IMG/VR virus record: IMGVR_UViG_3300037279_000046
DNA: 64,000 bases
Direction: 5' to 3' (one strand)
From: a virus
Lineage: Duplodnaviria; Heunggongvirae; Uroviricota; Caudoviricetes
How positions within the stretch are numbered: the first letter of the stretch is position 1; every line of letters begins with the position of its first letter. The notes below the pieces were generated by a model that saw nothing but the letters and a program-made list of their open reading frames with translations, was not told where the DNA came from and made no database searches. Both the position numbers and the translations under genes were made by a program. Below are positions 1 through 64,000 of the stretch, one piece after another.

Positions 1-740
1 CTACTACTGCTGGAGCTGGCGGTGGATCTTCTGGTGGACCAGGCGGAAGTATGGTAACTCTTCCATTTGAACTTATCGTCGTTCCAGGGACCTCTTATAC
101 TATAACCATAGGTACTGGTGGTGCAGGTGGTGCAGGTGGTGCAGGTGGTGTAGCAACTGCTGGTGGATCAATTGGAACTGCTGGTGGCGCAGGTTCATCT
201 GGTACTGCAACTACCTTTGACGTCCTTTTATCCTTCCAACCAGGTCGCGGTGGAACTGGCGGTGGAGGCGGAGGAAGTGGTGGACTTAGTGCTACTGCTG
301 GTGCTGGTGGTTTTGGAACTTATGGCATCTTACCGTTTCAACCGTATGGTGTTGGCGGTGGCGGTGGTGCAGGAACGGCGGGTAATGCTGGTCGCACTAT
401 ATATGGTTCTCAATCTCCATTTTTTGTTAGTGGAGCTGGAGGAGCGGGCGGGGCTTCAGGTGGTGCAGGTGGAGGCGGTGGCGGTGGTGGAAGTTCAGCT
501 GCTCCAGCAGGAGATGCGACTGGCCCAAGCAGCAGCGCTGCTGGAGGAAATGGTGGTGCCTCTGGTTCTAATGGAGGAAATGGTGGTGCAGCTTCATCTG
601 CTATATCAGGCTCTGGTGGTGGAGGTGGCGGAGGTGGCGGAGGTGGTGGTACACTTGCAACGACTGGATCCACTGGCGGCATCGGAGCAAATGGAGCAGC
701 TGGAAGTAACGGTCAAATTATTGTTCAGTGGGTTGAATGA
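1..740 (+). CDS. glycine-rich repeat protein, 5' partial (reading frame open to the window start)
   Basis: No in-frame stop upstream of Met51. Composition is almost pure Gly/Ala/Ser/Thr. Motif PFELIVVPGTSYTITIG matches VTVVPGTTYTITIG of the next gene, and the C-terminus GQIIVQWVE is shared. Confidence 0.65.
   Translation, partial: TTAGAGGGSSGGPGGSMVTLPFELIVVPGTSYTITIGTGGAGGAGGAGGVATAGGSIGTAGGAGSSGTATTFDVLLSFQPGRGGTGGGGGGSGGLSATAGAGGFGTYGILPFQPYGVGGGGGAGTAGNAGRTIYGSQSPFFVSGAGGAGGASGGAGGGGGGGGSSAAPAGDATGPSSSAAGGNGGASGSNGGNGGAASSAISGSGGGGGGGGGGGGTLATTGSTGGIGANGAAGSNGQIIVQWVE
121..151. repeat. tandem 9-bp repeat GGTGCAGGT x3 inside the Gly-rich gene
   Basis: Direct tandem repeat visible in the sequence; further imperfect GGN-rich repeats run through both Gly-rich genes. 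Confidence 0.8.
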
Positions 741-824
741 AAAAATACAATTACTTTCAAGTTTTACCTTTGACTGTAGGCCAGAATCTATCCATAATTC
801 ACACATTATATACATTAATGGCGG

Positions 825-1721
825 TTGTCAATGTCTAAATATGTAAAACGAATTTTCACGTCTTCTGGAACCTGGACTTGCCCTGCTGGCATTACGAATA
901 TAACTGTTATCGGGAGAGGTGGCACTGCCGGAGGTAGTGGTGGAGGAGGAGGCGGTGGTGGTGGTGGAAGTTCTAATGGAGGTGGTGGTGGATCTGCTGG
1001 TTCTTCTGGACCCGCTAATATATCTTTACCGTATCCCGTCACTGTCGTTCCCGGAACTACTTATACGATCACTATCGGGGCAGCAGGAACTGCAGGCAGC
1101 GGAGGCGCTGCTGGAACAATAACAGGTCAAGGTGGTACAGGAGGTCAAGGTGGACCAGGTGGCAGTAGTTCTTTTGGGTCTTTGGTTTCATTTTTAGGAT
1201 CTGCATATGATGGTTCCACTGTAGGTGGAGGAGGAACTGCTGCTGGAGTGGGAGCTATTTATTATGACAGCACCTCTCCAAAAGCATTTGGAACATTTCA
1301 ATCATCTGGTCTATCTTTACTATATGCATGTGGAGAAGGTGGTACAGGAGGAGCAGCATCTACTGCAGGTGGCAATGCGACTGATACAACAACATTAGTA
1401 GGAGCACTTTCTCCTTTCTTCTTGGCTGGAAGTGGTGCGTTGGGAGGAACTGCCGGTGGTGTTAACGGAGGCGGAGGTGGTGGAGCTGGTGCGAGTGGCG
1501 GCGCTGGAGATGCACCATCCAATATTGGAGCAGCTGGTGGCAATGGTGGTACCTCTGGAGTTGCTGGTAGTGCGGGAGCAAATGCTTTACCTTCCACCGC
1601 TGGATCTGGTGGACTAGGTGGTGGAGGAGGAGGCGGTGGCGGATCAGGTGCCGCTGGAGGGAAGGGTGGCAATGGTAGTGCGGGAAGTTCTGGACAAATT
1701 GTCGTATTGTGGGTAGAGTAA
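825..1721 (+). CDS. glycine-rich domain protein, paralog of the upstream gene; possible fibre or structural protein
   Basis: TTG start. N-terminal SGTWTCPAGITNITVIGRGG motif typical of phage/viral Gly-rich domain proteins, long GGxGG runs, C-terminal GQIVVLWVE. Confidence 0.7.
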   Translation: MSMSKYVKRIFTSSGTWTCPAGITNITVIGRGGTAGGSGGGGGGGGGGSSNGGGGGSAGSSGPANISLPYPVTVVPGTTYTITIGAAGTAGSGGAAGTITGQGGTGGQGGPGGSSSFGSLVSFLGSAYDGSTVGGGGTAAGVGAIYYDSTSPKAFGTFQSSGLSLLYACGEGGTGGAASTAGGNATDTTTLVGALSPFFLAGSGALGGTAGGVNGGGGGGAGASGGAGDAPSNIGAAGGNGGTSGVAGSAGANALPSTAGSGGLGGGGGGGGGSGAAGGKGGNGSAGSSGQIVVLWVE

Positions 1722-1772
1722 TATGGAGCACAATCCCCTATTGTGTGATGTAGTTTTACAGAGAGGTGGATC

Positions 1773-2309
1773 TTGATTTACGCGCAGATAAGAAATAATA
1801 CAATTGTAAATACATTAGAACTTGAGGATTCAAGTCTTGTATCTTTATTCCAAAATGACTCCAATGGAGTTCCTTATGACTCGGTTCAACAGATAGACGC
1901 TTTGTCTCCTCAACCTGGGATTGGATGGATTTTTGATAATATTGGTTGGAATCCTCCCAACTCAACTACTCCACCACAAAGTGCAGTTCAAATTTATACA
2001 ACACTTGTTCAAAATGCTATTATTTTTGGACAAAATCTAACAATTCAATTTGCAACTCAAAATATTATGTCAGGAATTACTCAATCGGGTAAAACACAAG
2101 CAGTATTAGATTACGCTTCAGACCTTTATACTTACCTTTCTACTGGATCACTCTATGTAGCCATCACAGAAATTCAAACAATGATTGCCGATACAAGCGA
2201 TGCAAAAACTGCTCTTGCCCCTTTTATCACAAATAGCATACTATATTCTTATATGAATCAGATTCAGGGATATCTCAACCTTCCCTTAACCATAAACCCA
2301 GGATCGTAA
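1773..2309 (+). CDS. hypothetical protein
   Basis: 178-aa ORF directly after the Gly-rich genes; Asn/Thr/Gln-rich with no recognisable motif. Confidence 0.5.
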   Translation: MIYAQIRNNTIVNTLELEDSSLVSLFQNDSNGVPYDSVQQIDALSPQPGIGWIFDNIGWNPPNSTTPPQSAVQIYTTLVQNAIIFGQNLTIQFATQNIMSGITQSGKTQAVLDYASDLYTYLSTGSLYVAITEIQTMIADTSDAKTALAPFITNSILYSYMNQIQGYLNLPLTINPGS

Positions 2310-2833
2310 TGAAACAAATTACTATAGGTTTTTCTCGGGCTTGTACAACTTTTCCTATTTTCAGTTGGCTGATCCAATTAGTTCAAAAGACTAACTATTC
2401 GCATGTCTATTTGAAATATCACGATGAATATTTAGGGCAAGATATGATTTTTCAAGCATCGCATAGTGTTGTAAATTCTATGAGTTTGCCAGTGTTTTTA
2501 GCACAAGAAACTGTGGTTAAAGAATTCACATTCAATGTTTCAGATGTCACTTTTCTAAAAACTATGCAGTTTGCGGCAAATCAGGCTGGAAAGCCGTATG
2601 GAGTGCTTGAGATATGTGGACTTGCACTAGTTGAACTATGTGCCCTGATCGGAATAAAGATCCAGAATCCAGTGAAGGATTCTGGCCAGACCTACATCTG
2701 CGATCAATTAGTTGCGGCCATATTGAATGAATGTGAAAATGTTGTGTTGCCAACAAACATTAATAATATGATACCAAAGGATGTATTTGCTTTGGTATCA
2801 ACTCTACCCGCTACATTATCAATCGACAAGTAA
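2309..2833 (+). CDS. hypothetical protein
   Basis: 174-aa ORF whose ATG overlaps the upstream stop (TAATG coupling); a Cys (ICDQL) and a His are present, but a peptidase fold cannot be asserted. Confidence 0.5.
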   Translation: MKQITIGFSRACTTFPIFSWLIQLVQKTNYSHVYLKYHDEYLGQDMIFQASHSVVNSMSLPVFLAQETVVKEFTFNVSDVTFLKTMQFAANQAGKPYGVLEICGLALVELCALIGIKIQNPVKDSGQTYICDQLVAAILNECENVVLPTNINNMIPKDVFALVSTLPATLSIDK

Positions 2834-3202
2834 ATCGCCCAAAGCCATAACATCACTCACTGTGATGCCTTCGACTTTGGTGCCAAGTTCTGCAACGCTA
2901 ATGGCTGGAACTGGAGCATCAATCTGAAGAAGCTCAGAAAGCTCAGCAGCATAAGCTTCTAAATTTACCGGATCAACGTTGATTTTCTTATTTGCATCTT
3001 CAACGAAATTACCCTCTGCATCTTTCGCGGCGTATTTCCTCACCAATTCATTGCGCATCTGCTCATACATGATAGCATGCTCATTAAACTTCAATACGAG
3101 CTTTTTAAGCTTCCATACAGTCGCGATGGGAATGTGCGGCGACTGGACAATCTTTTCTAAAACTTCTTTCGCAGCAGTCGTAGATACAGTCAATAATTTC
3201 AT
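2819..3202 (-). CDS. hypothetical acidic protein (paralog pair with 3351..3725)
   Basis: C-terminal ...PAISVAELGTKVEGITVSDVMALGDLLVD aligns with the C-terminus of the 3351..3725 product. Confidence 0.5.
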   Translation of the reverse strand: MKLLTVSTTAAKEVLEKIVQSPHIPIATVWKLKKLVLKFNEHAIMYEQMRNELVRKYAAKDAEGNFVEDANKKINVDPVNLEAYAAELSELLQIDAPVPAISVAELGTKVEGITVSDVMALGDLLVD

Positions 3203-3350
3203 GGACTCTCCTTGAGAATGTAGGTTTCAAATATCGTACCATACGTCTTATAATAAGTCAAGATTATTTTATTACGTACCCATTCTTTAGTGAAATCATA
3301 TAGTTAAAGGTAAATCTTAATCTTTGGAGTATGTATGGAACTTAATGCAA

Positions 3351-3725
3351 TCACTCAACAAGAAAGTCTAAGAGCATAAGCTCCTCAGACGAGATCGAGA
3401 TATCGTTACCAAGCTCGCTGACAGAAAGCGTAGGGATAGCGATGTCTAGATCTAAGAGTTCGTTCAACTCGTTAACAAACAACTGACCGTTATCGCCTTC
3501 CAAAGGGACATTGCCTTGATCGTCGGTATCTAGGCTACCGTCATCTTTCTTCTTGCCGTAACGGTTCAAAGACGCAAGACGAACTTCATCATACTTGCTG
3601 TACTCTTCGTCGATCTTTTTGATGATGGTCTTGAGTTTAAATGCAGCTTTAAGCGGCAGTTTCTGCGAATTAAGCTGAGTTAGAGTCGCTTTAAATTTAG
3701 GGTCGATCAACCTAGATAACTTCAT
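3351..3725 (-). CDS. hypothetical acidic protein (paralog of 2819..3202)
   Basis: C-terminal ...PTLSVSELGNDISISSEELMLLDFLVE; lengths are similar (124 vs 127 aa). Confidence 0.5.
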   Translation of the reverse strand: MKLSRLIDPKFKATLTQLNSQKLPLKAAFKLKTIIKKIDEEYSKYDEVRLASLNRYGKKKDDGSLDTDDQGNVPLEGDNGQLFVNELNELLDLDIAIPTLSVSELGNDISISSEELMLLDFLVE

Positions 3726-3755
3726 TTAGGCTCCTTTTTCTGATAGGATTATACT

Positions 3756-4076
3756 ATGGGCAATTTCTTCCGCCAACTTTTTAGTGAAAACTCAGGTGTG
3801 AGCATGATGCGAGTCATGTCTCTCCTAGCACTATTTGCGGCAATCGGAATTGGATTCTACGGAATGACAAAACTCCCAGTCGATTATAGTGGAATCACTA
3901 TGTTGACAGGTGTATTCTTGAGTGCTGCCTTCGGTGGTAAGGTTATGCAGAAACGCATCGAAGCTAACGGTGCTAAGTCTGATACCGAGATGACCACACG
4001 CCCTAATGAGGCTATGGCCCCGGTCTCTGAGAAGACTGTCACAAAGATCGACGTTAAGGTCGATAATCCAGACTAA
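3756..4076 (+). CDS. small membrane protein (two predicted TM helices)
   Basis: Hydrophobic stretches LLALFAAIGIGFYGM and ITMLTGVFLSAAFGG followed by a charged tail. Confidence 0.5.
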   Translation: MGNFFRQLFSENSGVSMMRVMSLLALFAAIGIGFYGMTKLPVDYSGITMLTGVFLSAAFGGKVMQKRIEANGAKSDTEMTTRPNEAMAPVSEKTVTKIDVKVDNPD

Positions 4077-4345
4077 AAACGACCGGACCTACCCTAATCG
4101 GATAGGCCCGATCTACTCCTCGGGAGAGTAACCGATGATTGCCATCGATACATATCCCTTGATTCAGATTTCAATCCTATCGCGTTTAAATCGTTCAAAT
4201 GATAAAGATATCATTCGTTCTTGTCGTGTGTTCTTGGACGTCCTAGGGCCATTAGATTGAATTGTTACCAGCCCCCTCCAATAGACTACTGACTAACTAC
4301 TGTTCATGTTAAGATAAGGCTAGGTATCTATAGGGTGGAGTCGAG

Positions 4346-4750
4346 ATGGAAAAGAAAACCGGCAAGTCGCTTGAAGACAAAGTAGACGCTATTAGCGAAC
4401 AGCTCCACAAGATGGACAAGGATTTAGCACTTCAACAGGCTGCATTCGTAGAACTGTCGCGCCACCATGAGCTGCTATATCAAGAACTTAAACGCTCAAA
4501 CGATATCCTAAAAGCTAATACAGACTCTCTCAGAGAGCACATGCACAGAACCGAACTACTCGAGGATCTGGCTAACAAGATGGACGGACGTCTATCACCT
4601 ATCGAAAAAAGACAAATTGAAGAAGACGCTGTTCGCAAGCACAAGCATGAGACCTTAGTCCGTTGGGGCAAGATACTTGCTGCACTTGTTGCATTTAGCG
4701 GTCTTCTAATGTGGGCTAAGCCTTTACTGCTTAAGTTGCTTCTCCCATAA
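4346..4750 (+). CDS. coiled-coil protein with C-terminal TM anchor
   Basis: Charged heptad-like N-terminus and C-terminal ILAALVAFSGLLMWAKPLLLKLLLP. Confidence 0.5.
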   Translation: MEKKTGKSLEDKVDAISEQLHKMDKDLALQQAAFVELSRHHELLYQELKRSNDILKANTDSLREHMHRTELLEDLANKMDGRLSPIEKRQIEEDAVRKHKHETLVRWGKILAALVAFSGLLMWAKPLLLKLLLP

Positions 4751-4772
4751 CTCTGGTATAATGTTATAAATA
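4751..4772 (+). promoter_or_regulatory. T4-type late promoter-like motif TATAAATA, preceded by GGTATAATGT
   Basis: Exact TATAAATA at 4765-4772, about 47 nt upstream of the 4820 ATG; AAGGAG ribosome-binding site 8 nt before the ATG. Confidence 0.45.
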
Positions 4773-4819
4773 GGCCGTGAGACTTACCTCACGCCCAATT
4801 ATCTTCAAAGGAGATAAAT

Positions 4820-5203
4820 ATGGCCCTACTTCCTCCAATTCCGGACAATCAGTCTGGCAACATGGGTGGCAGCTCTTCAGCTCCTAACCGTGCACCTGCT
4901 GCTAAAGTTATTCAAAAAGCTTTGGCAAACACTCGCGTTGCTAACCAAGTTGTCGCCGCTCTTAGCGGTCTTTCAACTCCAGCAGCTATCATCGCTACCC
5001 ATGCTGATGCTACTACTGACTTCGCAGCTCTTATGGTCGGCGACATCGTCCTCCATATTCCTGCGACAGCTGGTAACACGTCTTTCGGCGTTGTTGCTAC
5101 TGCTGGAACTGCTCCTGCAGCTGCAGTTGTTGGTGACTTGTACCTTGTGCACCGTCCAGTAAACTTGGACAGCAACATCGGTACAGCTCCCGCGCTCGTT
5201 TAA
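4820..5203 (+). CDS. small Ala/Gly/Thr-rich protein (late gene; possible virion or decoration protein)
   Basis: Flanked by the late-promoter motif, a strong RBS and a strong terminator; isolated plus-strand gene among minus-strand genes. Confidence 0.55.
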   Translation: MALLPPIPDNQSGNMGGSSSAPNRAPAAKVIQKALANTRVANQVVAALSGLSTPAAIIATHADATTDFAALMVGDIVLHIPATAGNTSFGVVATAGTAPAAAVVGDLYLVHRPVNLDSNIGTAPALV

Positions 5204-5218
5204 TTTCAACTCGTTAAA

Positions 5219-5635
5219 CTAGCTCTTATTGGGTCTGGTGTGTTCCACCAGACCCTTTATTTTTTCAGCCACGTATTCCGGATCGTTAAGTAATCGATTC
5301 AATCCGGAGGGGTGGGGCAATTCATAAAAGTTCACACCTAGCATCTTCAATGCGGTAGCGGCAGTTTTTCCTACAGCTATAATTGGTACATCTTTGTGGT
5401 GTGCAATGATCATTGCAAGATGGTTAAGTCTACCCTTGATCTCTTTCATCGTCAGTTGTCTATTGCCTGGTGTTGGTGTATTGACCAGATTGTGCATAAT
5501 AGATATGTTTATCCCTGCCTTTTCAATCCATTCGTGCAACGTTTTACCACTACCGGTGGACATATCGAATGCTCCATTGCCCTTAGACGCTTGCGATGGA
5601 TTAGATCCAATGAATAAAGCTGTGCGCGGTTTCAC
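5219..5635 (-). CDS. uracil-DNA glycosylase superfamily protein with atypical motif 1
   Basis: HPSGLN matches the UDG family-4 motif B (HPSPLN). Motif A is GSNPS instead of GEGPG, which is more like MUG GINPG. Overall spacing matches the UDG fold. Confidence 0.55.
   Translation of the reverse strand: MKPRTALFIGSNPSQASKGNGAFDMSTGSGKTLHEWIEKAGINISIMHNLVNTPTPGNRQLTMKEIKGRLNHLAMIIAHHKDVPIIAVGKTAATALKMLGVNFYELPHPSGLNRLLNDPEYVAEKIKGLVEHTRPNKS
5231..5266 (+). terminator. Rho-independent terminator
   Basis: Hairpin GGGTCTGGTG-TGTTC-CACCAGACCC followed by TTTATTTTTT. Confidence 0.65.
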
Positions 5636-6732
5636 GATGTCCTCGGTTTAATCTGTAAATGATAAAAATCACCAACCGTAGAGCAATTGATTTCTAAGTC
5701 TAGCATGGCTGAACTATCTTCAAAGTCACTATATTTTTCTTTAAAATAAAACTCACTTATGCCTGCCTGCCACAACATTCTGATACACTTAGTGCAAGGA
5801 GATAGGGTGCAATAAAGTATACAATCACCAGTCTTAACTCCTGATCGCACTGCGTTACATAATAAGTTTGTTTCTGCGTGTATTATATAATTATATTTTT
5901 CTGGACGAGATGTGGGTAGAGAACTGTCTGGTCCACCCCTAACGAACCCATTAAAACCTTCTGCCGTAACCGCTAATGTTTTAGGGTCTATTAATAGGGC
6001 TGCAACTTTAGTATGTATGTCGTGTGACTGTGACGCTATAACTACAGCTCTATCGTGATAGATTTTAAGTTTTTTCTCTGAGATCGGGTTATTGGTTTGG
6101 TTAAACTTGTTATTTTTAACTATTCTCTGTATTTGTTCTAAAAAATGTGTTGCAGAGTAATCTAATTTCATAGTGTTGCAAGTAGCACAACTTGTGACAC
6201 AGTTTGATGTTTGGTACCCAATAGAGTTATCCAATCTATCGATTCCATTGTATTTAACTATTGTGTGTTTATTTTTTTGAATGTTGGCAGGGGAAGCGTC
6301 ACAGTAGAAACAATTTTGAAAAATAAGCCCCTTAAACTCATCTAAGGTTAGATTAAAATCATAATTTCTAGCCTTAGCATTGCCCTTATAATCTAGAAAA
6401 ATATTATTGATAGATGTCGTTTTTAGCTGTTCGTCTGTTCGAGCATATCTATTGCCACAGTGGCCACATCCACTTGAGGTGCCATTAATTAAACTTGCAA
6501 CTTTTATTGACTTAAGAACACCACATTTACACTTTACATCTACATATCGTGTTTTTTTTGATTTTAAGTTTATCTTAATGTAAGGAAGAGACATTATTGT
6601 CCATTTATTTATGACAGAATTTAAGGCAATATTCTCTGTCTTAGATGGACGTTTCATACTCTTATTTAACCTCTGCCTACAAAGGCATTTCTCTATCTTT
6701 GATTCACACGTAGGATAGATACACCGACGCAT
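5632..6732 (-). CDS. HNH endonuclease fused in frame to dCMP deaminase
   Basis: N-terminus has a Cys-rich zinc ribbon plus YNGIDRLDNSIGYQTSNCVTSCATCN (HNH). C-terminus has HAETNLL...LSPCTKC (cytidine/dCMP deaminase Zn motifs H-A-E and PCxxC). No Met separates the two halves. Confidence 0.75.
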   Translation of the reverse strand: MRRCIYPTCESKIEKCLCRQRLNKSMKRPSKTENIALNSVINKWTIMSLPYIKINLKSKKTRYVDVKCKCGVLKSIKVASLINGTSSGCGHCGNRYARTDEQLKTTSINNIFLDYKGNAKARNYDFNLTLDEFKGLIFQNCFYCDASPANIQKNKHTIVKYNGIDRLDNSIGYQTSNCVTSCATCNTMKLDYSATHFLEQIQRIVKNNKFNQTNNPISEKKLKIYHDRAVVIASQSHDIHTKVAALLIDPKTLAVTAEGFNGFVRGGPDSSLPTSRPEKYNYIIHAETNLLCNAVRSGVKTGDCILYCTLSPCTKCIRMLWQAGISEFYFKEKYSDFEDSSAMLDLEINCSTVGDFYHLQIKPRTS

Positions 6733-7538
6733 TACTTTTTCTTCTCTTCGATTGCGGGTTCTTGCGTATATAATATGTAATCTCTGTATTCAAAGACATA
6801 TCTATTATCCCGATGACGACTTGACGTTGAAACCTTATAGGTATATGAAGAGTTAAAGAACGGAGTGAAAGCTTCGCCTTTGCGAGTCATCTCGCGTTCG
6901 CATTCCATGATACATCTAACCATGTAGTCAGACTGAATGTCTTGGGCACTCATAGGAACCTTAACGATCTCGTTAATAACAACTTCTGTTTTATATCTAC
7001 CTGTGAAATCCTGAGTGGTCCAGTATTTATCTCCAACTTTAAGCTTATCGAAGAAGTCATTAAACCCCTGAAGTGTTTTAAACTTCTGACCCTTCTTGCG
7101 GTTGACCTTAGTGATGATCTTGCGTTGCTCTAACGCCTGCGAGTGGATCTTCTTGATGTCAAAGTCGCCACCCAAGAACGTTGCTTCTGCAAACTCAGGA
7201 TCAACTTCAAATCTTGTGGATTTGTAGTCAAAATCAGTCATCGACCAGATCTCTTGACCAAGAGTGCCGTTAGCAACGCGAAGCTGCTTAATATAGCCGA
7301 TACCAAACTCGTCTTCATGGATGTAGACGTAACGCTGAGCCATCTTATTGTCGGAATTTATATTTTCCGTAATCCACTCAGTCTCATCACGAGGCTTATA
7401 TCGAGCCTGTTTACGAATGAGAACGTCGCCGATCTCGAACTTCATGAATTCTTTAATCACCATCCACTTGCGGATAGGATTACTATTCATCTCGCCTTCG
7501 AGTTGCTGTTTCTGTTTATCGTCAAGCTCAACTTTCAT
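6732..7538 (-). CDS. hypothetical protein
   Basis: 268-aa ORF with ATGA-type overlap to the downstream gene; no motif recognised. Confidence 0.5.
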   Translation of the reverse strand: MKVELDDKQKQQLEGEMNSNPIRKWMVIKEFMKFEIGDVLIRKQARYKPRDETEWITENINSDNKMAQRYVYIHEDEFGIGYIKQLRVANGTLGQEIWSMTDFDYKSTRFEVDPEFAEATFLGGDFDIKKIHSQALEQRKIITKVNRKKGQKFKTLQGFNDFFDKLKVGDKYWTTQDFTGRYKTEVVINEIVKVPMSAQDIQSDYMVRCIMECEREMTRKGEAFTPFFNSSYTYKVSTSSRHRDNRYVFEYRDYILYTQEPAIEEKKK

Positions 7539-7622
7539 ACTATCTTCCTGTGTCCGATTTCATAGGTCCGCAAACTTTGCAGACAATACGAGTGCCCTGA
7601 GAATTGCCGTGCTGGTCAACTA

Positions 7623-7772
7623 CTTCTTGCCAGAATCACTGGTGAGGAGGACATTCTTTCTTCTCCACGATAATCTGGTTACCATGAGCAGATCCATCTG
7701 TAGGCTTAGCGGCAGATGCTGCTAGACGTGGAACAATGACTACTAGTGCAAAAATGACGATTAAGACAAATA
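7623..7772 (-). CDS. small membrane protein (49 aa), absent from the ORF track
   Basis: Minus strand reads GGAGGAATAATG then MDFVFVLIVIFALVVIVPRLAASAAKPTDGSAHGNQIIVEKKECPPHQ*; strong RBS and one TM helix. Confidence 0.35.
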
Positions 7773-7781
7773 CAAAGTCCA

Positions 7782-8045
7782 TTATTCCTCCGGATCGAGT
7801 TCAGTTGACGAGATACTATCTTCTTTAGCTTCTAAGTCATCGATGATGCTCTGTGCACCAACAAATACACGATGTGGATCGTGAGTCACCTTCTTAAGGC
7901 GTTTCATTTTAACTTTTTGCTTGATCTTTCCACGGATAGGACAATTAAACTCTACTTCAACTTCCACGATCTCTTCAATTGTCGGGTCTTCGAATACATG
8001 CTTCTTTTTGTTTTTAGCACCCTTGGGTCTAGCCATTATTTCCAC
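7782..8045 (-). CDS. hypothetical basic protein
   Basis: 87-aa ORF, Lys-rich. Confidence 0.45.
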   Translation of the reverse strand: MEIMARPKGAKNKKKHVFEDPTIEEIVEVEVEFNCPIRGKIKQKVKMKRLKKVTHDPHRVFVGAQSIIDDLEAKEDSISSTELDPEE

Positions 8046-8572
8046 TCCGTATCAATAATCTGTTGCAATGCCATTGTGTATGCCTTGATGGGCCCTGGTA
8101 CTTTGCGCGTATACGCGTACGAACACCATTCTTTGTACGATCCTTGAATAATCAAGGTTGTATATATGTTAATGGGGGTAAGGACCTGTGATACAAACGC
8201 ATCTGCGCCATCTGCTTGATAGGCTCTGGGATTGATAAGAAGGGCAGCAGTTGTGCGAGAAATATCATTAGAGATCGCTTGTGCTGTAACGACGTCGCTT
8301 CCTCCAAGCTGAGCTGCCGAAGGGATATATGCTTCTGACTCGACATCTGCATTCTCCGTGTTGATGATCTTAAATGCAAACTTAGATAGGTCTAGCTGAA
8401 CAAACAGTGGACACTTCATAACTACAGTGAGTGACCCCAAGTCTTCAAGAACAGTAGGGTATTTACCAAAGAAGAACTCTTGATCTATATCTCTTAGTTT
8501 CTGAGTGGTATTGCAGCTATCGATAAGGGCAACGAAGCCCTTATCGAGAACTGGTATCTTATTGAGTAGCAT
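8036..8572 (-). CDS. hypothetical protein
   Basis: 178-aa ORF, overlapping start/stop with neighbours. Confidence 0.5.
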   Translation of the reverse strand: MLLNKIPVLDKGFVALIDSCNTTQKLRDIDQEFFFGKYPTVLEDLGSLTVVMKCPLFVQLDLSKFAFKIINTENADVESEAYIPSAAQLGGSDVVTAQAISNDISRTTAALLINPRAYQADGADAFVSQVLTPINIYTTLIIQGSYKEWCSYAYTRKVPGPIKAYTMALQQIIDTEWK

Positions 8573-9051
8573 TACAGGTCCTCGTCTTCCTCTTCGACCT
8601 TAGCTTCTTCTTCTTCTTCTTCTTTTTTCTGAGCAAAAGGATTATTCTCGTTGTCGTCTTCAGCAATACCTGCACGACAAGTGTAATCCTTAACGTCGTC
8701 AAACACGCCATCGAGCATCGACTCAGTAATGATGTCTTGGAAGTGAGCTTCGATATAATCAACCGTGTTCTCGTCCAAGATCTTCATAGCAGCAGCCAGA
8801 TCTTTTTGCAAGATAACAACTTTAGCATGATGCTGGTGATCTTTCCACATGATGCCGACAGTCTCACACATCTCTTCAAATGTGAAGACGCCGCGGATCG
8901 TAGAGGGTAAGAACTTAGCTTTAGAGCGATCGCCTGAGCTAACAGCCACGAGGAATGATTCTGATTTAAGGGAAGAGAGATCCATCGTCTCTAATTCACC
9001 AATGAAATCATCTCCGGTCTTAACTGGCAAGTTCATATTTGGATCAGACAT
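8572..9051 (-). CDS. hypothetical protein with poly-Glu C-terminal tail
   Basis: 159 aa; the (GAA)n run at about 8596-8640 encodes KKEEEEEEAKVEEEDEDL. Confidence 0.5.
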   Translation of the reverse strand: MSDPNMNLPVKTGDDFIGELETMDLSSLKSESFLVAVSSGDRSKAKFLPSTIRGVFTFEEMCETVGIMWKDHQHHAKVVILQKDLAAAMKILDENTVDYIEAHFQDIITESMLDGVFDDVKDYTCRAGIAEDDNENNPFAQKKEEEEEEAKVEEEDEDL

Positions 9052-9245
9052 TTATCACCTCTGGATTATATATTATTTCGGATCTTTTAACTCACCGTAT
9101 GTACGTGGACGCACAGTATACAGGGCAGTATAGCGAAAGCTATCTACCGATAAAGTCTTGATCTTGCCCTTAGAGTCTTGAATCTTAATGAAAGGATCTG
9201 TAGCTTGAAGTCGATTAGCTCTATCTCTAGGTGCAGGCTTAATCT

Positions 9246-9506
9246 CTAAAACAGTGAAGTGGCTCTTAGCTGAACCAGTTCAGCTTGTTCTGCTGGAGTC
9301 AACGGCTGCATGAGCTGGCCAAGCAGTGTCGTAATTTGTGACACAGTTAGAGTACTCGTACCAGTTGTAAGCTGCGGCATACCAAGGCCACCGATATTAT
9401 TGTTGTTGCCGCCAGGAATCGGCTGATTCTGGTTCAACATATCGTTTAGATCTTTTGTAAGCTGATCTATTGGATCGTCTTTTTTATCGAATGGCCACAT
9501 ACTCAC
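9246..9506 (-). CDS. hypothetical protein
   Basis: 86-aa ORF, Asn/Gln/Thr-rich, overlaps the upstream gene end. Confidence 0.35.
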   Translation of the reverse strand: MSMWPFDKKDDPIDQLTKDLNDMLNQNQPIPGGNNNNIGGLGMPQLTTGTSTLTVSQITTLLGQLMQPLTPAEQAELVQLRATSLF

Positions 9507-10300
9507 ACCTCACCGAGCATCTTTTTTACCATCTCTTCGTTCTTCTCATAGATGTGTAAGCTGTGCACAGTGTGAGTGTAATGTCCTTTAGTGAGGTTAG
9601 GATACACATCTTTAAGTTCTGCAACCATCTTATCCATGAGACCGCAGAACCACGGAAGGTCGTATACAAGACCCAGAGTGAGATCGTTCGAGCGCATGAC
9701 GACAGATAGATGTAACTGGTCGTTGCGGATCAAGAAGTTGCCATGCATCGTGCAAGTCTGATCCTTATTGCCGACCCACTGATGTTCTGGAAGAGAGAAA
9801 CGTAGGATAGCCTGACGAGTATCTTTATCAGCAAGAAGAGACTGCTTCGCCCACTCCCAAGGAGTGCGCATAACGTTTTCTTCTACTAGGAAGTGCGCAG
9901 TTTCTCCGTTTTCGTAGACACCTTCGTGGACAACTGTTTGGCGCTCAAAATGAGATCCGCTTGACTTTTTAGACCAGATAAGATGGCCGTACGCGCTGTT
10001 AACAGTGCCGTCAGGGTTAGCGAGACTGAGCCAAAATTTTGAGGCTCGTCCGAAATCCTCTGCAGAATTCGTGCAGGAATCATATAGCTCCACTTCTTTC
10101 CGGGTGTATGAAGCAATAGTTTCGTTGCGCTTTGGATCTCGAGTAACGATAGGATCATCAGTAGGTCCCAAAACCCGGAATGAGTAGTCGAGTACTTCTC
10201 TGCAAGGTTGCCCGCGTGGCGCGCTCTTGACGTCAGGGTTGTAGTAGACATCCGCGAGGGTACCGAGATAGGCTTCCGAGACATTTTTATATACTTTCAT
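9503..10300 (-). CDS. thymidylate-synthase-fold pyrimidine hydroxymethylase/methylase homolog; predicted dCMP hydroxymethylase-like (Asn to Asp specificity switch)
   Basis: Aligns to the ThyA core: QTCTMHGNF vs PCHAFFQF (catalytic Cys), MRSNDLTLGLVYDLPWF vs QRSCDVFLGLPFNIASY. The PFN Asn is replaced by Asp, as at Asp179 of T4 gp42. Confidence 0.75.
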   Translation of the reverse strand: MKVYKNVSEAYLGTLADVYYNPDVKSAPRGQPCREVLDYSFRVLGPTDDPIVTRDPKRNETIASYTRKEVELYDSCTNSAEDFGRASKFWLSLANPDGTVNSAYGHLIWSKKSSGSHFERQTVVHEGVYENGETAHFLVEENVMRTPWEWAKQSLLADKDTRQAILRFSLPEHQWVGNKDQTCTMHGNFLIRNDQLHLSVVMRSNDLTLGLVYDLPWFCGLMDKMVAELKDVYPNLTKGHYTHTVHSLHIYEKNEEMVKKMLGEV

Positions 10301-10326
10301 GCGATCTCCTTACGGAGGCGATTGTA

Positions 10327-11013
10327 CTAATACTCTTTGGTCATTAGTTCTAATTCAGCCGAGTAAATGTTTGAGCGAAGAAGCTCGACGAAGAATACAC
10401 TCTGGTGTGACTCAATCTCAAAACCCTTCTTGATGTATTTAGTGAGGCGACGAATGCTAACCCCACGTGGAACGGGATTGAAGCAGATCTTCTTCTGAGT
10501 GCAGTCTTCCATAGAGCCTGCAACTACATAAAGAACACCTAGATTGGGATCGATCGCCATGGAGCAAGCGCGAATGTCAAAACGAGAGATAAGGTGGGCA
10601 GGCGAAGTGTGCTCTACTCCGTAGATCAAGTTTACTTTCTGTGAACCTAGATGACCGTATGCGCACATAGGATTAGTAAAGTCAAAGTGTGCGGCATTAA
10701 GTTTAGCAAACTCCTGAGCAAGTTCTTTGGTCTGGAAGTATAGATCGATATCGTCGTACGTGAGTATGAGTCCAGCTAGCTGTTTAGCAACGATGCTCAT
10801 TACGTATGAACCAGAGATAAGTGTGCCAAACGGAAACTTAACTCCGGTGTTTATGTTTATAGAACCTTTGCGCACTTCTACGTTAGCATCGTAGTCATCC
10901 ATCAGAAGAGCGCTGCCGAGATGTGACAGTTGCTCTTTATATAGAGCTTCACCCTTTTTGATATCTTGAACAAGAGGAATAAAGAACTTAGGGTTGATTA
11001 AGAAATCGCTCAT
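10327..11013 (-). CDS. hypothetical protein
   Basis: 228-aa ORF with a GS...DxD-like segment (LGSALLMDDYDAN, DIDLYF); a nucleotidyltransferase fold is possible but not established. Confidence 0.5.
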   Translation of the reverse strand: MSDFLINPKFFIPLVQDIKKGEALYKEQLSHLGSALLMDDYDANVEVRKGSININTGVKFPFGTLISGSYVMSIVAKQLAGLILTYDDIDLYFQTKELAQEFAKLNAAHFDFTNPMCAYGHLGSQKVNLIYGVEHTSPAHLISRFDIRACSMAIDPNLGVLYVVAGSMEDCTQKKICFNPVPRGVSIRRLTKYIKKGFEIESHQSVFFVELLRSNIYSAELELMTKEY

Positions 11014-11544
11014 GCTTTCTCCAGATATTGAATAGCTCTGATAAGAGTGTTTATATTCTCTTTAGAGTTGCCAATCATCACGTTGCAATTGAAACATAAA
11101 AGCCCTCTCACTTTACCTGTCGTATGACAATGATCAACATGGAACCTAGAACTAAACTCTGATGCATATCTTTCACAGACTCCGCATTTGTTGTCTTGAG
11201 AATGAAGCAATAGTTCATAGGCCATGATAGCTTCTTTAGGAGATAATTCTGGCCAATACTTAGTTAAGTGGTGACCTTTATTGTTTCTTTTTTTCTTGTA
11301 CGGTATTTAAAGATTTCCAATTTGCTTTTAACTTAGAAATAAACTCTGGATTATTTTCACGATAGTTTTTCGAAGTTTGACAAGTGCATTCGCGACATGA
11401 AGGCTCTAAACCATCTTTTGCTTTTTTCTTTTTATTAAAAAGCTTTAAAGGTTTAGGTGTTTTGCACTTTGTACAAACTTTATTTTTCACTATCATGCTC
11501 CCACAAAGTCTCCTCAATGTTCGCGTGCCACACACCGTATCCAT
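11010..11544 (-). pseudogene. Endonuclease VII-like gene split across two frames (frameshifted copy of the 29241/45050/49887 family)
   Basis: ORF 11278..11544 encodes the Cys-rich N-terminal zinc-ribbon half; ORF 11010..11225 encodes VDHCHTTGKVRGLLCFNCN (the Endo VII core). The two halves are in different frames with a 52-nt gap. Confidence 0.5.
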
Positions 11545-11968
11545 AACGCTTCTTGGTGAGACGCTTCATCATCTGACCAGTGCGATTAAACAAGTGTTGG
11601 AACACAAACGTGGATTCCTTGACAGAGCGACCTTCTTTAGTACGGTAGTTAGGATTGTAATTGTAGAGTGCAATACAAACTTCCGTGCGAAGATGCTGGC
11701 GAATATCATTCAAGGACATACCAGTGTTTCCAAGGGAATTATCCCCTTGACCTTTCTTGGTGTTCGCCTCGTTCCAGTTCTTAGCAACGTTATCGCGGAT
11801 ATACTTTTCGACCATAGGCTCGTACTTAAGAATGTCTTCGTTTGTCAAGGTGCGGTCATACTTGTTAAAGTTCTTAACCGGCTTCTCGTCATTTTCTTCT
11901 TCAGACTCTTCGACTTCTACCCCGAGGTCAATGAGCGTCTCTTCGGTATCAGAATTATCGTTGTTCAC
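11480..11968 (-). CDS. hypothetical protein
   Basis: 162-aa ORF with an acidic N-terminus; its 3' end overlaps the Endo VII N-terminal fragment ORF. Confidence 0.45.
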   Translation of the reverse strand: MNNDNSDTEETLIDLGVEVEESEEENDEKPVKNFNKYDRTLTNEDILKYEPMVEKYIRDNVAKNWNEANTKKGQGDNSLGNTGMSLNDIRQHLRTEVCIALYNYNPNYRTKEGRSVKESTFVFQHLFNRTGQMMKRLTKKRYGYGVWHANIEETLWEHDSEK

Positions 11969-12458
11969 TATATTTCTCCTCCATAGCTGTTAGTAGCGCG
12001 ATTGCATTGTCCACGTGTGCTTTGCTACCGATATCGGCACGCATGTCGTCGTCTGAGAACGAACGCAAGTATTTATACACAAGTACCAGAGTATCGTTGA
12101 ACTCTGTTGTGTTTGGCATACCTCTGTAGGTCCAGCGGTATAGTTTAGATTGACGCGGGTTCTTCATTCCAATGTTCTTCTCAATGAACCGACCGATAGA
12201 AGATCGGACGACTTCCATGGCCTCTTGAGCGATTTTGTCGGCATCTACGAGAAATTCTTTCGTGCCCAGATCGAATACCTCTGCGAAACGGTCCGTGACT
12301 ATCTCATTGATTACATTGCCTTCTTCGGCAACCGGACGCCACGGATGAACAGGTTCATGGACGTTAAGATCAATACTATCTCCATCCGATGAGAATGTCA
12401 ATCTAAATACTGGACGAGAACGATCAAATGTTTCTGCAACTTCTAATAACTCTTTCAC
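11955..12458 (-). CDS. hypothetical protein
   Basis: 167-aa ORF. Confidence 0.5.
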   Translation of the reverse strand: MKELLEVAETFDRSRPVFRLTFSSDGDSIDLNVHEPVHPWRPVAEEGNVINEIVTDRFAEVFDLGTKEFLVDADKIAQEAMEVVRSSIGRFIEKNIGMKNPRQSKLYRWTYRGMPNTTEFNDTLVLVYKYLRSFSDDDMRADIGSKAHVDNAIALLTAMEEKYSEQR

Positions 12459-13192
12459 TTAATCTCCTCCATAGAATAGATTGGGTCACCTTTGTGAGTC
12501 ATAACTTTAAGGCGGCAGAAGTTTGCATAGGCACGTGCGTCTCCGTCTTGGATGTAACCGCGGATCCAGCTACCCACTTTATTTGCTAACTCTGTATCCT
12601 TGATCTTCCACTCATTGTCTTTGAAGAGTTGTTTCAGACGGCGAGATAAATATGTGCGCTTCTTATATGTAGAGCGAGTCTTCATTCCGTCTTTACAGTT
12701 GCCGAGCAACTCCATGATGTCGTTGCAGCGGTTAATGCTGTCAGTATATAGGCTCATGTTGGAGACCATGTCGCATCCCTCTTTCCCCAGCAGACCCTCG
12801 AGCACCTTCTCGTCCATAGTTGTTGCCAACTTAACGAGTGTGATCTTACCGCCACGGATCTCTTTTTTCTCGAAATCCAACTCAATTCCTTCGCCGTAAG
12901 TTTCTATTTCGAAATTGAATAGGTTGGTTATCGCAGAACGATTGCTATAGCTCATGTAGATCTTAGCTTCGTGTGCGAGAATGTTAACTACACGGTCAAC
13001 AGTAAGATTGAGGCTGCATGAGCTTTCCAGGAACTTACAAAAGAGATCGAATGTAATCTCTACTTGATCTGGTAAAGCAGCTAGAACATCGTTAAGCTGC
13101 GAATCCATTGGCTCGGTCGCTTGCGAGATCCAATCTAACTCTTCGAACTTCTTATCGTCAAATACACCCATATAAGTTCTCCCTACAATCAA
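12455..13192 (-). CDS. hypothetical protein
   Basis: 245-aa ORF. Confidence 0.5.
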   Translation of the reverse strand: MIVGRTYMGVFDDKKFEELDWISQATEPMDSQLNDVLAALPDQVEITFDLFCKFLESSCSLNLTVDRVVNILAHEAKIYMSYSNRSAITNLFNFEIETYGEGIELDFEKKEIRGGKITLVKLATTMDEKVLEGLLGKEGCDMVSNMSLYTDSINRCNDIMELLGNCKDGMKTRSTYKKRTYLSRRLKQLFKDNEWKIKDTELANKVGSWIRGYIQDGDARAYANFCRLKVMTHKGDPIYSMEEIK

Positions 13193-13206
13193 TTATTGGA
13201 TCGGAT

Positions 13207-13389
13207 TTACTTACAGTAGTTGGGATCGTCCGTGTATTCTGCTGCACCCCAAGTTTTAGAGGAGATGCAACCTAGATCAAATAGAAACTCGACGAGTAGC
13301 ATAAACGCTGCCTCGTCGAGTGCTTCTTCATACTGAACGCCGTCATCTTCGGCGTACCCGGGAGGGTATCTATCACTTAGTTGGGACAT
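13207..13389 (-). CDS. hypothetical small acidic protein (internal Met of the 13207..13575 ORF)
   Basis: The 5' part of the long ORF overlaps 13373..13660 out of frame; plausible start at MSQLSDRYPPGY. Confidence 0.3.
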   Translation of the reverse strand: MSQLSDRYPPGYAEDDGVQYEEALDEAAFMLLVEFLFDLGCISSKTWGAAEYTDDPNYCK

Positions 13390-13660
13390 TGAAGCCAGCC
13401 GCTTCAGCGGCTTTAATGGATAGATCGCCGCGCGCCTCGTCTGTGCGACGAGTGCGAACGTAAGAGATATGGTCGAAGGTAACAAACTTGCCGTCAGGAA
13501 CGACGATCTTGTAAACTGTTCCTTCTTCGTCTTGGAAGAATCCGTCAATGCCAACTTCAGCTTTGACTTCTTCAATAGCCAACTTTAAGTTCTCATAGAA
13601 CTTCTTAACTTCAGCCTTTTGTTTCTCAAGAGCAACGAACTTCTTTTGTGCTTCGGTCAT
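13373..13660 (-). CDS. hypothetical protein
   Basis: 95-aa ORF with lysine-rich coiled-coil character. Confidence 0.45.
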   Translation of the reverse strand: MTEAQKKFVALEKQKAEVKKFYENLKLAIEEVKAEVGIDGFFQDEEGTVYKIVVPDGKFVTFDHISYVRTRRTDEARGDLSIKAAEAAGFNVPTK

Positions 13661-13677
13661 AGTGCCTCCACTAAATG

Positions 13678-14160
13678 TTACTTACGCAAACGTTTTACTT
13701 TCTTAATCGGCAGGCGCTTCTTCTTGGCCTTGCCGACCGAAGTAGCTTTCAACTGAACTGCCTTAATGTCTTCTTCCCAGCAGTCTTCGTCTTTTTCTTG
13801 CTTCTCAACAAGTTCTTCCATGTTAACGCCAGCGAGCATACGCTCGAGTGCTGTATCCAGATACAACTGATCGGGCATTTGTTCACGAATCTGTTGAATC
13901 AGATTTGCAAAGACTTTGTGTGCGCTAGCCGCGCCACGGATAATAACTGAGCATTCTTTTTGTTCAGGCTCACGTCCATTTGACGAGTTAGCCTGAGTCT
14001 GCTCAGGGATATAGATAACAGTGATCTGGAAGTACTTATCAACGACGGTGCGATAGCGACCGCTAGTCGAACGTACTTCATGGTGTTGAACTTGTTCATC
14101 CATAGTGATATGGCTGATCTTGTGGGCCAGGATATATTGGTTCTGAGTAACGATTACCAT
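13678..14160 (-). CDS. hypothetical protein with basic C-terminal tail
   Basis: 160-aa ORF ending KAKKKRLPIKKVKRLRK. Confidence 0.5.
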   Translation of the reverse strand: MVIVTQNQYILAHKISHITMDEQVQHHEVRSTSGRYRTVVDKYFQITVIYIPEQTQANSSNGREPEQKECSVIIRGAASAHKVFANLIQQIREQMPDQLYLDTALERMLAGVNMEELVEKQEKDEDCWEEDIKAVQLKATSVGKAKKKRLPIKKVKRLRK

Positions 14161-14490
14161 TTACTTACCTTTCAAGACTACATCTTCGAATGCAGTATCG
14201 ATATATTTATCGTCATACTTTTGTACCTGAGCGATCACAGACTTTGCAAGCTTGGCGAGTGTAGCGTGATCACTGTGGCTACATTTCCATAGCCGAGCCC
14301 CGCGATCCTCAGTAGTCCTATACTTAATTTGTAATTCGTAGTAAGGCTTTTCTATAGTCTTGTACTGAGGAAATAAGCCAAGAAAGTCAGAAGTCTTTAG
14401 GACCTTTTCTTTCTCTGTAGCTGTAATGATCATGCAAGATTGCATCTTGTCCATCTGGAGCATGGTGGTCTCGTTGATGACAATTGTCAT
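14161..14490 (-). CDS. hypothetical protein
   Basis: 109-aa ORF. Confidence 0.5.
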   Translation of the reverse strand: MTIVINETTMLQMDKMQSCMIITATEKEKVLKTSDFLGLFPQYKTIEKPYYELQIKYRTTEDRGARLWKCSHSDHATLAKLAKSVIAQVQKYDDKYIDTAFEDVVLKGK

Positions 14491-14499
14491 GCTTACTCC

Positions 14500-15021
14500 T
14501 TAGTGAGTGGTTCCGCTACCGTCGTCTTTGCCACCCTTATGAACAGTAAACTTACCCACGACGCTAGATTTAGAAGGCGGAGTAGGTACTGAAGGCTTAG
14601 GTGCAACAAGTACCATTTCAGCCATGAAGTCAGACAGGAACATCTCAGTGACTACGCCAGCTGGATCCATAGTGGTAATCTTAGGATCATGTCCGTCTGC
14701 AAGAATGCTTTTGAGAAGATCGCTCTTCTCTTGTTCGATCTCTTTTATCGCAGAATTAAGAGAGTTCTTGTATTTACCGTCAAGACCGTTCTTCTGCGGT
14801 TGATCCAGTTGACCGATAAGGTCTAACTGCTCATTGGTCAAATCTTTGACACGCTTCATTCGTTTCTCGATCTCAGAGCGAGTAACTTTCTTTGGCTCAG
14901 CTGGCTTACCGCTCTTATTTTTAACTGGGCGACTGCCGATATACATGATGGCCGCAACTACGCCAGCTGCACCAGTTAATAATCCAAGGAAATAGAAAGT
15001 TAATGCAGTCACCATAGTCAT
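14500..15021 (-). CDS. membrane-anchored coiled-coil protein
   Basis: N-terminal TM helix (ALTFYFLGLLTGAAGVVAAIMYIG) followed by a charged helical region. Confidence 0.5.
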   Translation of the reverse strand: MTMVTALTFYFLGLLTGAAGVVAAIMYIGSRPVKNKSGKPAEPKKVTRSEIEKRMKRVKDLTNEQLDLIGQLDQPQKNGLDGKYKNSLNSAIKEIEQEKSDLLKSILADGHDPKITTMDPAGVVTEMFLSDFMAEMVLVAPKPSVPTPPSKSSVVGKFTVHKGGKDDGSGTTH

Positions 15022-15521
15022 TTGCTTCTCCCGCGCAATTTTAGATACTTCTTATGCTTGCTGACAACTAGGTTCTTCTTCACCGGTCCCAGTTGGTCGA
15101 TGTATAGTTTACCGTTGAGGTGATCGACCTCGTGTTGAACCGCTGCAGCCGTAAACCCTTTATACTCCTGCGTTTGCTCTTCAAAGTTCTCATCAAGATA
15201 CTTGAGTGTGAGGACTTGAGCTCGCTCTGTATCAGAGAAGGTTCCAGGAATAGATAGGCAACCTTCTTGGAATGGAAGCATCTCACCTATCGCAGTTATC
15301 TCAGGGTTGATATAGAGTTTAGATTCATCAGTCTCTAAGTTCTTCAAGATAAAGAATCGCTTAGAGATGCCTACTTGATTTGCTGCAAGACCTGCGCCTT
15401 CAGCCTCATTCATTGTGGTGATCATTTCTGGGACTAGGGACTTAACGTAATCTAACTCTTCACGAGTAACAGGCTCTGTGACCTTGCGTAGAACAGGGTC
15501 AGTCATCATTGCTATCTTCAT
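15018..15521 (-). CDS. def: peptide deformylase
   Basis: Motifs GLAANQVG, EGCLSIPG and QHEVDHLNG (the three PDF motifs). Start set at the internal Met (MKIAMMTDPVLRKV), which has a GGAGG RBS 7 nt upstream. Confidence 0.85.
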   Translation of the reverse strand: MKIAMMTDPVLRKVTEPVTREELDYVKSLVPEMITTMNEAEGAGLAANQVGISKRFFILKNLETDESKLYINPEITAIGEMLPFQEGCLSIPGTFSDTERAQVLTLKYLDENFEEQTQEYKGFTAAAVQHEVDHLNGKLYIDQLGPVKKNLVVSKHKKYLKLRGRSK

Positions 15522-15756
15522 CGCAAGCCTCCTGTTTATGTTTATCATCAGGCAGGGCAGGACCATAGTAGAAGATCGGGCTTCCACCAGCAATATACTT
15601 CTCCTGAGCTCCAGGAAGATGGATCTCCATGTATCCGCGGACAATGTTAAGAACTTCACCCCACTGTAAATCGTGGTCGCAGCACATCTCCATGATGATG
15701 TCTTCAAGGTCTAGGGTGATGTCACCCATTGGACGAAGCTTCTTTTTCTTGGGCAT
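15499..15756 (-). CDS. hypothetical acidic protein
   Basis: 85-aa ORF whose 3' end overlaps the def start by about 23 nt. Confidence 0.4.
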   Translation of the reverse strand: MPKKKKLRPMGDITLDLEDIIMEMCCDHDLQWGEVLNIVRGYMEIHLPGAQEKYIAGGSPIFYYGPALPDDKHKQEACDEDSNDD

Positions 15757-15974
15757 TAGACCCTCACGTAGCTGCTATCTTCAGAGATAACTTCGCCATC
15801 TTGCAACAGCTTAACAGTTACACGAAGACGATCTGAGCCGTGCTCTTTAACCTTCTCTAGGTTAACAGAGACTGAGAGTCCAGATTTTGGGGATGTAGGG
15901 ATATTTTCTTGCTCTGCAGCTTGTGCGGGAGCAACGGATTCTTTCTTGCTTTTCTTTGCCATGCTTTTCTCCAA
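15756..15974 (-). CDS. hypothetical protein
   Basis: 72-aa ORF. Confidence 0.4.
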   Translation of the reverse strand: MEKSMAKKSKKESVAPAQAAEQENIPTSPKSGLSVSVNLEKVKEHGSDRLRVTVKLLQDGEVISEDSSYVRV

Positions 15975-15989
15975 TATAGAAACTTATAC

Positions 15990-16364
15990 TTATTTCTTTA
16001 ACAAAGCGTCCTCGAAAGCCTCATTGACTCTATTAGGAAAAGCCTTCATGATGGCCTCATTCTGTTTTCGTTCTATTGTGATCGCTTCAGCGTTGTCTAT
16101 TAAGTAGCGAATAGCATTTCTTAATCTTTTGATTTTTCGGTGTTTCCACGGGAAGATGGAGGTGTGAAAGTTGTCGCCACTAAGGTTAGCTATTTCCATA
16201 GCAATGGAGTTACGCTCAAAGTCTATCTTCACGTCATAGTAAGAACCTTTGCGGACCTTATATTCGCGATATCCTCCGTAGAAACCTAAGTTATCTGCTC
16301 CTTTAGCTAAGTCAGATAACACTTCACCTAGAACAATAATGATTTTATCTTCTGCCCACACCAT
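15990..16364 (-). CDS. hypothetical protein
   Basis: 124-aa ORF. Confidence 0.5.
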   Translation of the reverse strand: MVWAEDKIIIVLGEVLSDLAKGADNLGFYGGYREYKVRKGSYYDVKIDFERNSIAMEIANLSGDNFHTSIFPWKHRKIKRLRNAIRYLIDNAEAITIERKQNEAIMKAFPNRVNEAFEDALLKK

Positions 16365-16396
16365 GGAACCTCTCTTAAAATGAGATTATACTTGTG

Positions 16397-16470
16397 TGGC
16401 AAACCGCCCAGGAATCGAACCCGGTCTAAGAGGTTTGGAATCTCTTGTGCTACCGTTACACCAGCGGAAT
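16397..16470 (-). tRNA. tRNA-Trp (anticodon CCA) candidate
   Basis: Minus-strand read has D-arm GTGT/GCAC, anticodon arm AGAGA-TTCCAAA-CCTCT, T-arm CCGGG-TTCGATT-CCTGG and an encoded CCA. The acceptor stem has two U-U mismatches. Confidence 0.5.
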
Positions 16471-16674
16471 GTGGTTATCTTTCTCTTCAACAATGTTAAA
16501 TACTTCATCGACCATAATCATCTTAGTTCCTCAAGAGCTATGCGCATGTCGGTTTCACGAGTGCGCACGTTGAGTTTATATAGTAAGCGCAATAGTTGAA
16601 TTTTGATGCGATTCTGCTTCTCGTAAGCTCGCTTCTCTTTCCAGTAGTCAGACATTGCATCGCTCATGGGGTGT

Positions 16675-17238
16675 TTATACTTTCTTGTATCCCGGAAGTT
16701 TCTTGCCTTTTACACGGCAGAGTTTGAGTGCCTTTTCGATGCTGGCACTAGAGAATGGATTAGCGACGGATTTCATGTTCTTCCTGAGCATCTGTGCCCA
16801 GTAGAACTCTGCGAAAGGAATAGTAGACTTGTCGAAGCCACCCAACTCACGTACCATCCAAGCGAGTGAACGGTAAGGGTTATCAGACATACAGCGGATG
16901 TCAGCAGGCAGATCATACGGACTATGGGGACCTTTACCGAAGGCGTCATATAAGAAGACATACTTCATCTTCTTCATCTTTGCCCAGAATTTCTTCTTGC
17001 CCATCTTAGAGTAGTCGGCTTTTACTTCAACCACTACATGACGGTGGCCACATTCCCACATAGCTCTAACATAGTGATGGTGGTCGATTAGATACATCAA
17101 TCCACCAGGTCCTACGATGACTGGAACTTTCTTCTCAGAGTTATGTTCTCCGCGTTTTACCTTGGCGATCTTGTCATCAACATCTTTGAATCCTAGAGAG
17201 AACTGGGTAGGTTTTAGATCTAGAAGTAGTTTCTTCAT
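16675..17238 (-). CDS. ParB/sulfiredoxin-fold nuclease-like protein
   Basis: KIAKVKRGE...PVIVGPGG...YLIDHHH resembles the ParB N-terminal nuclease/NTP-binding motif (DGHHR-like). Confidence 0.6.
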   Translation of the reverse strand: MKKLLLDLKPTQFSLGFKDVDDKIAKVKRGEHNSEKKVPVIVGPGGLMYLIDHHHYVRAMWECGHRHVVVEVKADYSKMGKKKFWAKMKKMKYVFLYDAFGKGPHSPYDLPADIRCMSDNPYRSLAWMVRELGGFDKSTIPFAEFYWAQMLRKNMKSVANPFSSASIEKALKLCRVKGKKLPGYKKV

Positions 17239-17498
17239 TACCAGCCTCTTTCGTATGCAAGACCACTTGCTGTTCTGATGTTAAGCTTGCGAAGCAGTGT
17301 CAACACTTTCATTTGATGGTATTCGTCCATAGAACCGACATAGCCTGGGCGCTCACCGTAGTAAGACCACCAACTATGATCTTCGTCATCCCAGTAATAG
17401 GGATACCAACAATCAGTCTCCTGCTCTACAATCTGTAGCCAGTACTCATTGTGCTCTGATCTATTGTATTTATCTGTTCGATCACTGCGCCAGCTCAT
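17238..17498 (-). CDS. hypothetical Trp/Tyr-rich small protein
   Basis: 86-aa ORF, WYPYYWDDEDHSWWSYYGERPGY. Confidence 0.4.
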   Translation of the reverse strand: MSWRSDRTDKYNRSEHNEYWLQIVEQETDCWYPYYWDDEDHSWWSYYGERPGYVGSMDEYHQMKVLTLLRKLNIRTASGLAYERGW

Positions 17499-17510
17499 CT
17501 AAGCATTATA

Positions 17511-17541
17511 CAGTGAGAAAGGCCCCGGCTTGGAACCGGGG
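17511..17541 (-). terminator. putative Rho-independent terminator (weak U tract)
   Basis: Minus-strand hairpin CCCCGG-TTCCAAG-CCGGGG followed by CCTTTCTC, immediately 3' of the 17550..17783 gene. Confidence 0.35.
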
Positions 17542-17549
17542 TCGGGAAC

Positions 17550-17783
17550 TTAGTACTTGAATACGTAGAACTCGTTATCGCTTGCTGCTGTCTTTTTAAC
17601 GGCATACTGTGTGATCATGGGGGCTTCAGCTGTAATGTGAATGCTGTACCCTTCCTTTGCAACGATCTCAATATCAACAAGATCTGCTTTAGCTAGGTTC
17701 TCAACCAAGGGCACCGGCAAACAGACAGTGCGGGTTGCCAGATAACGAGAGCTTGAACGGGTCTTATATACGATGGTCGCCAT
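17550..17783 (-). CDS. hypothetical protein
   Basis: 77-aa ORF. Confidence 0.45.
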   Translation of the reverse strand: MATIVYKTRSSSRYLATRTVCLPVPLVENLAKADLVDIEIVAKEGYSIHITAEAPMITQYAVKKTAASDNEFYVFKY

Positions 17784-17784
17784 A

Positions 17785-19212
17785 TTACACCTTTACAGGA
17801 TAAGCACGAGCACGCACTTGATCCAGAGTTGATTGGTTAGTCAACACACCGTTCAAGAAGACCTGCTCAAGCAGTCCACCTTTTTCGTCAGCAGCAGATA
17901 CTTGATCTGTTGTGACGTAACGACCGTTGATGAAATCAAGACGCATTCTACCCTTGTGCGATTTCTTGCCCGAGTCAGTAATAGGGTCCTTAACGATGTC
18001 GCGCTCTTCTCCATTAACTTCTACGTAAGTGGTCTTAACAGCGAAGCCTTGGTCGTCACGGCTGTGCGATTGCAACAGCAATCCACCAACACCGATAACG
18101 AGATTAGAAGACGCAAATCCCATGCCCTTTAGACGCGCGAGGATGCACTCGTAACGGTCAAAATACATTCCGTCGCCGTAGATCAGGCCTACTTTAGGAT
18201 TCAATTCTTGGAAGCCTAATGCGTTCGTTGTCGTACCGAACTGGCGAGCCAACAGACGCATAGCACCGAGGTTCTCAGCAGAACCAGCAGGAGCAGACGG
18301 GTTTCCACAGATGATGAGCTCTGGGTCACCAGAGTCCGGGCGGAATACCACTTTGCCGTCACGAGCCATGATGCGCTTGTAAAGTACCTGAGTGAAGTTC
18401 TCAAGAACATTCCACAGGTTATAGGTATCAGACACGATAGAGACGATGCCGGTAGGGTAAGTGTTGAGCATGTGCTCAAACGCCTTCAACTCATGTTCCT
18501 GACCGTACGAACACATAACTGAGTGCTCAGATGCAGGGACAGAAGCACCGATAAGGCCAGTCGCAGCGTAGTTCTCCATCAAGAACTTAACAGCCGGAAC
18601 GGTATCTGTTCCACGGAAGTTGATCAAGTGAGCAGCACCAGAGATAGCCGCAGTCTCCTCAGACGAGCAACCACGGTATCCGAAGTCATGGACAGCCCAA
18701 TCGCAGTGGAGACGGTTGCCTACAGTTTCATCCGCGTATGTGTCTACAAGGTTACGCAACTTCATAGAGTACGAACCAACAGTTGTCGGGTTCCATACTT
18801 TAAGAACGAGCGACTCAAAGAAGCCAACTGTCCAAGCGAAGTCAGGATGAGTATTGGTCATCGTGAGAAGAACGTTCTTAACGGGCAGAACAGTTCCTTC
18901 TGGAACAGCTTTGATCTCCAAGGGGATATAACCAAGGTCTGCCAATGCGTGCATCTTTTCAAAGATGTGGCGCGGGGTAGGTCCGAGAATCGATTCACGT
19001 ACCTGCAAGAACTCGTTCACCATTGGGTGAGTGATCTTCTGTGCCAAGTAGTTCTTCAAGATAGGCTGAAGCCCATTGAAGAGCGTGAACGGAATCTTCT
19101 TGTCGGAGCGAGCAACGAGATAGGCGTAGGCCTTAGTGATCCCCTCTGGGAACTGCTCCATGTGCCCCATCTTATATACGTCAGTGCAAAGTAATACGTT
19201 ATCGTTAATCAT
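17785..19212 (-). CDS. nadV: nicotinamide phosphoribosyltransferase (NAMPT/NadV family)
   Basis: 475 aa with DFGYRG, GTDTV and FRPDSGDP, the hallmark NAMPT/NAPRT type II PRT motifs. Confidence 0.85.
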   Translation of the reverse strand: MINDNVLLCTDVYKMGHMEQFPEGITKAYAYLVARSDKKIPFTLFNGLQPILKNYLAQKITHPMVNEFLQVRESILGPTPRHIFEKMHALADLGYIPLEIKAVPEGTVLPVKNVLLTMTNTHPDFAWTVGFFESLVLKVWNPTTVGSYSMKLRNLVDTYADETVGNRLHCDWAVHDFGYRGCSSEETAAISGAAHLINFRGTDTVPAVKFLMENYAATGLIGASVPASEHSVMCSYGQEHELKAFEHMLNTYPTGIVSIVSDTYNLWNVLENFTQVLYKRIMARDGKVVFRPDSGDPELIICGNPSAPAGSAENLGAMRLLARQFGTTTNALGFQELNPKVGLIYGDGMYFDRYECILARLKGMGFASSNLVIGVGGLLLQSHSRDDQGFAVKTTYVEVNGEERDIVKDPITDSGKKSHKGRMRLDFINGRYVTTDQVSAADEKGGLLEQVFLNGVLTNQSTLDQVRARAYPVKV

Positions 19213-19220
19213 GTTTCTCC

Positions 19221-19463
19221 TTAAAAGTTAAATGTAGCTGTTACGTAGAAGCGGACTTCGCCCTCGTCTTCTTCTACTGAGTAGTCGAACGTTGTACCAT
19301 CATCAAAATGTTCTGCGAGAGCATCAACCTTAGCCTGCGCAAGAGTGTGCTCCACAGACATATCAACCCCTGGGATCTTCTTCACAACGTGAATTGGTTT
19401 CTTCTTCTTAGGGTCGATGGTATCGCTCACGCTTCCACCATATCTGGATCGCAGACGATCCAA
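19221..19463 (-). CDS. hypothetical protein
   Basis: 80-aa ORF between nadV and the macro gene; overlaps the macro gene 3' end. Confidence 0.4.
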   Translation of the reverse strand: MDRLRSRYGGSVSDTIDPKKKKPIHVVKKIPGVDMSVEHTLAQAKVDALAEHFDDGTTFDYSVEEDEGEVRFYVTATFNF

Positions 19464-19936
19464 TTGATTCTTGGATAATCTTTTAAGAGGATTTCAAGGA
19501 TAAGTTCTGAGTCTTTCCAAGGTACAGCGAACAGACCAGAGTTAAACTTATTAGAGTAGACGTCGATCTGTGGGTACGTGTCGCTTGGGTGGGCGAGATA
19601 GATCTTACGTAAGAGATCACGGAGAGCTAGAGTTGTATTGATCTTGATCTCTTCTACGCCGTCTTTCTTAGGTCCGTAGTCATGAGATGTAACGATCCAG
19701 CCGACCCAGTGAGCTTCGGATTCAGGGAACGATGATAGACCAGCAAGACCTACAGCCGTTCCACGCTGCATGTTAGCAGACTCGCAGAACATCTTGTAGT
19801 CGAGAAAGCTCTGAAGATACTTCTCTTTGAAAGGCTTGGCAATGCCAGAACCCCAGACACCCTGCGAGTTGCAGGCATGAATGATTACACTCTCACGAGG
19901 AGCGTCAAAGAGACTCATCTTCTTGTGGGTTACCAT
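19427..19936 (-). CDS. macro domain protein (ADP-ribose-binding or -processing)
   Basis: VIIHACNSQGVWGSGIAKPF matches the macro-domain N-x6-GGGVxxAI-type motif. Confidence 0.7.
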   Translation of the reverse strand: MVTHKKMSLFDAPRESVIIHACNSQGVWGSGIAKPFKEKYLQSFLDYKMFCESANMQRGTAVGLAGLSSFPESEAHWVGWIVTSHDYGPKKDGVEEIKINTTLALRDLLRKIYLAHPSDTYPQIDVYSNKFNSGLFAVPWKDSELILEILLKDYPRINWIVCDPDMVEA

Positions 19937-20754
19937 ACTTTATATCCTTCCGGGTTCCTGAGCAGAGAGTTCGTGGTGTGAATATCACGGATCCCTGCAT
20001 CAAATAATACCTGCTTCCCTTTTGAGAATAGTCCGTGTGAGACTGCTAGGTCGATTGGTCCTGTCTTATATTCTTTAAGTGCTTCAGCTACTTTGATGAA
20101 GGTCATCCCGCCGTCGCAGATGTCGTCGATGATTAGGACACTCTTGCCGTAGAGATCCTGGTGAGATGTATTAACTTTAAGTCCAGTGATCTCGCCCGTC
20201 TGCTGGTTGCGAACCTTCTCGCACCAGATGAACTGCTTACCAGTGGTCTTAGCGTAGCGCTCAGCTGCGCCTTTGTCTGGGTAACATACAAAGTCATAAC
20301 CGATGGTGTTAAACAGAGTCTGATGAAACTCTTTGGGAGTTGTAGACTCCATTGGAAAGACGAGATCAGACTTGGAGTGTGGGTCAAAAGCCTCGATGCG
20401 CGTGATACCTGCGTTATATAGGATCTCTGTGAATGTCTTGAGCGCGAAGCTCAACTTATTGTTTACTTCCTTATCTTGACGAGCGTAAGGAAGATAAGGA
20501 CATACAAGATCAACACTGGTATCGAAAACGTCATAGCATAACTGCGCCACTTGGCATACTTGGATTAACTCAGCTTCATTCTCAAACAGCCATAGTATAT
20601 ATGTGACGCTGTTCGGATCCATCTTTGACTCATCAATCTTCCAGACCTGGGAAGTTCCATCTGGAAAGATGGTTATCGTAAAACTTACTTCTTCGCCGTC
20701 GCTGATGAGCTTAATCATGTGTTCTCTCCCAGTAAGAAATCTAAGTGGCGCCAC
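19930..20754 (-). CDS. prs: ribose-phosphate pyrophosphokinase family (PRPP synthetase or ADPR-pyrophosphokinase-like)
   Basis: PRPP-binding loop VLIIDDICDGGMTF plus LPYARQDK. Confidence 0.85.
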   Translation of the reverse strand: MAPLRFLTGREHMIKLISDGEEVSFTITIFPDGTSQVWKIDESKMDPNSVTYILWLFENEAELIQVCQVAQLCYDVFDTSVDLVCPYLPYARQDKEVNNKLSFALKTFTEILYNAGITRIEAFDPHSKSDLVFPMESTTPKEFHQTLFNTIGYDFVCYPDKGAAERYAKTTGKQFIWCEKVRNQQTGEITGLKVNTSHQDLYGKSVLIIDDICDGGMTFIKVAEALKEYKTGPIDLAVSHGLFSKGKQVLFDAGIRDIHTTNSLLRNPEGYKVW

Positions 20755-21215
20755 ATAGCATCGTGCTCGCCGTCTTTCTTGAGCATCAGCTTGAAGTGCG
20801 GATACTCTTTCTTGTACATGTCAAGCTGTTTCGCTTGATCTAGTACAGACCGTTCTACGTTTGCTATACGGTCAGCCAGCTTCAGGGTCGTAGCCTCTCT
20901 AGAGGCTTGAATCTTAGGGTAGGTCTTTTCGTGACGCTCTTTGCGGTTCTTACCAGGCTCGTTTGTTACTCGGTGAACTAGATCTGCTACATGCCTACCG
21001 AATGTAATCTCGATCTGGAACACTGTTGCATCTGTGTCTTCGACTACATCATGCAACCAGGCTGCGACCTGAAGGTCCTCGCTATCAAACTTGAAGCGGC
21101 GCAAGACTTCAGCTACGGCAGCGAGATGCTCTGTGTAGGGAGAATTCTCCCCGTATTTCTGGTCTTTGTGCTTTGCTGCTGCAAATGCCGCTGCTGCTTG
21201 AATAGCGAGGCTCAT
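20715..21215 (-). CDS. HD-domain phosphohydrolase, SpoT/Mesh1-like (p)ppGpp-hydrolase-type
   Basis: KDQKYGENSPYTEHLAAVA...AAWLHDVVEDT matches the RelA/SpoT HD hydrolase pattern. Confidence 0.6.
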   Translation of the reverse strand: MSLAIQAAAAFAAAKHKDQKYGENSPYTEHLAAVAEVLRRFKFDSEDLQVAAWLHDVVEDTDATVFQIEITFGRHVADLVHRVTNEPGKNRKERHEKTYPKIQASREATTLKLADRIANVERSVLDQAKQLDMYKKEYPHFKLMLKKDGEHDAMWRHLDFLLGENT

Positions 21216-21339
21216 ATTAGTCTTTCTTCTGTGTTGCCGCTTCTTTAATCAACTTGATACCAACGTATAGTACGAGAGAAGCTACGCCAAGGATCAATAC
21301 TCCGATACCGATATCAACTAATGCGATCATATTTTCTCC

Positions 21340-21386
21340 TTAAATAAGTCTATCTAGAAAAGGCACCACCCGGAGGTGATGCCTTC
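21340..21386 (-). terminator. Rho-independent terminator
   Basis: Minus-strand hairpin AAGGCATCACCTCC/GGGTGGTGCCTT followed by TTTTCTAGA, just 3' of the SPFH gene. Confidence 0.5.
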
Positions 21387-21396
21387 AAAGATATAC

Positions 21397-22650
21397 TTAG
21401 TTGTCTTCAGACTTGTTTGCTGCAGCAGGCACTTTAGTGCGTGGAGCTTTAGCAGGTTGATCTTTGTTCATGCGATCGTTCAAATCCATGAAGGACTTAA
21501 GACCGATTGCGTCGAAGGGGTTCATTGCCGATTGACCGTTAGATCCACCGCCGATTACCATCATGCCTGGGAACTGAACACCAGCAAGCTCATGTGCTAC
21601 ACCGATGCGAGTCTCTTTGTCGATCGTCGCACGCTCAAGGGGAGTAAGACCTGCTTGAACTTTGAGGCGGTTAACTTCAGCAAGAGCTTTACCGTTCGTT
21701 ACTTCAGCCGCAGCATCTTGTTCAGCTTGTTTGCGTTTCAGCTGAGATACTTCGAACTCTTTCTGAGCGATAGTGACTTCTTTGATCTTCTCAACTTCTT
21801 GCTTAGCTTTCTCAATCGCGATCTGAGCATTACCTTGTTCGCGTGCAGTGATCGCATCTTGCTTAGCTTTTTCAGCGTTAGCTTTAGCGACAACTTTCAT
21901 CTGCTCAGCTTCTTTTTTCTTCTGGATCAGAGCATCGATAGTCTGGTCGAAGTCGATGTCTTTGATAACGAACTGGATGATGGTTACGTTATAAGCTTTG
22001 AGCGGAGAGATCTTGCGAACAACTGGCTGTCCAGCTTTGTCAAGCTTGATGTTGACTTCACGAGTCACGAACTCATTGCCGTCTGCATCTTTCTCTTTGA
22101 ATTCCTTAGCTTCAGTCTCGTAGATCCCGTTCTTTACTTGATCTTCCACAAGTGAAGTGAACTCAGAGCGACGAGTAGAGTACGACTCTTCAGCGCGCAT
22201 CAGAGTAGCCGTCTGCATCAAGGCTTCAGCAACAGTCTGACGAATCAGATCGTGCTTGACGCGCTCGTAAGACTTGAAGTCTTTATGCAGGAGCTTCTGA
22301 GTCTCAGGGTCAGAAGGTAGACGGAATTTGATGCCGCCAGACACCTTCGCAGTACCGCCGTCGTTGAAGCGAATGTCGATCGTGTCTGACTCAGCACCTT
22401 TGCCGCCGTCAAGATCTGACTTCGAGAAGTAGTACATGTCCGACACGTGGTAAGTTGTTACGTTACCGAAGAGCTTCAGATACGTACCTGACTCATTGTG
22501 AACAGTTACATCACCAGTAACAGCTGCCTGTTTAATCTGATAATAGCCTTGGTCATTCGTCGTGAACACTTCACGTCCGACCGTTGCCAGGATAAGAACT
22601 GCGACCAATCCGCCTACGGCGAGACCAATCAATTTAACTCGTGCGTCCAT
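21397..22650 (-). CDS. SPFH/band-7 (prohibitin/HflK-like) membrane protein
   Basis: N-terminal TM helix, SPFH core, and a long EAEQ..AKA..AKQ coiled coil typical of HflK/stomatin/prohibitin. Confidence 0.8.
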   Translation of the reverse strand: MDARVKLIGLAVGGLVAVLILATVGREVFTTNDQGYYQIKQAAVTGDVTVHNESGTYLKLFGNVTTYHVSDMYYFSKSDLDGGKGAESDTIDIRFNDGGTAKVSGGIKFRLPSDPETQKLLHKDFKSYERVKHDLIRQTVAEALMQTATLMRAEESYSTRRSEFTSLVEDQVKNGIYETEAKEFKEKDADGNEFVTREVNIKLDKAGQPVVRKISPLKAYNVTIIQFVIKDIDFDQTIDALIQKKKEAEQMKVVAKANAEKAKQDAITAREQGNAQIAIEKAKQEVEKIKEVTIAQKEFEVSQLKRKQAEQDAAAEVTNGKALAEVNRLKVQAGLTPLERATIDKETRIGVAHELAGVQFPGMMVIGGGSNGQSAMNPFDAIGLKSFMDLNDRMNKDQPAKAPRTKVPAAANKSEDN

Positions 22651-22716
22651 CTATAAAACTCCTTTGTATGAAAAGGCGTTAGCGTTCAAATTTAATTACA
22701 ATCAGGACAGGTTCTA

Positions 22717-22974
22717 CTATCTCCAAACAGTCCATGTCACTCGCTTCTGTTCAGCAGGTGGAAGATGTTCAGTATAGAAGGCGACCATAGATTCGTATGT
22801 TCTAGATAATAGACCTTGAGCGGCAATATAGTCACAGCAATCAGACGCCTCTTGAATAGTCATGTTGCAAGAAGATGCAATCTTGTTCATTCCTGGTTTA
22901 GCTTTCCCGTGCTTACTAATGATGCCTTTAAGGTAGGCCTGAACGATATTAACTTTTACTTGACAGATAGCCAT
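22717..22974 (-). CDS. hypothetical protein
   Basis: 85-aa ORF. Confidence 0.4.
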   Translation of the reverse strand: MAICQVKVNIVQAYLKGIISKHGKAKPGMNKIASSCNMTIQEASDCCDYIAAQGLLSRTYESMVAFYTEHLPPAEQKRVTWTVWR

Positions 22975-23104
22975 ATAAAATCCTTTGTGATGAGTTGTGT
23001 GATTGGATTTTACAGATTAAAAGAATGGAGTCCCACCGCGGTAATTCTCCGCGTTATCTGGGTTTGCAAGCCAGAACATTAATTTTATGTTAGAGGGACA
23101 AGAG

Positions 23105-23192
23105 TGGAGGAGAGCAACGGACTTGCACCGTAAACCTCGAAAGGTCCGTGTTGCTTAGCAGGCAAACCCAGCGCTTCGCCGGTTTACTCTCC
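23105..23192 (-). tRNA. type II (long variable arm) tRNA candidate, anticodon GCU (Ser)
   Basis: Acceptor GGAGAGT/GCTCTCC, anticodon arm TTTGC-CTGCTAA-GCAAC, long variable region, T-arm ACGG-TGCAAGT-CCGT and encoded CCA. Its 5' end abuts the next tRNA. Confidence 0.45.
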
Positions 23193-23193
23193 A

Positions 23194-23263
23194 TGGTAGA
23201 CCTATGAGGAGTCGAACCTCGTTAGCTAGATTAGAAGTCCAGCGACCTTCCTTTGGTAGGTCC
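23194..23263 (-). tRNA. compact tRNA-like gene, anticodon UCU (Arg) candidate, reduced D-arm
   Basis: Acceptor GGACCTA/TAGGTCT (7 bp), anticodon arm CTGGA-CTTCTAA-TCTAG, T-arm GAGG-TTCGACT-CCTC, encoded CCA. Only 14 nt lie between the acceptor and anticodon stems. Confidence 0.4.
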
Positions 23264-23270
23264 ATAAAAC

Positions 23271-23347
23271 TGGTACTCGAGGTGAGACTTGAACTCACAC
23301 TGTGCAGGGTTTAAGTCTGCTGCCTCTGCCAGTTGGGGTAGTCAAGC
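23271..23347 (-). tRNA. tRNA-like gene, anticodon loop CUUAAAC (anticodon UAA if canonical)
   Basis: Acceptor GCTTGAC/CTCGAGT (6 of 7 bp), perfect T-arm GTGAG-TTCAAGT-CTCAC, A73 and encoded CCA. The D-arm is poorly paired and the variable loop is 5 nt. Confidence 0.4.
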
Positions 23348-23348
23348 A

Positions 23349-23437
23349 TGGTGAGTGATGAAGGAATCGCACCATTCGTCGCCTTCCCACATGTTTTATG
23401 ACAACTGTTTTACAGACAGCTTGCGGGGACATCACTC
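23349..23437 (-). tRNA. tRNA-like element with unresolved fold (89 nt)
   Basis: Perfect 7-bp acceptor GAGTGAT/ATCACTC plus A-CCA; packed exactly between flanking tRNAs. A GCTGT-CTGTAAA-ACAGT hairpin is present, but no canonical D/T arms. Confidence 0.3.
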
Positions 23438-23438
23438 T

Positions 23439-23534
23439 TGGAGGAAGGTATCCGATTCGCACGGATGAAACCCAGTGTTAGTGGGTTTACCAGGGTTCAA
23501 GCCTGGCGCAATAATCTATCTCTGCCAACCTTCC
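23439..23534 (-). tRNA. tRNA-Ser (anticodon UGA), type II
   Basis: Acceptor GGAAGGT/ACCTTCC, 3-bp D-stem, anticodon arm CCAGG-CTTGAAC-CCTGG, variable arm AAACCCA-loop-TGGGTTT, T-arm ATCCG-TGCGAAT-CGGAT and encoded CCA. Confidence 0.6.
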
Positions 23535-23535
23535 G

Positions 23536-24063
23536 TTAAAATTTATTCGACTTCTTTAAGTTCTCTTCCCTAGGTAAATGTTGTAAATTCCAGGGCACAT
23601 GTAGTCCACTTACGTTATCACCCTGTAATGGGACTATATGGTCCACATGGTGCCCTTCAGGACGATCTTTATAAATCTGCTTAATGTCGTCCATATTGAC
23701 CCATTTTGGAGTTTGCAACTTAATCAACTTTCTTCTCTGTGTAGCATCGATGGACTCTTTCTGTCTAAATTCTTCGTTGGTTCTGTATTTCTCTCTTCTG
23801 AAGAGTTTAGTTCTTTCTTGCTCTGCTGCTCTATATTCTTCGTTATTGTTATAACGCTTTTTCATGTTTTTTAGATTTTGAGCATTATGTCTAGCTTTAA
23901 CATTCGGATCTTTTAAAGATTCAGTTTTGCGTTTGGCTGAACTCAAAATTCTCTTTTGTCTATAAACAGGATCTGAGTCATACTTCCACTTAATATAATG
24001 GTTTTGACAAAACCCTTTACCCTTATGTTTTCTCTCACAGCCTTCAATACTACACTTCTTCAT
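23536..24063 (-). CDS. HNH homing-endonuclease-like protein embedded in the tRNA array
   Basis: N-terminal Cys/His zinc-finger ([19 protein letters not shown]). C-terminal [31 protein letters not shown] is an HNH core. Confidence 0.75.
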
Positions 24064-24202
24064 AAATTCCCATAAAGCGATCTAAAGAGGAGCGACTATA
24101 CGCGGAGTTCTATCTTTGTGTTATCATCTGTCTTGATGTTATGTTGCCATAACATTCTTTGCCCATAACCCGACTGCTAAGCGAGTAGCCTCATCGCAGT
24201 CC

Positions 24203-24210
24203 TATTTATA
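24203..24210 (-). promoter_or_regulatory. T4-type late promoter-like TATAAATA on the minus strand
   Basis: Plus strand TATTTATA, about 140 nt upstream of the HNH start. Confidence 0.3.
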
Positions 24211-24427
24211 GTTGCTACACATACCCTGTCGCCCGTTTCACCCGTTAGATTTACCCAACGACTCGTCTCTGATGCCGTGACTTACCTTACGGTAGGTGGC
24301 CGTTAACCACTATGTTACTCTATGTAGCTCCGACGTTCTTCTCTCCAACATTGCATTGGTCGAGCGATAACCTGTCGCTCCTCTTTAGATCATAAAATTT
24401 TAGTTTCAGAATCCCCTAAGTAAAGTT

Positions 24428-24503
24428 TGGTCCCACCTGTCCGTTCCGCCCGGACCTCTTCGCTTCTTCAGAGCGACACTTTCACTAGATTGGCTTAAAT
24501 GGG
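24428..24503 (-). tRNA. tRNA-like gene, anticodon GAA (Phe) candidate with non-canonical T-loop
   Basis: Acceptor CCCATTT/AGGTGGG (7 bp, 2 GU), perfect anticodon arm TCGCT-CTGAAGA-AGCGA, T-stem GTCCG/CGGAC with loop GGCGGAA, A73 and encoded CCA. Abuts tRNA-Asn. Confidence 0.4.
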
Positions 24504-24504
24504 A

Positions 24505-24580
24505 TGGCTGACGAGACAGGGTTCGAACCTGTGACCTAACCGTTAACAGCGGTTTGCTCTACCAACTGAGCTACACGTCA
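24505..24580 (-). tRNA. tRNA-Asn (anticodon GUU)
   Basis: Canonical cloverleaf: TA-GCTC-AGTTGGTA-GAGC, anticodon arm AACCG-CTGTTAA-CGGTT, T-arm ACAGG-TTCGAAC-CCTGT, encoded CCA. Confidence 0.8.
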
Positions 24581-24925
24581 ATGAATTATAATGAATGTTT
24601 GGATTTAACGTCTCGCGGACTTACGTATTAGTTTAGCTATTAAAGCAACTAAAATACGAAAAATCATTAATCGCAGAACGCGATAAATTTGATCTCAAAT
24701 ATGATGTATGAGCGAATGCTTTCATAAGGTCTAGCATACCACAAGATTTAGATTAAGAAGTGAATTTATCAACAAATAATTTGTTTGCGCTTATTAGTGG
24801 ATTTATATGGACGGTAATGTCGCAATAGGTCACAAAGTCATCCCAGGATATAACCTTGAGTTTGAACAGTGTGTACATGAGGGCTTTATAGGCAATAATT
24901 TTTTGAGAGTTAACTATTCCACCCC

Positions 24926-25393
24926 TCATGCCCAGCTCGGTTTCTGCCGGTTAGTCCACTTGGGAGGACGCTTGTCGTGGTTCCACTTGTCTCGAAGAGT
25001 TAGCTTATAAGCATCGAATATACCTGTGTTTTTGTAGGTACTGCAGTTTGCAAACGGGGTAATTTGACCTGGAGGCATGAGCTTTGTACCACCACAGAGA
25101 GTGTTGAAGATGTCGTATGATTTATGTCCTTTGCCAGTACGATTATGACGTTCCTCTACGAGATCAGACATGTAGAGAAGTGTCCATCGATAATTCTCAC
25201 TAGACTCGCGAACCCACACAGCGCAAGGATGATTTACATGCGTAGACTTATAGATATCATTTCCAGTGTATCCTTGAACACGCATCGCTGTGCTAAGCAA
25301 CTGTGCGGTCTCGATAATCATCTTGTTGAGACGTAGATCGTCAAGTGCTTTTGCACATTCCATTGTGTCTTCACTTACAACAAAGATGTTCAT
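24926..25393 (-). CDS. hypothetical protein
   Basis: 155-aa ORF; conserved-looking IIETAQLLSTA...HPCAVWVRES but no family assignable by eye. Confidence 0.5.
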   Translation of the reverse strand: MNIFVVSEDTMECAKALDDLRLNKMIIETAQLLSTAMRVQGYTGNDIYKSTHVNHPCAVWVRESSENYRWTLLYMSDLVEERHNRTGKGHKSYDIFNTLCGGTKLMPPGQITPFANCSTYKNTGIFDAYKLTLRDKWNHDKRPPKWTNRQKPSWA

Positions 25394-25565
25394 AAAACTC
25401 CCTAGTATTTCTGTCTTGCTCTCAATTCAGGATTAGCGCGATTGATTGCTTTGAGTGTCCGCCAAGCAGTGTCACCCTTTAAGAATCCAGACCGCATTAA
25501 GAAATGTAACAGTTGTTTCTTCATAAAGAAATCACGAAACGCGTCGTCATTACGAGGACCGAAGC

Positions 25566-25997
25566 TCATAACAACTTTAAGTGTTTTGTAAGAGGATCGA
25601 TGACTTCGGGATAGTCAGGTCCAATAGCTACAGCAGTATATGTTGGAACACCATCGAACTCTGTAAGTCCTGCATCTTGAATTAGAGAGCAGAGAATCCC
25701 AGCAGCTTGCGCCTTATTAAAGATGTCGCGAAGCTCTTCTTCAGAATCTACTGATACGCAGATCTTTGTGAACTTGCCGTCAAGCCACTCTTGAATGCGC
25801 TTGAAACCAAGAGTATCTGCACTTAGGAATAAGCCACCCTCATCTGCGAAATCTGTATCTGGATCACTAGGAATAGAACGCGACTCCAAAAGATTAACAA
25901 TAACTGCCATTGATGCATGAGCACCTTGAGCAACCATCTTGCCCTTGCGCATGTTTAGATCTTTACGTAAGATGATGACCTGCTTTGGTGCCGACAT
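25566..25997 (-). CDS. peptidyl-tRNA hydrolase, PTH2 family
   Basis: KQVIILRKDLNMRKGKMVAQGAHAS ... TEFDGVPTYTAVAIGP matches the Pth2 pattern. Start set at the internal Met MSAPK. Confidence 0.75.
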   Translation of the reverse strand: MSAPKQVIILRKDLNMRKGKMVAQGAHASMAVIVNLLESRSIPSDPDTDFADEGGLFLSADTLGFKRIQEWLDGKFTKICVSVDSEEELRDIFNKAQAAGILCSLIQDAGLTEFDGVPTYTAVAIGPDYPEVIDPLTKHLKLL

Positions 25998-25998
25998 A

Positions 25999-26289
25999 TT
26001 ATTCCTTATAGTAAGCGTTCGTCTTATCTGTGTGATCCGTGATATCAACCACATGATTGATAGATGGATCAAAGTTCATGATGTGGTTCTTCACCAGCAT
26101 GTTGAGCGTGTACTTAGCGCCAGCACAACCTCGACATCCGCCGATCATCTTTACATAAGCGATAACGAAGTAATGTTCAGCATTGTCGCCACGATTTATC
26201 TCTGTGATCTCAACACGACCACGATGTTGACCAAGTAGAGTATTTACACTCTCGTCAAGCATCGCTTGTACTTCTTGAACTGTTTTCAT
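25999..26289 (-). CDS. Nfu/NifU-C-type Fe-S cluster scaffold-like protein
   Basis: MIGGCRGCAGAKYTL matches the Nfu GGCxxC...TL motif. Confidence 0.6.
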   Translation of the reverse strand: MKTVQEVQAMLDESVNTLLGQHRGRVEITEINRGDNAEHYFVIAYVKMIGGCRGCAGAKYTLNMLVKNHIMNFDPSINHVVDITDHTDKTNAYYKE

Positions 26290-26496
26290 TTAATCCTTCT
26301 TACTTACAGAACCAGTGCCCCTAAATGCAGAAGCTAACAATGCAAACCCAAATGCTTCCAACCAGCTAAGGTCTGCAAGGTGAAACACTGGAACCATAAA
26401 TAGTGCCCAGCCAATCTTAATCATGATGAGGCTGATAAGGGTGAATACCACCATGATACCAAGAATCGCGAACATTGCAGCTATTAACTTATCCAT
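26290..26496 (-). CDS. small membrane protein
   Basis: 68 aa with two hydrophobic helices. Confidence 0.4.
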   Translation of the reverse strand: MDKLIAAMFAILGIMVVFTLISLIMIKIGWALFMVPVFHLADLSWLEAFGFALLASAFRGTGSVSKKD

Positions 26497-26770
26497 TGTT
26501 ATCTCCTTTTAATACGGTTTCTTCAAACACGTCGTTTACTGTCATCTTCGTAATGTTTATATCAACACCAGAAGTAATCATGATCTCGACATTTTGTAAA
26601 CCCTTAGTCTTAAGCCATATTTCTAATTTACGGCGCATGTTCTCTATATAGCTTTGACTTACTGCTCCGCCTTCTGGTGCAGTAAGCGTCATCACTAAGA
26701 AATCTCCGTCACTTACCTTCAGGTTTGATATCACTTGGAATACCCCATCTGCTATCTTTAGCAGGATCAT
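26489..26770 (-). CDS. hypothetical protein
   Basis: 93-aa ORF. Confidence 0.4.
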   Translation of the reverse strand: MILLKIADGVFQVISNLKVSDGDFLVMTLTAPEGGAVSQSYIENMRRKLEIWLKTKGLQNVEIMITSGVDINITKMTVNDVFEETVLKGDNNG

Positions 26771-27128
26771 TGATGTCTAGAAAGATAGGAGCTTTCATCC
26801 AGGCCGTTGCATGTAAGTCGTCAACATACCAATTAGGCTTATCCATAACTAGATCAACCAGATTCTCAATGCCGAGCGTCTTAACTACAGACTCAGCCCA
26901 CTCGTGTCCACCCTGACTCCAGACTACAACCGTATGTCCGCGGGCTTTAAACCGTCTCATCAACTCTATGTGTCTAAGGTGAGGAAGAACGAGCTCAGAG
27001 CAGGCGCCATCAGGGTTGACTATTGATATAAGACCGACACCGCTTGGGTTTACTGCTTTCCAGTCCCAGATCACTAGTGTGTCGTCAACGTCAAAGAATA
27101 CTGATCGTGTAGCTCTGATTACTTTCAT
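26709..27128 (-). CDS. HAD-superfamily phosphatase-like protein
   Basis: FFDVDDTLV (HAD motif I DxDxT) near the N-terminus. Confidence 0.6.
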   Translation of the reverse strand: MKVIRATRSVFFDVDDTLVIWDWKAVNPSGVGLISIVNPDGACSELVLPHLRHIELMRRFKARGHTVVVWSQGGHEWAESVVKTLGIENLVDLVMDKPNWYVDDLHATAWMKAPIFLDINDPAKDSRWGIPSDIKPEGK

Positions 27129-27463
27129 CTGTTCTTCTTCATACTCTCGACCTGCTTGATCAGATCTTCAAGGGACATATCGACTGCATCATTAGCGTCG
27201 ATTTTAAAGGTTGCTTTTGAATTAGCTTTCTTTGTTGTAGTTTTAGTGGTCGTTTTCGACTGTTCGAATAACTCAGCAAGAGACTGAGCCTTCTGACGAG
27301 CCGTTTGCGGAGGAGCTGGTACAGACTTAGGCGGACGTGAGTTTCTCAATGCCGCACGCTGATCAGCCTGTTTCTGTTTTGCTACCTTCAAGGCGTCGTG
27401 AAACATCGTTACTGCGACACCTACGATAAACAGTACGAATCCGAGGATGATTAGGGTTAACAT
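27125..27463 (-). CDS. membrane protein with basic cytoplasmic domain
   Basis: N-terminal TM helix LTLIILGFVLFIVGVAV. Confidence 0.45.
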   Translation of the reverse strand: MLTLIILGFVLFIVGVAVTMFHDALKVAKQKQADQRAALRNSRPPKSVPAPPQTARQKAQSLAELFEQSKTTTKTTTKKANSKATFKIDANDAVDMSLEDLIKQVESMKKNR

Positions 27464-28005
27464 TACCAGTCACTCCCACCAGAAGAGTCAGACGATCCAC
27501 TGTCATAGCTCGAACTATCGTCTGATGAAGATGAATCATCGCTAGAAGAGCTGTCGTCAGAGCTATCATCCGATGAATCGTCGCTGTCGTTTGAATCAGT
27601 TGTATCTGGAGTAGGGTCGATGTTGTGTTCTGTGTGGCTTGACTCAGCAAGCTCAGAACCTACAAGAGCGCCTAAAAAGTCTCCACCGATAAGTCCGCCT
27701 GCTACAGGAGAACCGGTAAGAGCACCGATAACAGCTGATGTAGCGAAGCTTCCACCACTATCGTGGTCGTGAAGTTCTTGTTGGTTGTTTGCGTTATTGA
27801 CTGATGCGTCTTTACGGATCTGATATACGTCTGCGCCGACTGGAAGTACAGGAGTCGTTAAAGGCTGCTGAGCTTGCTGCTGAGCTTGCTGCTGAGCTTG
27901 AAATTCTGCTTCGCGAGCATTCTGAATCTTAACTGCACGTTCTTTGAAGTAAGCGACGATCGAAATAAAGCCGAATGCACCGGCCAAAATAAGTACTAAT
28001 TCCAT
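27463..28005 (-). CDS. membrane protein with Gln/Ala repeat and Ser/Asp-rich low-complexity tail
   Basis: N-terminal TM helix, QAQQQAQQQAQQ, C-terminal DSSDDSSDDSSSSDDSSSSDDSSSYDSGSSDSSGGSDW. Confidence 0.45.
   Translation of the reverse strand: MELVLILAGAFGFISIVAYFKERAVKIQNAREAEFQAQQQAQQQAQQPLTTPVLPVGADVYQIRKDASVNNANNQQELHDHDSGGSFATSAVIGALTGSPVAGGLIGGDFLGALVGSELAESSHTEHNIDPTPDTTDSNDSDDSSDDSSDDSSSSDDSSSSDDSSSYDSGSSDSSGGSDW
27866..27900. repeat. tandem repeat (GCTGAGCTTGCTGCT-like, about 3 copies) encoding the QAQQQ repeats
   Basis: Direct repeats visible at 27866-27900. Confidence 0.6.
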
Positions 28006-28045
28006 TGAATGCCTCCTGTTGAAGGCATTCTACAATCAGATTATT

Positions 28046-29236
28046 CTATGTCTCTTCTGGTTCTATTTTAGGTGCTTCTTGAGGCTTAACTGGGTTTGCG
28101 TAATCATACATTCCAGGCTTAACAGTAAAATGCATGTGATCAGGTGCTGCGTGGTGCGAAGCCAGTTCGCGCATTTGTTTATTTGAGCCTGAATTATTAC
28201 TCTGACCTGGGAGTCTAGATCCTATAGTCTGAATGTGAGATACTGGAACCCATGCAGAGTGAAGATCGCCGTACGTCTTAGCTGCATCCTCGTTAGTCCA
28301 CCAGCCTTCGCCTTTGTGACCTACTTTTCCATCTTTAACTTCAAAGAGAGAATCTTTCCAGTCAGGACCGTAGTTTTCTTCAGAGGCCGCTTCATCATAG
28401 TTCATGCCGCGATGAAGCTTCAAATGAAGCTCTGGCTTACCAGTAGCAGAGTTGGTGCGTGTCTGAAAATGGCTCTTAGCGTCTGGTTGGCCATTAAAAT
28501 ATTTAACTGCCGCTAACTGTGTTCGCTTTTCCTCTGATGGATCATTAGTACGAGGATTATGCTCTAATGTACTAGCACTTCTAGGAAAAAAGTCATCTTC
28601 ATTCTTGATTGGGTTTACAGGCTTGGGGGCAAGGCGACGCATAGCACCTTTTTCCAAGCCATCAGACTTTGGGTCTTCACTCTCCTGGTCGCGATCAAAC
28701 AGCTCAATAAAGTCAGAGAGACCTTGAGGAGATAGGGACTTGATGAGGTCAGAGAGCTGAGCGTCATCTTGGAACTTCGCCTTCATCAGAGTGTAGAGTT
28801 CATCTACAGTGATGTCGTTCTTCTTGAGGCGTTTCTTCCAGGCGCGAAGCTTCTTAGGGTCAACATGATGACGACCACGGTTAAGCTTCTCAGGGACTGC
28901 ACGGGTGTTAGATGCTGCGTAGCCCTTGCTGTTATCTTTACGATCTGGAGAGAGTTTCTCGCCGGTCTTCTTCTCAGCAGTTTGAATCTGCTTCACGATG
29001 CTCTTACGTGAACCAAGTCCTGATGACTTCTTAGAAGCCGTACCGTTCTTGCCCTTTTGGCGGCGAAGAGCGTCATCAGCTTTAGTCTGAGCACGTTGTG
29101 AAGAACCTGGCTTCTTCTTAGCAGCGGCAAGTTTCTTTAAGCAAGCTGAGCAGCGGCCACTAGGGTTTCCCTTAGAGGCAGAGGCGCCACCACAGCGAGG
29201 ACATTTCTTTTCGAGAACTTCAGTGAATTCACTCAT
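28046..29236 (-). CDS. zinc-ribbon protein with long basic disordered region
   Basis: N-terminal CPRCGG...CSAC, about 150 aa of Lys/Arg/Ser-rich low complexity, and an unassigned C-terminal domain. Confidence 0.5.
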   Translation of the reverse strand: MSEFTEVLEKKCPRCGGASASKGNPSGRCSACLKKLAAAKKKPGSSQRAQTKADDALRRQKGKNGTASKKSSGLGSRKSIVKQIQTAEKKTGEKLSPDRKDNSKGYAASNTRAVPEKLNRGRHHVDPKKLRAWKKRLKKNDITVDELYTLMKAKFQDDAQLSDLIKSLSPQGLSDFIELFDRDQESEDPKSDGLEKGAMRRLAPKPVNPIKNEDDFFPRSASTLEHNPRTNDPSEEKRTQLAAVKYFNGQPDAKSHFQTRTNSATGKPELHLKLHRGMNYDEAASEENYGPDWKDSLFEVKDGKVGHKGEGWWTNEDAAKTYGDLHSAWVPVSHIQTIGSRLPGQSNNSGSNKQMRELASHHAAPDHMHFTVKPGMYDYANPVKPQEAPKIEPEET

Positions 29237-29240
29237 GATA

Positions 29241-29714
29241 CTATTCTACCGCACTATGCTTCTCAACATATTCGGCTAGGCGTCTAATAACTTCAGGATC
29301 ACTTCTAAGATAACCTTCTGCCCTATTACACGCATCACACAGTAAGCCTCTAATTTTATTAGTCTTATGGCAATGGTCAACGGCTAATTGTTTAACGGTT
29401 CCATTTTTATGAGTAGAAGTCTCTGGTCTTAAACACACAGCGCATACATAATTTTGCTTTATTAGCATTTCATTATATTGAGATAAAGAGATCCCATACA
29501 ATCTCTTGAATCGAGCGTTATCTCCTTTTCTCGGATTCTGCTTATATAACTCTTTTGCTCTTACAGAATAATAGTCTTTATAGTTTTTTCTCACTCTAGC
29601 TGCAACACAGATTTTACATGAAGATTGCAGCAAATTTGAATTCTTACCTCTTTTAGAGAATTCGTTGTTTGGTTTGCTTAACTTGCATTTATTACAAATT
29701 TTATGGCCAAGCAT
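29241..29714 (-). CDS. Endonuclease VII-like (T4 gp49 family) protein with N-terminal Cys-rich extension
   Basis: YVCAVC...VDHCHKTNKIRGLLCDACN; compare T4 endo VII HLDHDHEL..KVRGLLCNLCN. Confidence 0.7.
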   Translation of the reverse strand: MLGHKICNKCKLSKPNNEFSKRGKNSNLLQSSCKICVAARVRKNYKDYYSVRAKELYKQNPRKGDNARFKRLYGISLSQYNEMLIKQNYVCAVCLRPETSTHKNGTVKQLAVDHCHKTNKIRGLLCDACNRAEGYLRSDPEVIRRLAEYVEKHSAVE

Positions 29715-30408
29715 AAATAACTTCTTTTGTATCTAAATTGACAGCACAAAGTGGCGCCTTAGGTGAGCATCCGCATCCTGAGTCCAAATAGTAATGATGA
29801 TCGTAGAATCTAGGTGCCATAATGCCTTTACGTAGTTGGTGTATGTGTCCTGATACACCTATGATTCCGTTGCCATGGTTGCGTGCAACACCTTTTTCAT
29901 CTGAGTGATAGGTCCACATAAGTTCATCTGGGCTAAATTCTGGCTGACCTCTATCTAAGATGTTGCGAGCCCACTCAGCTGGTGCTGGTGCATGACTTAT
30001 AAAGTAGTTTCGCTCTTCATGTTTTAGTGGGAGCTTAGAGAGCCACACTACATGGTCGTTGATCATGTCGCTGTAGCCCATGTACTGATAAGACTCGATA
30101 GTCTGAATCCCACCATTCCTAAACCACAGGTCAGTATCGCTAGCATTCTTACCTCTAGCATAGTACATGATGGCGATCCACTCGTGGTTGCCCGCCAAGC
30201 AGATAACGTTGTTTGGATGTGTCTCTTGTAAGTCTTTAAGGAAAGCTACAACTCCATAAGACTCAGGTCCTCGGTCAACATAGTCACCAGTGAAGATGAC
30301 CTTATCCGATGTGAGGTCTAATGCGTGGTTAGTAAGAAGATCGTTCCAGAGTTTCTTCAGGAGATCTAGGCGTCCATGGATGTCTGCAATAGCGAATAGT
30401 CTATTCAT
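29701..30408 (-). CDS. calcineurin-like metallophosphoesterase (lambda PPase/ApaH-like)
   Basis: ADIHG, GDYVDRG, GNHE and GH motifs in canonical order. Confidence 0.8.
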   Translation of the reverse strand: MNRLFAIADIHGRLDLLKKLWNDLLTNHALDLTSDKVIFTGDYVDRGPESYGVVAFLKDLQETHPNNVICLAGNHEWIAIMYYARGKNASDTDLWFRNGGIQTIESYQYMGYSDMINDHVVWLSKLPLKHEERNYFISHAPAPAEWARNILDRGQPEFSPDELMWTYHSDEKGVARNHGNGIIGVSGHIHQLRKGIMAPRFYDHHYYLDSGCGCSPKAPLCAVNLDTKEVIYAWP

Positions 30409-30883
30409 CTTTCTTTGGACCTTTCAAAACTTGTTTGATGAGGTCTTTATACATCTTAGGTGTGCGAGTTGGTGGAGCTTCAAAGTCAGGCAAAGTGGAT
30501 CCACCGAGAAGCTGCTTCTCAACGATCATCTCTACGATCTTGTCTGTGTCCATGAACGAGGAGTTCTCAGGGAATGTGGCTTCAGCGATACCTGAGATAG
30601 AGGGCGCAGTAACATACTGACGTGTCTGTGGATTCCAGGTGTGCTGAGTCTTCTGACCCTTCACTAGGATCTTAACGGGAATAGCTGTACCTGGGTAAAG
30701 AAACTTAATCTCTTTCCGCATGCTCTGCCCAATCATATTCTTAGCACCAACTAAGAATACTTCCTTACAGAAGTCATAGAAGAAACCGATGATCTCGTCA
30801 GTCGGCTGCTTTGTTACCTGTTGTATCAAGTACATCAGGCCGGTGTCCGGTCGGAATGACAGTTGTTTCTCGTTGAAATTCAT
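30401..30883 (-). CDS. hypothetical protein (paralog of 31373..31843)
   Basis: Shared N-terminal LxYLIQQVTK..EI(I/L)G(F/Y)FY signature. Confidence 0.5.
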   Translation of the reverse strand: MNFNEKQLSFRPDTGLMYLIQQVTKQPTDEIIGFFYDFCKEVFLVGAKNMIGQSMRKEIKFLYPGTAIPVKILVKGQKTQHTWNPQTRQYVTAPSISGIAEATFPENSSFMDTDKIVEMIVEKQLLGGSTLPDFEAPPTRTPKMYKDLIKQVLKGPKKDE

Positions 30884-31118
30884 CTACGCGCTCGCTTGTC
30901 AAATAGGCTTCGGCTAAAGCTTCTTCTAGTTCTTTAATGCGATCTTCATAGACCTTAACTTGGTCAATGAGTCCATCGCATTCGTCAGTAAGCTCTTTGT
31001 TTTCAGCTTCAAGCTTAGTGACTTGGTCTTCTAGATTTTCTATCTCTGAGGTAAACTCATCGGCAGCATCTCTAAGACCTTCTACAAGTTTGCGTAAATC
31101 TCGGTCACCGATAGCCAT
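30798..31118 (-). CDS. coiled-coil acidic protein
   Basis: Heptad-like LEDQVTKLEAENKELTDECDGLIDQVKVYEDRIKELEEALAEA; its 3' end overlaps the next gene out of frame by about 86 nt. Confidence 0.4.
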   Translation of the reverse strand: MAIGDRDLRKLVEGLRDAADEFTSEIENLEDQVTKLEAENKELTDECDGLIDQVKVYEDRIKELEEALAEAYLTSERVDEFQRETTVIPTGHRPDVLDTTGNKAAD

Positions 31119-31119
31119 C

Positions 31120-31404
31120 TTAGTTCTCTTTTGTACCAGTTAGAGCTAGTTCAGCGACCTTCTCTTGAATCAGTGTATCATGAGCTTTCAGTGCAGCGAT
31201 CAGGACATCTTGCATCTCAACGATGCGGGCGAATATAGTACTCATCTCTCCAGTAGGCTTGTATGGAGACATAGTAGAGCTACGAGCATAGTGATCTTCT
31301 TTAGGCTTCTGCATATAGACATGCATCAGCGCGTGCATGCGCTCCAGCTCGTTGTCAAGGATTCCATATAGATTAAGTGCTGGACTTTTTGTCTCGCTGC
31401 TCAT
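31120..31404 (-). CDS. hypothetical protein
   Basis: 94-aa ORF. Confidence 0.4.
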   Translation of the reverse strand: MSSETKSPALNLYGILDNELERMHALMHVYMQKPKEDHYARSSTMSPYKPTGEMSTIFARIVEMQDVLIAALKAHDTLIQEKVAELALTGTKEN

Positions 31405-31843
31405 TTTGTGCGATCCTTATCTTACGTAAACATGCCGGGGTTTTTAATTCTGGTTTTTGAAAGAGAGGCATTTCTTCTTCAATTAACCCAAGACCACTCT
31501 CTACTACCTTAGTCATAAGGTCTGTGATGTTTTGGTTCTCTTCAGAGTTAGGGAAGCTAACAGCTATTGTCTGCCGCTTTCTCTCGTGTGAGGCACCAGC
31601 CGGAATACCACCACAGTAGATTCTCAACCTAAATGAGATTGCAGTATCTTTATAGAACAGAACTATATCTTTGTTGACGTAGTTAGCTTTAGATTTCTTG
31701 TAGACATCATCGATAACAAAAGATGATATGCCGTAGAAGTACCCAAGAATCTCTTGAGTTGAATCTTTTGTAACCTGTTGAATAAGATATGCTAGACTCT
31801 TATTAACTTTGAATTCCTGTATTTTCAGCATATTCACTCCCAA
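31373..31843 (-). CDS. hypothetical protein (paralog of 30401..30883)
   Basis: See the paralog; 156 aa. Confidence 0.5.
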   Translation of the reverse strand: MGVNMLKIQEFKVNKSLAYLIQQVTKDSTQEILGYFYGISSFVIDDVYKKSKANYVNKDIVLFYKDTAISFRLRIYCGGIPAGASHERKRQTIAVSFPNSEENQNITDLMTKVVESGLGLIEEEMPLFQKPELKTPACLRKIRIAQNEQRDKKSST

Positions 31844-31853
31844 GATTAGAAAA

Positions 31854-32615
31854 TTATCGAATCGGTATATTGCGACCCTTTAGTTCTTCTAAACTCCAAA
31901 CTTCTACATTGATAGAAGGATAGTCTTGCTTAAGTAATTCATACTTAACTTTGGCGTCATCTTGCCACCAACCTTTTATCTCAACGTAGTGGTCTCTACT
32001 TCTATCATAGAAGTCAATTATATAAGTTCGACCATCAGAAAGATTAAAAGGAACTTGCCAGTCAAAATCTACCTTATTAGTATTTAAGTAGTTAACTACA
32101 TTGCGCTCCCATTTTCCTTTACATTTAAGAATATCTAGTGTCTTCCAATGTTCAACTTCATAGATATTAGAACAGTTAGTGACCCTTTTTAAGATAAGTT
32201 CTGGGTCATGGTTACGAGCTATGATTTTTTCTAAGTTGAGACAACCACAGGATTTAGCATTACCTGAAGTAAGTGAACCTGCTCTGATTGTGGTTTCTTT
32301 GCCACAGTCACACAAACATCTATAAACAACTCCCCTTTTAGGGAGTTGAATTCGTTCTAATGCTAAAAGCCTATTAAGCTTTTGACCAGTGAGATTTTTA
32401 TTGCGTGTTATACGTATCTTCTCTAAGTTTAGACAACCACAAGATTTGGTATTACCGGTTACTAGTCCATAACTTCTTACAATAAGAGAATTACCACAAT
32501 CGCATTTACATTCATAAGCAGTTTTGTCCAAACCACTTTCTTTTCCTGTAAGACGCTTAATTGTAAGTAAACGCCCAAATCTTTTACCTGTATGATCTTT
32601 AGCTCCATTTTTCAT
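31854..32615 (-). CDS. putative homing-type endonuclease: duplicated zinc-ribbon modules plus C-terminal PD-(D/E)XK-like nuclease motif
   Basis: Two copies of YECKCDCGN...GNxKSCGCLNLEKI; C-terminal IIDFYDRSRDHYVEIKGWW (D...E-x-K). Confidence 0.5.
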   Translation of the reverse strand: MKNGAKDHTGKRFGRLLTIKRLTGKESGLDKTAYECKCDCGNSLIVRSYGLVTGNTKSCGCLNLEKIRITRNKNLTGQKLNRLLALERIQLPKRGVVYRCLCDCGKETTIRAGSLTSGNAKSCGCLNLEKIIARNHDPELILKRVTNCSNIYEVEHWKTLDILKCKGKWERNVVNYLNTNKVDFDWQVPFNLSDGRTYIIDFYDRSRDHYVEIKGWWQDDAKVKYELLKQDYPSINVEVWSLEELKGRNIPIR

Positions 32616-32653
32616 ATAACTATTATACTAGATATGGCGATTAAATTAACAGT

Positions 32654-34045
32654 TTATTTTCTATGGCTTGTACTACCATCAGGACATTTTACTGTGTCAC
32701 CCAAATTTTTCATTGGGTGGTCTTCTGTTCCGCCCTTAGAGATAATCCATAGTATTTGAGGAGGATTTTGACCTGGTCTAAGCCATGACTCCCAGTCAAC
32801 CTTACTGTAACATCCATCGGTAATAAAAATATTAAGATCACCTTTGCGCTTAAATACATCCTCAAGCGACTTAGTGAGATCTGTACCACCAGACTGAATC
32901 ATAGATTTGTCAATCTTCGTGCCCATCTTGTACTGCTGACGTCCGTAGAGATCAGTGTGGAAGAACGAGAGGTTACACTTTCGTGCGCCAACCTTCAAGA
33001 ACTGATCCACGATCTCAAGGAATTCATTCAACTCCTCAGTGCTGATAGAACCAGACGTATCGAGGTGAAGCTCAAGCTTAGGCAGATCGCCTACTTTAGT
33101 GCCTGGAGCTTTGAAGCCCAGACGCTTGTTCTTGCGCATCCACGTGCCTTTGCGGTTGTGACCGTTGGCGTGTTTCTTCATCGCCATCAAGATCAACGCT
33201 TTGTAGTTCAACTCAGCACGGCGAGTCTTGATGTCCTCAAGAAGATCTTTGACGTGACCAGGGAGATCGTCGTATGACAGACGAGCTTTAACCATTGCAC
33301 GTTTTACGAGCTCTTCAGTAGCATCGAGCATCTCTTTTTCGTCGCCAGCGCCATCCCACATGTGTTCGTCGATCGTCTGTGGAAGGTCACCAGTCTCAGC
33401 TCCGCCACCAGCATTGCCCTGACCTTCGCCATCGCCATCGCCATCTTCTGGATCTTCAAAGCGCTTGATCAATTTCTCGTAGTAATGTTCCATGGTCTGA
33501 ACAGTCTGCCAAGGAGTCTTGGTGCCAGTCTTTTCATCTACGTCATGGTAATGAGCTACATCGATACACTGGCCTGGGCAAAGCTCATTGGGGCAAGGCT
33601 GACCGTCTTTAGTACACTGTGGGCAACCAGCAGGAAGATCCTTAATGAATTGATTGATCGCCATATCAGCTGCGATGTTCATGAGCATGCGCTTACGAGC
33701 GCTGATCTTCATGAACGGAACGCGCAATGGATGCTTATGTGTGATGTGAGAAAGTTCATGAATAAACACGGCTTTACGCTGAGCTGCGTTCAATTTCTTA
33801 CAGAAGAAGTACGGATTTACCAACATATCCCAGCGCTTAGCATCTGTATTGAACATGATACCGGCTGTAGGAAGTTGGTGGGAATAGGAGATTGTCAAGC
33901 ACTGCAGAACCGATCCTAAGAACGGGTGCGTTTTTGAAGTCTCATAGATGGTAGTGGCCAAGCATTGGGATTTCTCCTCAACTGGCACGAACTCTTTGTC
34001 CATCTGCTTTTTAATCTCTTTAGGATCTCTAATTCTTGATGACAT
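32654..34045 (-). CDS. VWA-domain protein with N-terminal HExxH metallopeptidase-like domain (MoxR partner; CobT/DUF2201-VWA-like)
   Basis: FIHELSHITHKH (HExxH) in the N-terminal half; MIDAS motif DTSGSIS in the C-terminal half; acidic Gly/Asp linker. Confidence 0.7.
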   Translation of the reverse strand: MSSRIRDPKEIKKQMDKEFVPVEEKSQCLATTIYETSKTHPFLGSVLQCLTISYSHQLPTAGIMFNTDAKRWDMLVNPYFFCKKLNAAQRKAVFIHELSHITHKHPLRVPFMKISARKRMLMNIAADMAINQFIKDLPAGCPQCTKDGQPCPNELCPGQCIDVAHYHDVDEKTGTKTPWQTVQTMEHYYEKLIKRFEDPEDGDGDGEGQGNAGGGAETGDLPQTIDEHMWDGAGDEKEMLDATEELVKRAMVKARLSYDDLPGHVKDLLEDIKTRRAELNYKALILMAMKKHANGHNRKGTWMRKNKRLGFKAPGTKVGDLPKLELHLDTSGSISTEELNEFLEIVDQFLKVGARKCNLSFFHTDLYGRQQYKMGTKIDKSMIQSGGTDLTKSLEDVFKRKGDLNIFITDGCYSKVDWESWLRPGQNPPQILWIISKGGTEDHPMKNLGDTVKCPDGSTSHRK

Positions 34046-34094
34046 ATAATTGTCTCCCTCGTTACACTACTATTGTATCAGCACGAGTCGCCCC

Positions 34095-34149
34095 CGGTTA
34101 AAGAAAAGGAACCAACCTGGGTGCTAGGGAGGAGTCACACCCAGGTTGG
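34095..34149 (-). terminator. Rho-independent terminator/attenuator between the AAA+ and VWA genes
   Basis: Minus-strand 12-bp hairpin CCAACCTGGGTG...CACCCAGGTTGG followed by TTCCTTTTCTTTAA. Confidence 0.5.
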
Positions 34150-34160
34150 TATAGTCGCTA

Positions 34161-35300
34161 TTACTTAGTCTTTTTATCGACGCCAGTAGCACGACTGATT
34201 TTGATATTGTCTTTAAGGACTTTAACCAGTTCAGGATGGCGGCCAGTGAACTCTTTGAAGAAGTTCGTGATCTGACCTTTCGACTGCTTGTAACCACATT
34301 GTTTGATGAGGTTTACAGCGTGATCGGCAGGGATGATCTTGGCAACTTCTGCCATTATATCCTCGTCGATCTGGTCAGCCTTACAATCTTTCTTCAAACC
34401 ACCGTAGTATTTCTCGATGGACTCAACAGTTGCAGCGATCATATCGCCTTGGTATGTCTGTGGATCCGACATAGAGACGAGACGCTTCATTGCTGCAGAA
34501 CGATCTTTCAACAAATCCTGAGCAGTAACCGGAGCCGAGTCGTAGCAGAACTTGTGGTATTCGTTACCGATGTCTTTACCGAGGATCGAGCAGACAGTCA
34601 AACGGTGAAGAGCGCGGTTCTGATTGACACCAGCAAGCTCAGCAGCGTTAACTTTCGACCAAGTACGTGAAGAGATGTACTTGCCGTCTTTACCGATCTC
34701 TTTCGTGGACTTGTAAGTCCAGATACCAGAAGACACGAACATTTGGACAGAATCATGCCAGTTGGCAGCGTCCATGAAATCGATGAACGCAACGTGGTCG
34801 AATTCAACTTCGAACTCAACGAAACGATCTTTAAGAGCAGCATCCATTGTGTTGACATCGTACTCAGACGAGTCAGGGTTGATACATGAAGCAATCATCC
34901 AACCTGCGGGAACTGTGTAGTTGTGGACTTTGAAATCGGTCAACAGCTGCATTAAACAATTCATGACGCCAGTTGTTCCACGATTCGGTTCTTCAAGAAG
35001 GATCAAGCCTTCACCTTCAGTTGGCCAGAATTCAGGGAGCAAATGCTTCGTACGAGCAAGACCGTTCACGTCAACGCCTTCTGAAGGGAACCCGATCAAA
35101 TCCGGTGCCTCCATGTATGCGATACGAAGATCGATGAATCCGAAGTTCGGATTACGCTTCTGCTCTTTTTTCACCCATGCTTGGGTGATCTCAGATTTAC
35201 CGAGACCAGCTTCGCCGGTGAAGATAGGGTTGATTGTTTTGCCCATAAGGCGTGACTTATATGCCAGATCCAATACTGCGAAAATGTTACTAGGTTTCAT
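34161..35300 (-). CDS. cobS: MoxR-family AAA+ ATPase (CobS-like, AAA_5)
   Basis: Walker A GEAGLGKS, Walker B ILLEEPNR, sensor/arginine region ALKDRF; the size and architecture match phage cobS genes. Confidence 0.8.
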   Translation of the reverse strand: MKPSNIFAVLDLAYKSRLMGKTINPIFTGEAGLGKSEITQAWVKKEQKRNPNFGFIDLRIAYMEAPDLIGFPSEGVDVNGLARTKHLLPEFWPTEGEGLILLEEPNRGTTGVMNCLMQLLTDFKVHNYTVPAGWMIASCINPDSSEYDVNTMDAALKDRFVEFEVEFDHVAFIDFMDAANWHDSVQMFVSSGIWTYKSTKEIGKDGKYISSRTWSKVNAAELAGVNQNRALHRLTVCSILGKDIGNEYHKFCYDSAPVTAQDLLKDRSAAMKRLVSMSDPQTYQGDMIAATVESIEKYYGGLKKDCKADQIDEDIMAEVAKIIPADHAVNLIKQCGYKQSKGQITNFFKEFTGRHPELVKVLKDNIKISRATGVDKKTK

Positions 35301-35348
35301 CTAATCTCCTCCAAAGAGATGTTTCGTTATTTTAATATAATTTCAGAA

Positions 35349-35756
35349 TTAGTGCACGTCTCTCGACAGCGGTTCAGGCATTTTTACACAATCCGCTAGC
35401 TTAGTCGCAAAAGCATTACTAAGTTGCCAGCGTGCTTGCAAGATCTTGAATGTCGGTGCATCATCTTTAGTTGCAGCTTCCATAGCAAGACTCTCAAATG
35501 TCTTAGTCACGATCGACATAAGGTTAGCAAACGTAAGCAGGTCAGACTCGCTAATAGCGATACTCACCATGCCAGGATCAAGTTGTTGCCGCGGCTTGGG
35601 AAGGACTTCCTCAACCTTTGCGGGTGGAACCTCCGCCGCTGGTGGATTCGTCTTCGGTTTCTTCAAGTTCTTCTTCGTAATCTTCGCCATCAGTTTCCTC
35701 TCTAATTTTCGCCAGTATCTTCTCCCGTAAAGCAGGAGGAAGCGCATTGAGATCAA
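35349..35756 (-). CDS. hypothetical protein (start uncertain; overlaps the upstream ORF out of frame)
   Basis: 135-aa ORF; internal Met candidates would shorten it to about 73 aa. Confidence 0.3.
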   Translation of the reverse strand: MISMRFLLLYGRRYWRKLERKLMAKITKKNLKKPKTNPPAAEVPPAKVEEVLPKPRQQLDPGMVSIAISESDLLTFANLMSIVTKTFESLAMEAATKDDAPTFKILQARWQLSNAFATKLADCVKMPEPLSRDVH

Positions 35757-35991
35757 TGCTGAACGACGACTTGGCTTTCTTCGTTTTCAGCTTCTTCGTT
35801 TCACCGAAGAACAGATCTGCTTCCTCAAGAGTCAGAAATACAGCAGGACCACCATTGGTTGTCTTACGTGTAACATCTGGTTGCTTCTCTTTAGAGGACG
35901 CCGGAACAAACTGGATAGATCCGCCGCGAGCAAGATATTCTGCTACGGTTTCTACCTTCTTACGAGATTTCACTTTGGTGTTATCCGACAT
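35611..35991 (-). CDS. hypothetical acidic protein
   Basis: 126-aa ORF with a Glu-rich C-terminus. Confidence 0.45.
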   Translation of the reverse strand: MSDNTKVKSRKKVETVAEYLARGGSIQFVPASSKEKQPDVTRKTTNGGPAVFLTLEEADLFFGETKKLKTKKAKSSFSIDLNALPPALREKILAKIREETDGEDYEEELEETEDESTSGGGSTRKG

Positions 35992-36050
35992 CTAAATCCT
36001 CCGTTTACAGGACCATCTAATATCGGATTATACGTACCAAAACTGTAGCT

Positions 36051-36518
36051 CTATTTGAACAGTTCGTCGGTACCAGTCGTGGGGAAGATAGCGTTTAGCT
36101 TCTTCATGTAGTCGAGGTATTCTTTTTCGTTCTTGCGAGCGATTAAATCTCTTCGCAAGCGCATGAACATGCGATAGGATCTATTGAAAGACAGGGGAAG
36201 ATGCTGGTGATATTGTACGACGGCAGACGTATCAGCGTGGCCGGAGTAGCTCATAGTGTTGATTTCTTTATTATAAATCTGACAGGTTAGCTGTCGCGCA
36301 ATAGAGTTATAGCTCACTATGATAGTCTTAGTTGAATTAAGCGGATCAGATATGAACTTATTCGCTTCGACTTCGACCTTGAATTGCCAGATCACAGTTG
36401 GTCCGGGAAATCCGTTACTGCCAGTGCTAGGATCCTCAAGACGAAAGTTCTCTGGAGTAGTCTTGAGTGACTCGCAGAGTGACTTCAGTGTGATATGGAC
36501 CAATTCCTCTTTTGTCAT
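36051..36518 (-). CDS. hypothetical protein
   Basis: 155-aa ORF. Confidence 0.5.
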   Translation of the reverse strand: MTKEELVHITLKSLCESLKTTPENFRLEDPSTGSNGFPGPTVIWQFKVEVEANKFISDPLNSTKTIIVSYNSIARQLTCQIYNKEINTMSYSGHADTSAVVQYHQHLPLSFNRSYRMFMRLRRDLIARKNEKEYLDYMKKLNAIFPTTGTDELFK

Positions 36519-36581
36519 GCAATCCCTTGTCAGGTATAATGTAAATACCTAAGTCTATCTTATCAGAGGAACTAGTTATTT

Positions 36582-37412
36582 ATGGCTGCAATCACTGAGC
36601 TAACAGATAATCTGGCATACGGAGTCGATGTAAAAAATCGCCGAATCTACTTTGGTGTTAACTTAGATACAGCAGAGTCCACTGAAGCCACCGACTTTAC
36701 TTTAGCCTCGGTAGAGATGGCTGTTAGAGCCATGCATAGAATGGCTTCGGATGCACCTAATAAACCTATTGAACTACACATGTCTTCGTATGGTGGAGAC
36801 ACGTACGCGATGCTCCGGTTGCACGACGAGATCTTGGCATGCCCTTGTCAGGTTCGCTTCTTCGGAAGCGGTCCTATCATGTCCTCGGCCACTTTTATAA
36901 TGTCTGTCTGTGACGAGCGTAATCTGCATGCTAACACCGTTGTAATGGTTCATGAACTTACTTCTGGTGGCGGTGGAAAACACACTGACATTAAGATCGA
37001 CGCTGCTGAGAACATGCGACTCATGGACCAACTCTGTGGTATCTATGAAGCCAACTCTCGTATGCCCAAGGAGTTCTGGTTAGACATCTGTCAACGGGAC
37101 GTGTACCTGACGGCCGGCGAAGCAGTGTCATTAGGTCTCGCCGATCGCATCTTAGAACCTAAGAAACGTGGTAACTTACGTAAGGCTCGCCAAGTAGCTA
37201 TGCGTAAAGAAGTAGATGTTAAAGAGATGAAGGACTTAGTGAAGAGCTTGTATGAGCGTACGAGCCGCACTCGTATTCCTAAGCTAGAATTCAACGAGAT
37301 CAAGAAAGAAGTAGCTGATCCACATCTGTTCGTAGATGAAAGCAAAACGCCTGAGAAATCCGTCTTGGATGCTCAGGCGCCCATCGTTCAGCTAGATGTA
37401 AAGAAAGATTAG
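36582..37412 (+). CDS. ClpP-fold serine protease paralog 1 (S14/S49-like)
   Basis: IELHMSSYGGDTYAMLRLHDEI ... GSGPIMSSATFIM ... VVMVHE aligns to ClpP INSPGG / GxAASMG / MIHQP. GGTATAATGT motif about 45 nt upstream. Confidence 0.75.
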   Translation: MAAITELTDNLAYGVDVKNRRIYFGVNLDTAESTEATDFTLASVEMAVRAMHRMASDAPNKPIELHMSSYGGDTYAMLRLHDEILACPCQVRFFGSGPIMSSATFIMSVCDERNLHANTVVMVHELTSGGGGKHTDIKIDAAENMRLMDQLCGIYEANSRMPKEFWLDICQRDVYLTAGEAVSLGLADRILEPKKRGNLRKARQVAMRKEVDVKEMKDLVKSLYERTSRTRIPKLEFNEIKKEVADPHLFVDESKTPEKSVLDAQAPIVQLDVKKD

Positions 37413-37469
37413 ACAGTGCGGTCCTCCAAAGCTTTTGCCGCCATTATTAAGCTTCTGTCTAAAAATTGA

Positions 37470-37718
37470 TTAAGCGTTACGAACCAGAGAGATGAGGATG
37501 CTTTTTGCATCCGAACCTTCAGCGTATTTGAATACGTCACGAAGATTGCTAACACCAACCACGGACTTCAATGCAGCAACTTTAGCACTGCGCAATCCTA
37601 CGCGCGGGCTAAGTGCAGTTGCCAGTGTGTTAAAGCTAGAGAAGTTGTTCGCACCCAATTTGCGAAGTTCTTTAGCAAGCACCGGACGAGTGTACTTTTT
37701 AGTCGAGAAATTAGCCAT
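37470..37718 (-). CDS. hypothetical protein
   Basis: 82-aa ORF. Confidence 0.45.
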   Translation of the reverse strand: MANFSTKKYTRPVLAKELRKLGANNFSSFNTLATALSPRVGLRSAKVAALKSVVGVSNLRDVFKYAEGSDAKSILISLVRNA

Positions 37719-38009
37719 TCATTACTCCTGTTTTAATTTAGCGGACATTTGAAATATCATTATACGAATCATCTTTAGAGGGTTAAGGAATAGCGGGTTT
37801 GATGTCATCGCCCCCGCACCAGTCAACCCATTCATCTTTTAACAAGTACGCCATAATTCCCCAGCCGTTCAGACTGCTCCAGCTAGTTTACCGGTGGTTT
37901 CCCGACATGCCTATATGGTTTGGTCCTACTCTACAGCATGCTACTCGTGTAGGCCATTCCACCGTAAATTTAGTACAGGAAGCGGGTGGACGCGCTTCAT
38001 CCCTGTATT

Positions 38010-38261
38010 TTAGGCTAATAAAAGTCTTTCAACTTTTGCCATAATTGTCTTGAATTTATACTTTGCTTGTTTCTTAGCGTATTTATAGTCTCTGTATGTG
38101 CCGACTACTCTTCCATCTGGATCATGTAGCTCAAACTTCCACCAAGCATAGTCATCACTGAATATATCATCATTCCACTCTTCTTGTGGAATATCTATCT
38201 GAACTATCTTGTAGTAGTCTGACCACTTCATAGTCTCGCCTTGAGAATGATCTCGTAACAA
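38010..38261 (-). CDS. hypothetical protein
   Basis: 83-aa ORF; first gene after a 290-nt noncoding stretch. Confidence 0.4.
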   Translation of the reverse strand: MLRDHSQGETMKWSDYYKIVQIDIPQEEWNDDIFSDDYAWWKFELHDPDGRVVGTYRDYKYAKKQAKYKFKTIMAKVERLLLA

Positions 38262-38431
38262 CCGTCGTAGTCTTTAACATAGGTCAGGACTTTAAGGTAA
38301 TCAAGCATCTCTAAAAGAAGATGTCGCTTAAATACATCCTCTAAGACTTTATCTGACGGATCGAGGTCGCCTAAATGATGGAAGTAACGATAATAAAGGT
38401 TACCGTCAAAGCCTTCTATCGGTTGCCACAT
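38228..38431 (-). CDS. hypothetical protein
   Basis: 67-aa ORF. Confidence 0.35.
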   Translation of the reverse strand: MWQPIEGFDGNLYYRYFHHLGDLDPSDKVLEDVFKRHLLLEMLDYLKVLTYVKDYDGCYEIILKARL

Positions 38432-38682
38432 ATCCTTATTCCATCCAGACCTTCATATACATAGTCGCACTCAACAACCTTTAAAAGGTGTAGCAGATAT
38501 AGAAGGTTTCGAGTCTCTCTAATAATTTCATGGTCATCAAACGTATACATCCAAGTACTTCCCTGCGGAGGGTTATGCTCCGCCCAGAAGTCATTGTTAG
38601 GACCGTAGTGCCAGAAATTTCTAGTCATCGTCTCCGCCGAAGCCAAGACCCAAGCGGCCTTTTGCTTTCTCTTCGAAGTCAC
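38416..38682 (-). CDS. hypothetical protein
   Basis: 88-aa ORF. Confidence 0.4.
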   Translation of the reverse strand: MTSKRKQKAAWVLASAETMTRNFWHYGPNNDFWAEHNPPQGSTWMYTFDDHEIIRETRNLLYLLHLLKVVECDYVYEGLDGIRICGNR

Positions 38683-39628
38683 GCTTGAAGAGCTTAGAGT
38701 GTTCGACGATCTCTTTCACAACCTGCATATAGGTCTTGTCATCGAGCTCTGCACGGACAGCGATCTCTTCCAAGTGGGCAACCGAGAACTCTTCAGTTCC
38801 CTTTGTGCCAAGGCATTCCTTCTCGTCTTCAGTGAGATCACGCTTGCTGATGAATGTCATCAGGCTGATCTTCTCGTCATGACTCGGAGGAGCGAGCTTC
38901 AACATGAGGTCAAAGCGACCTGGGCGATCTGCGAGAGATGCCAACAGGCTCTGTGGATGGTTAGTAGTAGCTACAATGAACGTAGGGAGGCTGAATACAA
39001 CCCCAACGCCATCAAGGAGGTTCAACATTCCCGAGTCAACACCCGAGTTAGAGCGATGACGCTCGCTGTCGCCTCCACCGATGTCCTCGATGACGAGGAT
39101 CATGCGGGTGCAATCCGCAGTGTACTTGCTGTTAGTAGACAGGAGCTTGGCGATATCATCAGCCTCGATCTCTGAGGTCGGCCACATGATAACTACTGTA
39201 CCTGGATCTTCAGCGATGAGGTCAGAACAGAACTTCTCGATAGCAGAGCTCTTACCCATACCTGGGGCAGAGTAGAGCAATACGCCACGCTTCTTAAGGC
39301 GACCAAGCTTCTCGTACACGTGGAGACGCGAGAAGAACTTGTTGGCTTCAGCCATGATCTTAGTGGTGTTCGTAACCGTCTCAAGGAGGTTACGCTTCTT
39401 AAACTCGATTGGACGAAGTCCAAGACCAGCCATCGTCTTAGTGAAGACGAAAGTGCCAGGCTTGATCTCGTACTGGCGCTCGTCTTCAGGCTTCTCAAAC
39501 TTATACTGATAGATGAACTGACCATCCTGGAAGCAGAGATCCGACTCAGGGAGCTCGTTCTCTAGACCAGCGTTCATGTCGTTAAAGGATGTTTTCTTCT
39601 TCAGTACGAACTTGCCTTCGTCAATCAT
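38621..39628 (-). CDS. classic AAA-family ATPase with unassigned N-terminal domain
   Basis: Walker A GVLLYSAPGMGKSS, Walker B ILVIEDIGGG, and the second region of homology ATTNHPQSLLASLADRPGRFD. Confidence 0.8.
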   Translation of the reverse strand: MIDEGKFVLKKKTSFNDMNAGLENELPESDLCFQDGQFIYQYKFEKPEDERQYEIKPGTFVFTKTMAGLGLRPIEFKKRNLLETVTNTTKIMAEANKFFSRLHVYEKLGRLKKRGVLLYSAPGMGKSSAIEKFCSDLIAEDPGTVVIMWPTSEIEADDIAKLLSTNSKYTADCTRMILVIEDIGGGDSERHRSNSGVDSGMLNLLDGVGVVFSLPTFIVATTNHPQSLLASLADRPGRFDLMLKLAPPSHDEKISLMTFISKRDLTEDEKECLGTKGTEEFSVAHLEEIAVRAELDDKTYMQVVKEIVEHSKLFKRDFEEKAKGRLGLGFGGDDD

Positions 39629-39924
39629 TATGAGCTCCCTCTGCCATTCACTTTTTCTTGTTTGTAGTGAACATAACCACTCTTGCCGTGGGCTCTGTTC
39701 TTCTTTTTCATTACATCTTTACGAAGAAACTCATCGTTAGGACCGGAACCAACAACTCGAGGGTTTCTCGCGATGTCTGCATTCCATAATCTTCTCGATA
39801 CCTTATGTGTTTCCTTTAATGTGTTATACTCTAATCCATATCCTGGGTCACCCCAGCGGAACACTCTCTTGCCCTCAGCTAGAGCCTTCTTAAACTTATT
39901 GAGTAGCCCAAGTAAACTGCTCAT
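39628..39924 (-). CDS. hypothetical basic protein
   Basis: 98-aa ORF. Confidence 0.45.
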   Translation of the reverse strand: MSSLLGLLNKFKKALAEGKRVFRWGDPGYGLEYNTLKETHKVSRRLWNADIARNPRVVGSGPNDEFLRKDVMKKKNRAHGKSGYVHYKQEKVNGRGSS

Positions 39925-40181
39925 GCTTCTTCATTCTTACCTACATGGTTACCATCAAAGTTAATCCCTTGCGAAGATATTAACCATGTTTTCTTATTGA
40001 TGCCATAGCTACCAGAAGTTCCATCAACATATCCTACATAAGCATGATCAGAATGAAACATTAACGAGTTAGGTGACACACTATAGTCATTAGACATCCA
40101 ATTAGCTTTATTAGGACGATGTCCTTCCCACTTGTCGCCATATCTACGCTTGTAATCAACTACCCGATTTGCCATTTTCAT
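39921..40181 (-). CDS. hypothetical protein
   Basis: 86-aa ORF. Confidence 0.45.
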   Translation of the reverse strand: MKMANRVVDYKRRYGDKWEGHRPNKANWMSNDYSVSPNSLMFHSDHAYVGYVDGTSGSYGINKKTWLISSQGINFDGNHVGKNEEA

Positions 40182-40971
40182 CTTGATCCTTATTCTTTAG
40201 AACTGTATCTTCGAAGATCTTTTGTTGCAGAGCTTGTAGATCAATCCCCATCTCTTTCATGACCTTGCGGTAAGTCGTTTTCTTTAGAGTTACTGTTCTC
40301 TTACCGTTATACTCACCATACGTAACTGAAACAGAGTCGGGATTGTATTCATTCTCAATGTTATAAGAGACACCTGCATCCCAGAATGACTCAAGGGGTG
40401 TGTAAGCACCTTTCATAGCAATCTTGATCTCACAGATGCGAACCTGCTTCTCTACATATTCCTCGTATGCATCAGGAGTATGAAAGTAGCAGTGAAGCGT
40501 TCCGTACTTCTCTTTCAGCTGACCAAGAGTGATCTTGGGCTTATCAATCTTATTGAGTATAGGGTTAACATACTTAATCTTAAGAGCTTTTGCGCCATAG
40601 AAATAGCTATGGAAGAAGCTACTGATAACTTTGCCAATCGCCTTAATGGGGTTTTTCTCTCGGTACTTGCCGTGCTTACCAAAACCCAATTGAGTCTTAA
40701 TAGCGTGGAACATGTTCTTCCAGGGTTCAACGATAAACCAAGCTCCGGCTCCGCTTCGGATATAGTAACCGCGCATAGTAGATTCATTGCGCTTGAAGCC
40801 TAATTCCTTCTGGAGCAGATCCATCATCTCAAGTACTTCTGGTGCCCAAGCTAGTGGACAATCAGGTGAGCACTCAGATTTACTGAAGTACTTACGCTCT
40901 AGCTCTGCAAGAGCCTTCTCGTTCTCAGGTGTCTTCCACTTATCGTGGTAAGTAACTTCATTATTAAACAT
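40156..40971 (-). CDS. hypothetical protein
   Basis: 271-aa ORF. Confidence 0.5.
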   Translation of the reverse strand: MFNNEVTYHDKWKTPENEKALAELERKYFSKSECSPDCPLAWAPEVLEMMDLLQKELGFKRNESTMRGYYIRSGAGAWFIVEPWKNMFHAIKTQLGFGKHGKYREKNPIKAIGKVISSFFHSYFYGAKALKIKYVNPILNKIDKPKITLGQLKEKYGTLHCYFHTPDAYEEYVEKQVRICEIKIAMKGAYTPLESFWDAGVSYNIENEYNPDSVSVTYGEYNGKRTVTLKKTTYRKVMKEMGIDLQALQQKIFEDTVLKNKDQDENGKSGS

Positions 40972-41387
40972 TAGTCGATCTCTCTTTCGTACTCAGTGAT
41001 CCACATCAGGATGAATCCAACTACTGCCATGCCGACAGCAGTGCCTAGAGCCATAGTTGTTCCGCTCACACCGAGAGTGTGATACAAGATGGAGCAGATT
41101 ACGCCAACCTCTGCATCAGCTTTCGATCTCATCGCTCCTTTATAGGCTGAATCTATGCAATTTTTCTCAATGTTGTACTGAGGTTCACCTTTGTCAGGAT
41201 AGTAGCGACATTCCCAGTCAGAGTATTTTGCGAACTGTTCAATCATATCTTTACCAAAGTCGCCAGTAACGTAATGCGTATCATCTATAGTAACAGCTTT
41301 GTATCCATCTGTTAAAAACAGGAATAGGCCACCAATAAAGAACATAATTAAAAGTAATGAATTAAGTCTTACTAAAAACTGCTTCAT
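40971..41387 (-). CDS. membrane protein
   Basis: N-terminal TM helix LLLIMFFIGGLFLFL and C-terminal TM helix VGMAVVGFILMWI. Confidence 0.5.
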   Translation of the reverse strand: MKQFLVRLNSLLLIMFFIGGLFLFLTDGYKAVTIDDTHYVTGDFGKDMIEQFAKYSDWECRYYPDKGEPQYNIEKNCIDSAYKGAMRSKADAEVGVICSILYHTLGVSGTTMALGTAVGMAVVGFILMWITEYEREID

Positions 41388-41399
41388 GTCTAGTCTCCT

Positions 41400-41642
41400 C
41401 TATTCGCATGTTTCGCTGGAGTAAACTACAGTCTTGTCATTAAGAGTGTACTTGCATCCATCCCACTCAGTTAGATCGCAGGTAACATTAGAACACTTAG
41501 TGTATTTAATATCTTTCTTAGATACGATCTGCTCGGTACGAAGATTAGATGTACCGTGATCAGTGCATGAAAGAACTTGTTTGTTTCCATGCTGGGTCAT
41601 AGTACAGACCAGAACAGCAACAGTTAAAAATCCCATTAGCAC
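41400..41642 (-). CDS. small secreted Cys-rich protein
   Basis: Signal-peptide-like MLMGFLTVAVLVCTMTQ and 6 Cys in 80 aa. Confidence 0.45.
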   Translation of the reverse strand: MLMGFLTVAVLVCTMTQHGNKQVLSCTDHGTSNLRTEQIVSKKDIKYTKCSNVTCDLTEWDGCKYTLNDKTVVYSSETCE

Positions 41643-41830
41643 CTCTGAATGTTTATATATTCAGATTACTTATACTTTTGTCTGTAAATGAAAAGTCTGA
41701 CATTATCCATTGTTAGGTAGCGATCGCCTTTAATAACTTTGAGTTGGCGGAGTAGAGGCATCATAGCGCTAGTGGCATTTTCTTTCTTAAGATATTCTGC
41801 AGGATGAATAGGTTTCATAGAAAGATGGTT

Positions 41831-41902
41831 GCGGGGGTGAGACTTGCACTCACATCATTTTGGCTTATGAGGCCAAGCTGGCACTTCTTCCAGTCACCCC
41901 GC
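41831..41902 (-). tRNA. tRNA-Met/fMet/Ile2-type (anticodon CAU) candidate
   Basis: Acceptor GCGGGGT, D-arm CTGG-AAGAAGTG-CCAG, anticodon arm TTGGC-CTCATAA-GCCAA, T-arm GTGAG-TGCAAGT-CTCAC. CCA is not encoded. Confidence 0.6.
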
Positions 41903-41911
41903 GAAGACATA

Positions 41912-42109
41912 TTATACACGTGTTGGTGGTTTCCCCAAAGGGGAATGTTTCATTATGAAACTGTGCGAACTAAAAACTGAGTCACCTAAGTTGACAGCAT
42001 TTAGCTTGTGAAGGAATAGACGCAGGTTCATTATATGTGCCTTTATCTCTTCTAGCTTCTCATCCACGGCTTGCATTCGAATAGACTTAAGATACTCTGA
42101 TCCTGTCAC
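41912..42109 (-). CDS. hypothetical protein
   Basis: 65-aa ORF. Confidence 0.35.
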   Translation of the reverse strand: MTGSEYLKSIRMQAVDEKLEEIKAHIMNLRLFLHKLNAVNLGDSVFSSHSFIMKHSPLGKPPTRV

Positions 42110-42501
42110 ACTAGAGTCCTAGCGTAGTCAGCTAACTCTTGTGGCAATAGGTCAGGGTTCACACCTTTGGGCACGATTTTCGCTTTGACTCGGATCGTGC
42201 GAGGAACTGGATCGCTGATGCTAACAGGAGTACTAGTAAAGCTGTTTCCACCGTTTAATTCCTTGGCTTTCTTAATGTGGTTCATCACCATGCTTCGTGC
42301 ATAGCTACGGACTTCGCCGTGGTTGTTTCTATCTTTAGAGTAGTCGATGAGACCATTGATGATACCATTCATCACGTTAGCTTTCACCGTCTCAAGTTGA
42401 GCAGAACTAAGAGCAATAAGAGCGTTATCAACATACTTATTAAACTGCGGCACCTGAAGTAAAATCTCAGCAATAACCGCTTCTTTTTGACCTAAGCTCA
42501 T
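42106..42501 (-). CDS. hypothetical protein
   Basis: 131-aa ORF. Confidence 0.45.
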   Translation of the reverse strand: MSLGQKEAVIAEILLQVPQFNKYVDNALIALSSAQLETVKANVMNGIINGLIDYSKDRNNHGEVRSYARSMVMNHIKKAKELNGGNSFTSTPVSISDPVPRTIRVKAKIVPKGVNPDLLPQELADYARTLV

Positions 42502-42612
42502 TTTAAACTCCCAATGAACCCGTTCAAGTGTACGTGGATTCCGAGCGTATTAAATGAAAAGCCCACTAGGCAAATGTAAATAACAAAAGCAAGAAATAAA
42601 AGTCTCAGCATA

Positions 42613-42939
42613 TCAGCCTCCAAACGTAAATTCTTTTTGATTCCTATCAGTAATAATAAAGACTCTAATGTTCTCTACAGGAAGCACTGTCCACTCGTAT
42701 TGACAGAGCTGAAGTTTACCTGCAGCTTTGAGACCAGAGAGTAGCTTCTGCACCTCTTTAGCATGGTCTGGCTGCTGCTTTACTGTACGAATAACACCAT
42801 CATCGATGAGAAGTTCTTGTTTCAGAAAGTAAATGATTTCATCTAGCTGCTGAGTCGTTTCCTGCAACCTCTGTAAGCACTGAATCTCTCTAGATACTTT
42901 CCCGTGTACGCTCACATCATCTCCATCAGCTTCATCCAC
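42613..42939 (-). CDS. hypothetical protein
   Basis: 108-aa ORF. Confidence 0.45.
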   Translation of the reverse strand: MDEADGDDVSVHGKVSREIQCLQRLQETTQQLDEIIYFLKQELLIDDGVIRTVKQQPDHAKEVQKLLSGLKAAGKLQLCQYEWTVLPVENIRVFIITDRNQKEFTFGG

Positions 42940-43478
42940 ACAGCCATAGTGGCTTGCGTGTCGTACTTCGCCTCGTGTACTTCACCAGGTATTACGATCT
43001 TGAAGTATTCTACCAATGAGCCTAAAGACAGACCAAGGTCTGGCGGAAGCTTACCCTTAATCAGAAGACTGAATGCAATGCCAGTGATATCAACTGTGCG
43101 ATAAGACACGAACTTATCCATCGTTTTCTTGCCCAGCAAATGCTCCTGCAACCAGGCTACATCGCGATGGACCTGCTTACCGACAGGAATTAACTGGATC
43201 TTGCCGTCATTAGAGTTCTTCTGTAAGAACCGGAACAACTTCTGTCCTGCCTCAGAGTAAGTGATAGAGACTTTGTCGTGGTTCACAAGATTGATCTTGT
43301 TGATCTCAAGACCACCAGCTTCAACGTGGTAGACTCCATCGTTAGGCTTGACGAACATAGACAGACAGTCTACTACTTCCAGCTTAGTGTTCACTACTTC
43401 AAGATAGGTAGAGAGCAGGGAAACACCCTTGCTCAATCCACCTGTCTCATTGTCCATCGGTAAGAATAAGAACTCCAT
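42912..43478 (-). CDS. DEDDh 3'-5' exonuclease (DnaQ/DexA-like)
   Basis: N-terminal FLFLPMDNETGGL (Exo I, D-x-E) and C-terminal EVHEAKYDTQAT (Exo III, H-x4-D). Confidence 0.7.
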   Translation of the reverse strand: MEFLFLPMDNETGGLSKGVSLLSTYLEVVNTKLEVVDCLSMFVKPNDGVYHVEAGGLEINKINLVNHDKVSITYSEAGQKLFRFLQKNSNDGKIQLIPVGKQVHRDVAWLQEHLLGKKTMDKFVSYRTVDITGIAFSLLIKGKLPPDLGLSLGSLVEYFKIVIPGEVHEAKYDTQATMAVWMKLMEMM

Positions 43479-43792
43479 TAGATCTCCCCAGGCTCTTTGC
43501 CGTCAATAACCATATTCTCGATACCTAGCTGCAGCTCTAGCTCGTCTCTCTGCTTGCGTAGGTCCTCAATGCACTCGATAAGCTTTACCATGTTGTTCAT
43601 TGCAGCTGCAGCAAACTGAGCGTCATCGCCGCACCATGCAACATGTTGCTTATACTGTTCTGGCACATCTGTAACATTGAACCATCTATTGAATGGTCCA
43701 CGTACTGTACCGCCATTGGCATACCACTCATTAACTTTAGTGGACGCAGCAGCGATTGCTTTAAGCTTCTCTAACTCTGCGATTGAGATCAT
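43478..43792 (-). CDS. hypothetical protein
   Basis: 104-aa ORF. Confidence 0.45.
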   Translation of the reverse strand: MISIAELEKLKAIAAASTKVNEWYANGGTVRGPFNRWFNVTDVPEQYKQHVAWCGDDAQFAAAAMNNMVKLIECIEDLRKQRDELELQLGIENMVIDGKEPGEI

Positions 43793-43862
43793 TAGTTCAC
43801 CAATACAAAGAGTACCAATAGAGTTGGTTCAAGGTAAAGATACAGGAAGTAGGTTGCAAACA

Positions 43863-45011
43863 TCATAACTCATCCTTAAACCGCTCGCCGACGGGGAAGA
43901 TTGGGATACCGTACTTAGAGATATACTGGTACTTAACAACAAGGGTTTTACCCTGCCACAATGAATGGTCGTTGAAGAAGTCCATTAGGCGTTCTTTAGG
44001 ACCGCGCATCTTAACATCAAACGTGTCCTCACCTTTGGGTGCAGTAGGCGAATGACATACGAAGATGGCGCAGCCAGCATAGCCGCCACGACCCTCTTTA
44101 ATACCGACGATTTGGAAGTCTGCGTCTTGAAACTCTTTAATCTTCTGTAGTCCATAGCTACGCTTACCTTGGTACTCGCCCTCGATATTGCGAGCCATTC
44201 CGCCTTCATATCCACGCTTCAAGAAAGACTCAAACGCATTCATCATGTCGTCTTCAGTCTTAACAGATACAGTCTCAGTAACGAATATGTAGTTGCACAT
44301 ACCGTTGACCATCTCGTAGCAATGAACGCTAGTGCGAAGGTTTTCAAATCTAGTAGCAAAACCATCCTTAGATGGCTTGTCGTACACGTGGTATTGAACC
44401 TCAGTACAGTTCTTCGCAGGCACTTCTTGACGAATCAATGAAGCAAGCTCTTCGAAGTTATCTTTGTAGGCGTGATTGTAAAGCTCTCCGTCGATCTCGT
44501 GGTATCCAGTAGTGAAGATCTTTTGAAGCTCCTCTACGATATGAGGACAGCTTGTGATGGGCTTGCGAGTACGAGACCAGAGCTTAGCAACACCGTCTTT
44601 AATGGTAGCAAGACAACGGTGACCGTTCAACTTAGGTTGAGTGTACGCTGGATACTTGATCTTATGGCCGTGGTCTGCGAACTTGTGAGCAAGCATGCAG
44701 TCATATCCACCGTCGATGTCTTTTTCGCCAGCTTCAGCACGGGAAACGTCTTCAACGTATCCCTTCTTGATCTTGCCTTCCCACTTTGCAGTGGCTTCGG
44801 CTAATGCTTGTTGTTCAGGAGTAGTAGCGTTCGCACGACCGGCATTCTTGCCCTCTTTGATTACTTCTTCAGTGCGTTGAATCTTACCGTCTTGTTGCCC
44901 AAAGTTAACAATAATGTTATTGCCATCAACACCAATTGACCACATTTGAGTCTTACCAGAACTAGCTTTTTTATACAAAACCGGCAAAGTTTTCATGTAT
45001 TTCACCACCAT
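43863..45011 (-). CDS. ATP-dependent DNA ligase
   Basis: Adenylation motif I PKLNGHRC (KxNGxR variant), motif III EIDGELY, motif IV EGGMARN and motif V FDVKMRG. Confidence 0.85.
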   Translation of the reverse strand: MVVKYMKTLPVLYKKASSGKTQMWSIGVDGNNIIVNFGQQDGKIQRTEEVIKEGKNAGRANATTPEQQALAEATAKWEGKIKKGYVEDVSRAEAGEKDIDGGYDCMLAHKFADHGHKIKYPAYTQPKLNGHRCLATIKDGVAKLWSRTRKPITSCPHIVEELQKIFTTGYHEIDGELYNHAYKDNFEELASLIRQEVPAKNCTEVQYHVYDKPSKDGFATRFENLRTSVHCYEMVNGMCNYIFVTETVSVKTEDDMMNAFESFLKRGYEGGMARNIEGEYQGKRSYGLQKIKEFQDADFQIVGIKEGRGGYAGCAIFVCHSPTAPKGEDTFDVKMRGPKERLMDFFNDHSLWQGKTLVVKYQYISKYGIPIFPVGERFKDEL

Positions 45012-45049
45012 AAGATCAAATTTATCCAGTTATATGATATAATCAGAAT

Positions 45050-45571
45050 ATGAAAAATTGTTCCAATTCTAGTTGTACACAAGTAAATCCTCAACCATTA
45101 ATTAACTTTGCTAAAAATCAAAAGAGCAAAGATAAACTACAACCATGGTGCAAATTATGTTGTAAAAGGCGACAAGCTGAATATCAAGTACAAAATAGAG
45201 AAAGTGTCAACAAAACTGCAAGAGAGTGGTGTAGACGCAATAAAGAAAAAACCAACAAGAAATGCAAAGAATATTATGACAATAATCCAGATAAAGTTAA
45301 AGACTATAAGTTGCGAACTAGTTTTGGCATAACATTAGAACAATATAGGAAAATGTCTGCAAGTCAGAATCACACTTGTGCTATATGTAAACAGCCAGAA
45401 ACTTCTAAAGATCATAGAGGGAAGTTGAGATATTTAGCAGTCGATCACTGTCATAAAACAGGTAAAATTAGAGGCCTATTGTGTCAAAAACATAATAGAA
45501 TGCTTGGTCTTGCAAACGATGAACAACATATACTGTTGGCAGCTGCAGATTACGTTAGTAAAAATAAATAA
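45050..45571 (+). CDS. Endonuclease VII-like protein with Cys-rich N-terminal extension
   Basis: HTCAICKQPE...VDHCHKTGKIRGLLCQKHN; TATAAT-like box 8 nt upstream. Confidence 0.7.
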   Translation: MKNCSNSSCTQVNPQPLINFAKNQKSKDKLQPWCKLCCKRRQAEYQVQNRESVNKTAREWCRRNKEKTNKKCKEYYDNNPDKVKDYKLRTSFGITLEQYRKMSASQNHTCAICKQPETSKDHRGKLRYLAVDHCHKTGKIRGLLCQKHNRMLGLANDEQHILLAAADYVSKNK

Positions 45572-45994
45572 TCATTTAAACTTCTCCACTGCTCTGATTG
45601 CAGAGCTAGAAATATGAACCAAAGTGCGATCACAGATGAAATATACGATCGGAATCGTAAGTCCAAGGTCCTCACACCAGTACTGCTGAGTCTTCTCTGC
45701 ATCTAGATCTTTGCCGTCACGTAGGCCACGAATGATTGCTACTGCGTCAACATGTTTTGCAAAGTCAGGAAGTAGTCCGTCATAAGTTTGCACATCAACA
45801 TACTGATCGTTATATCTAACGTGTTCTGGAATCCTAAAGATTGGATTGTTATTGTGAGGGTTATTGAAGTTCTTTTCTGGGTTATTACCAATGCCAATAA
45901 TAACCTTATCGAACAAGAGCAATGACTTATTTAGTATTTCTTCGTGACCTTTATGCCACGGGTTAAAGCTTCCTGGATATATTGCTACTCTCAT
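45572..45994 (-). CDS. cytidylyltransferase-fold adenylyltransferase (PPAT/CoaD-like; candidate NMN adenylyltransferase)
   Basis: MRVAIYPGSFNPWHKGHEEIL (HxGH motif) and ISSSAIR; closely resembles the E. coli CoaD layout. Confidence 0.75.
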   Translation of the reverse strand: MRVAIYPGSFNPWHKGHEEILNKSLLLFDKVIIGIGNNPEKNFNNPHNNNPIFRIPEHVRYNDQYVDVQTYDGLLPDFAKHVDAVAIIRGLRDGKDLDAEKTQQYWCEDLGLTIPIVYFICDRTLVHISSSAIRAVEKFK

Positions 45995-46422
45995 AAGAAC
46001 AGCCCAGCCATAGCAAGAATGGTTAGACCATGCAAGAGCTGATCAAACCCGATTGTGGTGTAAAACAGGTGATCATTCCAGTACTGCCAGTTCTTACCAC
46101 TCTCAGCCATCCACTTATTTTTCTCTTCTTGAGAAATTGTGAAGGCATCAGCTTCTTTCTTGATTCGATAGTAGGCGCTTGCCTTATATAAGCGCCAGAT
46201 GTTCCAATCAATCACGCCATGAATAAGGGAATTTAGTAGGGCAATCTTAAGTGCTATCAACGGATTGACAACGATCATAAGTCCAAATAAGAAGAATGCG
46301 GTTTGAATAGCCAGGTGCTTTGCGAGCCAGATAAACTCTGAACTCTTCTTTTGACCCATCTCACGCGATTGAAATATAAAATCTGCCACAAAATGCAGAA
46401 TAAACATGTATGCGATGATCAT
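45991..46422 (-). CDS. polytopic membrane protein
   Basis: 3-4 predicted TM helices. Confidence 0.5.
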   Translation of the reverse strand: MIIAYMFILHFVADFIFQSREMGQKKSSEFIWLAKHLAIQTAFFLFGLMIVVNPLIALKIALLNSLIHGVIDWNIWRLYKASAYYRIKKEADAFTISQEEKNKWMAESGKNWQYWNDHLFYTTIGFDQLLHGLTILAMAGLFL

Positions 46423-46454
46423 AGACCCTCCTTATAGAGGATTATACGATCAGA

Positions 46455-47147
46455 TTATTCGTCAGTGCCCGAGCATGTATGAGGAGCAAGGTAAGAGATA
46501 TACACGTCGCAATCGAGCTTAACGATCTTCTGAGCGAGGTGTAACTTCACCATCTCTTCAGAGTCAACAGACCATTCGGTATCGGTGATCTTTTTTTCGT
46601 AATCAGCCTTAGACATACCAATCACAGAGTAGATGGCTTCGTCGAACTCATCAGATGATCTCTGTAAGCCCTCGATGGCACGAGTATTGTGAACTAGTTT
46701 AGCAGTTGCGTGTTGCCAGAACATCTCGTGCATAATCATTCTAGAGTTTGCTACGACAAGGCGATGTAGACTGGTTGCTTGGATGTATCCTGCAGCAGAG
46801 CCACAGTACTTACAGATAACTACGACATTGGGGAGTTGAGCTATTAGCTTTCTGAGTACGACTGCTTGGTCGTATTGTCCGCCACCAGAGTTAATAATAA
46901 GGTAGATATTCTGGTCTTGTGGAACCATCACGCGCTTACCAATGATGGCATTGAACCAAGTGTTGACGGATACCGCGGTGAACTCACCCTCGAGCACCAT
47001 CGTATTTTGAGCTGTCATGGTGACTGTTTCAATTGGCTTATTAGGAGTTACGGCTGCGACAACCACTAGGGTGAAGAACAATGACAAGAAAAGAATTGAC
47101 ATTCTTTTAAGGATCTGTCTGACGATCATAATTAACTCCAGGTTCAT
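46455..47147 (-). CDS. ClpP-fold serine protease paralog 2 with N-terminal signal/TM segment (NfeD/SppA-like?)
   Basis: MSILFLSLFFTLVVVAAV leader; YLIINSGGGQYDQAVVL ... CGSAAGYI ... MIMHEM. Confidence 0.7.
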   Translation of the reverse strand: MNLELIMIVRQILKRMSILFLSLFFTLVVVAAVTPNKPIETVTMTAQNTMVLEGEFTAVSVNTWFNAIIGKRVMVPQDQNIYLIINSGGGQYDQAVVLRKLIAQLPNVVVICKYCGSAAGYIQATSLHRLVVANSRMIMHEMFWQHATAKLVHNTRAIEGLQRSSDEFDEAIYSVIGMSKADYEKKITDTEWSVDSEEMVKLHLAQKIVKLDCDVYISYLAPHTCSGTDE

Positions 47148-47179
47148 CTTCTAATGATACCCTGGATAAGGATTAGACA

Positions 47180-48004
47180 CTATTGGTTACCGAGTAGTTC
47201 TCGCACCATTTTGCCAGTCTTAATCGCTGTTGCTTGCGATGTTCCAGTCATGAATGCTTGACCTTCAGCAGATGAATACGAGCGTGCGTTTGTACCAAAC
47301 TCCCACACTTTTACAGTCGAACCATAGTTAGAAGTTGGTGCTCTCTTGCCACTCTCTTCCTTATTGCCGACAACAACGATGCGCTTGTCGTAGTAAGCAG
47401 GATAGTAATGCTTGCCAGCCTGATCGATGTCAGACTTCTCATTGCCTGCAGCAAATACCAGAGTGATACCCTTGTTCAAGGCTTCCTCAACAAGAGCTTT
47501 CTCTTCTGAACTTGAGTCAGTACCGCCACCAGAGATGTTGATAAAGTCTACCTTCTCGTCTATAGCAGCCCTAATAGCCTTTTTCATTGATTCGAGGTTA
47601 TTATTGTAAGGTTTAGTGGGGTCATAATACTTCAGAACCACGATGCAGAAATTAGCTTTCATGTTTGCAATTGTCTTAGGATAGACGCCATAACCTAGGA
47701 ATTTGTTCTTGGCATATTGATCGATGAGACCAGCGATATGAGTGCCATGGCCATGATGATCTGTCAGACCAGTATCAGTGAAGTCCTTGCTTCCGGTCTC
47801 GCAGATCATTGGGGAATAGCGTAAAGAATCGGCGATACCTGTGTCGATAACTGCGATCTTAATAAGATGATGTAGCTTGCTAGCCTGAGTAACCACTTCT
47901 TTAGCCGGAGGCGTGGTATTTGCCTCACTGGCCGAACAGCCAGCGATTATAGCTATACTAGGTATTAGAACCTTTAGGCTTTTCATTCGAAACACCTTCC
48001 GCAA
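47180..48004 (-). CDS. subtilisin-like (S8) serine protease, probable lipoprotein
   Basis: Lipobox-like IIAGCSAS; catalytic triad motifs AVIDTGI, HGHGTHIAG and GTSQATA. Confidence 0.8.
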   Translation of the reverse strand: MRKVFRMKSLKVLIPSIAIIAGCSASEANTTPPAKEVVTQASKLHHLIKIAVIDTGIADSLRYSPMICETGSKDFTDTGLTDHHGHGTHIAGLIDQYAKNKFLGYGVYPKTIANMKANFCIVVLKYYDPTKPYNNNLESMKKAIRAAIDEKVDFINISGGGTDSSSEEKALVEEALNKGITLVFAAGNEKSDIDQAGKHYYPAYYDKRIVVVGNKEESGKRAPTSNYGSTVKVWEFGTNARSYSSAEGQAFMTGTSQATAIKTGKMVRELLGNQ

Positions 48005-48109
48005 GTCTTATTACTCGTGTAAGTATCTCATTTCGGAAACTACATTTAGTCTCGTGCCTAGCAAATTCGGCATATCGTTTGATATATGCCGAATCATAGT
48101 TCATCGACT

Positions 48110-48706
48110 TTAATCCTTCGAAGAGTTCGTAGGCTTCGTTCGATGTCCGGTTTTTGGCCCTAATCCTGTCGTCTTCTGAGAATCCCATTTGTCACGCTCT
48201 TCTTTCCGTTTCTTCTCTTCGATCTCATACGCGTAATGCTCACGCATTAATTCTTCTACCTGTTCGCGTGAATAGGTCGGATAGTTCTTAGGCATCGTCA
48301 TCATTGGAGGCTGTTCATACGGAGCATTAGAAGCAGCAAGAAGCTCTGCAACCTGCTCACGAGTATAAGTTCCATAAGCGCTTGGGCCGTTCTTAGGCTT
48401 GTCGGCGGCTTTCTTATTGATCTTAAACTCTAACTCAGGATCAAACTCAGGTTCTTCATACTTCTCAGGATGAGACTCGCGGAGTTCAAACTCTTCTTCT
48501 TGCTCAGGGGTAAGCTGTCTTTCTTTGAGAGCATCGAGCATAGCCTTTTCGATATCTTTGAACTTAGTTCCAAGTATCTCATGGCAAATAGCCTGTTTAA
48601 GTTCAACAGAGTTGAGAATCTCGTTAGCGCGGAGTACTTTTTCCTCGCGACTTAGTTTATCAAGGCCACAGAGCTGCTGAATTCGACGCTTCAATTTTTT
48701 ACTCAA
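48110..48706 (-). CDS. hypothetical charged protein
   Basis: 198-aa ORF, Glu/Lys-rich. Confidence 0.45.
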   Translation of the reverse strand: MSKKLKRRIQQLCGLDKLSREEKVLRANEILNSVELKQAICHEILGTKFKDIEKAMLDALKERQLTPEQEEEFELRESHPEKYEEPEFDPELEFKINKKAADKPKNGPSAYGTYTREQVAELLAASNAPYEQPPMMTMPKNYPTYSREQVEELMREHYAYEIEEKKRKEERDKWDSQKTTGLGPKTGHRTKPTNSSKD

Positions 48707-48782
48707 GAAGACTCCTCGTTAAGAACATTATATCACCCGGGCCACTAGGACCCAGATGACGGTGTCTAACTAACGGGCACTC

Positions 48783-49130
48783 TTACTTGTTATTAACGTC
48801 GAGCGTCTTCTCCAAGTCTTGGTCGAATTGTAAGTCGAATGATACAGCTGCAGTCTCTTCAACAATCTTATTGAACATCTCATCCTTGAAGGCCTGATGA
48901 TCAGTCTCAGAGATAGCTTTGCAGATCTCCAACTTCACTACTTCTTGGTTCTGCCAAGTTGGATCCTTAGCGAATACATCCATGGCAGCCTGTAAGTTAG
49001 CAGGAATTGGGATATTAAAGTGTCTCCAAAAATCAAGAGCGGCATTGCAATCTTCAGGGGAGATTGCGACCTTTTGATCTACTTCGTTTGTTGCTTTTTG
49101 CTCGTTTTGATCCGACATAGGACCTCCCAT
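48783..49130 (-). CDS. hypothetical acidic protein
   Basis: 115-aa ORF. Confidence 0.45.
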   Translation of the reverse strand: MGGPMSDQNEQKATNEVDQKVAISPEDCNAALDFWRHFNIPIPANLQAAMDVFAKDPTWQNQEVVKLEICKAISETDHQAFKDEMFNKIVEETAAVSFDLQFDQDLEKTLDVNNK

Positions 49131-49846
49131 TAACGTTTCTTAGTATCGGTTTTCTTTTTAGGAGACGATTTGCGTTTTCCAGCAGTCTTTTTACCTGTCG
49201 TAATTGACTGCTTCTGACGTGAAGCAAACGGAGCCTTAATGGGTTGTTTAGTAACTTCGTATTGAACTTTACCAAAGACCTTAGGTGTACCGATAGTGTC
49301 TACGATGCCGAACTTAACAGCTTCTTGGCCGACTAAGTAACGATCAGTTCCGTCTTGTTGCTTGATAACTGAGCGGAATTCATCATAGTTCTTGAAGCCG
49401 CAGTTGCGTGCCAACAGACCCATGAAATACTCGTTTAAGCGAGTAGTCTCATTAACGTCTGCCTTCATGTCGTGTACGTTCCCGCCGGTCCCAGATGAGA
49501 CTTCGTGGACCATGACACGTGAGTGTCGGCCCAAGAAACGGACGTCCCCGTGTGACAATAGGACAGCTCCGCAGCTCATTGCCTTACCCATACAGACAGT
49601 AACAATGGGGTTCGGGACTTCATCAATGGTCTCAATCATCTTGGCCAAGGCGTCTACATAGCCACCATAAGAGTCGATGTGAATAGTAATAGGTCGGCTG
49701 GGGTCAGTTGCAGCGATAGCTATAACTGATGCTCTGAACTTTTGCGCGTGTTCCTCGTCGAATTTGGTAACCCAGATTTCTGGGAGCTTAAGAGTATCGT
49801 CTTCCATTAGAACCACCTTTCCAGTAAAAGAATTGTACTTGGCCAT
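49130..49846 (-). CDS. ClpP-fold serine protease paralog 3 with basic C-terminal tail
   Basis: ITIHIDSYGGYVDALAKMIETI ... GKAMSCGAVLL ... RVMVHEV; C-terminal KKTAGKRKSSPKKKTDTKKR. Confidence 0.75.
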   Translation of the reverse strand: MAKYNSFTGKVVLMEDDTLKLPEIWVTKFDEEHAQKFRASVIAIAATDPSRPITIHIDSYGGYVDALAKMIETIDEVPNPIVTVCMGKAMSCGAVLLSHGDVRFLGRHSRVMVHEVSSGTGGNVHDMKADVNETTRLNEYFMGLLARNCGFKNYDEFRSVIKQQDGTDRYLVGQEAVKFGIVDTIGTPKVFGKVQYEVTKQPIKAPFASRQKQSITTGKKTAGKRKSSPKKKTDTKKR

Positions 49847-49886
49847 AATTCATAACTAATAGAGTTGACATAGTAAAATAGCTAAT

Positions 49887-50360
49887 ATGGTAAAACAATG
49901 TCGTAGATGTAATGAGTCAAAATCTGTCGGTGATTTTCCAAAATGCAAAACCAATAAAGATGGTCTATACTCTTATTGTAAAGAATGCAATTCTCGTAAA
50001 GTTAAAGGCCACTACGTGGTTAAATCAGAAGAAAGAAAAGCATATCAAAGGTCTGTATCTAAGGCAATACAAAAGGATAGGGATCTTAAGTCAGTTTATG
50101 GAATTACTCTCGAGCAATATAAGTTAATGCTGAAAAATCAAGACGGTAAGTGTGCAATTTGCAAACAATATGAGACAAAAGTTAATTCAAAAAGCAAAGA
50201 AACTTTAATGCTCTCTGTGGATCATAGTCATAGAACGGGCAAAGTAAGGGCCTTATTGTGTAATAGATGCAATAGAGGACTTGGTTACTTTAAAGATAAT
50301 CCAGAGTTTTGCATTTCTGCGGCAAATTATCTAACCGAACATAAAGATATAATAGAGTGA
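49887..50360 (+). CDS. Endonuclease VII-like protein with Cys-rich N-terminal extension
   Basis: GKCAICKQYE...VDHSHRTGKVRALLCNRCN; possible TTGACA box upstream. Confidence 0.7.
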   Translation: MVKQCRRCNESKSVGDFPKCKTNKDGLYSYCKECNSRKVKGHYVVKSEERKAYQRSVSKAIQKDRDLKSVYGITLEQYKLMLKNQDGKCAICKQYETKVNSKSKETLMLSVDHSHRTGKVRALLCNRCNRGLGYFKDNPEFCISAANYLTEHKDIIE

Positions 50361-50373
50361 GAACGAGGTCATA

Positions 50374-51174
50374 ATGGATAAAATCGACGCACTCATAAAG
50401 AAACTCCAAGAAGCTAAAGAAGAGCTGTCTAAAGCTGATGTCGTGAAGCCAGACACCGGATACGGAAAGATTACAATCAAGGATAATACTCCGAAGTCGC
50501 AGAAACCTGCTGACCCACAGAAACCCTACGGTAAGGTAATCATCAAGGCTGAATCTGCTCCTGCAGCACCTAAGCCACAAGCCGTTAGCATCGGTAAGCA
50601 CTCCAATGGCAAGTTTAAAGCTTATAACTGGAAGGCAGGCCAAGTAGCTATGCACCCAGAAGAGTTCGACACTCATGATGCAGCTAAGGCTCACTATGAA
50701 GCCAAAGGTCATATGATCAAGTCTGAAGAAGAATTAGAGAAAGATGCAGCTAACCCTAAGCTTGCACCCAAAGAAGTAAAGATCAAAGAACTTCAAGGCA
50801 AGATCGACTCAGGTACCTACAAAATTCCTGCTGCCAAAATTGCTGACAAGATGCTTGGTAAGAGCGACAAAGAGACTGAAAAAGAAGCTATGGACGCTGA
50901 GTTCGGCAAAATGGCTAAAGATGAAGCAATGATGATGGGCGAAGGATGCGGAATGGAAGCTATGGCTATGTCTAAAGACGGCCAATGGTCTTTCAAGAAA
51001 TCTGCATTCAAAGAGCTCGAAAGCAAACTCGAGCATGAAGGCAAGTCGAAAGAATCAGCCGGCGCTATTGCTTACTCTGTAGGCGAGAAGAAATACGGTA
51101 AAGCTGGTATGGAAGCGAAAGCTAAAGCCGGCGAAGCCAAGAAAGGCGACATGGGCGACGGAGAGATGTGCTGA
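50374..51174 (+). CDS. lysine-rich protein with internal FlgM-like (anti-sigma-28) motif
   Basis: KIKELQGKIDSGTYKIPAAKIADKMLG resembles the FlgM consensus I..G.Y.VD..KIAD.LL; the rest is low-complexity KE/AG-rich with a C-terminal Cys. Confidence 0.45.
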   Translation: MDKIDALIKKLQEAKEELSKADVVKPDTGYGKITIKDNTPKSQKPADPQKPYGKVIIKAESAPAAPKPQAVSIGKHSNGKFKAYNWKAGQVAMHPEEFDTHDAAKAHYEAKGHMIKSEEELEKDAANPKLAPKEVKIKELQGKIDSGTYKIPAAKIADKMLGKSDKETEKEAMDAEFGKMAKDEAMMMGEGCGMEAMAMSKDGQWSFKKSAFKELESKLEHEGKSKESAGAIAYSVGEKKYGKAGMEAKAKAGEAKKGDMGDGEMC

Positions 51175-51771
51175 TTACCAAATCAAAGGTCCTCTTAGTA
51201 ACTTGAGGACTTTGATGATTTCTAAGAATTCTGAGTAAGAAACTAAATCAGACTTAAGTCTGTTGCAGCTTTCACAACATGTAACTACGTTTTGTTTAAT
51301 GTATCCAAGCGAAGAGTCTTTTCTATCAAGACCATTATAGACATAAGCACCATTCAGTCTAGAATCGTTCATTAAAGTCGACGGCTTCATGTCGCAATAA
51401 TGACAATCCATTTTAGTTAGAAGACTAAAATCCTCTTTAGAAATCTCAAAGACTAAATCTCTTAACTTTGCTGAACCTTTATAGTTCTTATAGACATAAT
51501 TCATGGCAGCTTCACCAACGGGCTTTGTATGAGCTGGTTGTTTACCTCTTGCTAGGTTGCCAATAAAGCTTTTTAGATGTTCTTTCTTCAGACAGCCACA
51601 GCTCTTCTTGCTTCCGCGTTTTAAATTGCTGGCATTCACCTTAACCTTATTTCCACAAGAGCAAATGCAGTTAGTATAAAGTCGACCTCTCTCGCCTACA
51701 AAAGTAGATTCAACATATAGTCGGCCAAATTGCTTATTTAATACTTCTTCTTTTAGATGCGGATTGTTCAT
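51175..51771 (-). CDS. HNH homing-endonuclease-like protein (same family as the N-terminus of 5632..6732)
   Basis: CICSCGN...SCGCL zinc ribbon plus YNGLDRKDSSLGYIKQNVVTCCESCN. Confidence 0.7.
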   Translation of the reverse strand: MNNPHLKEEVLNKQFGRLYVESTFVGERGRLYTNCICSCGNKVKVNASNLKRGSKKSCGCLKKEHLKSFIGNLARGKQPAHTKPVGEAAMNYVYKNYKGSAKLRDLVFEISKEDFSLLTKMDCHYCDMKPSTLMNDSRLNGAYVYNGLDRKDSSLGYIKQNVVTCCESCNRLKSDLVSYSEFLEIIKVLKLLRGPLIW

Positions 51772-51796
51772 GGTTTAATGATACCACATACGAACC

Positions 51797-52534
51797 TTAA
51801 CTAAAAAGTTCAGTGTAGTTTTCTCTTAAAGATTGAGCTATATCAGGCAACTCTTTTTCAAAAACTTCAAACGCTGCTGCTGCAATTTCTCTATGTTCTA
51901 GTTGAGTTGACTTATCAAGTCTTGTCATAAAATAAGTCATCCACGATCTAATAGATCCACTCATATAGAGTGTAGTTGAGCAACCGAGAGGCAATACAAA
52001 TCTAGCACATTCCTTAGCAATCCCATTGTCAAGCGCCCAAGTATAATGTTCAAATGAACTCTTCCAATTCTGGTCTTGGCGATCGAGCCACTCTTGCTTT
52101 ACTAATTCTGACAGATCGTCTATTGAATTCTGGCGGTTCTTTACGTCTTGTCTTCTTGCAGCATATAGCTGAAGTCCGCCTGCGTCTACCGCCGCATATC
52201 GCTGGCTAAACTCTTGAAATGTAAAAGAACGATGTCTCAATAGTTGAGGACTAATTCCTCTTGAGGTTTTCACTTGAATGGTGAGAGTTCCCATCTCAAA
52301 TGGACTCCAATGTTTATGCTTTAACAGATAATTTATCAACCTAATTGAAGTGTCGAACTTAAGTTGATTTTGTGGCGCAGAAACTCTCGCACAATACACA
52401 ATTAACTCCTGAGCTCCAGGCGTACAAGATAATAATTCGACTAGCTTTTCTGAAGAAGAAACATTCGATAATTCTTCGATAATTTTGTCATCACTCTGCA
52501 TTATTTGGCTCCTCATTTCTGGTAAGATTATCAT
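51797..52534 (-). CDS. thyX: flavin-dependent thymidylate synthase ThyX
   Basis: ThyX signature LLRHRSFTFQEFSQRY (RHRx7-8S). Confidence 0.85.
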   Translation of the reverse strand: MIILPEMRSQIMQSDDKIIEELSNVSSSEKLVELLSCTPGAQELIVYCARVSAPQNQLKFDTSIRLINYLLKHKHWSPFEMGTLTIQVKTSRGISPQLLRHRSFTFQEFSQRYAAVDAGGLQLYAARRQDVKNRQNSIDDLSELVKQEWLDRQDQNWKSSFEHYTWALDNGIAKECARFVLPLGCSTTLYMSGSIRSWMTYFMTRLDKSTQLEHREIAAAAFEVFEKELPDIAQSLRENYTELFS

Positions 52535-52581
52535 ACCGCGAACGACCGCAATTCAAATAAAAAGTTAAAAGGAAATACAAC

Positions 52582-54471
52582 ATGAATGTGAAGACTCCAT
52601 GGGGCGAGATTGGCTATGTTACGTACAAGAGAACTTACTCTCGCAAGATGAACGACACTACGGAAGAATTCACAGACACGGTTGAACGAGTCCTTAACGC
52701 AGCAGACACACAACTCAATGTTGGATTCACTGCAGCTGAGCGTGCGCGAGCTCGAGACTATATGCTCGGACTAAAAGGAATTGTCGCGGGACGTTTCCTC
52801 TGGCAACTTGGAACAAAGACAGTAGAGAAGTTTGGACTCGCATCGCTTCAGAACTGCGCAGTCACTCTCGTAGATCATCCAATTCGTCCTTTCACTTGGG
52901 CATTTGATATGCTCATGCTTGGATCTGGCGTAGGATACAACATCCAACGCGAGTACGTATATAAGATCCCACCTGTAATGGATCGCGAGATCAAGGTCAC
53001 ACGCAAAGATACTAACGATGCTGACTTCATTATTCCTGATTCTCGTGAAGGATGGGTTAAGCTTCTTGAACACACGCTCTCCGCTTATCTCGTAGAAGGT
53101 AAGTCTTTCTCGTACTCTACTGTTCTCGTCCGTGGCAAAGGTGCTCCAATCAAGAGCTTCGGTGGTACTGCATCAGGACCAGAAGAGCTCTGCTGGGGTA
53201 TTGAGCAGATCTGCAAGGTGCTTGACTCTCGTCGTGGCAAACAGGTTCGTCCTATCGATTGCCTAGACATCATGAACATCATCGGATACATCGTTGTATC
53301 TGGTAACGTACGTCGCTCAGCTCAGATCGCTATCGGTGATATGGATGACCTTCAGTTCCTCAATGCTAAGCGTTGGGACTTAGGCAATATCCCTAACTGG
53401 CGCGCGATGTCTAATAACTCGGTTGTATGCAATGACATGGCACTTCTCCCTGAAGCATTCTGGCAAGGTTACATCGGTAACGGTGAACCTTACGGACTCA
53501 TCAATCTTAAGCTCGCCCGTGAAGTCGGTCGCTTAGCAGATGGCGACATGTACCCAGATCAAAAGATCATCGGCTTTAATCCTTGCGCAGAGCAATCGTT
53601 AGAAGACAAAGAGACCTGCTGTCTCGCTGAGATCTTCTTGCCTAACATCGCTTCTAAAGAAGAGCTTATGGACGTTGCTACAATTCTATACAGGATCAAC
53701 AAGCATTCGTTAGCTCTGTCGTGCCATCACCCAGAGACAGAAGAAGTCGTTCACCGCAACATGCGTATGGGCATAGGCATGACTGGTATCCTTCAAGCAT
53801 CTGATGAACAACGCTCGTGGCTGTCTGACTGCTATAAGCATTTACGTCAATATGACGCTCGCTACTCTGCTGAGAAGGGTTGGCCGAAATCTATTAAGCT
53901 TACTACTGTTAAGCCTAGTGGAACACTTAGCACACTCGCTGGGGTTACGTCAGGCGTTCACCCAGCTATCTACCAACACTTCATCCGTCGTATCCGCATG
54001 GCATCAGACTCTCCGCTAATCGCCGTCTGTCGCACCAATGGGTACAAAGTAGAGTACCAGAAGAACTTCGATGGAACAGACGATAAGAACACCATGGTAG
54101 TGGAGTTCCCATGCTCGTATCCTAAAGGAACAGTATTGGCGAACGATACTACAGCTATCGATCAGCTCAAATGGGTTAAGAAGCTTCAAACTGAATGGTC
54201 TGACAACTCTGTCTCTTGTACTGTCTACTACCGCAAGGAAGAGCTTGAAGACATCAAAGCTTGGTTGCTTGCTAACTACAATAACTCCCATAAGACTGTT
54301 AGCTTCTTACTACATAACGACCATGGGTTCACACAAGCTCCGTACGAAGAGATCACTGAAGATCAGTACAATACTCTACGTGCTAACACTACACCTATTC
54401 ATGGTATTGAAGAAGAGTTCGAGTTTATGGATAGTTTAGAGTGCGAAGGTGGCGTGTGCCCAATCAAGTGA
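52582..54471 (+). CDS. nrdJ: ribonucleotide reductase, class II (B12-dependent, NrdJ-like)
   Basis: 629 aa, single chain; active-site FNPCAEQ...CCLAE, C-terminal redox pair CEGGVCPIK; no separate NrdB-like gene nearby. Confidence 0.8.
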   Translation: MNVKTPWGEIGYVTYKRTYSRKMNDTTEEFTDTVERVLNAADTQLNVGFTAAERARARDYMLGLKGIVAGRFLWQLGTKTVEKFGLASLQNCAVTLVDHPIRPFTWAFDMLMLGSGVGYNIQREYVYKIPPVMDREIKVTRKDTNDADFIIPDSREGWVKLLEHTLSAYLVEGKSFSYSTVLVRGKGAPIKSFGGTASGPEELCWGIEQICKVLDSRRGKQVRPIDCLDIMNIIGYIVVSGNVRRSAQIAIGDMDDLQFLNAKRWDLGNIPNWRAMSNNSVVCNDMALLPEAFWQGYIGNGEPYGLINLKLAREVGRLADGDMYPDQKIIGFNPCAEQSLEDKETCCLAEIFLPNIASKEELMDVATILYRINKHSLALSCHHPETEEVVHRNMRMGIGMTGILQASDEQRSWLSDCYKHLRQYDARYSAEKGWPKSIKLTTVKPSGTLSTLAGVTSGVHPAIYQHFIRRIRMASDSPLIAVCRTNGYKVEYQKNFDGTDDKNTMVVEFPCSYPKGTVLANDTTAIDQLKWVKKLQTEWSDNSVSCTVYYRKEELEDIKAWLLANYNNSHKTVSFLLHNDHGFTQAPYEEITEDQYNTLRANTTPIHGIEEEFEFMDSLECEGGVCPIK

Positions 54472-54473
54472 TA

Positions 54474-54683
54474 CTAGTCAACGGCGTTCCCCACGTTTTT
54501 CTGTGGGGAATTCTTACTCCGCTCTGCAAGCCGGTTCGATGCGTTCGGGACTCTTTCCCAATACGTTGACCAGTATCTAAATTCATAATTGTGATTACTC
54601 CTTGATATTCCTAGTTTTTCTAGGAGTTGGAGTAGTTCATATAGATCTGAATTATTGGTCCACATCTTTTTGCCGTCTCTCAT
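54474..54683 (-). CDS. hypothetical protein
   Basis: 69-aa ORF convergent with nrdJ. Confidence 0.35.
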   Translation of the reverse strand: MRDGKKMWTNNSDLYELLQLLEKLGISRSNHNYEFRYWSTYWERVPNASNRLAERSKNSPQKNVGNAVD

Positions 54684-54684
54684 A

Positions 54685-55008
54685 TCAACCCAGCTTCGTT
54701 AAGATAAGACCCAATACAATGAAGACACATCCGGCTAACGTGTAACCCGTTGGCCGGACTCCGTATAGGACTAGTGGCACGAGCACGTATGCTCCCACAA
54801 TCATGGAGTCCCAAATCAAAGCACGCACGTATAGCTGATCCTTAAGCGGAGATTCCTTCGCGATATATAGCCATAAGAAATTTACAATGACCGCAAGAAT
54901 CAAACCTATTGGGAAGAACCAATGTGTTTGCTTAAGACCATTCGAATACGATACAACCACGGATAGGATGTAGATAACGAACCCGACTAGGTATGGTATC
55001 ATCATTGG
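54685..55008 (-). CDS. small polytopic membrane protein (start at internal MMIPYLVG)
   Basis: Three hydrophobic helices; the upstream part of the long ORF looks non-coding. Confidence 0.4.
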   Translation of the reverse strand, partial: PMMIPYLVGFVIYILSVVVSYSNGLKQTHWFFPIGLILAVIVNFLWLYIAKESPLKDQLYVRALIWDSMIVGAYVLVPLVLYGVRPTGYTLAGCVFIVLGLILTKLG

Positions 55009-55054
55009 GACTCCCTTATTACAGGGGTTTATAGCGTCGGGACGCGAGCGGCCC

Positions 55055-55071
55055 GGCGTAGCAGTGTCAGT
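55055..55071. repeat. 17-nt motif GGCGTAGCAGTGTCAGT (copy 1) embedded in a GC-rich hairpin
   Basis: Identical 17-mer also at 63912-63928; here it forms the loop of the hairpin CGGCCC...GGGCCG. Confidence 0.6.
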
Positions 55072-55468
55072 GGGCCGGTGCAATGCGCTCGACGAATTCT
55101 TTCGCTGCGGTAAGCGATTCGTTTGGAGACTGTAGTTTGAGCTTTCGCAACATAGACATGACCTGTCTAGTGCGCTTAACCTTATGGATGAATTGCCTGA
55201 CGTCATCTCTATCTTGGGGAGTTTCTTGTTGTTGATTGTAGTAGTCGTACTTCATCTCAACATAATCCTTAGACTCTTTGAGTCCCCAACCAAACACTTG
55301 CTGAATGAATGGTCCAGATGTTACACCAGGGTCATAATGTGATCTGTAACAAGATGGTATGCGTGTAGCTTTACCAAGGAAGCTGGTGAGCAGGCGAACA
55401 GCTTTGATATCATAAATCTTGTTCTCTACTCGACGGCGAGGTTTATTCTTGATCGGCGATGATGTCAT
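55067..55468 (-). CDS. hypothetical basic protein
   Basis: 133-aa ORF. Confidence 0.45.
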   Translation of the reverse strand: MTSSPIKNKPRRRVENKIYDIKAVRLLTSFLGKATRIPSCYRSHYDPGVTSGPFIQQVFGWGLKESKDYVEMKYDYYNQQQETPQDRDDVRQFIHKVKRTRQVMSMLRKLKLQSPNESLTAAKEFVERIAPAH

Positions 55469-55751
55469 CGATGTCCATCCCTAATAAGATGTAGTCAATT
55501 GAGCGATCCTCGTGCCACTGACGAAACTCTGCTTGAATAGAACCTTGGATATAGGTCATGCCACCGTCTTTGTTCTTCATGTATAGGTTGACAGATCCAT
55601 CCTTCTCTTTTATGGCAGCGATCTTGCCAAACGATGTAGCAGAAGAACTAGTAGCTCTGATCCAGTCAGGAGCAAACCAGTATGGAACACCACGCTTAGA
55701 TACGTGGTCACTTTCTCTTAGAGGCTTTTCGATCTTTGATTTCTTGCTCAC
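55443..55751 (-). CDS. hypothetical protein
   Basis: 102-aa ORF. Confidence 0.45.
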   Translation of the reverse strand: MSKKSKIEKPLRESDHVSKRGVPYWFAPDWIRATSSSATSFGKIAAIKEKDGSVNLYMKNKDGGMTYIQGSIQAEFRQWHEDRSIDYILLGMDIDDIIADQE

Positions 55752-55780
55752 GTTTCTTTAACTCCTCTACTGCGTCTCGC

Positions 55781-56029
55781 TTAGCCATTCTTCTTGTTAG
55801 ATAGTATATCCATGTCCCGTGCACCATGCTCGGATCCGGACTCTTTAACTTCAGCTTCACTAGCAATTTGTAAAGACCTCTTGCGTTCCTCAGCATGTCT
55901 CACTCTCGCAGCATACATCGCAAAGTTAAATTCTTTATTGTCTGGCCAATCCCACGGCAGAATATCTTGTCCTATATCTATTACCTTCAGACGAAATAGC
56001 ACATGAGATAATTTATCAAGTGATTGCAT
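55781..56029 (-). CDS. hypothetical protein (start trimmed to the internal Met to avoid an out-of-frame overlap with RNase H)
   Basis: 82 aa from MQSLDKLSHV. Confidence 0.35.
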   Translation of the reverse strand: MQSLDKLSHVLFRLKVIDIGQDILPWDWPDNKEFNFAMYAARVRHAEERKRSLQIASEAEVKESGSEHGARDMDILSNKKNG

Positions 56030-56045
56030 CTCATTGAGAGTTTTT

Positions 56046-56519
56046 CTACGGGCTGCAAGGAAGTTTTGGTTCAACGAGGCCAGTGGTTCCTTTTCCAAGG
56101 CGAGCTGCTTTAGCCAATCGATCACAGCCTTCATTATGCTCATCACCGGAATGCCCCTTCACCCAACGTGTAGTCGCTTTAGTAGTTCCGTATATGCTTC
56201 TAAGTTTGATATAGAGTGGCGCAAGGTGGAGCGCTTTGCATTGGTATGCTCCGCTTGCATATCCGAGTACAAGCTGTGAGTCAGAGACGAGCACAACTTC
56301 ATGAGGACCCTGTGCGAGTACATCTTGTGTGTTGAGTATCTTGAAGACGTGTTCAAGACCGACGATCGCAGCTGTAATTTCTGCAACATTGTTAGTAGCT
56401 TTCGTGAGGTATCCATTCCCCTCTGAATGCAAGGATCCGTCGATGACGCATCTCCATCCATAGCCACCATCAGAGTCGAATGTATTCCCGGATCCGTCAG
56501 CATATAGTTCAACCTTCAT
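56046..56519 (-). CDS. rnh: ribonuclease H (RNase HI-type)
   Basis: YADGSG, NNVAEITAAIVGLE, VLVSDSQLV and WVKGHSGDEHNEGCDRLA match the RNase H D-E-D-D active-site motifs. Confidence 0.8.
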   Translation of the reverse strand: MKVELYADGSGNTFDSDGGYGWRCVIDGSLHSEGNGYLTKATNNVAEITAAIVGLEHVFKILNTQDVLAQGPHEVVLVSDSQLVLGYASGAYQCKALHLAPLYIKLRSIYGTTKATTRWVKGHSGDEHNEGCDRLAKAARLGKGTTGLVEPKLPCSP

Positions 56520-56760
56520 TATCTTTCCTATTCTGGAGTCGTGTTAACATACGAAGTCCTACTGAGGTTTCATAGTATTGAGGCGCCACTCCAAATTTCC
56601 ATAGTAATTTGTACAGCGCCATCCAAGCATTAATGGCTCTATCGTCTAGGTTTAAATGACCTGTCTTTAGTCTTCCCATAGTATAATAAACCTTACGTAG
56701 GAGATTGTACGAAATGGCAATGCAACCAGATGCTCTCAAAGCTAAGATGAAAGATACCAT
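56509..56760 (-). CDS. hypothetical protein
   Basis: 83-aa ORF. Confidence 0.4.
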   Translation of the reverse strand: MVSFILALRASGCIAISYNLLRKVYYTMGRLKTGHLNLDDRAINAWMALYKLLWKFGVAPQYYETSVGLRMLTRLQNRKDNEG

Positions 56761-56980
56761 CTACAACGGTCTTAAAGCTCAGTTCGGTTCAGCAGCTGGC
56801 AAAGGTGCTAACTACACACCTATCGCAGATGCTCAATGGCAGGCGATGGCTGAAGCAATCTCAGGTATTGCAGCCGACATCGTGATGGAGATCACGACGA
56901 ATGCTACAGTATTACCTGGTATTCCAACTGCTGGATCACCTGCAGCTCAAGTCACTGTTGGACCTGGACAGATCCTTTAA
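56705..56980 (+). CDS. small Ala/Gly-rich protein (plus-strand, late-gene-like)
   Basis: AGGAG RBS; TATAATAAA about 35 nt upstream; likely start at the second ATG (MAMQ). Confidence 0.45.
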   Translation: MYEMAMQPDALKAKMKDTIYNGLKAQFGSAAGKGANYTPIADAQWQAMAEAISGIAADIVMEITTNATVLPGIPTAGSPAAQVTVGPGQIL

Positions 56981-57261
56981 TAGTTCTTCGTGATCTTAAA
57001 CGAATTGATCTTACTAGCACGAGGCTCTTGCTTCTCGTGCTCAGGGTAAATCTCTACTTTCATTCTAGTCTCGCCATCATCATGCTCAGTAGTAGGTTTG
57101 ATTGCCTCGATAGTGAGGCATTCAACCATTGCACCTGTGCCTGGATCCTCTTCACTGATAGTGAGATCAAGAGTAAGGTCTTTACTGTTAGATCCATAGC
57201 CAAGCATCTCGTATCCAATCTTAGACAGGACCATATCAAGCTGTGCCTTAGAGATCTTCAT
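56977..57261 (-). CDS. hypothetical protein
   Basis: 94-aa ORF. Confidence 0.4.
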   Translation of the reverse strand: MKISKAQLDMVLSKIGYEMLGYGSNSKDLTLDLTISEEDPGTGAMVECLTIEAIKPTTEHDDGETRMKVEIYPEHEKQEPRASKINSFKITKNY

Positions 57262-57270
57262 ATTGCTCCC

Positions 57271-57564
57271 TTAAAATAGTTCGTCACCATCGTACACAAT
57301 ACCCTTACCGTTATATCCACGCGGAGCAGCGTCAGATGAACCGGTAATGAATCGAGCTTCAAGTGAGTTGATAAAGTCTAATGCATGATCGACAGCAAGA
57401 TGGTGGTGTGACCGCTCATCTTCCCGCTTATTAAAGAATCGCTTCGGGTATTTCGTATCTGCCTCATCTCTGATGCCTTCGATACGAGCCTTAATCATGT
57501 CCATGCTCTCAAGCCCTTGGCTAACGAAATGAATAGCCTGCTTCATAGCATGATGATAAGCCAT
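57271..57564 (-). CDS. hypothetical protein (start at the internal Met MAYHHAMKQ)
   Basis: The longer ORF would overlap the upstream gene out of frame. Confidence 0.4.
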   Translation of the reverse strand: MAYHHAMKQAIHFVSQGLESMDMIKARIEGIRDEADTKYPKRFFNKREDERSHHHLAVDHALDFINSLEARFITGSSDAAPRGYNGKGIVYDGDELF

Positions 57565-57565
57565 C

Positions 57566-58126
57566 TTACCTTTTGGCGTCGGGATGCGCTTGTATACGAA
57601 CTTCCCCATCGATTTCATCAACACTACCGCGGTCGCCGATACACTTAGGACTGACGTTGAAGAGCTCATCGACTAGATCCTCTCTATTCTTCTTGTAGTA
57701 TGTTGATTCCAATATATGCGGGAACATAATTGAAACCGGACCATCCTTCGTGACTGCTTTGCAGTGTTCGCGAGGTATTAGACAATGACCCATCTCGTGG
57801 AATACTAATTCTTCCCTTTGATACTCATCCATCTTTTTCCAAGACTTCGAATGGATCTTAATAACCATTCTACCTGCCCTGTTTCGCGCACAGTAACCCA
57901 CAGTTCGGTCAGTCCAACTCGTACGAATATCTCCGAAGGACATATTCATCTTGTCGAGACTTACAGGATGCCCTCTCAATCGTGCTTCATATATGAACGA
58001 TTCTATGATCGGATTAAAGGTCTTATCAATGTAGTCTGTCTTGTACTCTATTGGAGTAGGAGAGGCATTTATTGTGGTGCAACTGAGTGAACAACTTAAG
58101 GTGAGGATTAAGAATAGGTAACGCAC
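57566..58126 (-). CDS. secreted zinc metalloprotease (zincin, HExxH)
   Basis: Signal peptide MRYLFLILTLSCSLSCTT; VFHEMGHCL. Confidence 0.65.
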   Translation of the reverse strand: MRYLFLILTLSCSLSCTTINASPTPIEYKTDYIDKTFNPIIESFIYEARLRGHPVSLDKMNMSFGDIRTSWTDRTVGYCARNRAGRMVIKIHSKSWKKMDEYQREELVFHEMGHCLIPREHCKAVTKDGPVSIMFPHILESTYYKKNREDLVDELFNVSPKCIGDRGSVDEIDGEVRIQAHPDAKR

Positions 58127-58292
58127 AGCCCAACTCCGCTATATAATAGACCTATGAACAACTGCAAAATCTGTATCCTAAGTCACATGCAAATGCACCC
58201 AGAACTAGTGTTCTGGATGAAGTGTCCATCTTGTGGCTACACTCAGTACGATGCAGCCTCGCACAAGAGATATCCCAAAGTCTCCCGCTTCT

Positions 58293-58559
58293 TTAGATAC
58301 GACGGAACTGATCTATCGACTCAGCCGGTAGATAAGTCAGAAGTACCAGATGCGGACTCGTCCAGCGCTTCACATAAGGAATAGATCCTTCAGGAGCGTC
58401 AACGTAAAACAACCGGCCTTCAGCTGGTTGTAACGTAAAGAACTCATTATTGGCTTCACCATACGGCATCTCAGGATGCGGCTTTGGTTGACCGTTAACC
58501 TGTATCGTTATCGGCGTCTTCTCATCATTTAGATAGTAGATCTCCATCACCAACTCCAC
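58293..58559 (-). CDS. hypothetical protein
   Basis: 88-aa ORF. Confidence 0.35.
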   Translation of the reverse strand: MELVMEIYYLNDEKTPITIQVNGQPKPHPEMPYGEANNEFFTLQPAEGRLFYVDAPEGSIPYVKRWTSPHLVLLTYLPAESIDQFRRI

Positions 58560-58831
58560 AGCAGTCCAGCTGCTTGCTTCTTAATATCAATGTTCAATAC
58601 TAAATGTCTAGCCAGAGTAATCGCTACAGGCTTACCAGTAGCAACAGCAGCGACTGGTGTTAATGCGAATACGATATACTTATTGTTGTCCGCTATCTTC
58701 TGACCATACTTTTCAATGTTCTTAACTGTTTGCTTTAACTCAACATTCTGTTCGTAATAGGCATTAGTAGCAGATCCGCATCCAGCTCTTCCAGCCAAAC
58801 ATGTACCAACAACTAAAGCCTCTAACAACAT
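58547..58831 (-). CDS. hypothetical protein
   Basis: 94-aa ORF with a signal-like N-terminus. Confidence 0.4.
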   Translation of the reverse strand: MLLEALVVGTCLAGRAGCGSATNAYYEQNVELKQTVKNIEKYGQKIADNNKYIVFALTPVAAVATGKPVAITLARHLVLNIDIKKQAAGLLWSW

Positions 58832-59055
58832 TACTTTGCCTCTGTATGGGAAAACTGCCCATTATCGAAATGCGCTGTCTTGTGGTTCAGTACATGTAGG
58901 TTAATAACTGCTGCATCAACTTCACCATCATCTACTTTAAGATTGTCAACTAAGAAATCACAGGCAGGATCAATGGATAGGAACTTACGGTGTGTTACTT
59001 TACCACTCTCCGCGAATGTTACAACCCATTGAAAGCCATCGAATTTAAGATTCAT
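58831..59055 (-). CDS. hypothetical protein
   Basis: 74-aa ORF. Confidence 0.35.
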   Translation of the reverse strand: MNLKFDGFQWVVTFAESGKVTHRKFLSIDPACDFLVDNLKVDDGEVDAAVINLHVLNHKTAHFDNGQFSHTEAK

Positions 59056-59141
59056 CGCTATCTCCTAACTGGTTTTTCAAAGACATAACTGTCAGTTCGT
59101 CTATCAATTTATCGAACCGGGAAGGAGAGATGACTTTGATT

Positions 59142-59432
59142 CTATACAGGATCCTCAGTAGTTTTGCTATCGCTTGAGCTCTCTGTACGGTCATTGAACG
59201 GGTTGTCATCATAGTCATAATCATCGTAATCCCGCTCATAGTTGTCCCACTCGCATGGACAGTTATCTTTGCGCTGCCGGCACTCTTCGTGACAATCATC
59301 TTCTAATATGTCTTGAACGTGGAACAACTCTTTCTCAGCAGATCGAACCCAACCATGCAATAGCTTTAATAAGCCTTCACATGCTTCCAACGAATCCATA
59401 TCTTCTTCAAGATCAATCTTCCGCTGCTTCAT
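59142..59432 (-). CDS. hypothetical acidic Cys-containing protein
   Basis: 96-aa ORF; the alternative overlapping ORF 59045..59299 is less protein-like. Confidence 0.4.
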   Translation of the reverse strand: MKQRKIDLEEDMDSLEACEGLLKLLHGWVRSAEKELFHVQDILEDDCHEECRQRKDNCPCEWDNYERDYDDYDYDDNPFNDRTESSSDSKTTEDPV

Positions 59433-59565
59433 TTGGGCTCACCTTGTTTTTACGCTTATAGTCTTTCTTAGTCTTATGCCGCTTATTAGAAGGTAGAGTC
59501 AAGCGAACTCCATATAGTCCACGCTTGATCTTCTCTTTAGCTTTCTTTGCCTTCTTCTTGTCCAC

Positions 59566-59763
59566 TTATTCCTCGTATTTGCAGAATGTAGTTTTAAGAT
59601 TACGTAGGCATTCAGCGTAACATATTACTTTAGAGTCCCTAGCGCAAGCTGTCGCTTTTGCATCCAACTGATCGAGTAGAACAGGACTGCAGCTATAGTT
59701 GTCTGGATTACTACGTCCGCAACCAGCAACAGCAAGAAACAATACAGCATATAAAAACCTCAT
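59566..59763 (-). CDS. small secreted Cys-rich protein
   Basis: Signal peptide MRFLYAVLFLAVAGCG; 8 Cys in 65 aa. Confidence 0.4.
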   Translation of the reverse strand: MRFLYAVLFLAVAGCGRSNPDNYSCSPVLLDQLDAKATACARDSKVICYAECLRNLKTTFCKYEE

Positions 59764-59764
59764 G

Positions 59765-60037
59765 TTAATCCTTTTTCTTCTTCTTGGGTTTCTCTACTGG
59801 TTCACAAGGCGGATCGCCCCAAACCAATACAGTCGCACCATTGTGCCCGTGTATATCCATAAGAGCATCTACACTCTTATGTAACTCAAACGATGACTTA
59901 AAAGAAACCCATAGCATGTGTGCTTCGCCATTAGGATACACGGAACCAACAGCAATGATACCAGTTCCAGACATTCCGCTAATATCAGTGATACGGTTCA
60001 GATAAAACGTCCGGATCTTTAGAGATAACATACTCAC
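59765..60037 (-). CDS. hypothetical protein
   Basis: 90-aa ORF. Confidence 0.4.
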   Translation of the reverse strand: MSMLSLKIRTFYLNRITDISGMSGTGIIAVGSVYPNGEAHMLWVSFKSSFELHKSVDALMDIHGHNGATVLVWGDPPCEPVEKPKKKKKD

Positions 60038-60570
60038 TCCTCAATCATCTTGCCAATGGCAAGAGCTAGTCTGTATTGAGCAGCGTGGTCAGCAATCTCT
60101 TTAAGAGTCAGAGGAGTACCGTTGACGCTGATGTTAACTATAGATCCATTATCGTAACGAATACTACCATTAACCCTTTTCAATATCTCTTTTACCCGGT
60201 CTGTTGTCTTGAGAGATAATTCCATGGTCTCATGCTTAGCTAGAGCGTATTCGCCTTCACCTTGTAACTTCAAGGATCTTAGCTTGTGAAGTCCCATTGT
60301 CTGCCATTTAACAGGCTTGGGATGTTTCTTAACCAACCAAGCCATGTGACTTTTAATAGAGTCAATCTTTGCTTGATGCTTATTTTGGTAGTTACGTAAC
60401 TCTAAATGTCTGAGTTCTGAACTAGATTCAGCGTGTGCTTCAACCACTGCAATCGCATGAGCATAATAGTTCTTGCGAAAGCGGGCACGGTGTCTGCGAG
60501 TGTTAATATCATTGCGAGTAACAGCTATATCGCAGAGTTCGCGTACCAGTGGAAGAAGCTCGTTGTCCAT
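60034..60570 (-). CDS. hypothetical protein
   Basis: 178-aa ORF. Confidence 0.5.
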   Translation of the reverse strand: MDNELLPLVRELCDIAVTRNDINTRRHRARFRKNYYAHAIAVVEAHAESSSELRHLELRNYQNKHQAKIDSIKSHMAWLVKKHPKPVKWQTMGLHKLRSLKLQGEGEYALAKHETMELSLKTTDRVKEILKRVNGSIRYDNGSIVNISVNGTPLTLKEIADHAAQYRLALAIGKMIEE

Positions 60571-60571
60571 C

Positions 60572-60763
60572 TTATTCTCCGAAGTGTTTTAGTTGTAAAG
60601 CCATAGGCAATACATCCACTTGTATTTCTACAAACTTCTCTTTTGGCGGAGCGCGTTTACCCTTAGGCTTTTGCGGCTCAAGCTTTGTTACTTGGTTACC
60701 CAAGCTCAAGAACACAGACATTCCAGCTTCTAACTCTTTACGGATCTGTTGACGTGTTTTCAT
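60572..60763 (-). CDS. hypothetical protein
   Basis: 63-aa ORF. Confidence 0.35.
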   Translation of the reverse strand: MKTRQQIRKELEAGMSVFLSLGNQVTKLEPQKPKGKRAPPKEKFVEIQVDVLPMALQLKHFGE

Positions 60764-60800
60764 AATACCTCCCAGTATTACACATTCTTAGGATCAGAGA

Positions 60801-61046
60801 TTAGTTCTTAGCGCAGCCTGATTTGGAGTGTTGTATGGCTTTCTGGATCAGTTGATCCATAGCTTCATCGTTCTTGGAGAACTTATTGAAGTCCTCATTC
60901 TTAATCTTGAACTTAGTCTCGCAGCCATCGATCACAACTCTAACCATCTGAAACTTAGGATCGCCTGAGTTAGGCATATCCACGTCGTAGTCCATGGCTT
61001 GAGCTGTGGTCGATAGCATCGCGATGATTACCAACAGTGCTTTCAT
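60801..61046 (-). CDS. small secreted protein
   Basis: Signal peptide MKALLVIIAMLSTTAQA. Confidence 0.45.
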   Translation of the reverse strand: MKALLVIIAMLSTTAQAMDYDVDMPNSGDPKFQMVRVVIDGCETKFKIKNEDFNKFSKNDEAMDQLIQKAIQHSKSGCAKN

Positions 61047-61381
61047 TACTTCCCCTGTGGTTTATTGTTGTTGATGATAGCCTGAGTCTCAGTCGTGAAC
61101 CGGATACGAGCTACGTCCAATTCCATTGTGGAACCAGATGCGTTGTTTCCTTTAACGAATAAGAGAAGCAGTCCAGCGATCAGTCCAGCAATACCTGTAC
61201 CAAACATAATGAGATACATGATTGGGATGAACTCAATATAGTGGTACTCGTGACCCATGATCCAAGAATCATAGATCCAAGGGATAACGAATAGCACACC
61301 GATAACGGTAAACATAATGCCACGGCTGACATTTGCTGCCCGTTTCTTCTTCTCTTGCTTTTTGAATTGGTTGGTGTCCAT
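61046..61381 (-). CDS. membrane protein
   Basis: Two TM helices. Confidence 0.45.
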   Translation of the reverse strand: MDTNQFKKQEKKKRAANVSRGIMFTVIGVLFVIPWIYDSWIMGHEYHYIEFIPIMYLIMFGTGIAGLIAGLLLLFVKGNNASGSTMELDVARIRFTTETQAIINNNKPQGK

Positions 61382-61476
61382 ATTGTTCTCCTAACAGAAT
61401 TTAGGATCAGATATGGGTAGAAAGTGGGCGGCTTATCCTACCGCCCGTGAGCCAGCATAGCTGGCAAGTTCAATCA

Positions 61477-61992
61477 TTACTTAACGAGATTGCGGAGTTC
61501 AGGAGGCAACGCATTTGTATCGATGTTGACAGTCTTAACTTTAGAAGCTTGGATCTGAGCAACACGATTGTTAATAGCTACTTCAACTTCTTTGCGGTCT
61601 GTATCAGTAGAGAGTGTAGTGAGCAATGCTCGCATAGCCTTCAACTGAGGATCGCTGGAGCCAATACGTGAACCAGGGTTTTTAGCGGAGTAATTAGCCC
61701 CACCATTCAGTCGTTTGTCTTTGCGTAACCAGTTAGACTGGAGACCAGATACGTATCCTTTAAGGTCTGAGTCGCCGCGAGTACTATCAAGTTCGATGGT
61801 GCGAGCAGTGAATCCCTCAAACAGGATAGCATTCACTTGACTGCGTAGTTCTCGGTTCATAAGAGCTCCAACATTGGTTCCTTCAGTAAAGGCAATGTTG
61901 TTCTCCTTCAGAACAGAGATGACTGCATTATAGACCGCTTCCTTCTGTGACATCTTGGACATAAAAGTCCTCCTCATAAAAATAGATAACAT
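61477..61992 (-). CDS. hypothetical protein
   Basis: 171-aa ORF. Confidence 0.5.
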   Translation of the reverse strand: MLSIFMRRTFMSKMSQKEAVYNAVISVLKENNIAFTEGTNVGALMNRELRSQVNAILFEGFTARTIELDSTRGDSDLKGYVSGLQSNWLRKDKRLNGGANYSAKNPGSRIGSSDPQLKAMRALLTTLSTDTDRKEVEVAINNRVAQIQASKVKTVNIDTNALPPELRNLVK

Positions 61993-62016
61993 AATTGTTA
62001 TCTAATAGAAACTAAA

Positions 62017-62589
62017 TTATTCGTTAAATTCACCCGGAAAATCTTCCAATTCTCCGTCTTGTAAATCGTCATCGTCGGTTGATACTAATGGAACGAATTC
62101 ATCTCCGTCCCATTCCCCTTCGATTTCTTCATCAATTTTACCCGCGGTCTCGAGAGCATAGATTTCGTCTTCATCCTCATCGTCAATTGCTGGATTGTAT
62201 TTACTCATCGGCATTTCCTCCTCATTAATTAACATGTTTTCAATATGTTGATTCATCTCAGCCTCAACGACCTGCCGCAATGCCTCAAACGTTTCAGCCT
62301 CTCGTGTTACACCAGGCGTAAGTGTTACATCACCAGCGATGATAGCATCGTAATGCGCATCCAGTACATCTTTATTGTTCATGTATAATGCTTTGGCTGC
62401 AAACCAATTAGCTGCAGCATAACGATCAGGATCTAAGATTTCTTGCTGACGAATATGATCTGGGTGATTAGTATTGAACCTCTGGCGCCACATGACCCAT
62501 GTGGACACTTCTACTGCGGTCTTAAGGCATGTACCTATCATTGACCACATCTCAGCTACGTCAGGTTGTTCATTGCTCATGGTATTCAC
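62017..62589 (-). CDS. hypothetical protein with acidic C-terminal tail
   Basis: 190 aa. Confidence 0.5.
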   Translation of the reverse strand: MNTMSNEQPDVAEMWSMIGTCLKTAVEVSTWVMWRQRFNTNHPDHIRQQEILDPDRYAAANWFAAKALYMNNKDVLDAHYDAIIAGDVTLTPGVTREAETFEALRQVVEAEMNQHIENMLINEEEMPMSKYNPAIDDEDEDEIYALETAGKIDEEIEGEWDGDEFVPLVSTDDDDLQDGELEDFPGEFNE

Positions 62590-62596
62590 CGTACCC

Positions 62597-62998
62597 CTAA
62601 TTTGTATCGGATTGATACTGGTCGCCGAACAGTGCGCGTCTAGTTAGTTCTGACTTAACAGCTTCAAGGACTTTGTCTGTACGTCTAATGAAGCCATTCT
62701 CATGTACAATAATGATGTCTTCTAGCGTCTTGGTATTTGAAATCAGCAAGTTCTCAAGATATTTAGCGCTAGATTGCGCCTTCTTGCCCATGATCTCATT
62801 GTATCGTTCTTCTGCACACAGATCTTTTGCGCCATCTTCTTCAACGTCTTGCATCATAATACATACTTCGCGGTAGTTATCGCTATCTGAACGATCTATG
62901 CCCCACACGTCACATACTGCATCGCGATAGGCGTCACGAGTCAGATCCCTTATCTTTTCTTTCATTCGCTTTGTGCATCGTCGCGTCATAATAGTCAA
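62597..62998 (-). CDS. hypothetical protein
   Basis: 133-aa ORF. Confidence 0.45.
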   Translation of the reverse strand: MTIMTRRCTKRMKEKIRDLTRDAYRDAVCDVWGIDRSDSDNYREVCIMMQDVEEDGAKDLCAEERYNEIMGKKAQSSAKYLENLLISNTKTLEDIIIVHENGFIRRTDKVLEAVKSELTRRALFGDQYQSDTN

Positions 62999-63078
62999 AT
63001 TCCTTATAGCTCATTCGGTCTTCAAAGTCTACACCTAATAGGTGCATAAGCTTGATGAGTGATAGATATGTGGACCAT

Positions 63079-63345
63079 CTATTTAGAGTGCTCACTAATC
63101 TTCTCCATCTGAACATCGATGTCGTCAAGTGTATCCTTGAATGTATCGGCTGCAATAGCACACTTAAGGACCTTGTCATCGGTGAGTGGCTTAGATCCCA
63201 ACTCGCATCCGTAGTAATAGGCATCTCGCATGTCCATCGATTTAAATGGAGCACCCGCCATTACATCCACGAGCACCAAGATTGATGCACAGAGGACAAG
63301 GATGATACTGTACATGGCAATGCGATAGAAGATGGGATGTTTCAT
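63079..63345 (-). CDS. small membrane protein
   Basis: N-terminal TM helix. Confidence 0.4.
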   Translation of the reverse strand: MKHPIFYRIAMYSIILVLCASILVLVDVMAGAPFKSMDMRDAYYYGCELGSKPLTDDKVLKCAIAADTFKDTLDDIDVQMEKISEHSK

Positions 63346-63349
63346 ATAC

Positions 63350-63679
63350 CTACTTTAATAGAGTCCGTTCAATAATACTCGCCTCAATCTCAATCACTAA
63401 CATTCTGTGATAATCGCCATACCAGGGTGGTATAGCTCCACCGCTCTTTAGATCACTCAGAAGAATTTGTAGATATTTAACATTAAGCTTGCGAAGATCA
63501 GTGAGCAAAGCATTAAAGTTTCTCATACCTTCTTCGCTTTGCCCACTATAAGGATGACTGTCAAATATACGCTTATAACGAAATCGACGCTTCTGCAACT
63601 GATGCTTCTTGCGTGCTTGTTGTCTCTGCATCTTGGATGGCATTTCGTGTCTCCGTGATGCGATTATACGTAGGAACAA
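63350..63679 (-). CDS. hypothetical basic protein
   Basis: 109-aa ORF; the start is uncertain because of an out-of-frame overlap with 63573..63890. Confidence 0.35.
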   Translation of the reverse strand: MFLRIIASRRHEMPSKMQRQQARKKHQLQKRRFRYKRIFDSHPYSGQSEEGMRNFNALLTDLRKLNVKYLQILLSDLKSGGAIPPWYGDYHRMLVIEIEASIIERTLLK

Positions 63680-63890
63680 TTGACTCCATTGCTTCGATTG
63701 GATGCGAGTGTTGAGATACTTCTAAGATCTCTCCAGTCTCTTGGTCAATCGCTTCTGCAATCCACTCTGAGTCTTGCACACGAACCTCAAACATAAAACC
63801 GCTGAAGTCGTTACATACCCAGTTCTTATGAGCCTTGTGATTCCACAACATATATGGTTCTCCCTTATCTAGGTATCTTGTATCAGGCAT
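63573..63890 (-). CDS. hypothetical protein
   Basis: 105-aa ORF. Confidence 0.4.
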   Translation of the reverse strand: MPDTRYLDKGEPYMLWNHKAHKNWVCNDFSGFMFEVRVQDSEWIAEAIDQETGEILEVSQHSHPIEAMESIVPTYNRITETRNAIQDAETTSTQEASVAEASISL

Positions 63891-63911
63891 AGCGTCCAGC
63901 GCCTAGGCCGC

Positions 63912-63928
63912 TGGCGTAGCAGTGTCAG
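63912..63928. repeat. 17-nt motif GGCGTAGCAGTGTCAGT (copy 2), preceded by the hairpin CCAGCG-CCTAGGC-CGCTGG
   Basis: Identical to 55055-55071; lies about 20-35 nt upstream of the 63890 minus-strand start. Confidence 0.6.
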
Positions 63929-63944
63929 TTGTAGCGGGTGGGCT

Positions 63945-63986
63945 ACAACAAGGGAAATAAGAAACGGACCGCAGTTGCGGTCCGTT
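63945..63986 (-). terminator. Rho-independent terminator for a transcript entering from beyond the right edge
   Basis: Minus-strand hairpin AACGGACCGC-AACT-GCGGTCCGTT followed by TCTTATTTCCC. Confidence 0.55.
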
Positions 63987-64000
63987 AAAGAAAGATCATC

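Follow-up and report, generated by a model that had tools for sequence, protein, structure and literature searches.

A predicted PacI-type nuclease domain fused in frame to dCMP deaminase in uncultured tailed phages

In a 64,000-nucleotide stretch of phage DNA (hereafter the window), a homing-endonuclease-type gene is fused in frame to cd, the dCMP deaminase gene, and its nuclease part is probably a selfish, dispensable cassette. The gene is characterised by its two-domain architecture, the position of the junction, the conservation of both halves, a sporadic distribution and a difference in evolutionary rate between the halves. The fusion is old and recurrent in uncultured phages, and the nuclease has probably been lost many times. 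The features referred to below, all on the minus strand, are these:

5219..5635, minus strand: downstream gene, UDG-family-4-like, 138 aa; its GTG start overlaps the stop codon of the fusion (GTGA)
5632..6732, minus strand: whole ORF, 366 codons plus stop, uninterrupted
5632..6657, minus strand: most likely coding sequence, 341 aa from Met26, plus stop
6658..6732, minus strand: upstream extension of 25 codons (MRRCIYPTCESKIEKCLCRQRLNKS), translation uncertain
6448..6657, minus strand: N-terminal zinc module, aa 26-95, with invariant C68, C70, C89 and C92
6103..6447, minus strand: helical region and PacI-type His-Me finger core, aa 96-210
6235..6240, minus strand: Asp165-Arg166, aligned to PacI D92-R93
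6214..6216, minus strand: Tyr173 of the omega loop, aligned to PacI Y100 and kept in 52/52 fused homologues
6175..6177, minus strand: Asn186 of the core helix, aligned to PacI N113
6079..6117, minus strand: inter-domain linker, aa ~206-218, ending at the position of the initiator Met of unfused cd
5635..6078, minus strand: dCMP deaminase domain, aa 219-366 (PF00383)
5872..5880, minus strand: HAE motif, read from the sequence
5785..5799, minus strand: PCTKC motif, read from the sequence
6732..7538, minus strand: upstream gene of 268 aa and unknown function, conserved left neighbour of cd
51175..51771, minus strand: free-standing paralogue of the nuclease half, 198 aa, with zinc module and PacI-type HNH, adjoining thyX

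The 366-aa ORF at 5632-6732 is real and is encoded by the minus strand. Almost every homologue begins at the equivalent of Met26, as do the genes called by three sources, which gives a 341-aa product with its start at 6657; P0001, which is 100% identical and 341 aa long, begins there too. The 25-codon extension, whose ATG overlaps the stop codon of the upstream gene (TAATG), is missing in nearly all homologues, with short extra N-terminal stretches in P0011 and P0015. Judged from the homologues, Met26 is most likely the start, the Shine-Dalgarno evidence being ambiguous. The 341-aa protein was found on at least 24 contigs, and the fusion gene does not differ by a single base between at least 4 independent assemblies, from ENA, JGI and Logan, which rules out the undetected frameshift or sequencing error that the original prediction had considered.

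The N-terminal half (aa ~26-210) matches phage PHROGs annotated as HNH / endonuclease VII (phrog_1035, E=1.7e-13; phrog_3118, E=5.9e-13). It begins with the zinc module, a small beta-barrel that presumably binds DNA. The core carries the motifs CxYC (C141, C144), YNGIDR, GY, N177 and CxxCNxxK (C182, C185, N186, K189), has the beta-beta-alpha-metal fold of the PacI type (group 20), and finds PacI as its top structural match. Asp165 (kept in 52 of 52 fused homologues) is a predicted metal ligand, and the alignment places Arg166 (51 of 52) at the position of the general-base histidine of canonical HNH nucleases. Asn186, the predicted second metal ligand, is kept in 50 of 52, with serine in two. 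Tyr173 is predicted to correspond to the tyrosine that takes the place of a catalytic histidine in PacI; PacI Y100 was taken as this tyrosine because it is the only one between the two beta strands, as deduced from reviews and the alignment. The chemistry of PacI and the role of its tyrosine are described in PMC4081073 and PMC5714182, and the omega loop of His-Me fingers is defined in the latter. The Cys4 zinc site, with one CxxC before the hairpin and one on the helix (C141, C144, C182, C185), is present in 51-52 of 52 and aligns to the PacI cysteines. Taken together, the PacI-type catalytic and zinc residues are all retained in 50-52 of 52, and these positions are 96-100% conserved in a nuclease domain that has otherwise diverged to 31-48% identity. 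Among the 52, three members have histidine at the tyrosine of YNG, and 12-13 do not have the zinc module.

The original prediction of a complete HNH endonuclease with a zinc ribbon thus holds for the zinc module and for a nuclease domain, but this domain is of the PacI type, with Asp-Arg in place of Asp-His, and not a canonical HNH. Canonical HNH (PF01844) gave no match at E<=1 on the whole protein, and on the N-terminal half alone it reached E=0.92 (10.2 bits vs a cutoff of 21.4), the histidine position being occupied by arginine.

In the C-terminal half, sequence comparison identifies a complete dCMP deaminase like PBCV-1 bi-DCD. This bears out the predicted deaminase domain with HAE...PCTKC. 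Pfam dCMP_cyt_deam_1 (PF00383) covers aa 223-330 with 58.9 bits (cutoff 25; E=5e-16), and H285, E287, C313 and C316 are present in all 52 fused homologues. The best solved relative is bi-DCD of the chlorovirus PBCV-1, an enzyme that deaminates both dCMP and dCTP (7fh4; E=9.5e-28, 35% identity). The dCMP deaminase structures 7fh4, 2w4l, 4p9c, 2hvv and 1vq2 score from E=1e-27 to 1e-14, while cytosine and tRNA deaminases reach ~1e-4, and Foldseek ranks them in the same order. The conserved GYNG loop is presumably tied to the allosteric site for control by dCTP/dTTP (S-TIM5 Cd). In the ComEB/DCTD clade, a second zinc site is formed by Cys/His in the insert before HxE and a Cys after helix 1 (PMC3239186). 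This second structural site is absent here, where neither Cys nor His occurs in the insert 'RGGPDSSLPTSRPEKYNY' and 'SHD' replaces the Cys-bearing motif. According to the alignment PBCV-1 bi-DCD does not have these residues either, so the domain is placed in that subtype, still within the ComEB/DCTD clade. The predicted deaminase, the only one in the window, may accept dCTP too.

The two halves meet precisely at the old start codon of cd. Unfused cd proteins start with M-I-S/T-E/D-K-K-L, while the fused ones read ...P/L-I-S/T-E-K-K-L, so the extra domain precedes the first cd residue and its frame is continuous with cd. This agrees with the original prediction of an in-frame fusion of HNH-type and dCMP deaminase domains, with no stop between the halves and zero in-frame ATG, GTG or TTG in the linker. 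It also supports the accompanying proposal that cd carries a homing-endonuclease-type gene at its 5' end, both being translated as one polypeptide. A separate deaminase from an internal start or promoter was considered and rejected, since the linker has no start codon and no promoter-like or terminator-like site was detected on the minus strand inside the gene. In the structure model, pLDDT is about 60 at the linker and 90+ elsewhere, and pTM is 0.61. No intron or intein signature was seen; the "intein-like element" raised earlier does not fit a module that is N-terminal rather than internal and that matches no Hint/intein Pfam family at E<=1. The nuclease ORF thus departs from the usual homing endonuclease gene, being neither free-standing nor embedded in an intron or intein. 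A search of the window for direct repeats on either side of the module gave only short matches at chance level.

The fusion recurs in 52 protein clusters that diverge to ~40% identity and belong to two phage groups with different genomic contexts; this contradicts the suggested "recent invasion". The comparison with the cd loci of related phages that had been proposed as a check found the HNH half present in some and missing in others at the same site, a sporadic distribution among collinear relatives that is characteristic of homing endonucleases. Three pairs of collinear loci, from two phage groups, differ by a clean indel of ~407 bp (L006 vs L005), 384 bp (L008 vs L018) and 344 bp (L013 vs L020). 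Of 80 related IMG/VR loci, just 3 carry the fusion, while 77 have cd in the same syntenic module without the nuclease half. Fitch parsimony on the deaminase tree gave 11 changes (between 9 and 15 when repeated on 100 bootstrap trees), although these are neighbour-joining trees with weak deep support, on which gains and losses are not separable. Unfused cd genes nest among the fused ones, with a bootstrap value of 95 for P0072+(P0008,P0009) and of 58 and 62 for the other two groupings tested.

Two separate genes in place of the fusion, which would have refuted the original prediction, were not found in the relatives; these are either fused or have a cd with no HNH gene in the ~3 kb upstream, and an unfused precursor (HNH gene followed by cd) was not found in the 77 related IMG/VR loci. 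Decayed HNH remnants in the unfused loci L005, L009 and L010 were not significant. In two IMG/VR loci an HNH gene lies 1-2 kb downstream of cd. In INPHARED there was no record covering >=80% of the protein and no close DNA relative of the window, and our literature search found no paper on an HNH-dCMP deaminase fusion.

The nuclease module evolves 2-10 times faster than its flanks, and the mean HNH distance is about twice the deaminase distance. For example, between L011 and L013 the HNH half has a dN of 0.51, while the deaminase half and three flanking genes range from 0.05 to 0.11; at the nucleotide level, the HNH half is 48-63% identical and both sides are ~80% identical. In the best available pair, synonymous sites are saturated, so that for the HNH half dN/dS can be given only as a bound of roughly 0.16-0.45. 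The deaminases of P0035 and P0042 are 96% identical and their HNH halves 46%. A cassette swap between these two was considered and set aside, as the flanks are only ~80% identical, dS is saturated and fast divergence in place fits equally.

The pairwise distances of the halves correlate (Mantel r=0.36, reached by 0 of 2000 permutations) and the two domains share local clades. Most of their history is therefore co-inheritance, which would also fit a domesticated two-domain enzyme. The module is AT-rich, and GC3 of the HNH half is lower than that of flanking genes in all six genomes examined. In 4 of 6 fused genes, the AT-rich codon bias is common to the nuclease and deaminase halves, whereas unfused cd genes match the bias of their flanks (3 of 3). 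In L033, the neighbours are 45-73% identical to those of the window, but cd only 46%, while cd of more distant phages reaches 62-72%.

The genome is also rich in HNH and EndoVII genes. Next to the fusion, the UDG-family-4-like gene is syntenic in many relatives, and the 268-aa upstream gene has homologues at both fused and unfused loci. Besides the fusion, the window contains four EndoVII ORFs (PF02945), a zinc-repeat endonuclease and, adjoining thyX, a second HNH of the PacI type. The free-standing HNH at 51175-51771, originally described as closely related, is 31% identical over 170 aa (E=6e-21) and belongs to the same family only; it lies next to thyX and RNR. Both the association with nucleotide-metabolism genes and the paralogues in the same genome are as expected of homing endonucleases. 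The best 150 matches in a library of 1.84 billion proteins are almost all free-standing zinc-repeat HNH proteins. A ThyA-like protein is encoded near the fusion; among solved structures, CMP/dCMP hydroxymethylases are the closest to it. A strain polymorphism of a small EndoVII gene between L001 and L002 was rejected, as there is a one-base difference and only the gene callers disagree.

In the reading that we favour, a nuclease gene consisting of the zinc module and a PacI-class His-Me finger would first have stood between the upstream gene and cd, and would then have joined cd in frame at its start codon. The predicted deaminase half would supply dUMP to the phage ThyX. The N-terminal half appears to retain what a PacI-type enzyme needs (Cys4 zinc, Asp and Asn ligands, omega-loop Tyr and Arg), and on these residues we infer that it is active. 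It would cut the cd loci of co-infecting relatives that do not carry the module and spread by gene conversion, and the fusion may persist because its removal needs a precise deletion that restores the cd start. Selfish behaviour is suggested because the module is sporadic at one site, fast-evolving and AT-rich, with free-standing kin in the same genome. However, its persistence down to ~40% identity with intact catalytic residues exceeds the usual cycle of invasion, decay and loss.

It is possible, if rather doubtful, that the whole HNH-cd gene is a self-propelled metabolic gene, in which the deaminase is cargo that replaces resident cd alleles. The cut cd of a co-infecting relative would then be repaired by copying in the nuclease together with the attached deaminase. 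This is hinted at by the AT-rich bias shared by the halves, by the two unrelated contexts and by a cd that is closer to that of distant phages than to that of the nearest flank relative.

A domesticated bifunctional enzyme is a reading that we consider unlikely. The nuclease half would here serve the phage, for example by cleaving the DNA of the host or of competitors, or by holding the deaminase at DNA or at the replication complex; fusion to Cd would link the breakdown of DNA to the supply of dUMP/dTMP, and the DNA that this phage makes may contain hydroxymethyl-pyrimidines. The intact catalytic residues across 52 diverged members, the local clades shared by both halves and the position of the gene in a nucleotide-metabolism module, translationally coupled to the UDG-like gene, all speak for it, as do the nearby ThyA-like (hydroxymethylase-related) protein and the ThyX and RNR in the window. 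The dCMP deaminases known so far form oligomers and PacI works as a dimer, so the fusion could also help the nuclease to dimerise. Yet the nuclease half was dropped about 9-15 times while cd was kept, 77 of 80 IMG/VR cd loci in the same module do without it, and it evolves 5-10 times faster than the deaminase half and the neighbours. Besides, an HNH cut gives DNA ends rather than mononucleotides, so substrate would not be channelled directly, and the pTM of 0.61 with a low-confidence linker predicts no fixed interface between the domains.

That the nuclease half is a dead accessory domain, regulating or localising the deaminase through DNA binding, a zinc-stabilised structure or oligomerisation, seems quite improbable to us. 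The general-base histidine is replaced by arginine and Pfam HNH does not match, and the His-less His-Me fingers of SMAD MH1 and ENPP are inactive binders (PMC5714182). Some members have also changed, with Ser at the ligand Asn (two), His at the Tyr of YNG (three) or the zinc module missing (12-13). But PacI, which is a functional restriction enzyme, has an identical set of Asp-Arg, omega-loop Tyr and Asn as its active site, and the conservation of these positions (96-100%) amid a domain identity of 31-48% argues against a dead nuclease. Least of all do we expect an artefact or a hidden separation, in which two proteins would be made owing to an error of sequencing or assembly, a programmed frameshift, an internal start or an intein. 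Apart from post-translational cleavage, which may occur in the low-confidence linker, nothing positive points to it; the gene is identical in at least four independent assemblies, the fusion is uninterrupted in 52 clusters, the linker has no start codon, the gene has no internal promoter- or terminator-like site, and the module is terminal with no Hint/intein family.

Homing endonucleases are known beside essential genes in three modes: as a free-standing neighbour, inside a self-splicing intron or intein, and splitting the gene. A nuclease translated as the stable N-terminal part of a nucleotide-pool enzyme, found in dozens of uncultured phages and lost time and again, would add a fourth. Its members form a natural series at one locus, from fused through fused without the zinc module to unfused, in which persistence, decay and perhaps domestication can be followed. 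With them, the PacI-type His-less His-Me finger, represented so far by a few giant-virus and bacterial sequences, would gain a very large phage family. If the whole gene is indeed self-propelled, an auxiliary metabolic enzyme would be the cargo of a homing endonuclease across phage lineages. Such proteins are labelled only 'dCMP deaminase', so the probable nuclease is missed in annotation.

Among known systems, PacI (PDB 3ldy/3m7k; group 20, PMC5714182) resembles the nuclease half most. Both have the beta-beta-alpha-metal fold, two CxxC pairs that align, Asp-Arg for Asp-His, the omega-loop tyrosine and the metal-ligand Asn on the helix, and G(V/I)DRxDxxxGYxxxNxxxxCxxCNxxK aligns residue for residue with the fusion. 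However, PacI is a free-standing bacterial enzyme of 142 aa with its own N-terminal region and ~23-25% identity, whereas here the core, a predicted nuclease, stands between an N-terminal CxC...CxxC beta-barrel zinc module and the deaminase. PBCV-1 bi-DCD (7fh4) shares with the deaminase half the HAE / PCxxC motifs, the GYNG loop and the short Cys/His-free insert before HAE. This enzyme, human DCTD (2w4l), cyanophage S-TIM5 Cd (4p9c) and T4 Cd (1vq2) are stand-alone proteins of 136-193 aa with no nuclease domain. The same two-domain architecture is found in A0A6J5KVY7 (= P0034) from an uncultured Caudovirales phage, the only full-length match among BFVD viral proteins (44% identity), which is annotated as 'Cytidine and deoxycytidylate deaminase domain containing protein' with the nuclease half unremarked.

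Like the fused module, free-standing homing endonuclease genes such as T4 seg/mob lie beside or inside nucleotide-metabolism genes, vary in presence and have several paralogues per genome; their DNA-binding part evolves fast, and they mark the boundaries of genetic exchange. Those of phage ICP1 are likewise free-standing (PMC10448857). Both T4 seg/mob and the ICP1 genes have their own stop codon, whereas here the endonuclease frame enters the neighbouring gene to give one polypeptide. Inteins and endonuclease-split genes, such as Aeh1 nrdA split by mobE, are other cases in which an endonuclease coexists with the intact function of an essential gene. However, inteins are internal and self-splicing through a Hint domain, and split genes give two polypeptides, while the fusion is a permanent N-terminal one with no splicing domain and gives a single polypeptide.

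The gene at 5632..6732 on the minus strand is a single ORF of 366 codons without interruption, and the linker between its two halves (about 13 residues; …NKFNQTNNPISEKKL…) is free of in-frame stops and of ATG, GTG and TTG codons. No promoter-like or terminator-like sites were found on the coding strand within this gene. The window derives from an uncultured phage of ~175 kb. JGI contig Ga0397551_0000003 differs from it at 1 base in 14.6 kb, ENA and Logan assemblies from other samples carry the fusion gene without a single base difference, and its protein was found on at least 24 contigs. Because of this identity across independent assemblies and this recurrence, the sequencing error or frameshift considered in the original prediction is excluded. 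The gene encodes one polypeptide: a zinc/DNA-binding module and a PacI-type nuclease core whose active site is complete, connected by a short, flexible linker to a full dCMP deaminase (cd). This two-domain architecture is nearly certain.

Met26 is favoured as the translation start (341 aa), being the start in homologues and the choice of all three gene callers. The 25 codons 5' of it (6658..6732, minus strand) are open, beginning with an ATG that shares bases with the preceding gene's stop codon (TAATG); ribosome-binding evidence is ambiguous at both Met1 and Met26. The 25-codon extension contains four cysteines (C4, C9, C16, C18), which, if translated, might make up an additional zinc knuckle. 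At the other end, the stop overlaps (GTGA) the GTG start of a UDG-family-4-like gene (138 aa; 5219..5635, minus strand), to which the fusion gene is translationally coupled in a nucleotide-metabolism operon. UDG models match this neighbour weakly (E=2e-6), so that its glycosylase activity is uncertain. Its position to the right of cd is conserved in many relatives, but it is missing from L033/L037 and L007.

The C-terminal half carries a cytidine/deoxycytidylate deaminase domain (residues 223-330; Pfam, 58.9 bits vs cutoff 25), with two motifs read from the sequence:

5872..5880, minus strand, HAE motif
5785..5799, minus strand, PCTKC motif

When the family profile was searched against solved structures, mononucleotide deaminases ranked first: PBCV-1 bi-DCD (7fh4, E=9.5e-28), human dCMP deaminase (2w4l, E=2e-24) and cyanophage S-TIM5 Cd (4p9c, E=2e-21), followed by S. 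mutans 2hvv and T4 Cd 1vq2, while cytosine, tRNA and guanine deaminases reached only ~1e-4. Foldseek on the AlphaFold model gave the same ranking (7fh4 identity 35%). The second, structural zinc site described for the deaminase clade (PMC3239186) is missing from the fusion family, and the corresponding insert of PBCV-1 bi-DCD likewise lacks Cys in the alignment, so we regard this domain as the PBCV-1-like short form. It is the sole deaminase in the 64-kb window. Several of the BFVD matches are "dCMP deaminases" from cultured phages that run to roughly double the normal length (A0A6G8RAU2, Salmonella phage rivia, 337 aa; A0A2I6PI80, Pseudomonas phage PMBT14, 319 aa; A0A3G2YSD3, Serratia phage, 311 aa); these align poorly beyond the deaminase core and may for this reason carry other, unrelated extra domains.

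The N-terminal half was originally read as an HNH endonuclease. Phage PHROGs for "endonuclease VII / HNH endonuclease" match residues ~14-212, and the PacI restriction enzyme is the sole significant solved relative by sequence (E=3e-6). With a Pfam PF01844 match no better than E=0.92, this is not a canonical HNH. PacI G-V-D-R-S-D-S-F-E-G-Y-S-P-Q-N-…-C-F-I-C-N-R-I-K aligns with G-I-D-R-L-D-N-S-I-G-Y-Q-T-S-N-…-C-A-T-C-N-T-M-K of the fusion, and D165-R166, Y173 and N186 (366-aa numbering) correspond to PacI D92-R93, Y100 and N113. PacI founded the only His-Me finger group without a general-base histidine, in which a tyrosine from the omega loop between two strands replaces the histidine, and an Asp and an Asn hold the metal (PMC5714182, PMC4081073). 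We deduce that Y100 is this catalytic tyrosine, as it is the sole Tyr in the loop. In 2017, 88 sequences of the histidine-less group were counted, mostly from giant viruses (PMC5714182); the present finding shows that this type is abundant among phages.

A search of 5.8 billion proteins returned about 50 proteins (261-356 aa, 40-100% identity) with both halves, and four from a 1.84-billion representative library are included in the resulting set of 52 fused sequences, which form ~8 clusters at 50% identity. D165, Y173, N177, K189 and the deaminase H, E, C and C are present in all 52, R166 in 51, N186 in 50 and the four HNH cysteines in 51-52. Since these catalytic residues are kept while the HNH domains of distant members share just 31-48% identity, the nuclease active site is under selection. 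The N-terminal zinc module is absent from 12-13 of the 52 members, which is not a truncation artefact because at least two such clades lie within long contigs. The architecture is rare: it occurs in 3 of the 80 best related IMG/VR loci and in one entry of the BFVD viral structure set (A0A6J5KVY7, labelled only as a deaminase), none was found among INPHARED phages, and nearly all of the best 150 library matches are free-standing proteins with zinc repeats and a PacI-type HNH. One further protein (P0050, 499 aa, on a 3-kb contig) combines an amidohydrolase (PF01979) region with part of an HNH core and a deaminase nearly identical to that of another homologue, P0038; it is probably a chimeric assembly and not a third architecture.

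The free-standing HNH copy, which adjoins thyX and RNR, had been called closely related to the nuclease half; it is a paralogue of only 31% identity. Four separate ORFs of the endonuclease VII family (Pfam PF02945) are also present:

11010..11225, minus strand, endonuclease VII-family ORF
29241..29714, minus strand, endonuclease VII-family ORF, ranked low-GC3
45050..45571, plus strand, endonuclease VII-family ORF, ranked low-GC3
49887..50360, plus strand, endonuclease VII-family ORF, ranked low-GC3

GC3 of the three ranked ORFs is 0.23-0.28 vs a window mean of 0.44, and most homing-endonuclease-like ORFs (HNH paralogue, endonuclease VII, zinc-repeat protein) are among the lowest. Counting these four ORFs together with both copies of the PacI-type HNH, homing-endonuclease-type genes seem to have colonised this genome heavily. 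The zinc-repeat protein (253 aa; 31854..32615, minus strand) shares the N-terminal modules of the HNH family (HMM E=5e-26, repeat region only) and matches different endonuclease/resolvase PHROGs in its C-terminal part, which suggests that DNA-binding and nuclease modules have been shuffled. In a 396-aa protein (28046..29236, minus strand), an N-terminal CxxC…CxxC is accompanied by a degenerate "SPDRKDNSKGYAASN…LNRGRH" motif, which resembles the PacI-type core minus its cysteines. This protein may represent a copy that has decayed or been repurposed, joined to an uncharacterised C-terminal region. On a 384-kb contig (L094, 3862..5108), the free-standing endonuclease P0054 is flanked by a 29-aa fragment on one side and a 168-aa gene on the other. 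Both match DUF6915, and the endonuclease gene seems to have entered a DUF6915 gene close to its 5' end, splitting it.

Unfused cd proteins begin M-I-S-E-K-K-L…, M-I-T-D-K-K-L… or M-S-T-L-S-T-K-K-L…, and fused junctions read …S-L-I-T-E-K-K-L… (…N-P-I-S-E-K-K-L… in the window). The nuclease frame therefore joins cd exactly at its former initiator codon, as would follow from loss of the stop codon and spacer of a free-standing gene upstream. Three collinear fused/unfused pairs of loci differ by clean indels, with similar DNA on both sides and a homologous upstream neighbour (extra in the fused locus: ~407 bp, L006 vs L005; 384 bp, L008 vs L018; 344 bp, L013 vs L020). These occur in two settings: the window's module (ThyA-like … ~260-aa gene – cd – UDG-like), and a phage group with cd between 616-aa and 184-aa genes, near GroEL, helicase and PolA.

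In a neighbour-joining tree built from 87 deaminase domains, the unfused genes are dispersed among the fused ones, and Fitch parsimony gives 11 state changes (range 9-15 over 100 bootstrap trees). The unfused P0047, P0067, P0072 and L017 have fused proteins as closest relatives (68-81% identity); bootstrap support for such nesting is 95% for P0072 with P0008 and P0009, and 58% and 62% for two others. The nuclease half is dispensable. Alleles of cd have also been exchanged between phage lineages at this locus at least once, since in one case cd disagrees with its flanks: in L033/L037 the neighbours resemble the window's most closely (45-73% identity; 3354..9279) but the unfused cd is only 46% identical, and in phages whose neighbours are more distant (28-48%) cd identity is 62-72%.

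The HNH half evolves fast, with a mean distance about two times larger than for the deaminase half. Nucleotide identity in the best pair (L011/L013) falls from ~80% in each flank to 48-63% within the HNH half, and dN is 0.51 in the HNH half, 0.05 in the deaminase half and 0.08-0.11 in three neighbouring genes. With synonymous sites saturated, omega of the HNH half can only be bounded (roughly 0.16-0.45); the domain is constrained, but far less than its surroundings. GC3 of the window's HNH half is 0.24-0.29 vs 0.44-0.49 in two flanking genes, and it is below the flanks in 6 of 6 fused genomes examined. The deaminase half shares the low GC3 in 4 of 6 fused genes, while 3 of 3 unfused cd genes match their flanks, a contrast that is suggestive only.

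We propose that the nuclease half is a homing-endonuclease-type element welded onto the adjoining gene, as the evolutionary pattern suggests, and consider the fusion together with this origin to be probable. If active, the nuclease would cut module-less cd loci of co-infecting relatives, and repair would copy the module into the cut locus, possibly carrying the attached deaminase along. Since the cd start can be restored only by a precise deletion, the fusion would not be lost easily; such deletions seem nevertheless to have recurred. Whether the nuclease half is active and selfish is about an even call. The deaminase would make dUMP for ThyX (51797..52534), as its family does, and possibly also from dCTP, which is proposed because dCTP is also a substrate of its PBCV-1 relative. 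A 265-aa "thymidylate synthase"-family protein (9503..10300, minus strand) has as closest solved relatives the CMP 5-hydroxymethylase MilA (E=7e-16) and T4 dCMP hydroxymethylase (1e-13), not true thymidylate synthases; with a separate ThyX elsewhere in the window, the phage may make 5-hydroxymethyl-pyrimidine DNA. The window also contains a nicotinamide phosphoribosyltransferase homologue (17785..19212, minus strand; phrog_448, E=2e-155) and four tRNA genes (Trp, Leu, Ser, Asn; 16397..16470, 23271..23347, 23439..23534, 24505..24580).

The two halves are still largely co-inherited: local clades are concordant between the HNH and deaminase trees, and their distances are correlated (Mantel r=0.36; reached by 0 of 2000 permutations). 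The AlphaFold model of the full-length fusion (pLDDT 92.8) has a low-confidence linker and a pTM of 0.61, and therefore no fixed contact between them is predicted. Of the rival readings, a domesticated nuclease-deaminase with functionally coupled halves is unlikely, a nuclease-dead binding domain has a small chance of being right, and an artefact or hidden separation into two proteins is very improbable.

Both domains are members of known families, and free-standing homing endonucleases adjoining nucleotide-metabolism genes are a classic arrangement. Our literature search found no description of an HNH-dCMP deaminase combination, nor of a homing-endonuclease-type module that persists fused in frame to the N-terminus of the neighbouring gene's product. 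The fusion is solidly real and evolutionarily informative, with a predicted nuclease function. Known homing endonucleases are arranged in introns, in inteins, in split genes or as free-standing genes, whereas here the arrangement is an N-terminal translational fusion.

Follow-up and report, generated by a model that had tools for sequence, protein, structure and literature searches.

A thymidylate synthase-fold protein from an uncultured phage lineage is a predicted folate-dependent dCMP C5-hydroxymethylase

The dCMP hydroxymethylase of bacteriophage T4, gp42 (PDB 1B5E and 6A9A), has the fold of the thymidylate synthase (TS) ThyA and a Cys nucleophile (Cys148) followed by Thr. It is without the C-terminal lid of the TS enzymes, and the T4 genome also carries genes for a dCMP deaminase and for a dTMP synthase distinct from gp42. 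In the literature, an Asp at the position of Escherichia coli ThyA Asn177 is the determinant for cytosine. An Asp three residues before the nucleophile (Cys-3) together with a Ser-x-Tyr pair was given as the signature of hydroxymethylation in the study of the T4 ternary complex (PMC6400193), and the Cys-3 Asp rule is also given in PMC13326640. The CMP 5-hydroxymethylase MilA of Streptomyces rimofaciens (PDB 5JNH and 5B6D) serves bacterial nucleoside-antibiotic biosynthesis, and the mutations A176S/K133R shift it to a preference for dCMP. The ThyA fold and the Asp at 177 are shared by the 5-methyl-dCMP (5mdCMP) synthases of the Xp12/PaMx74 type (Xanthomonas phage Xp12 and Pseudomonas phage PaMx74), which keep the TS C-terminal segment (~45–60 residues, also present in E. 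coli ThyA) and lie in gene clusters together with DHFR and a MazG-like pyrophosphohydrolase. They are also shared by the phage-encoded 5-hydroxy-dCMP (5hodCMP) synthases (RB69 gp48, DLP3 gp80 and HY126 AfhB; PDB 9IQU), flavin-binding, O2-using enzymes with dCMP as substrate, of which the verified members carry Asn at the position of E. coli Asp169 (D169N; PMC13326640).

The window analysed here is a stretch of 64,000 nucleotides from a virus of the Caudoviricetes. A ThyA-fold open reading frame with an ATG start was confirmed on the minus strand exactly where it was first noted. The features of the window referred to below are:

5219–5635, minus strand: short UDG-superfamily protein of 138 aa, scoring far under the family-4 UDG cutoff
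5632–6732, minus strand: dCMP/cytidine deaminase domain (residues ~223–348) in an in-frame fusion with an HNH/Endo VII-like domain at the N-terminus
8036–8572, minus strand: degenerate ThyX-fold paralogue, 178 aa (profile, AF2 and Foldseek)
8572–9051, minus strand: 159-aa protein with an acidic C-terminal tail, function unassigned
9503–10300, minus strand: ThyA-fold enzyme of 265 aa, predicted folate-dependent dCMP C5-hydroxymethylase (5hmdCMP synthase), based on fold, residue signature and conservation
10327–11013, minus strand: 228-aa protein encoded directly before the TS-like gene on the upstream side; its precomputed match to PF26128 (Gad2) is weak
11010–11225, minus strand: Endonuclease VII-type HNH gene
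11480–11968, minus strand: 162-aa protein upstream of the TS-like gene, function unassigned
51797–52534, minus strand: true ThyX (flavin-dependent thymidylate synthase; PF02511, E = 6.7e-45), which gives the phage a dTMP route of its own
52582–54471, plus strand: class II (B12-type) ribonucleotide reductase

The 265-aa protein, which includes NKDQTCTMHGNF and MRSNDLTLGLVYDLPWF, matches Pfam PF00303 (Thymidylat_synt) over the gathering cutoff (E = 1.2e-10) and PHROG_160 (6e-29). Its AF2 model (pLDDT 89.6) has the ThyA fold, with a Foldseek probability of 1.00 against MilA, the T4 hydroxymethylase (dCH) and TS. It shares only ~25% identity with characterised enzymes. A family-specific insertion of ~30 aa (residues ~113–146) is predicted to form a beta-hairpin, and the C-terminal closing segment of TS is absent, with 14 residues following the HxY motif versus 55 in E. 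coli ThyA.

The protein was aligned with E. coli ThyA (sequence checked against PDB), T4 gp42, RB69 gp48 and PaMx74 ThyA. The initial annotation had described a ThyA core with a catalytic Cys and an Asn to Asp exchange at the PFN Asn. Both descriptions hold, as C183 corresponds to E. coli C146 and D214 to N177. Further equivalences to the E. coli enzyme are D206 to D169, R203/S204 to R166/S167, E69 to E58, Y104 to Y94 and H249/Y251 to H207/Y209. In HMMER alignments D214 falls on T4 Asp179 and MilA Asp186. The alignment to T4 gp42 and ThyA and the structure prediction, both proposed in that annotation as a check, thus gave an Asp at the Asn177/Asp179 position in a protein of the ThyA fold. The key residues are E69, W90, S102-x-Y104, R162, D180, C183, T184, R203, S204, D206, D214, H249 and Y251.

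All published sequence signatures of folate-dependent cytosine hydroxymethylases are found in this protein. The canonical ThyA residues Asn177, His147 and Leu143 are replaced by D214, T184 and D180, respectively, the equivalence of D180 to Leu143 being one of sequence spacing (Cys-3, in the motif N-K-D-Q-T-C) and not of residue-level superposition. The Cys-3 rule is itself correlative, since the PaMx74 5mdCMP synthase has Asn at this position and no bulky hydrophobic residue. The water-holding Ser-x-Tyr pair (Ser94/Tyr96 in T4) is represented by S102-A103-Y104, which is invariant in the aligned close homologues, and the deoxyribose determinants (T4 Ser169 and Arg123′) by S204 and R162, where MilA has Ala176 and Lys133. 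D206 keeps the Asp of the E. coli Asp169 position, and the folate-site residues L209, G210 and Y213 are conserved.

Across 43 aligned homologues of 68–100% identity neither D214 nor any other catalytic residue varies, and judging from this invariance D214 is not a chance substitution. The full signature is present in 17 of the 18 more diverged IMG/VR relatives (48–82% identity), the exception being L025, in which Ser204 is replaced by Ala. The protein belongs to a large uncultured clade (114 clusters at E ≤ 1e-30) without a characterised member, and 118 of its 134 representatives carry the signature. In this clade Asp occupies the 177 position in ~92% of the representatives and Asn in about nine members, the Asp206 position is acidic in nearly all representatives, and in a few members Ser204 is replaced by Ala, as in MilA. 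The clade appears, from its sequences, to toggle between cytosine and uracil by a single D/N change. At least 22 contigs, drawn from several metagenome collections, encode the identical protein, and there are hundreds of close relatives. A nucleotide search of the 4.5-kb region against 50,697 phage records gave no match, no cultured relative was found through searches with the ribonucleotide reductase or the MoxR ATPase, and an exact 40-mer scan of IMG/VR for the whole ~175-kb genome found nothing. The enzyme is of a known kind but in a new lineage. If the assignment is right, an abundant and widespread lineage of uncultured phages, perhaps with Bacteroidota as hosts, has 5-hydroxymethylcytosine (5hmC) in place of cytosine or in addition to it. 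Nanopore, bisulfite/enzymatic and restriction-based analyses of their genomes would then be affected, and the modification would shape which host defences the phages evade or trigger. The clade is also a useful place to look for new pyrimidine hydroxymethylases.

MilA and T4 gp42 are the closest solved relatives, with canonical TS, the 5mdCMP synthase and the flavin-dependent 5hodCMP synthases farther away. The sequence ranking places MilA first (7e-16, 61.9 bits) and T4 dCH second (1e-13, 54.8 bits), with the best ThyA in PDB at 3e-3; by fold the order is MilA (1.7e-17), T4 dCH (2.4e-14) and TS (2.9e-12), with 9iqu, a phage dCMP hydroxylase, in 42nd place. MilA is the best fold match with a TM of 0.74, and it shares with the phage protein the N-x-D-x-x-C spacing before the nucleophile, an Asp at each of the positions N177 and L143 and a strongly similar N-terminal segment (AYL..L.D.Y..P....APRGQ). 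MilA differs in having a C-terminus ~60 residues longer and in its ribose-type pair, Ala176 and Lys133′, as against the deoxyribose-type Ser204 and Arg162 of the phage protein. T4 gp42, with only ~23–28% identity, matches at the nucleophile (Cys148 = C183) and the Thr after it, Asp179 (D214), Asp145 (D180), Ser94-x-Tyr96 (S102-x-Y104), Glu60 (E69), Arg168/Ser169 (R203/S204), Asp171 (D206) and His216/Tyr218 (H249/Y251), and likewise has no lid. In contrast to T4 gp42, the loop before the Cys is four residues shorter, as in the MilA spacing, the beta-hairpin insertion is present, and the second inter-subunit phosphate-binding Arg of T4 (Arg124) is Gln163; this Gln, equivalent to R127, is found across the whole clade and differs from T4 gp42, MilA and TS.

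The genome context resembles that of T4 in its separate dTMP synthase and deaminase, although the dTMP enzyme is ThyX, with the motif RHR...SQRY, and not the ThyA-type td. The initial annotation had used the presence of ThyX as an argument against a plain TS, and that argument is sound. Its linked dCMP deaminase fusion, within ~3 kb of the TS-like gene, was also confirmed. In 16 of the 18 relatives a deaminase lies no more than 10 kb from the TS-like gene, there as a stand-alone protein of ~150 aa (one ORF cluster), and the literature ties this pairing statistically to cytosine-modified genomes, the arrangement being reported for 70% of deaminase genes on cytosine-modified contigs versus 6% on unmodified ones.

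The adjacent beta-glucosyltransferase of T4 and homologues of its gp56 and gp1 were not found in the ~94 of ~175 kb inspected here, ~10 kb of which came from a close relative. Neither the window with its two 10-kb flanks nor the additional 10 kb of the close relative yielded a dCTPase, an hm-dCMP kinase or a glycosyltransferase, and the initial annotation was thus correct that neither a kinase nor a glycosyltransferase is detectable in the window. The ~10 kb to the left encode structural genes and the ~10 kb to the right small ORFs without domains, and the further ~10 kb, from the relative with 82% identity in the TS-like protein, add one NUDIX protein only. Comparison of the window and flank ORFs with the RB69 gp56 dCTPase, the L026 dCTPase and the L027 and L047 kinase-like ORFs gave nothing below E = 0.5, and neither did comparison with RB69 p045 and the T4 and L047 beta-glucosyltransferases. 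An HD-domain protein (20715–21215) was considered as a dCTP-removing enzyme and rejected, as it is SpoT/RelA-hydrolase-like and lies in an NAD/PRPP cluster. As no transferase, kinase or dCTPase was found in this sequence, only hm5C itself can be inferred, and the hypermodified DNA of the initial annotation is not supported.

Such partners do occur beside homologues in other phages. In L026, which has the same signature, a gp56-like dCTPase of the dUTPase_2 family overlaps the start of the TS-like gene, and in L027, also with the same signature, a dNMP/thymidylate-kinase-like ORF does so. In the 462-kb phage LR756500.1 a 38%-identical homologue that also carries the signature is flanked by a kinase-like ORF and a homologue of the T4 beta-glucosyltransferase (PF09198, 6.7e-23).

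Taken with the fold, the nearest solved relatives, the residue signature, the deoxyribose determinants, the conservation, the neighbourhoods in relatives and the arguments against a methylase or a 5-hydroxylase, two alternatives that the initial annotation had not weighed, which all agree, these findings uphold the earlier proposal that the protein is a cytosine C5-hydroxymethylase and not a plain TS. We consider it likely that 9503–10300 encodes a homodimeric, CH2-THF-dependent dCMP C5-hydroxymethylase (5hmdCMP synthase) with the mode of action of T4 gp42. As the active-site residues match those of enzymes making 5-hydroxymethyl-dCMP, the phage DNA probably carries modified cytosine. The analysis shows the fold, the signature and its conservation, the ranking of the relatives and the gene contexts, and from these we infer that the enzyme is active, that its product enters the DNA and how far it replaces cytosine. 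In the proposed mechanism, Cys183 would add to C6 of dCMP, with Asp214 reading and protonating the N3/N4 face of the cytosine. Glu69 would aid the opening of the cofactor to an iminium, which would then be attacked by C5, and the C5 proton would be taken by the Ser102/Tyr104 water network with elimination of THF. Asp180 would hold a water where ThyA has Leu143 and, since there is no TS lid, this water rather than a hydride would add to the exocyclic methylene, giving 5-hydroxymethyl-dCMP and regenerated THF. Ser204 and Arg162 would favour a 2′-deoxyribose substrate. The product would be phosphorylated and then incorporated by the phage polymerase, yielding virion DNA with 5hmC, and the linked dCMP deaminase would feed dUMP to the phage ThyX for dTMP. 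DHFR was not seen in the inspected sequence of this phage, and would not be needed because both one-carbon enzymes return THF.

The TS-like gene is also linked to the 178-aa ThyX-fold gene in 16 of the 18 diverged relatives, and the 159-aa gene, whose stop overlaps the start of the ThyX-fold gene, is near the TS-like gene in 16 of the 18 as well. This tight linkage was unexpected. The family profile of the 178-aa protein matches Thermotoga maritima ThyX (TM0449; E = 3e-5), and its AF2 model (pLDDT 81.6) has the same fold over its full length (Foldseek 1.3e-10 to ThyX, TM 0.74–0.78); a Pfam Thy1 match is absent. In the alignment to ThyX, the RHR motif is replaced by S-K-F, the SGRY segment is deleted and Arg147 is replaced by Gln129. 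The H51–P56 loop with the FAD-binding His53 is deleted, and the dUMP-binding residues of the Ser-x-Arg-Tyr motif (Ser88, Arg90 and Tyr91) are replaced or deleted. These changes rule the protein out as a ThyX enzyme, and it has invariant residues of its own, namely Cys54-Pro55, Asp103, Arg106, Asn114, Tyr118, Asp121 and Trp149. The 159-aa protein gave no match in Pfam, PHROG, NCBIfam or the phage records, a PDB profile search was empty, and the idea that it is a divergent all-alpha dCTPase was rejected (hhalign probability 0.1%). The pair is absent from LR756500.1 and is thus lineage-specific, and a literature search for a ThyX paralogue tied to cytosine modification found nothing relevant. The three genes might form a new nucleotide-level module that yields an undescribed cytosine derivative or a mechanism of pool control, a reading that we regard as rather unlikely. 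Under it, the two lineage-specific partners, of which the acidic 159-aa protein is translationally coupled, would replace the dCTPase or kinase genes that abut homologues in other phages, and the ThyX-fold protein, as a neofunctionalised pyrimidine-nucleotide enzyme or a specificity subunit, might for example modify 5hmdCMP further, channel it or discriminate it. This linked pseudo-enzyme with the ThyX fold offers a concrete and testable lead to an undescribed step.

It is quite unlikely that the protein makes 5hmdCMP (or 5hmCMP) for an end point other than 5hmC, by deamination to 5hmdUMP or as a ribonucleotide for a non-DNA product as with MilA/BcmA. This would fit with MilA, a CMP hydroxymethylase, being the single best match in both structure and sequence, with the MilA-like Ala at Ser204 in L025 and a few clade members, and with the about nine members having Asn at 177, which are predicted 5hmdUMP synthases. 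Some phage deaminases beside TS(Asp) genes turn 5hmdC nucleotides into 5hmdU (literature), and a deaminase is linked in most of the relatives. Ser204 and Arg162 are, however, of the deoxyribose type, to which the A176S/K133R preference of MilA for dCMP corresponds, and with ThyX present the deaminase is the obvious source of its dUMP, like cd in T4. The gp56-like dCTPase and the beta-glucosyltransferase homologue in the relatives make sense only for 5hmC in DNA.

An Asp at the N177 position on its own would also fit a dCMP methyltransferase (5mdCMP synthase) like that of Xp12/PaMx74, in which case the DNA would contain 5-methylcytosine and not 5hmC. N177D/N229D mutants of TS methylate dCMP, and five of seven such TS homologues tested made 5mdCMP (literature); 5mC phages typically have a dCMP-family deaminase near a TS(Asp) gene, and the PaMx74 ThyA match is detectable (27.8 bits). 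The hydroxymethylases score far higher (61.9 and 54.8 bits), and the features of the class, as taken from one verified-lineage sequence (PaMx74 ThyA) plus E. coli ThyA, are not those of the phage protein. The PaMx74 enzyme has 61 residues past the HxY motif versus 14 here, and it has Asn at Cys-3, Pro147 and Ala-x-Tyr where the phage protein has Asp180, Thr184 and Ser102-x-Tyr, as in T4 gp42. The DHFR of the PaMx74 cluster, which is needed with oxidised folate, has no counterpart in the sequence inspected here, where the TS is ThyX, and a clade relative is paired with a homologue of the T4 beta-glucosyltransferase, a family that acts on 5hmC. Methylation of dCMP is on these grounds highly unlikely.

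Still less probable, and only a slight chance in our estimate, is a flavin-dependent 5hodCMP synthase for a pathway of O-glycosylated 5-hydroxycytosine. RB69 gp48 resembles the phage protein in its fold, Asp177, the acidic residue at Cys-3, the Thr that follows the Cys and the shortness of its C-terminus, but its similarity amounts to only 15 bits, and 9iqu, low in the fold ranking, has a sequence E-value of 0.15. The D169N substitution is absent, D206 being invariant in the 43 close homologues and the 18 viral relatives, and L209/G210 of the folate site are TS-like where RB69 has V/V. An ordinary TS making dTMP from dUMP redundantly with ThyX, as 'thymidylate synthase' in the source annotations and the PHROG/Pfam names of homologues would have it, is scarcely credible given the changes N177 to D, H147 to T and L143 to D, the missing closing segment, the score of ≤33 bits against NCBIfam TS equivalog cutoffs of 108–427 bits and the 3e-3 of the best PDB ThyA.

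Returning to the predicted dCMP hydroxymethylase, its remaining neighbours differ in how well they are retained. The 11480–11968 region is kept near the TS-like gene in about 15–16 of the 18 relatives, and the UDG-superfamily gene in 12. The 228-aa protein is found in only five and is therefore no core partner. The initial annotation had cited the UDG-like gene and the many homing or Endo VII-type nucleases as signs of a modified base; the UDG-like gene and several nucleases are indeed there, but neither counts as evidence of modification. The Endonuclease VII gene at 11010–11225 is missing from some otherwise identical contigs, and is thus a mobile insertion outside the pathway.

The initial annotation placed an open reading frame of the ThyA type at 9503-10300, and the gene was found there on the minus strand, encoding 265 amino acid residues that include both of the quoted motifs. 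Its family matches are Pfam Thymidylat_synt, where it passes the gathering score (E = 1.2e-10), and, at 6e-29, the 'thymidylate synthase' family PHROG_160. It was aligned with E. coli ThyA (reference sequence identical to PDB 1AOB and related entries), authentic T4 gp42 (the dCMP hydroxymethylase, dCH; L001), RB69 gp48 (L002) and PaMx74 ThyA (L003), and around both motifs the residue equivalences with E. coli ThyA are, at the level of sequence, unambiguous. Window residues C183, T184, R203, S204, D206 and D214 correspond to C146, H147, R166, S167, D169 and N177 of E. coli ThyA, respectively, while E69, W90, Y104, H249 and Y251 correspond to E58, W80, Y94, H207 and Y209. In HMMER alignments D214 also falls on Asp179 of T4 gp42 and Asp186 of the CMP 5-hydroxymethylase MilA, confirming the reported Asn to Asp replacement at the uracil-reading position. 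D214 and the other catalytic residues are unchanged across 43 aligned homologues (68-100% identity) and, except for Ser204, which is Ala in locus L025, across 18 IMG/VR relatives (48-82% identity), so the Asp is not a sporadic change.

The argument from this residue had to be extended, because an Asp at position 177 is compatible with three chemistries, namely 5-hydroxy-dCMP, 5-methyl-dCMP and hydroxymethyl products; the earlier call of a cytosine C5-hydroxymethylase is supported, but not by the Asp alone. The 5-methyl-dCMP synthases are known from Xp12 and PaMx74-type phages. In PaMx74 ThyA the long C-terminal segment of TS is kept and 61 residues follow the HxY motif (55 in E. coli ThyA), whereas the window protein has 14 there, and the window residues Asp180, Thr184 and Ser102, as in T4 gp42, are Asn, Pro and Ala in PaMx74. 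According to a 2026 study (PMC13326640), RB69 gp48 and its relatives bind flavin and synthesise 5-hydroxy-dCMP, with D169N as the diagnostic change; unlike these, the window protein retains Asp206, which is invariant in close homologues and viral relatives. Its folate site also has the TS-like residues L209, G210 and Y213, which are V, V and L in RB69. Hydroxymethylation is favoured by the signature named in the T4 dCH ternary-complex paper (PMC6400193), both parts of which, D180 and S102-A-Y104, are shared with T4 gp42 and invariant in the 43 homologues. As for the sugar, Ala176 and Lys133' confer ribose preference on MilA, and A176S/K133R reverts it to dCMP (PMC5175136); the window protein, by contrast, has Ser204 and Arg162, the deoxy type.

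Similarity searches agree with these residues. Local phmmer gave 54.8 bits for T4 gp42, 27.8 for PaMx74 and 15.2 for RB69, with E. coli ThyA not reported, an order that matches the product and sugar evidence. Among PDB chains the closest by sequence were MilA (7e-16) and T4 dCH (1e-13), followed at a distance by the best canonical ThyA (3e-3) and the phage dCMP hydroxylase 9IQU (0.15). A confident AlphaFold2 model built from the 43 homologues (mean pLDDT 89.6, pTM 0.85) gave the same ranking in Foldseek, with MilA at 1.7e-17, T4 dCH at 2.4e-14, TS from 2.9e-12 and 9IQU at rank 42. The top match among predicted viral structures (BFVD) was a Fadolivirus giant-virus 'thymidylate synthase/dCMP hydroxymethylase' (A0A7D3QX04, 35% identity, TM 0.83), followed by uncultured-phage homologues. 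In NCBIfam the protein scores at most 33 bits, where the equivalog cutoffs for thymidylate synthase are 108-427 bits. Assignment as a predicted pyrimidine hydroxymethylase of the TS superfamily is well supported by these independent computational lines, and the protein is best described, from its sequence, as a divergent new member of this known group in an abundant uncultured phage lineage.

The identical protein is encoded by at least 22 contigs of the JGI, ENA and Logan assemblies, several of which are ~175 kb (174,848-175,284 bp) with differing start points, indicating that the genome is complete and circularly permuted. When 1.84 billion cluster representatives were scanned in full with HMMER, 3197 relatives passed E<=1e-3 and 114 passed E<=1e-30. 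The exact signature (Asp at Cys-3, Cys, Thr, Ser, Asp169, Asp177) is present in 118 of the 134 full-length representatives of the clade. About nine of the 134 have Asn at position 177, mostly with R162 changed too (P0255, P0287, P0290, P0301, P0305, P0306, P0323, P0332, P0341), and are predicted to be uracil-specific (dUMP) hydroxymethylases nested within the clade. In L025 and a few others Ser204 is replaced by Ala, the residue that the ribose-preferring MilA has there. Deposited phages contain no homologue above 38% identity, and in 185,579 species genomes the sole match (82% identity) was on a 147-kb phage-like contig (L031, LNEN01000305.1) binned into a Cytophagales MAG, apparently a phage genome that was placed in the bin of a possible host. 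The contig gives a weak hint of the host, in line with the 60% identity of the window phage RNR to a Maribacter phage protein.

The TS-like gene shares a minus-strand block with the dCMP deaminase that is fused to an HNH domain and with a short gene of the UDG superfamily, and a genuine ThyX and a class II RNR are encoded 42 kb from it; the deaminase fusion, UDG-like gene and separate ThyX of the initial annotation are thus all present. The features concerned are as follows.

5219-5635, minus strand: short UDG-superfamily protein, far below the family-4 cutoff
5632-6732, minus strand: HNH-fused dCMP deaminase with an in-frame N-terminal HNH/Endo VII-like domain of ~200 residues
8036-8572, minus strand: 178-residue ThyX-fold protein, two genes downstream of the TS-like gene
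8572-9051, minus strand: 159-residue protein with an acidic Glu/Asp tail, its stop overlapping the ThyX-fold gene start
10327-11013, minus strand: 228-residue protein just upstream of the TS-like gene, with a weak precomputed match to PF26128 (Gad2); found in 5 of the 18 relatives
11010-11225, minus strand: Endo VII-type HNH gene
51175-51771, minus strand: free-standing HNH gene related to the deaminase N-terminal domain

The deaminase, the 159-residue protein and the 178-residue protein are each encoded no more than 10 kb from the TS-like gene in 16 of the 18 relatives, and the UDG-like gene in 12. In the literature, 70% of deaminase genes on cytosine-modified contigs lie within 3 kb of a TS gene, compared with 6% on unmodified contigs. 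A natural fusion of TS-like and CMP/dCMP deaminase domains from an uncultured myovirus (A0A8S5MQL3, the second BFVD match) echoes the linkage in the window lineage. The deaminase in the relatives' cluster is stand-alone (~150 residues), so the window fusion looks like a homing-endonuclease insertion. The HNH gene at 11010-11225 is a mobile gene with presence/absence polymorphism, being found in some contigs and missing from otherwise identical ones (e.g. L004 versus L005). Motif 1 of the UDG-like protein, read by eye, is G-S-N-P-S, with Asn as in the MUG/SMUG type (G-E-A-P-G in family 4), and motif 2 is H-P-S-G-L-N. 5-Hydroxymethyluracil, the deamination product of 5hmC, is excised by SMUG-type enzymes, and action of the UDG-like gene on this product is a speculation. 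PF26128 is presumably an anti-Gabija family, and the 228-residue protein has a G-S...D-D-I-D-L pattern that we take to be nucleotidyltransferase-like.

Relatives with the same signature appear, from their sequences, to carry the rest of the T4-type toolkit directly beside the TS-like gene. In L026 (TS-like protein 60% identical; a different, SU10-like phage backbone) a dUTPase_2-family ORF (L026:1858-2340), 32% identical to the RB69 gp56 dCTPase, overlaps the TS start, and in L027 (57%) the overlapping ORF is a P-loop thymidylate-kinase-like one (L027:9426-10004), with ThyX just upstream. In the 462-kb phage LR756500.1 (L047; 38%) a kinase-like ORF (L047:19588-20001) precedes the TS-like gene, sugar-nucleotide genes are close by and a T4 beta-glucosyltransferase homologue (L047:22298-23554; PF09198, 6.7e-23) lies 1.4 kb downstream, the gene 42/beta-gt arrangement of T4 itself.

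No dCTPase, kinase or glycosyltransferase was found in the 64-kb window, in the 10 kb to its left (large structural genes), in the 10 kb to its right (small ORFs without domains) or in another 10 kb read from a close relative, and direct searches of the window and flank ORFs with the relatives' partner proteins gave nothing; the noted lack of an obvious glucosyltransferase or kinase in the window therefore holds. The region inspected covers ~94 kb of the ~175-kb genome, and within it the proposed hypermodification of the DNA found no support. The inference is limited accordingly: predicted 5hmdCMP synthesis by the window phage is well supported by sequence and model, and 5hmC in its DNA is probable. 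Just past the right end of the window, the close relative encodes a 510-residue protein with a NUDIX domain (L035:2657-4189, minus strand), which could be a nucleotide pyrophosphatase (candidate dCTP remover) or an RNA-decapping enzyme.

The 178- and 159-residue genes are translationally coupled through their stop/start overlap. The former has no match in Pfam, PHROG or NCBIfam; a profile of 42 homologues aligns with Thermotoga ThyX along its whole length (E = 3e-5) and the AF2 model (pLDDT 81.6) matches ThyX structures at 1e-10 (TM ~0.75). Compared with Thermotoga ThyX, the protein has S-K-F in place of the RHR motif and Gln in place of Arg147, and it lacks both the Ser88-Gly-Arg90-Tyr91 segment and the His53 loop. 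With none of the catalytic, dUMP-binding or FAD-binding residues kept, the protein is not a thymidylate synthase, and it has invariant residues of its own among its homologues. The 159-residue protein has no detectable similarity in Pfam, PHROGs, NCBIfam, PDB or phage records. Neither protein was found in deposited phage genomes, including beside the TS-like homologue of LR756500.1. The two relatives without the pair are L026 and L027, precisely the ones in which the TS-like gene directly adjoins a gene for a dCTPase or a kinase, a suggestive pattern from two loci only.

Elsewhere in the window, a small ORF at ~59765-60037 (minus strand, 88-90 residues) with a precomputed match to PF26761 (Acb5) is a possible anti-defence gene. 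An NAD-related cluster at 17785-21215 (minus strand) encodes a nicotinamide phosphoribosyltransferase, a Macro-domain protein, a PRPP-synthetase-like protein and a SpoT/RelA-type HD hydrolase, with a cytidylyltransferase-like (NMNAT-type) gene 25 kb away (45572-45994, minus strand). Three ClpP-family protease homologues and a subtilase are encoded at 36582-37412 (plus strand), 46455-47147, 47180-48004 and 49130-49846 (all minus strand), and the stretch 32654-35300 holds a MoxR-type ATPase together with a DUF2201 VWA/metallopeptidase pair. Two extremely glycine-rich ORFs (229 and 298 residues) at 51-1721 (plus strand), on the edge of the structural module, where local GC is 50% (~44% elsewhere), probably encode fibre or collagen-like virion proteins. 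Paralogous early proteins of ~150-170 residues, starting MSKMSQKEAV, are encoded at 61477-61992 (minus strand) and L011:815-1276, with at least two copies in the window phage genome and two in the related 147-kb contig (L035, L042).
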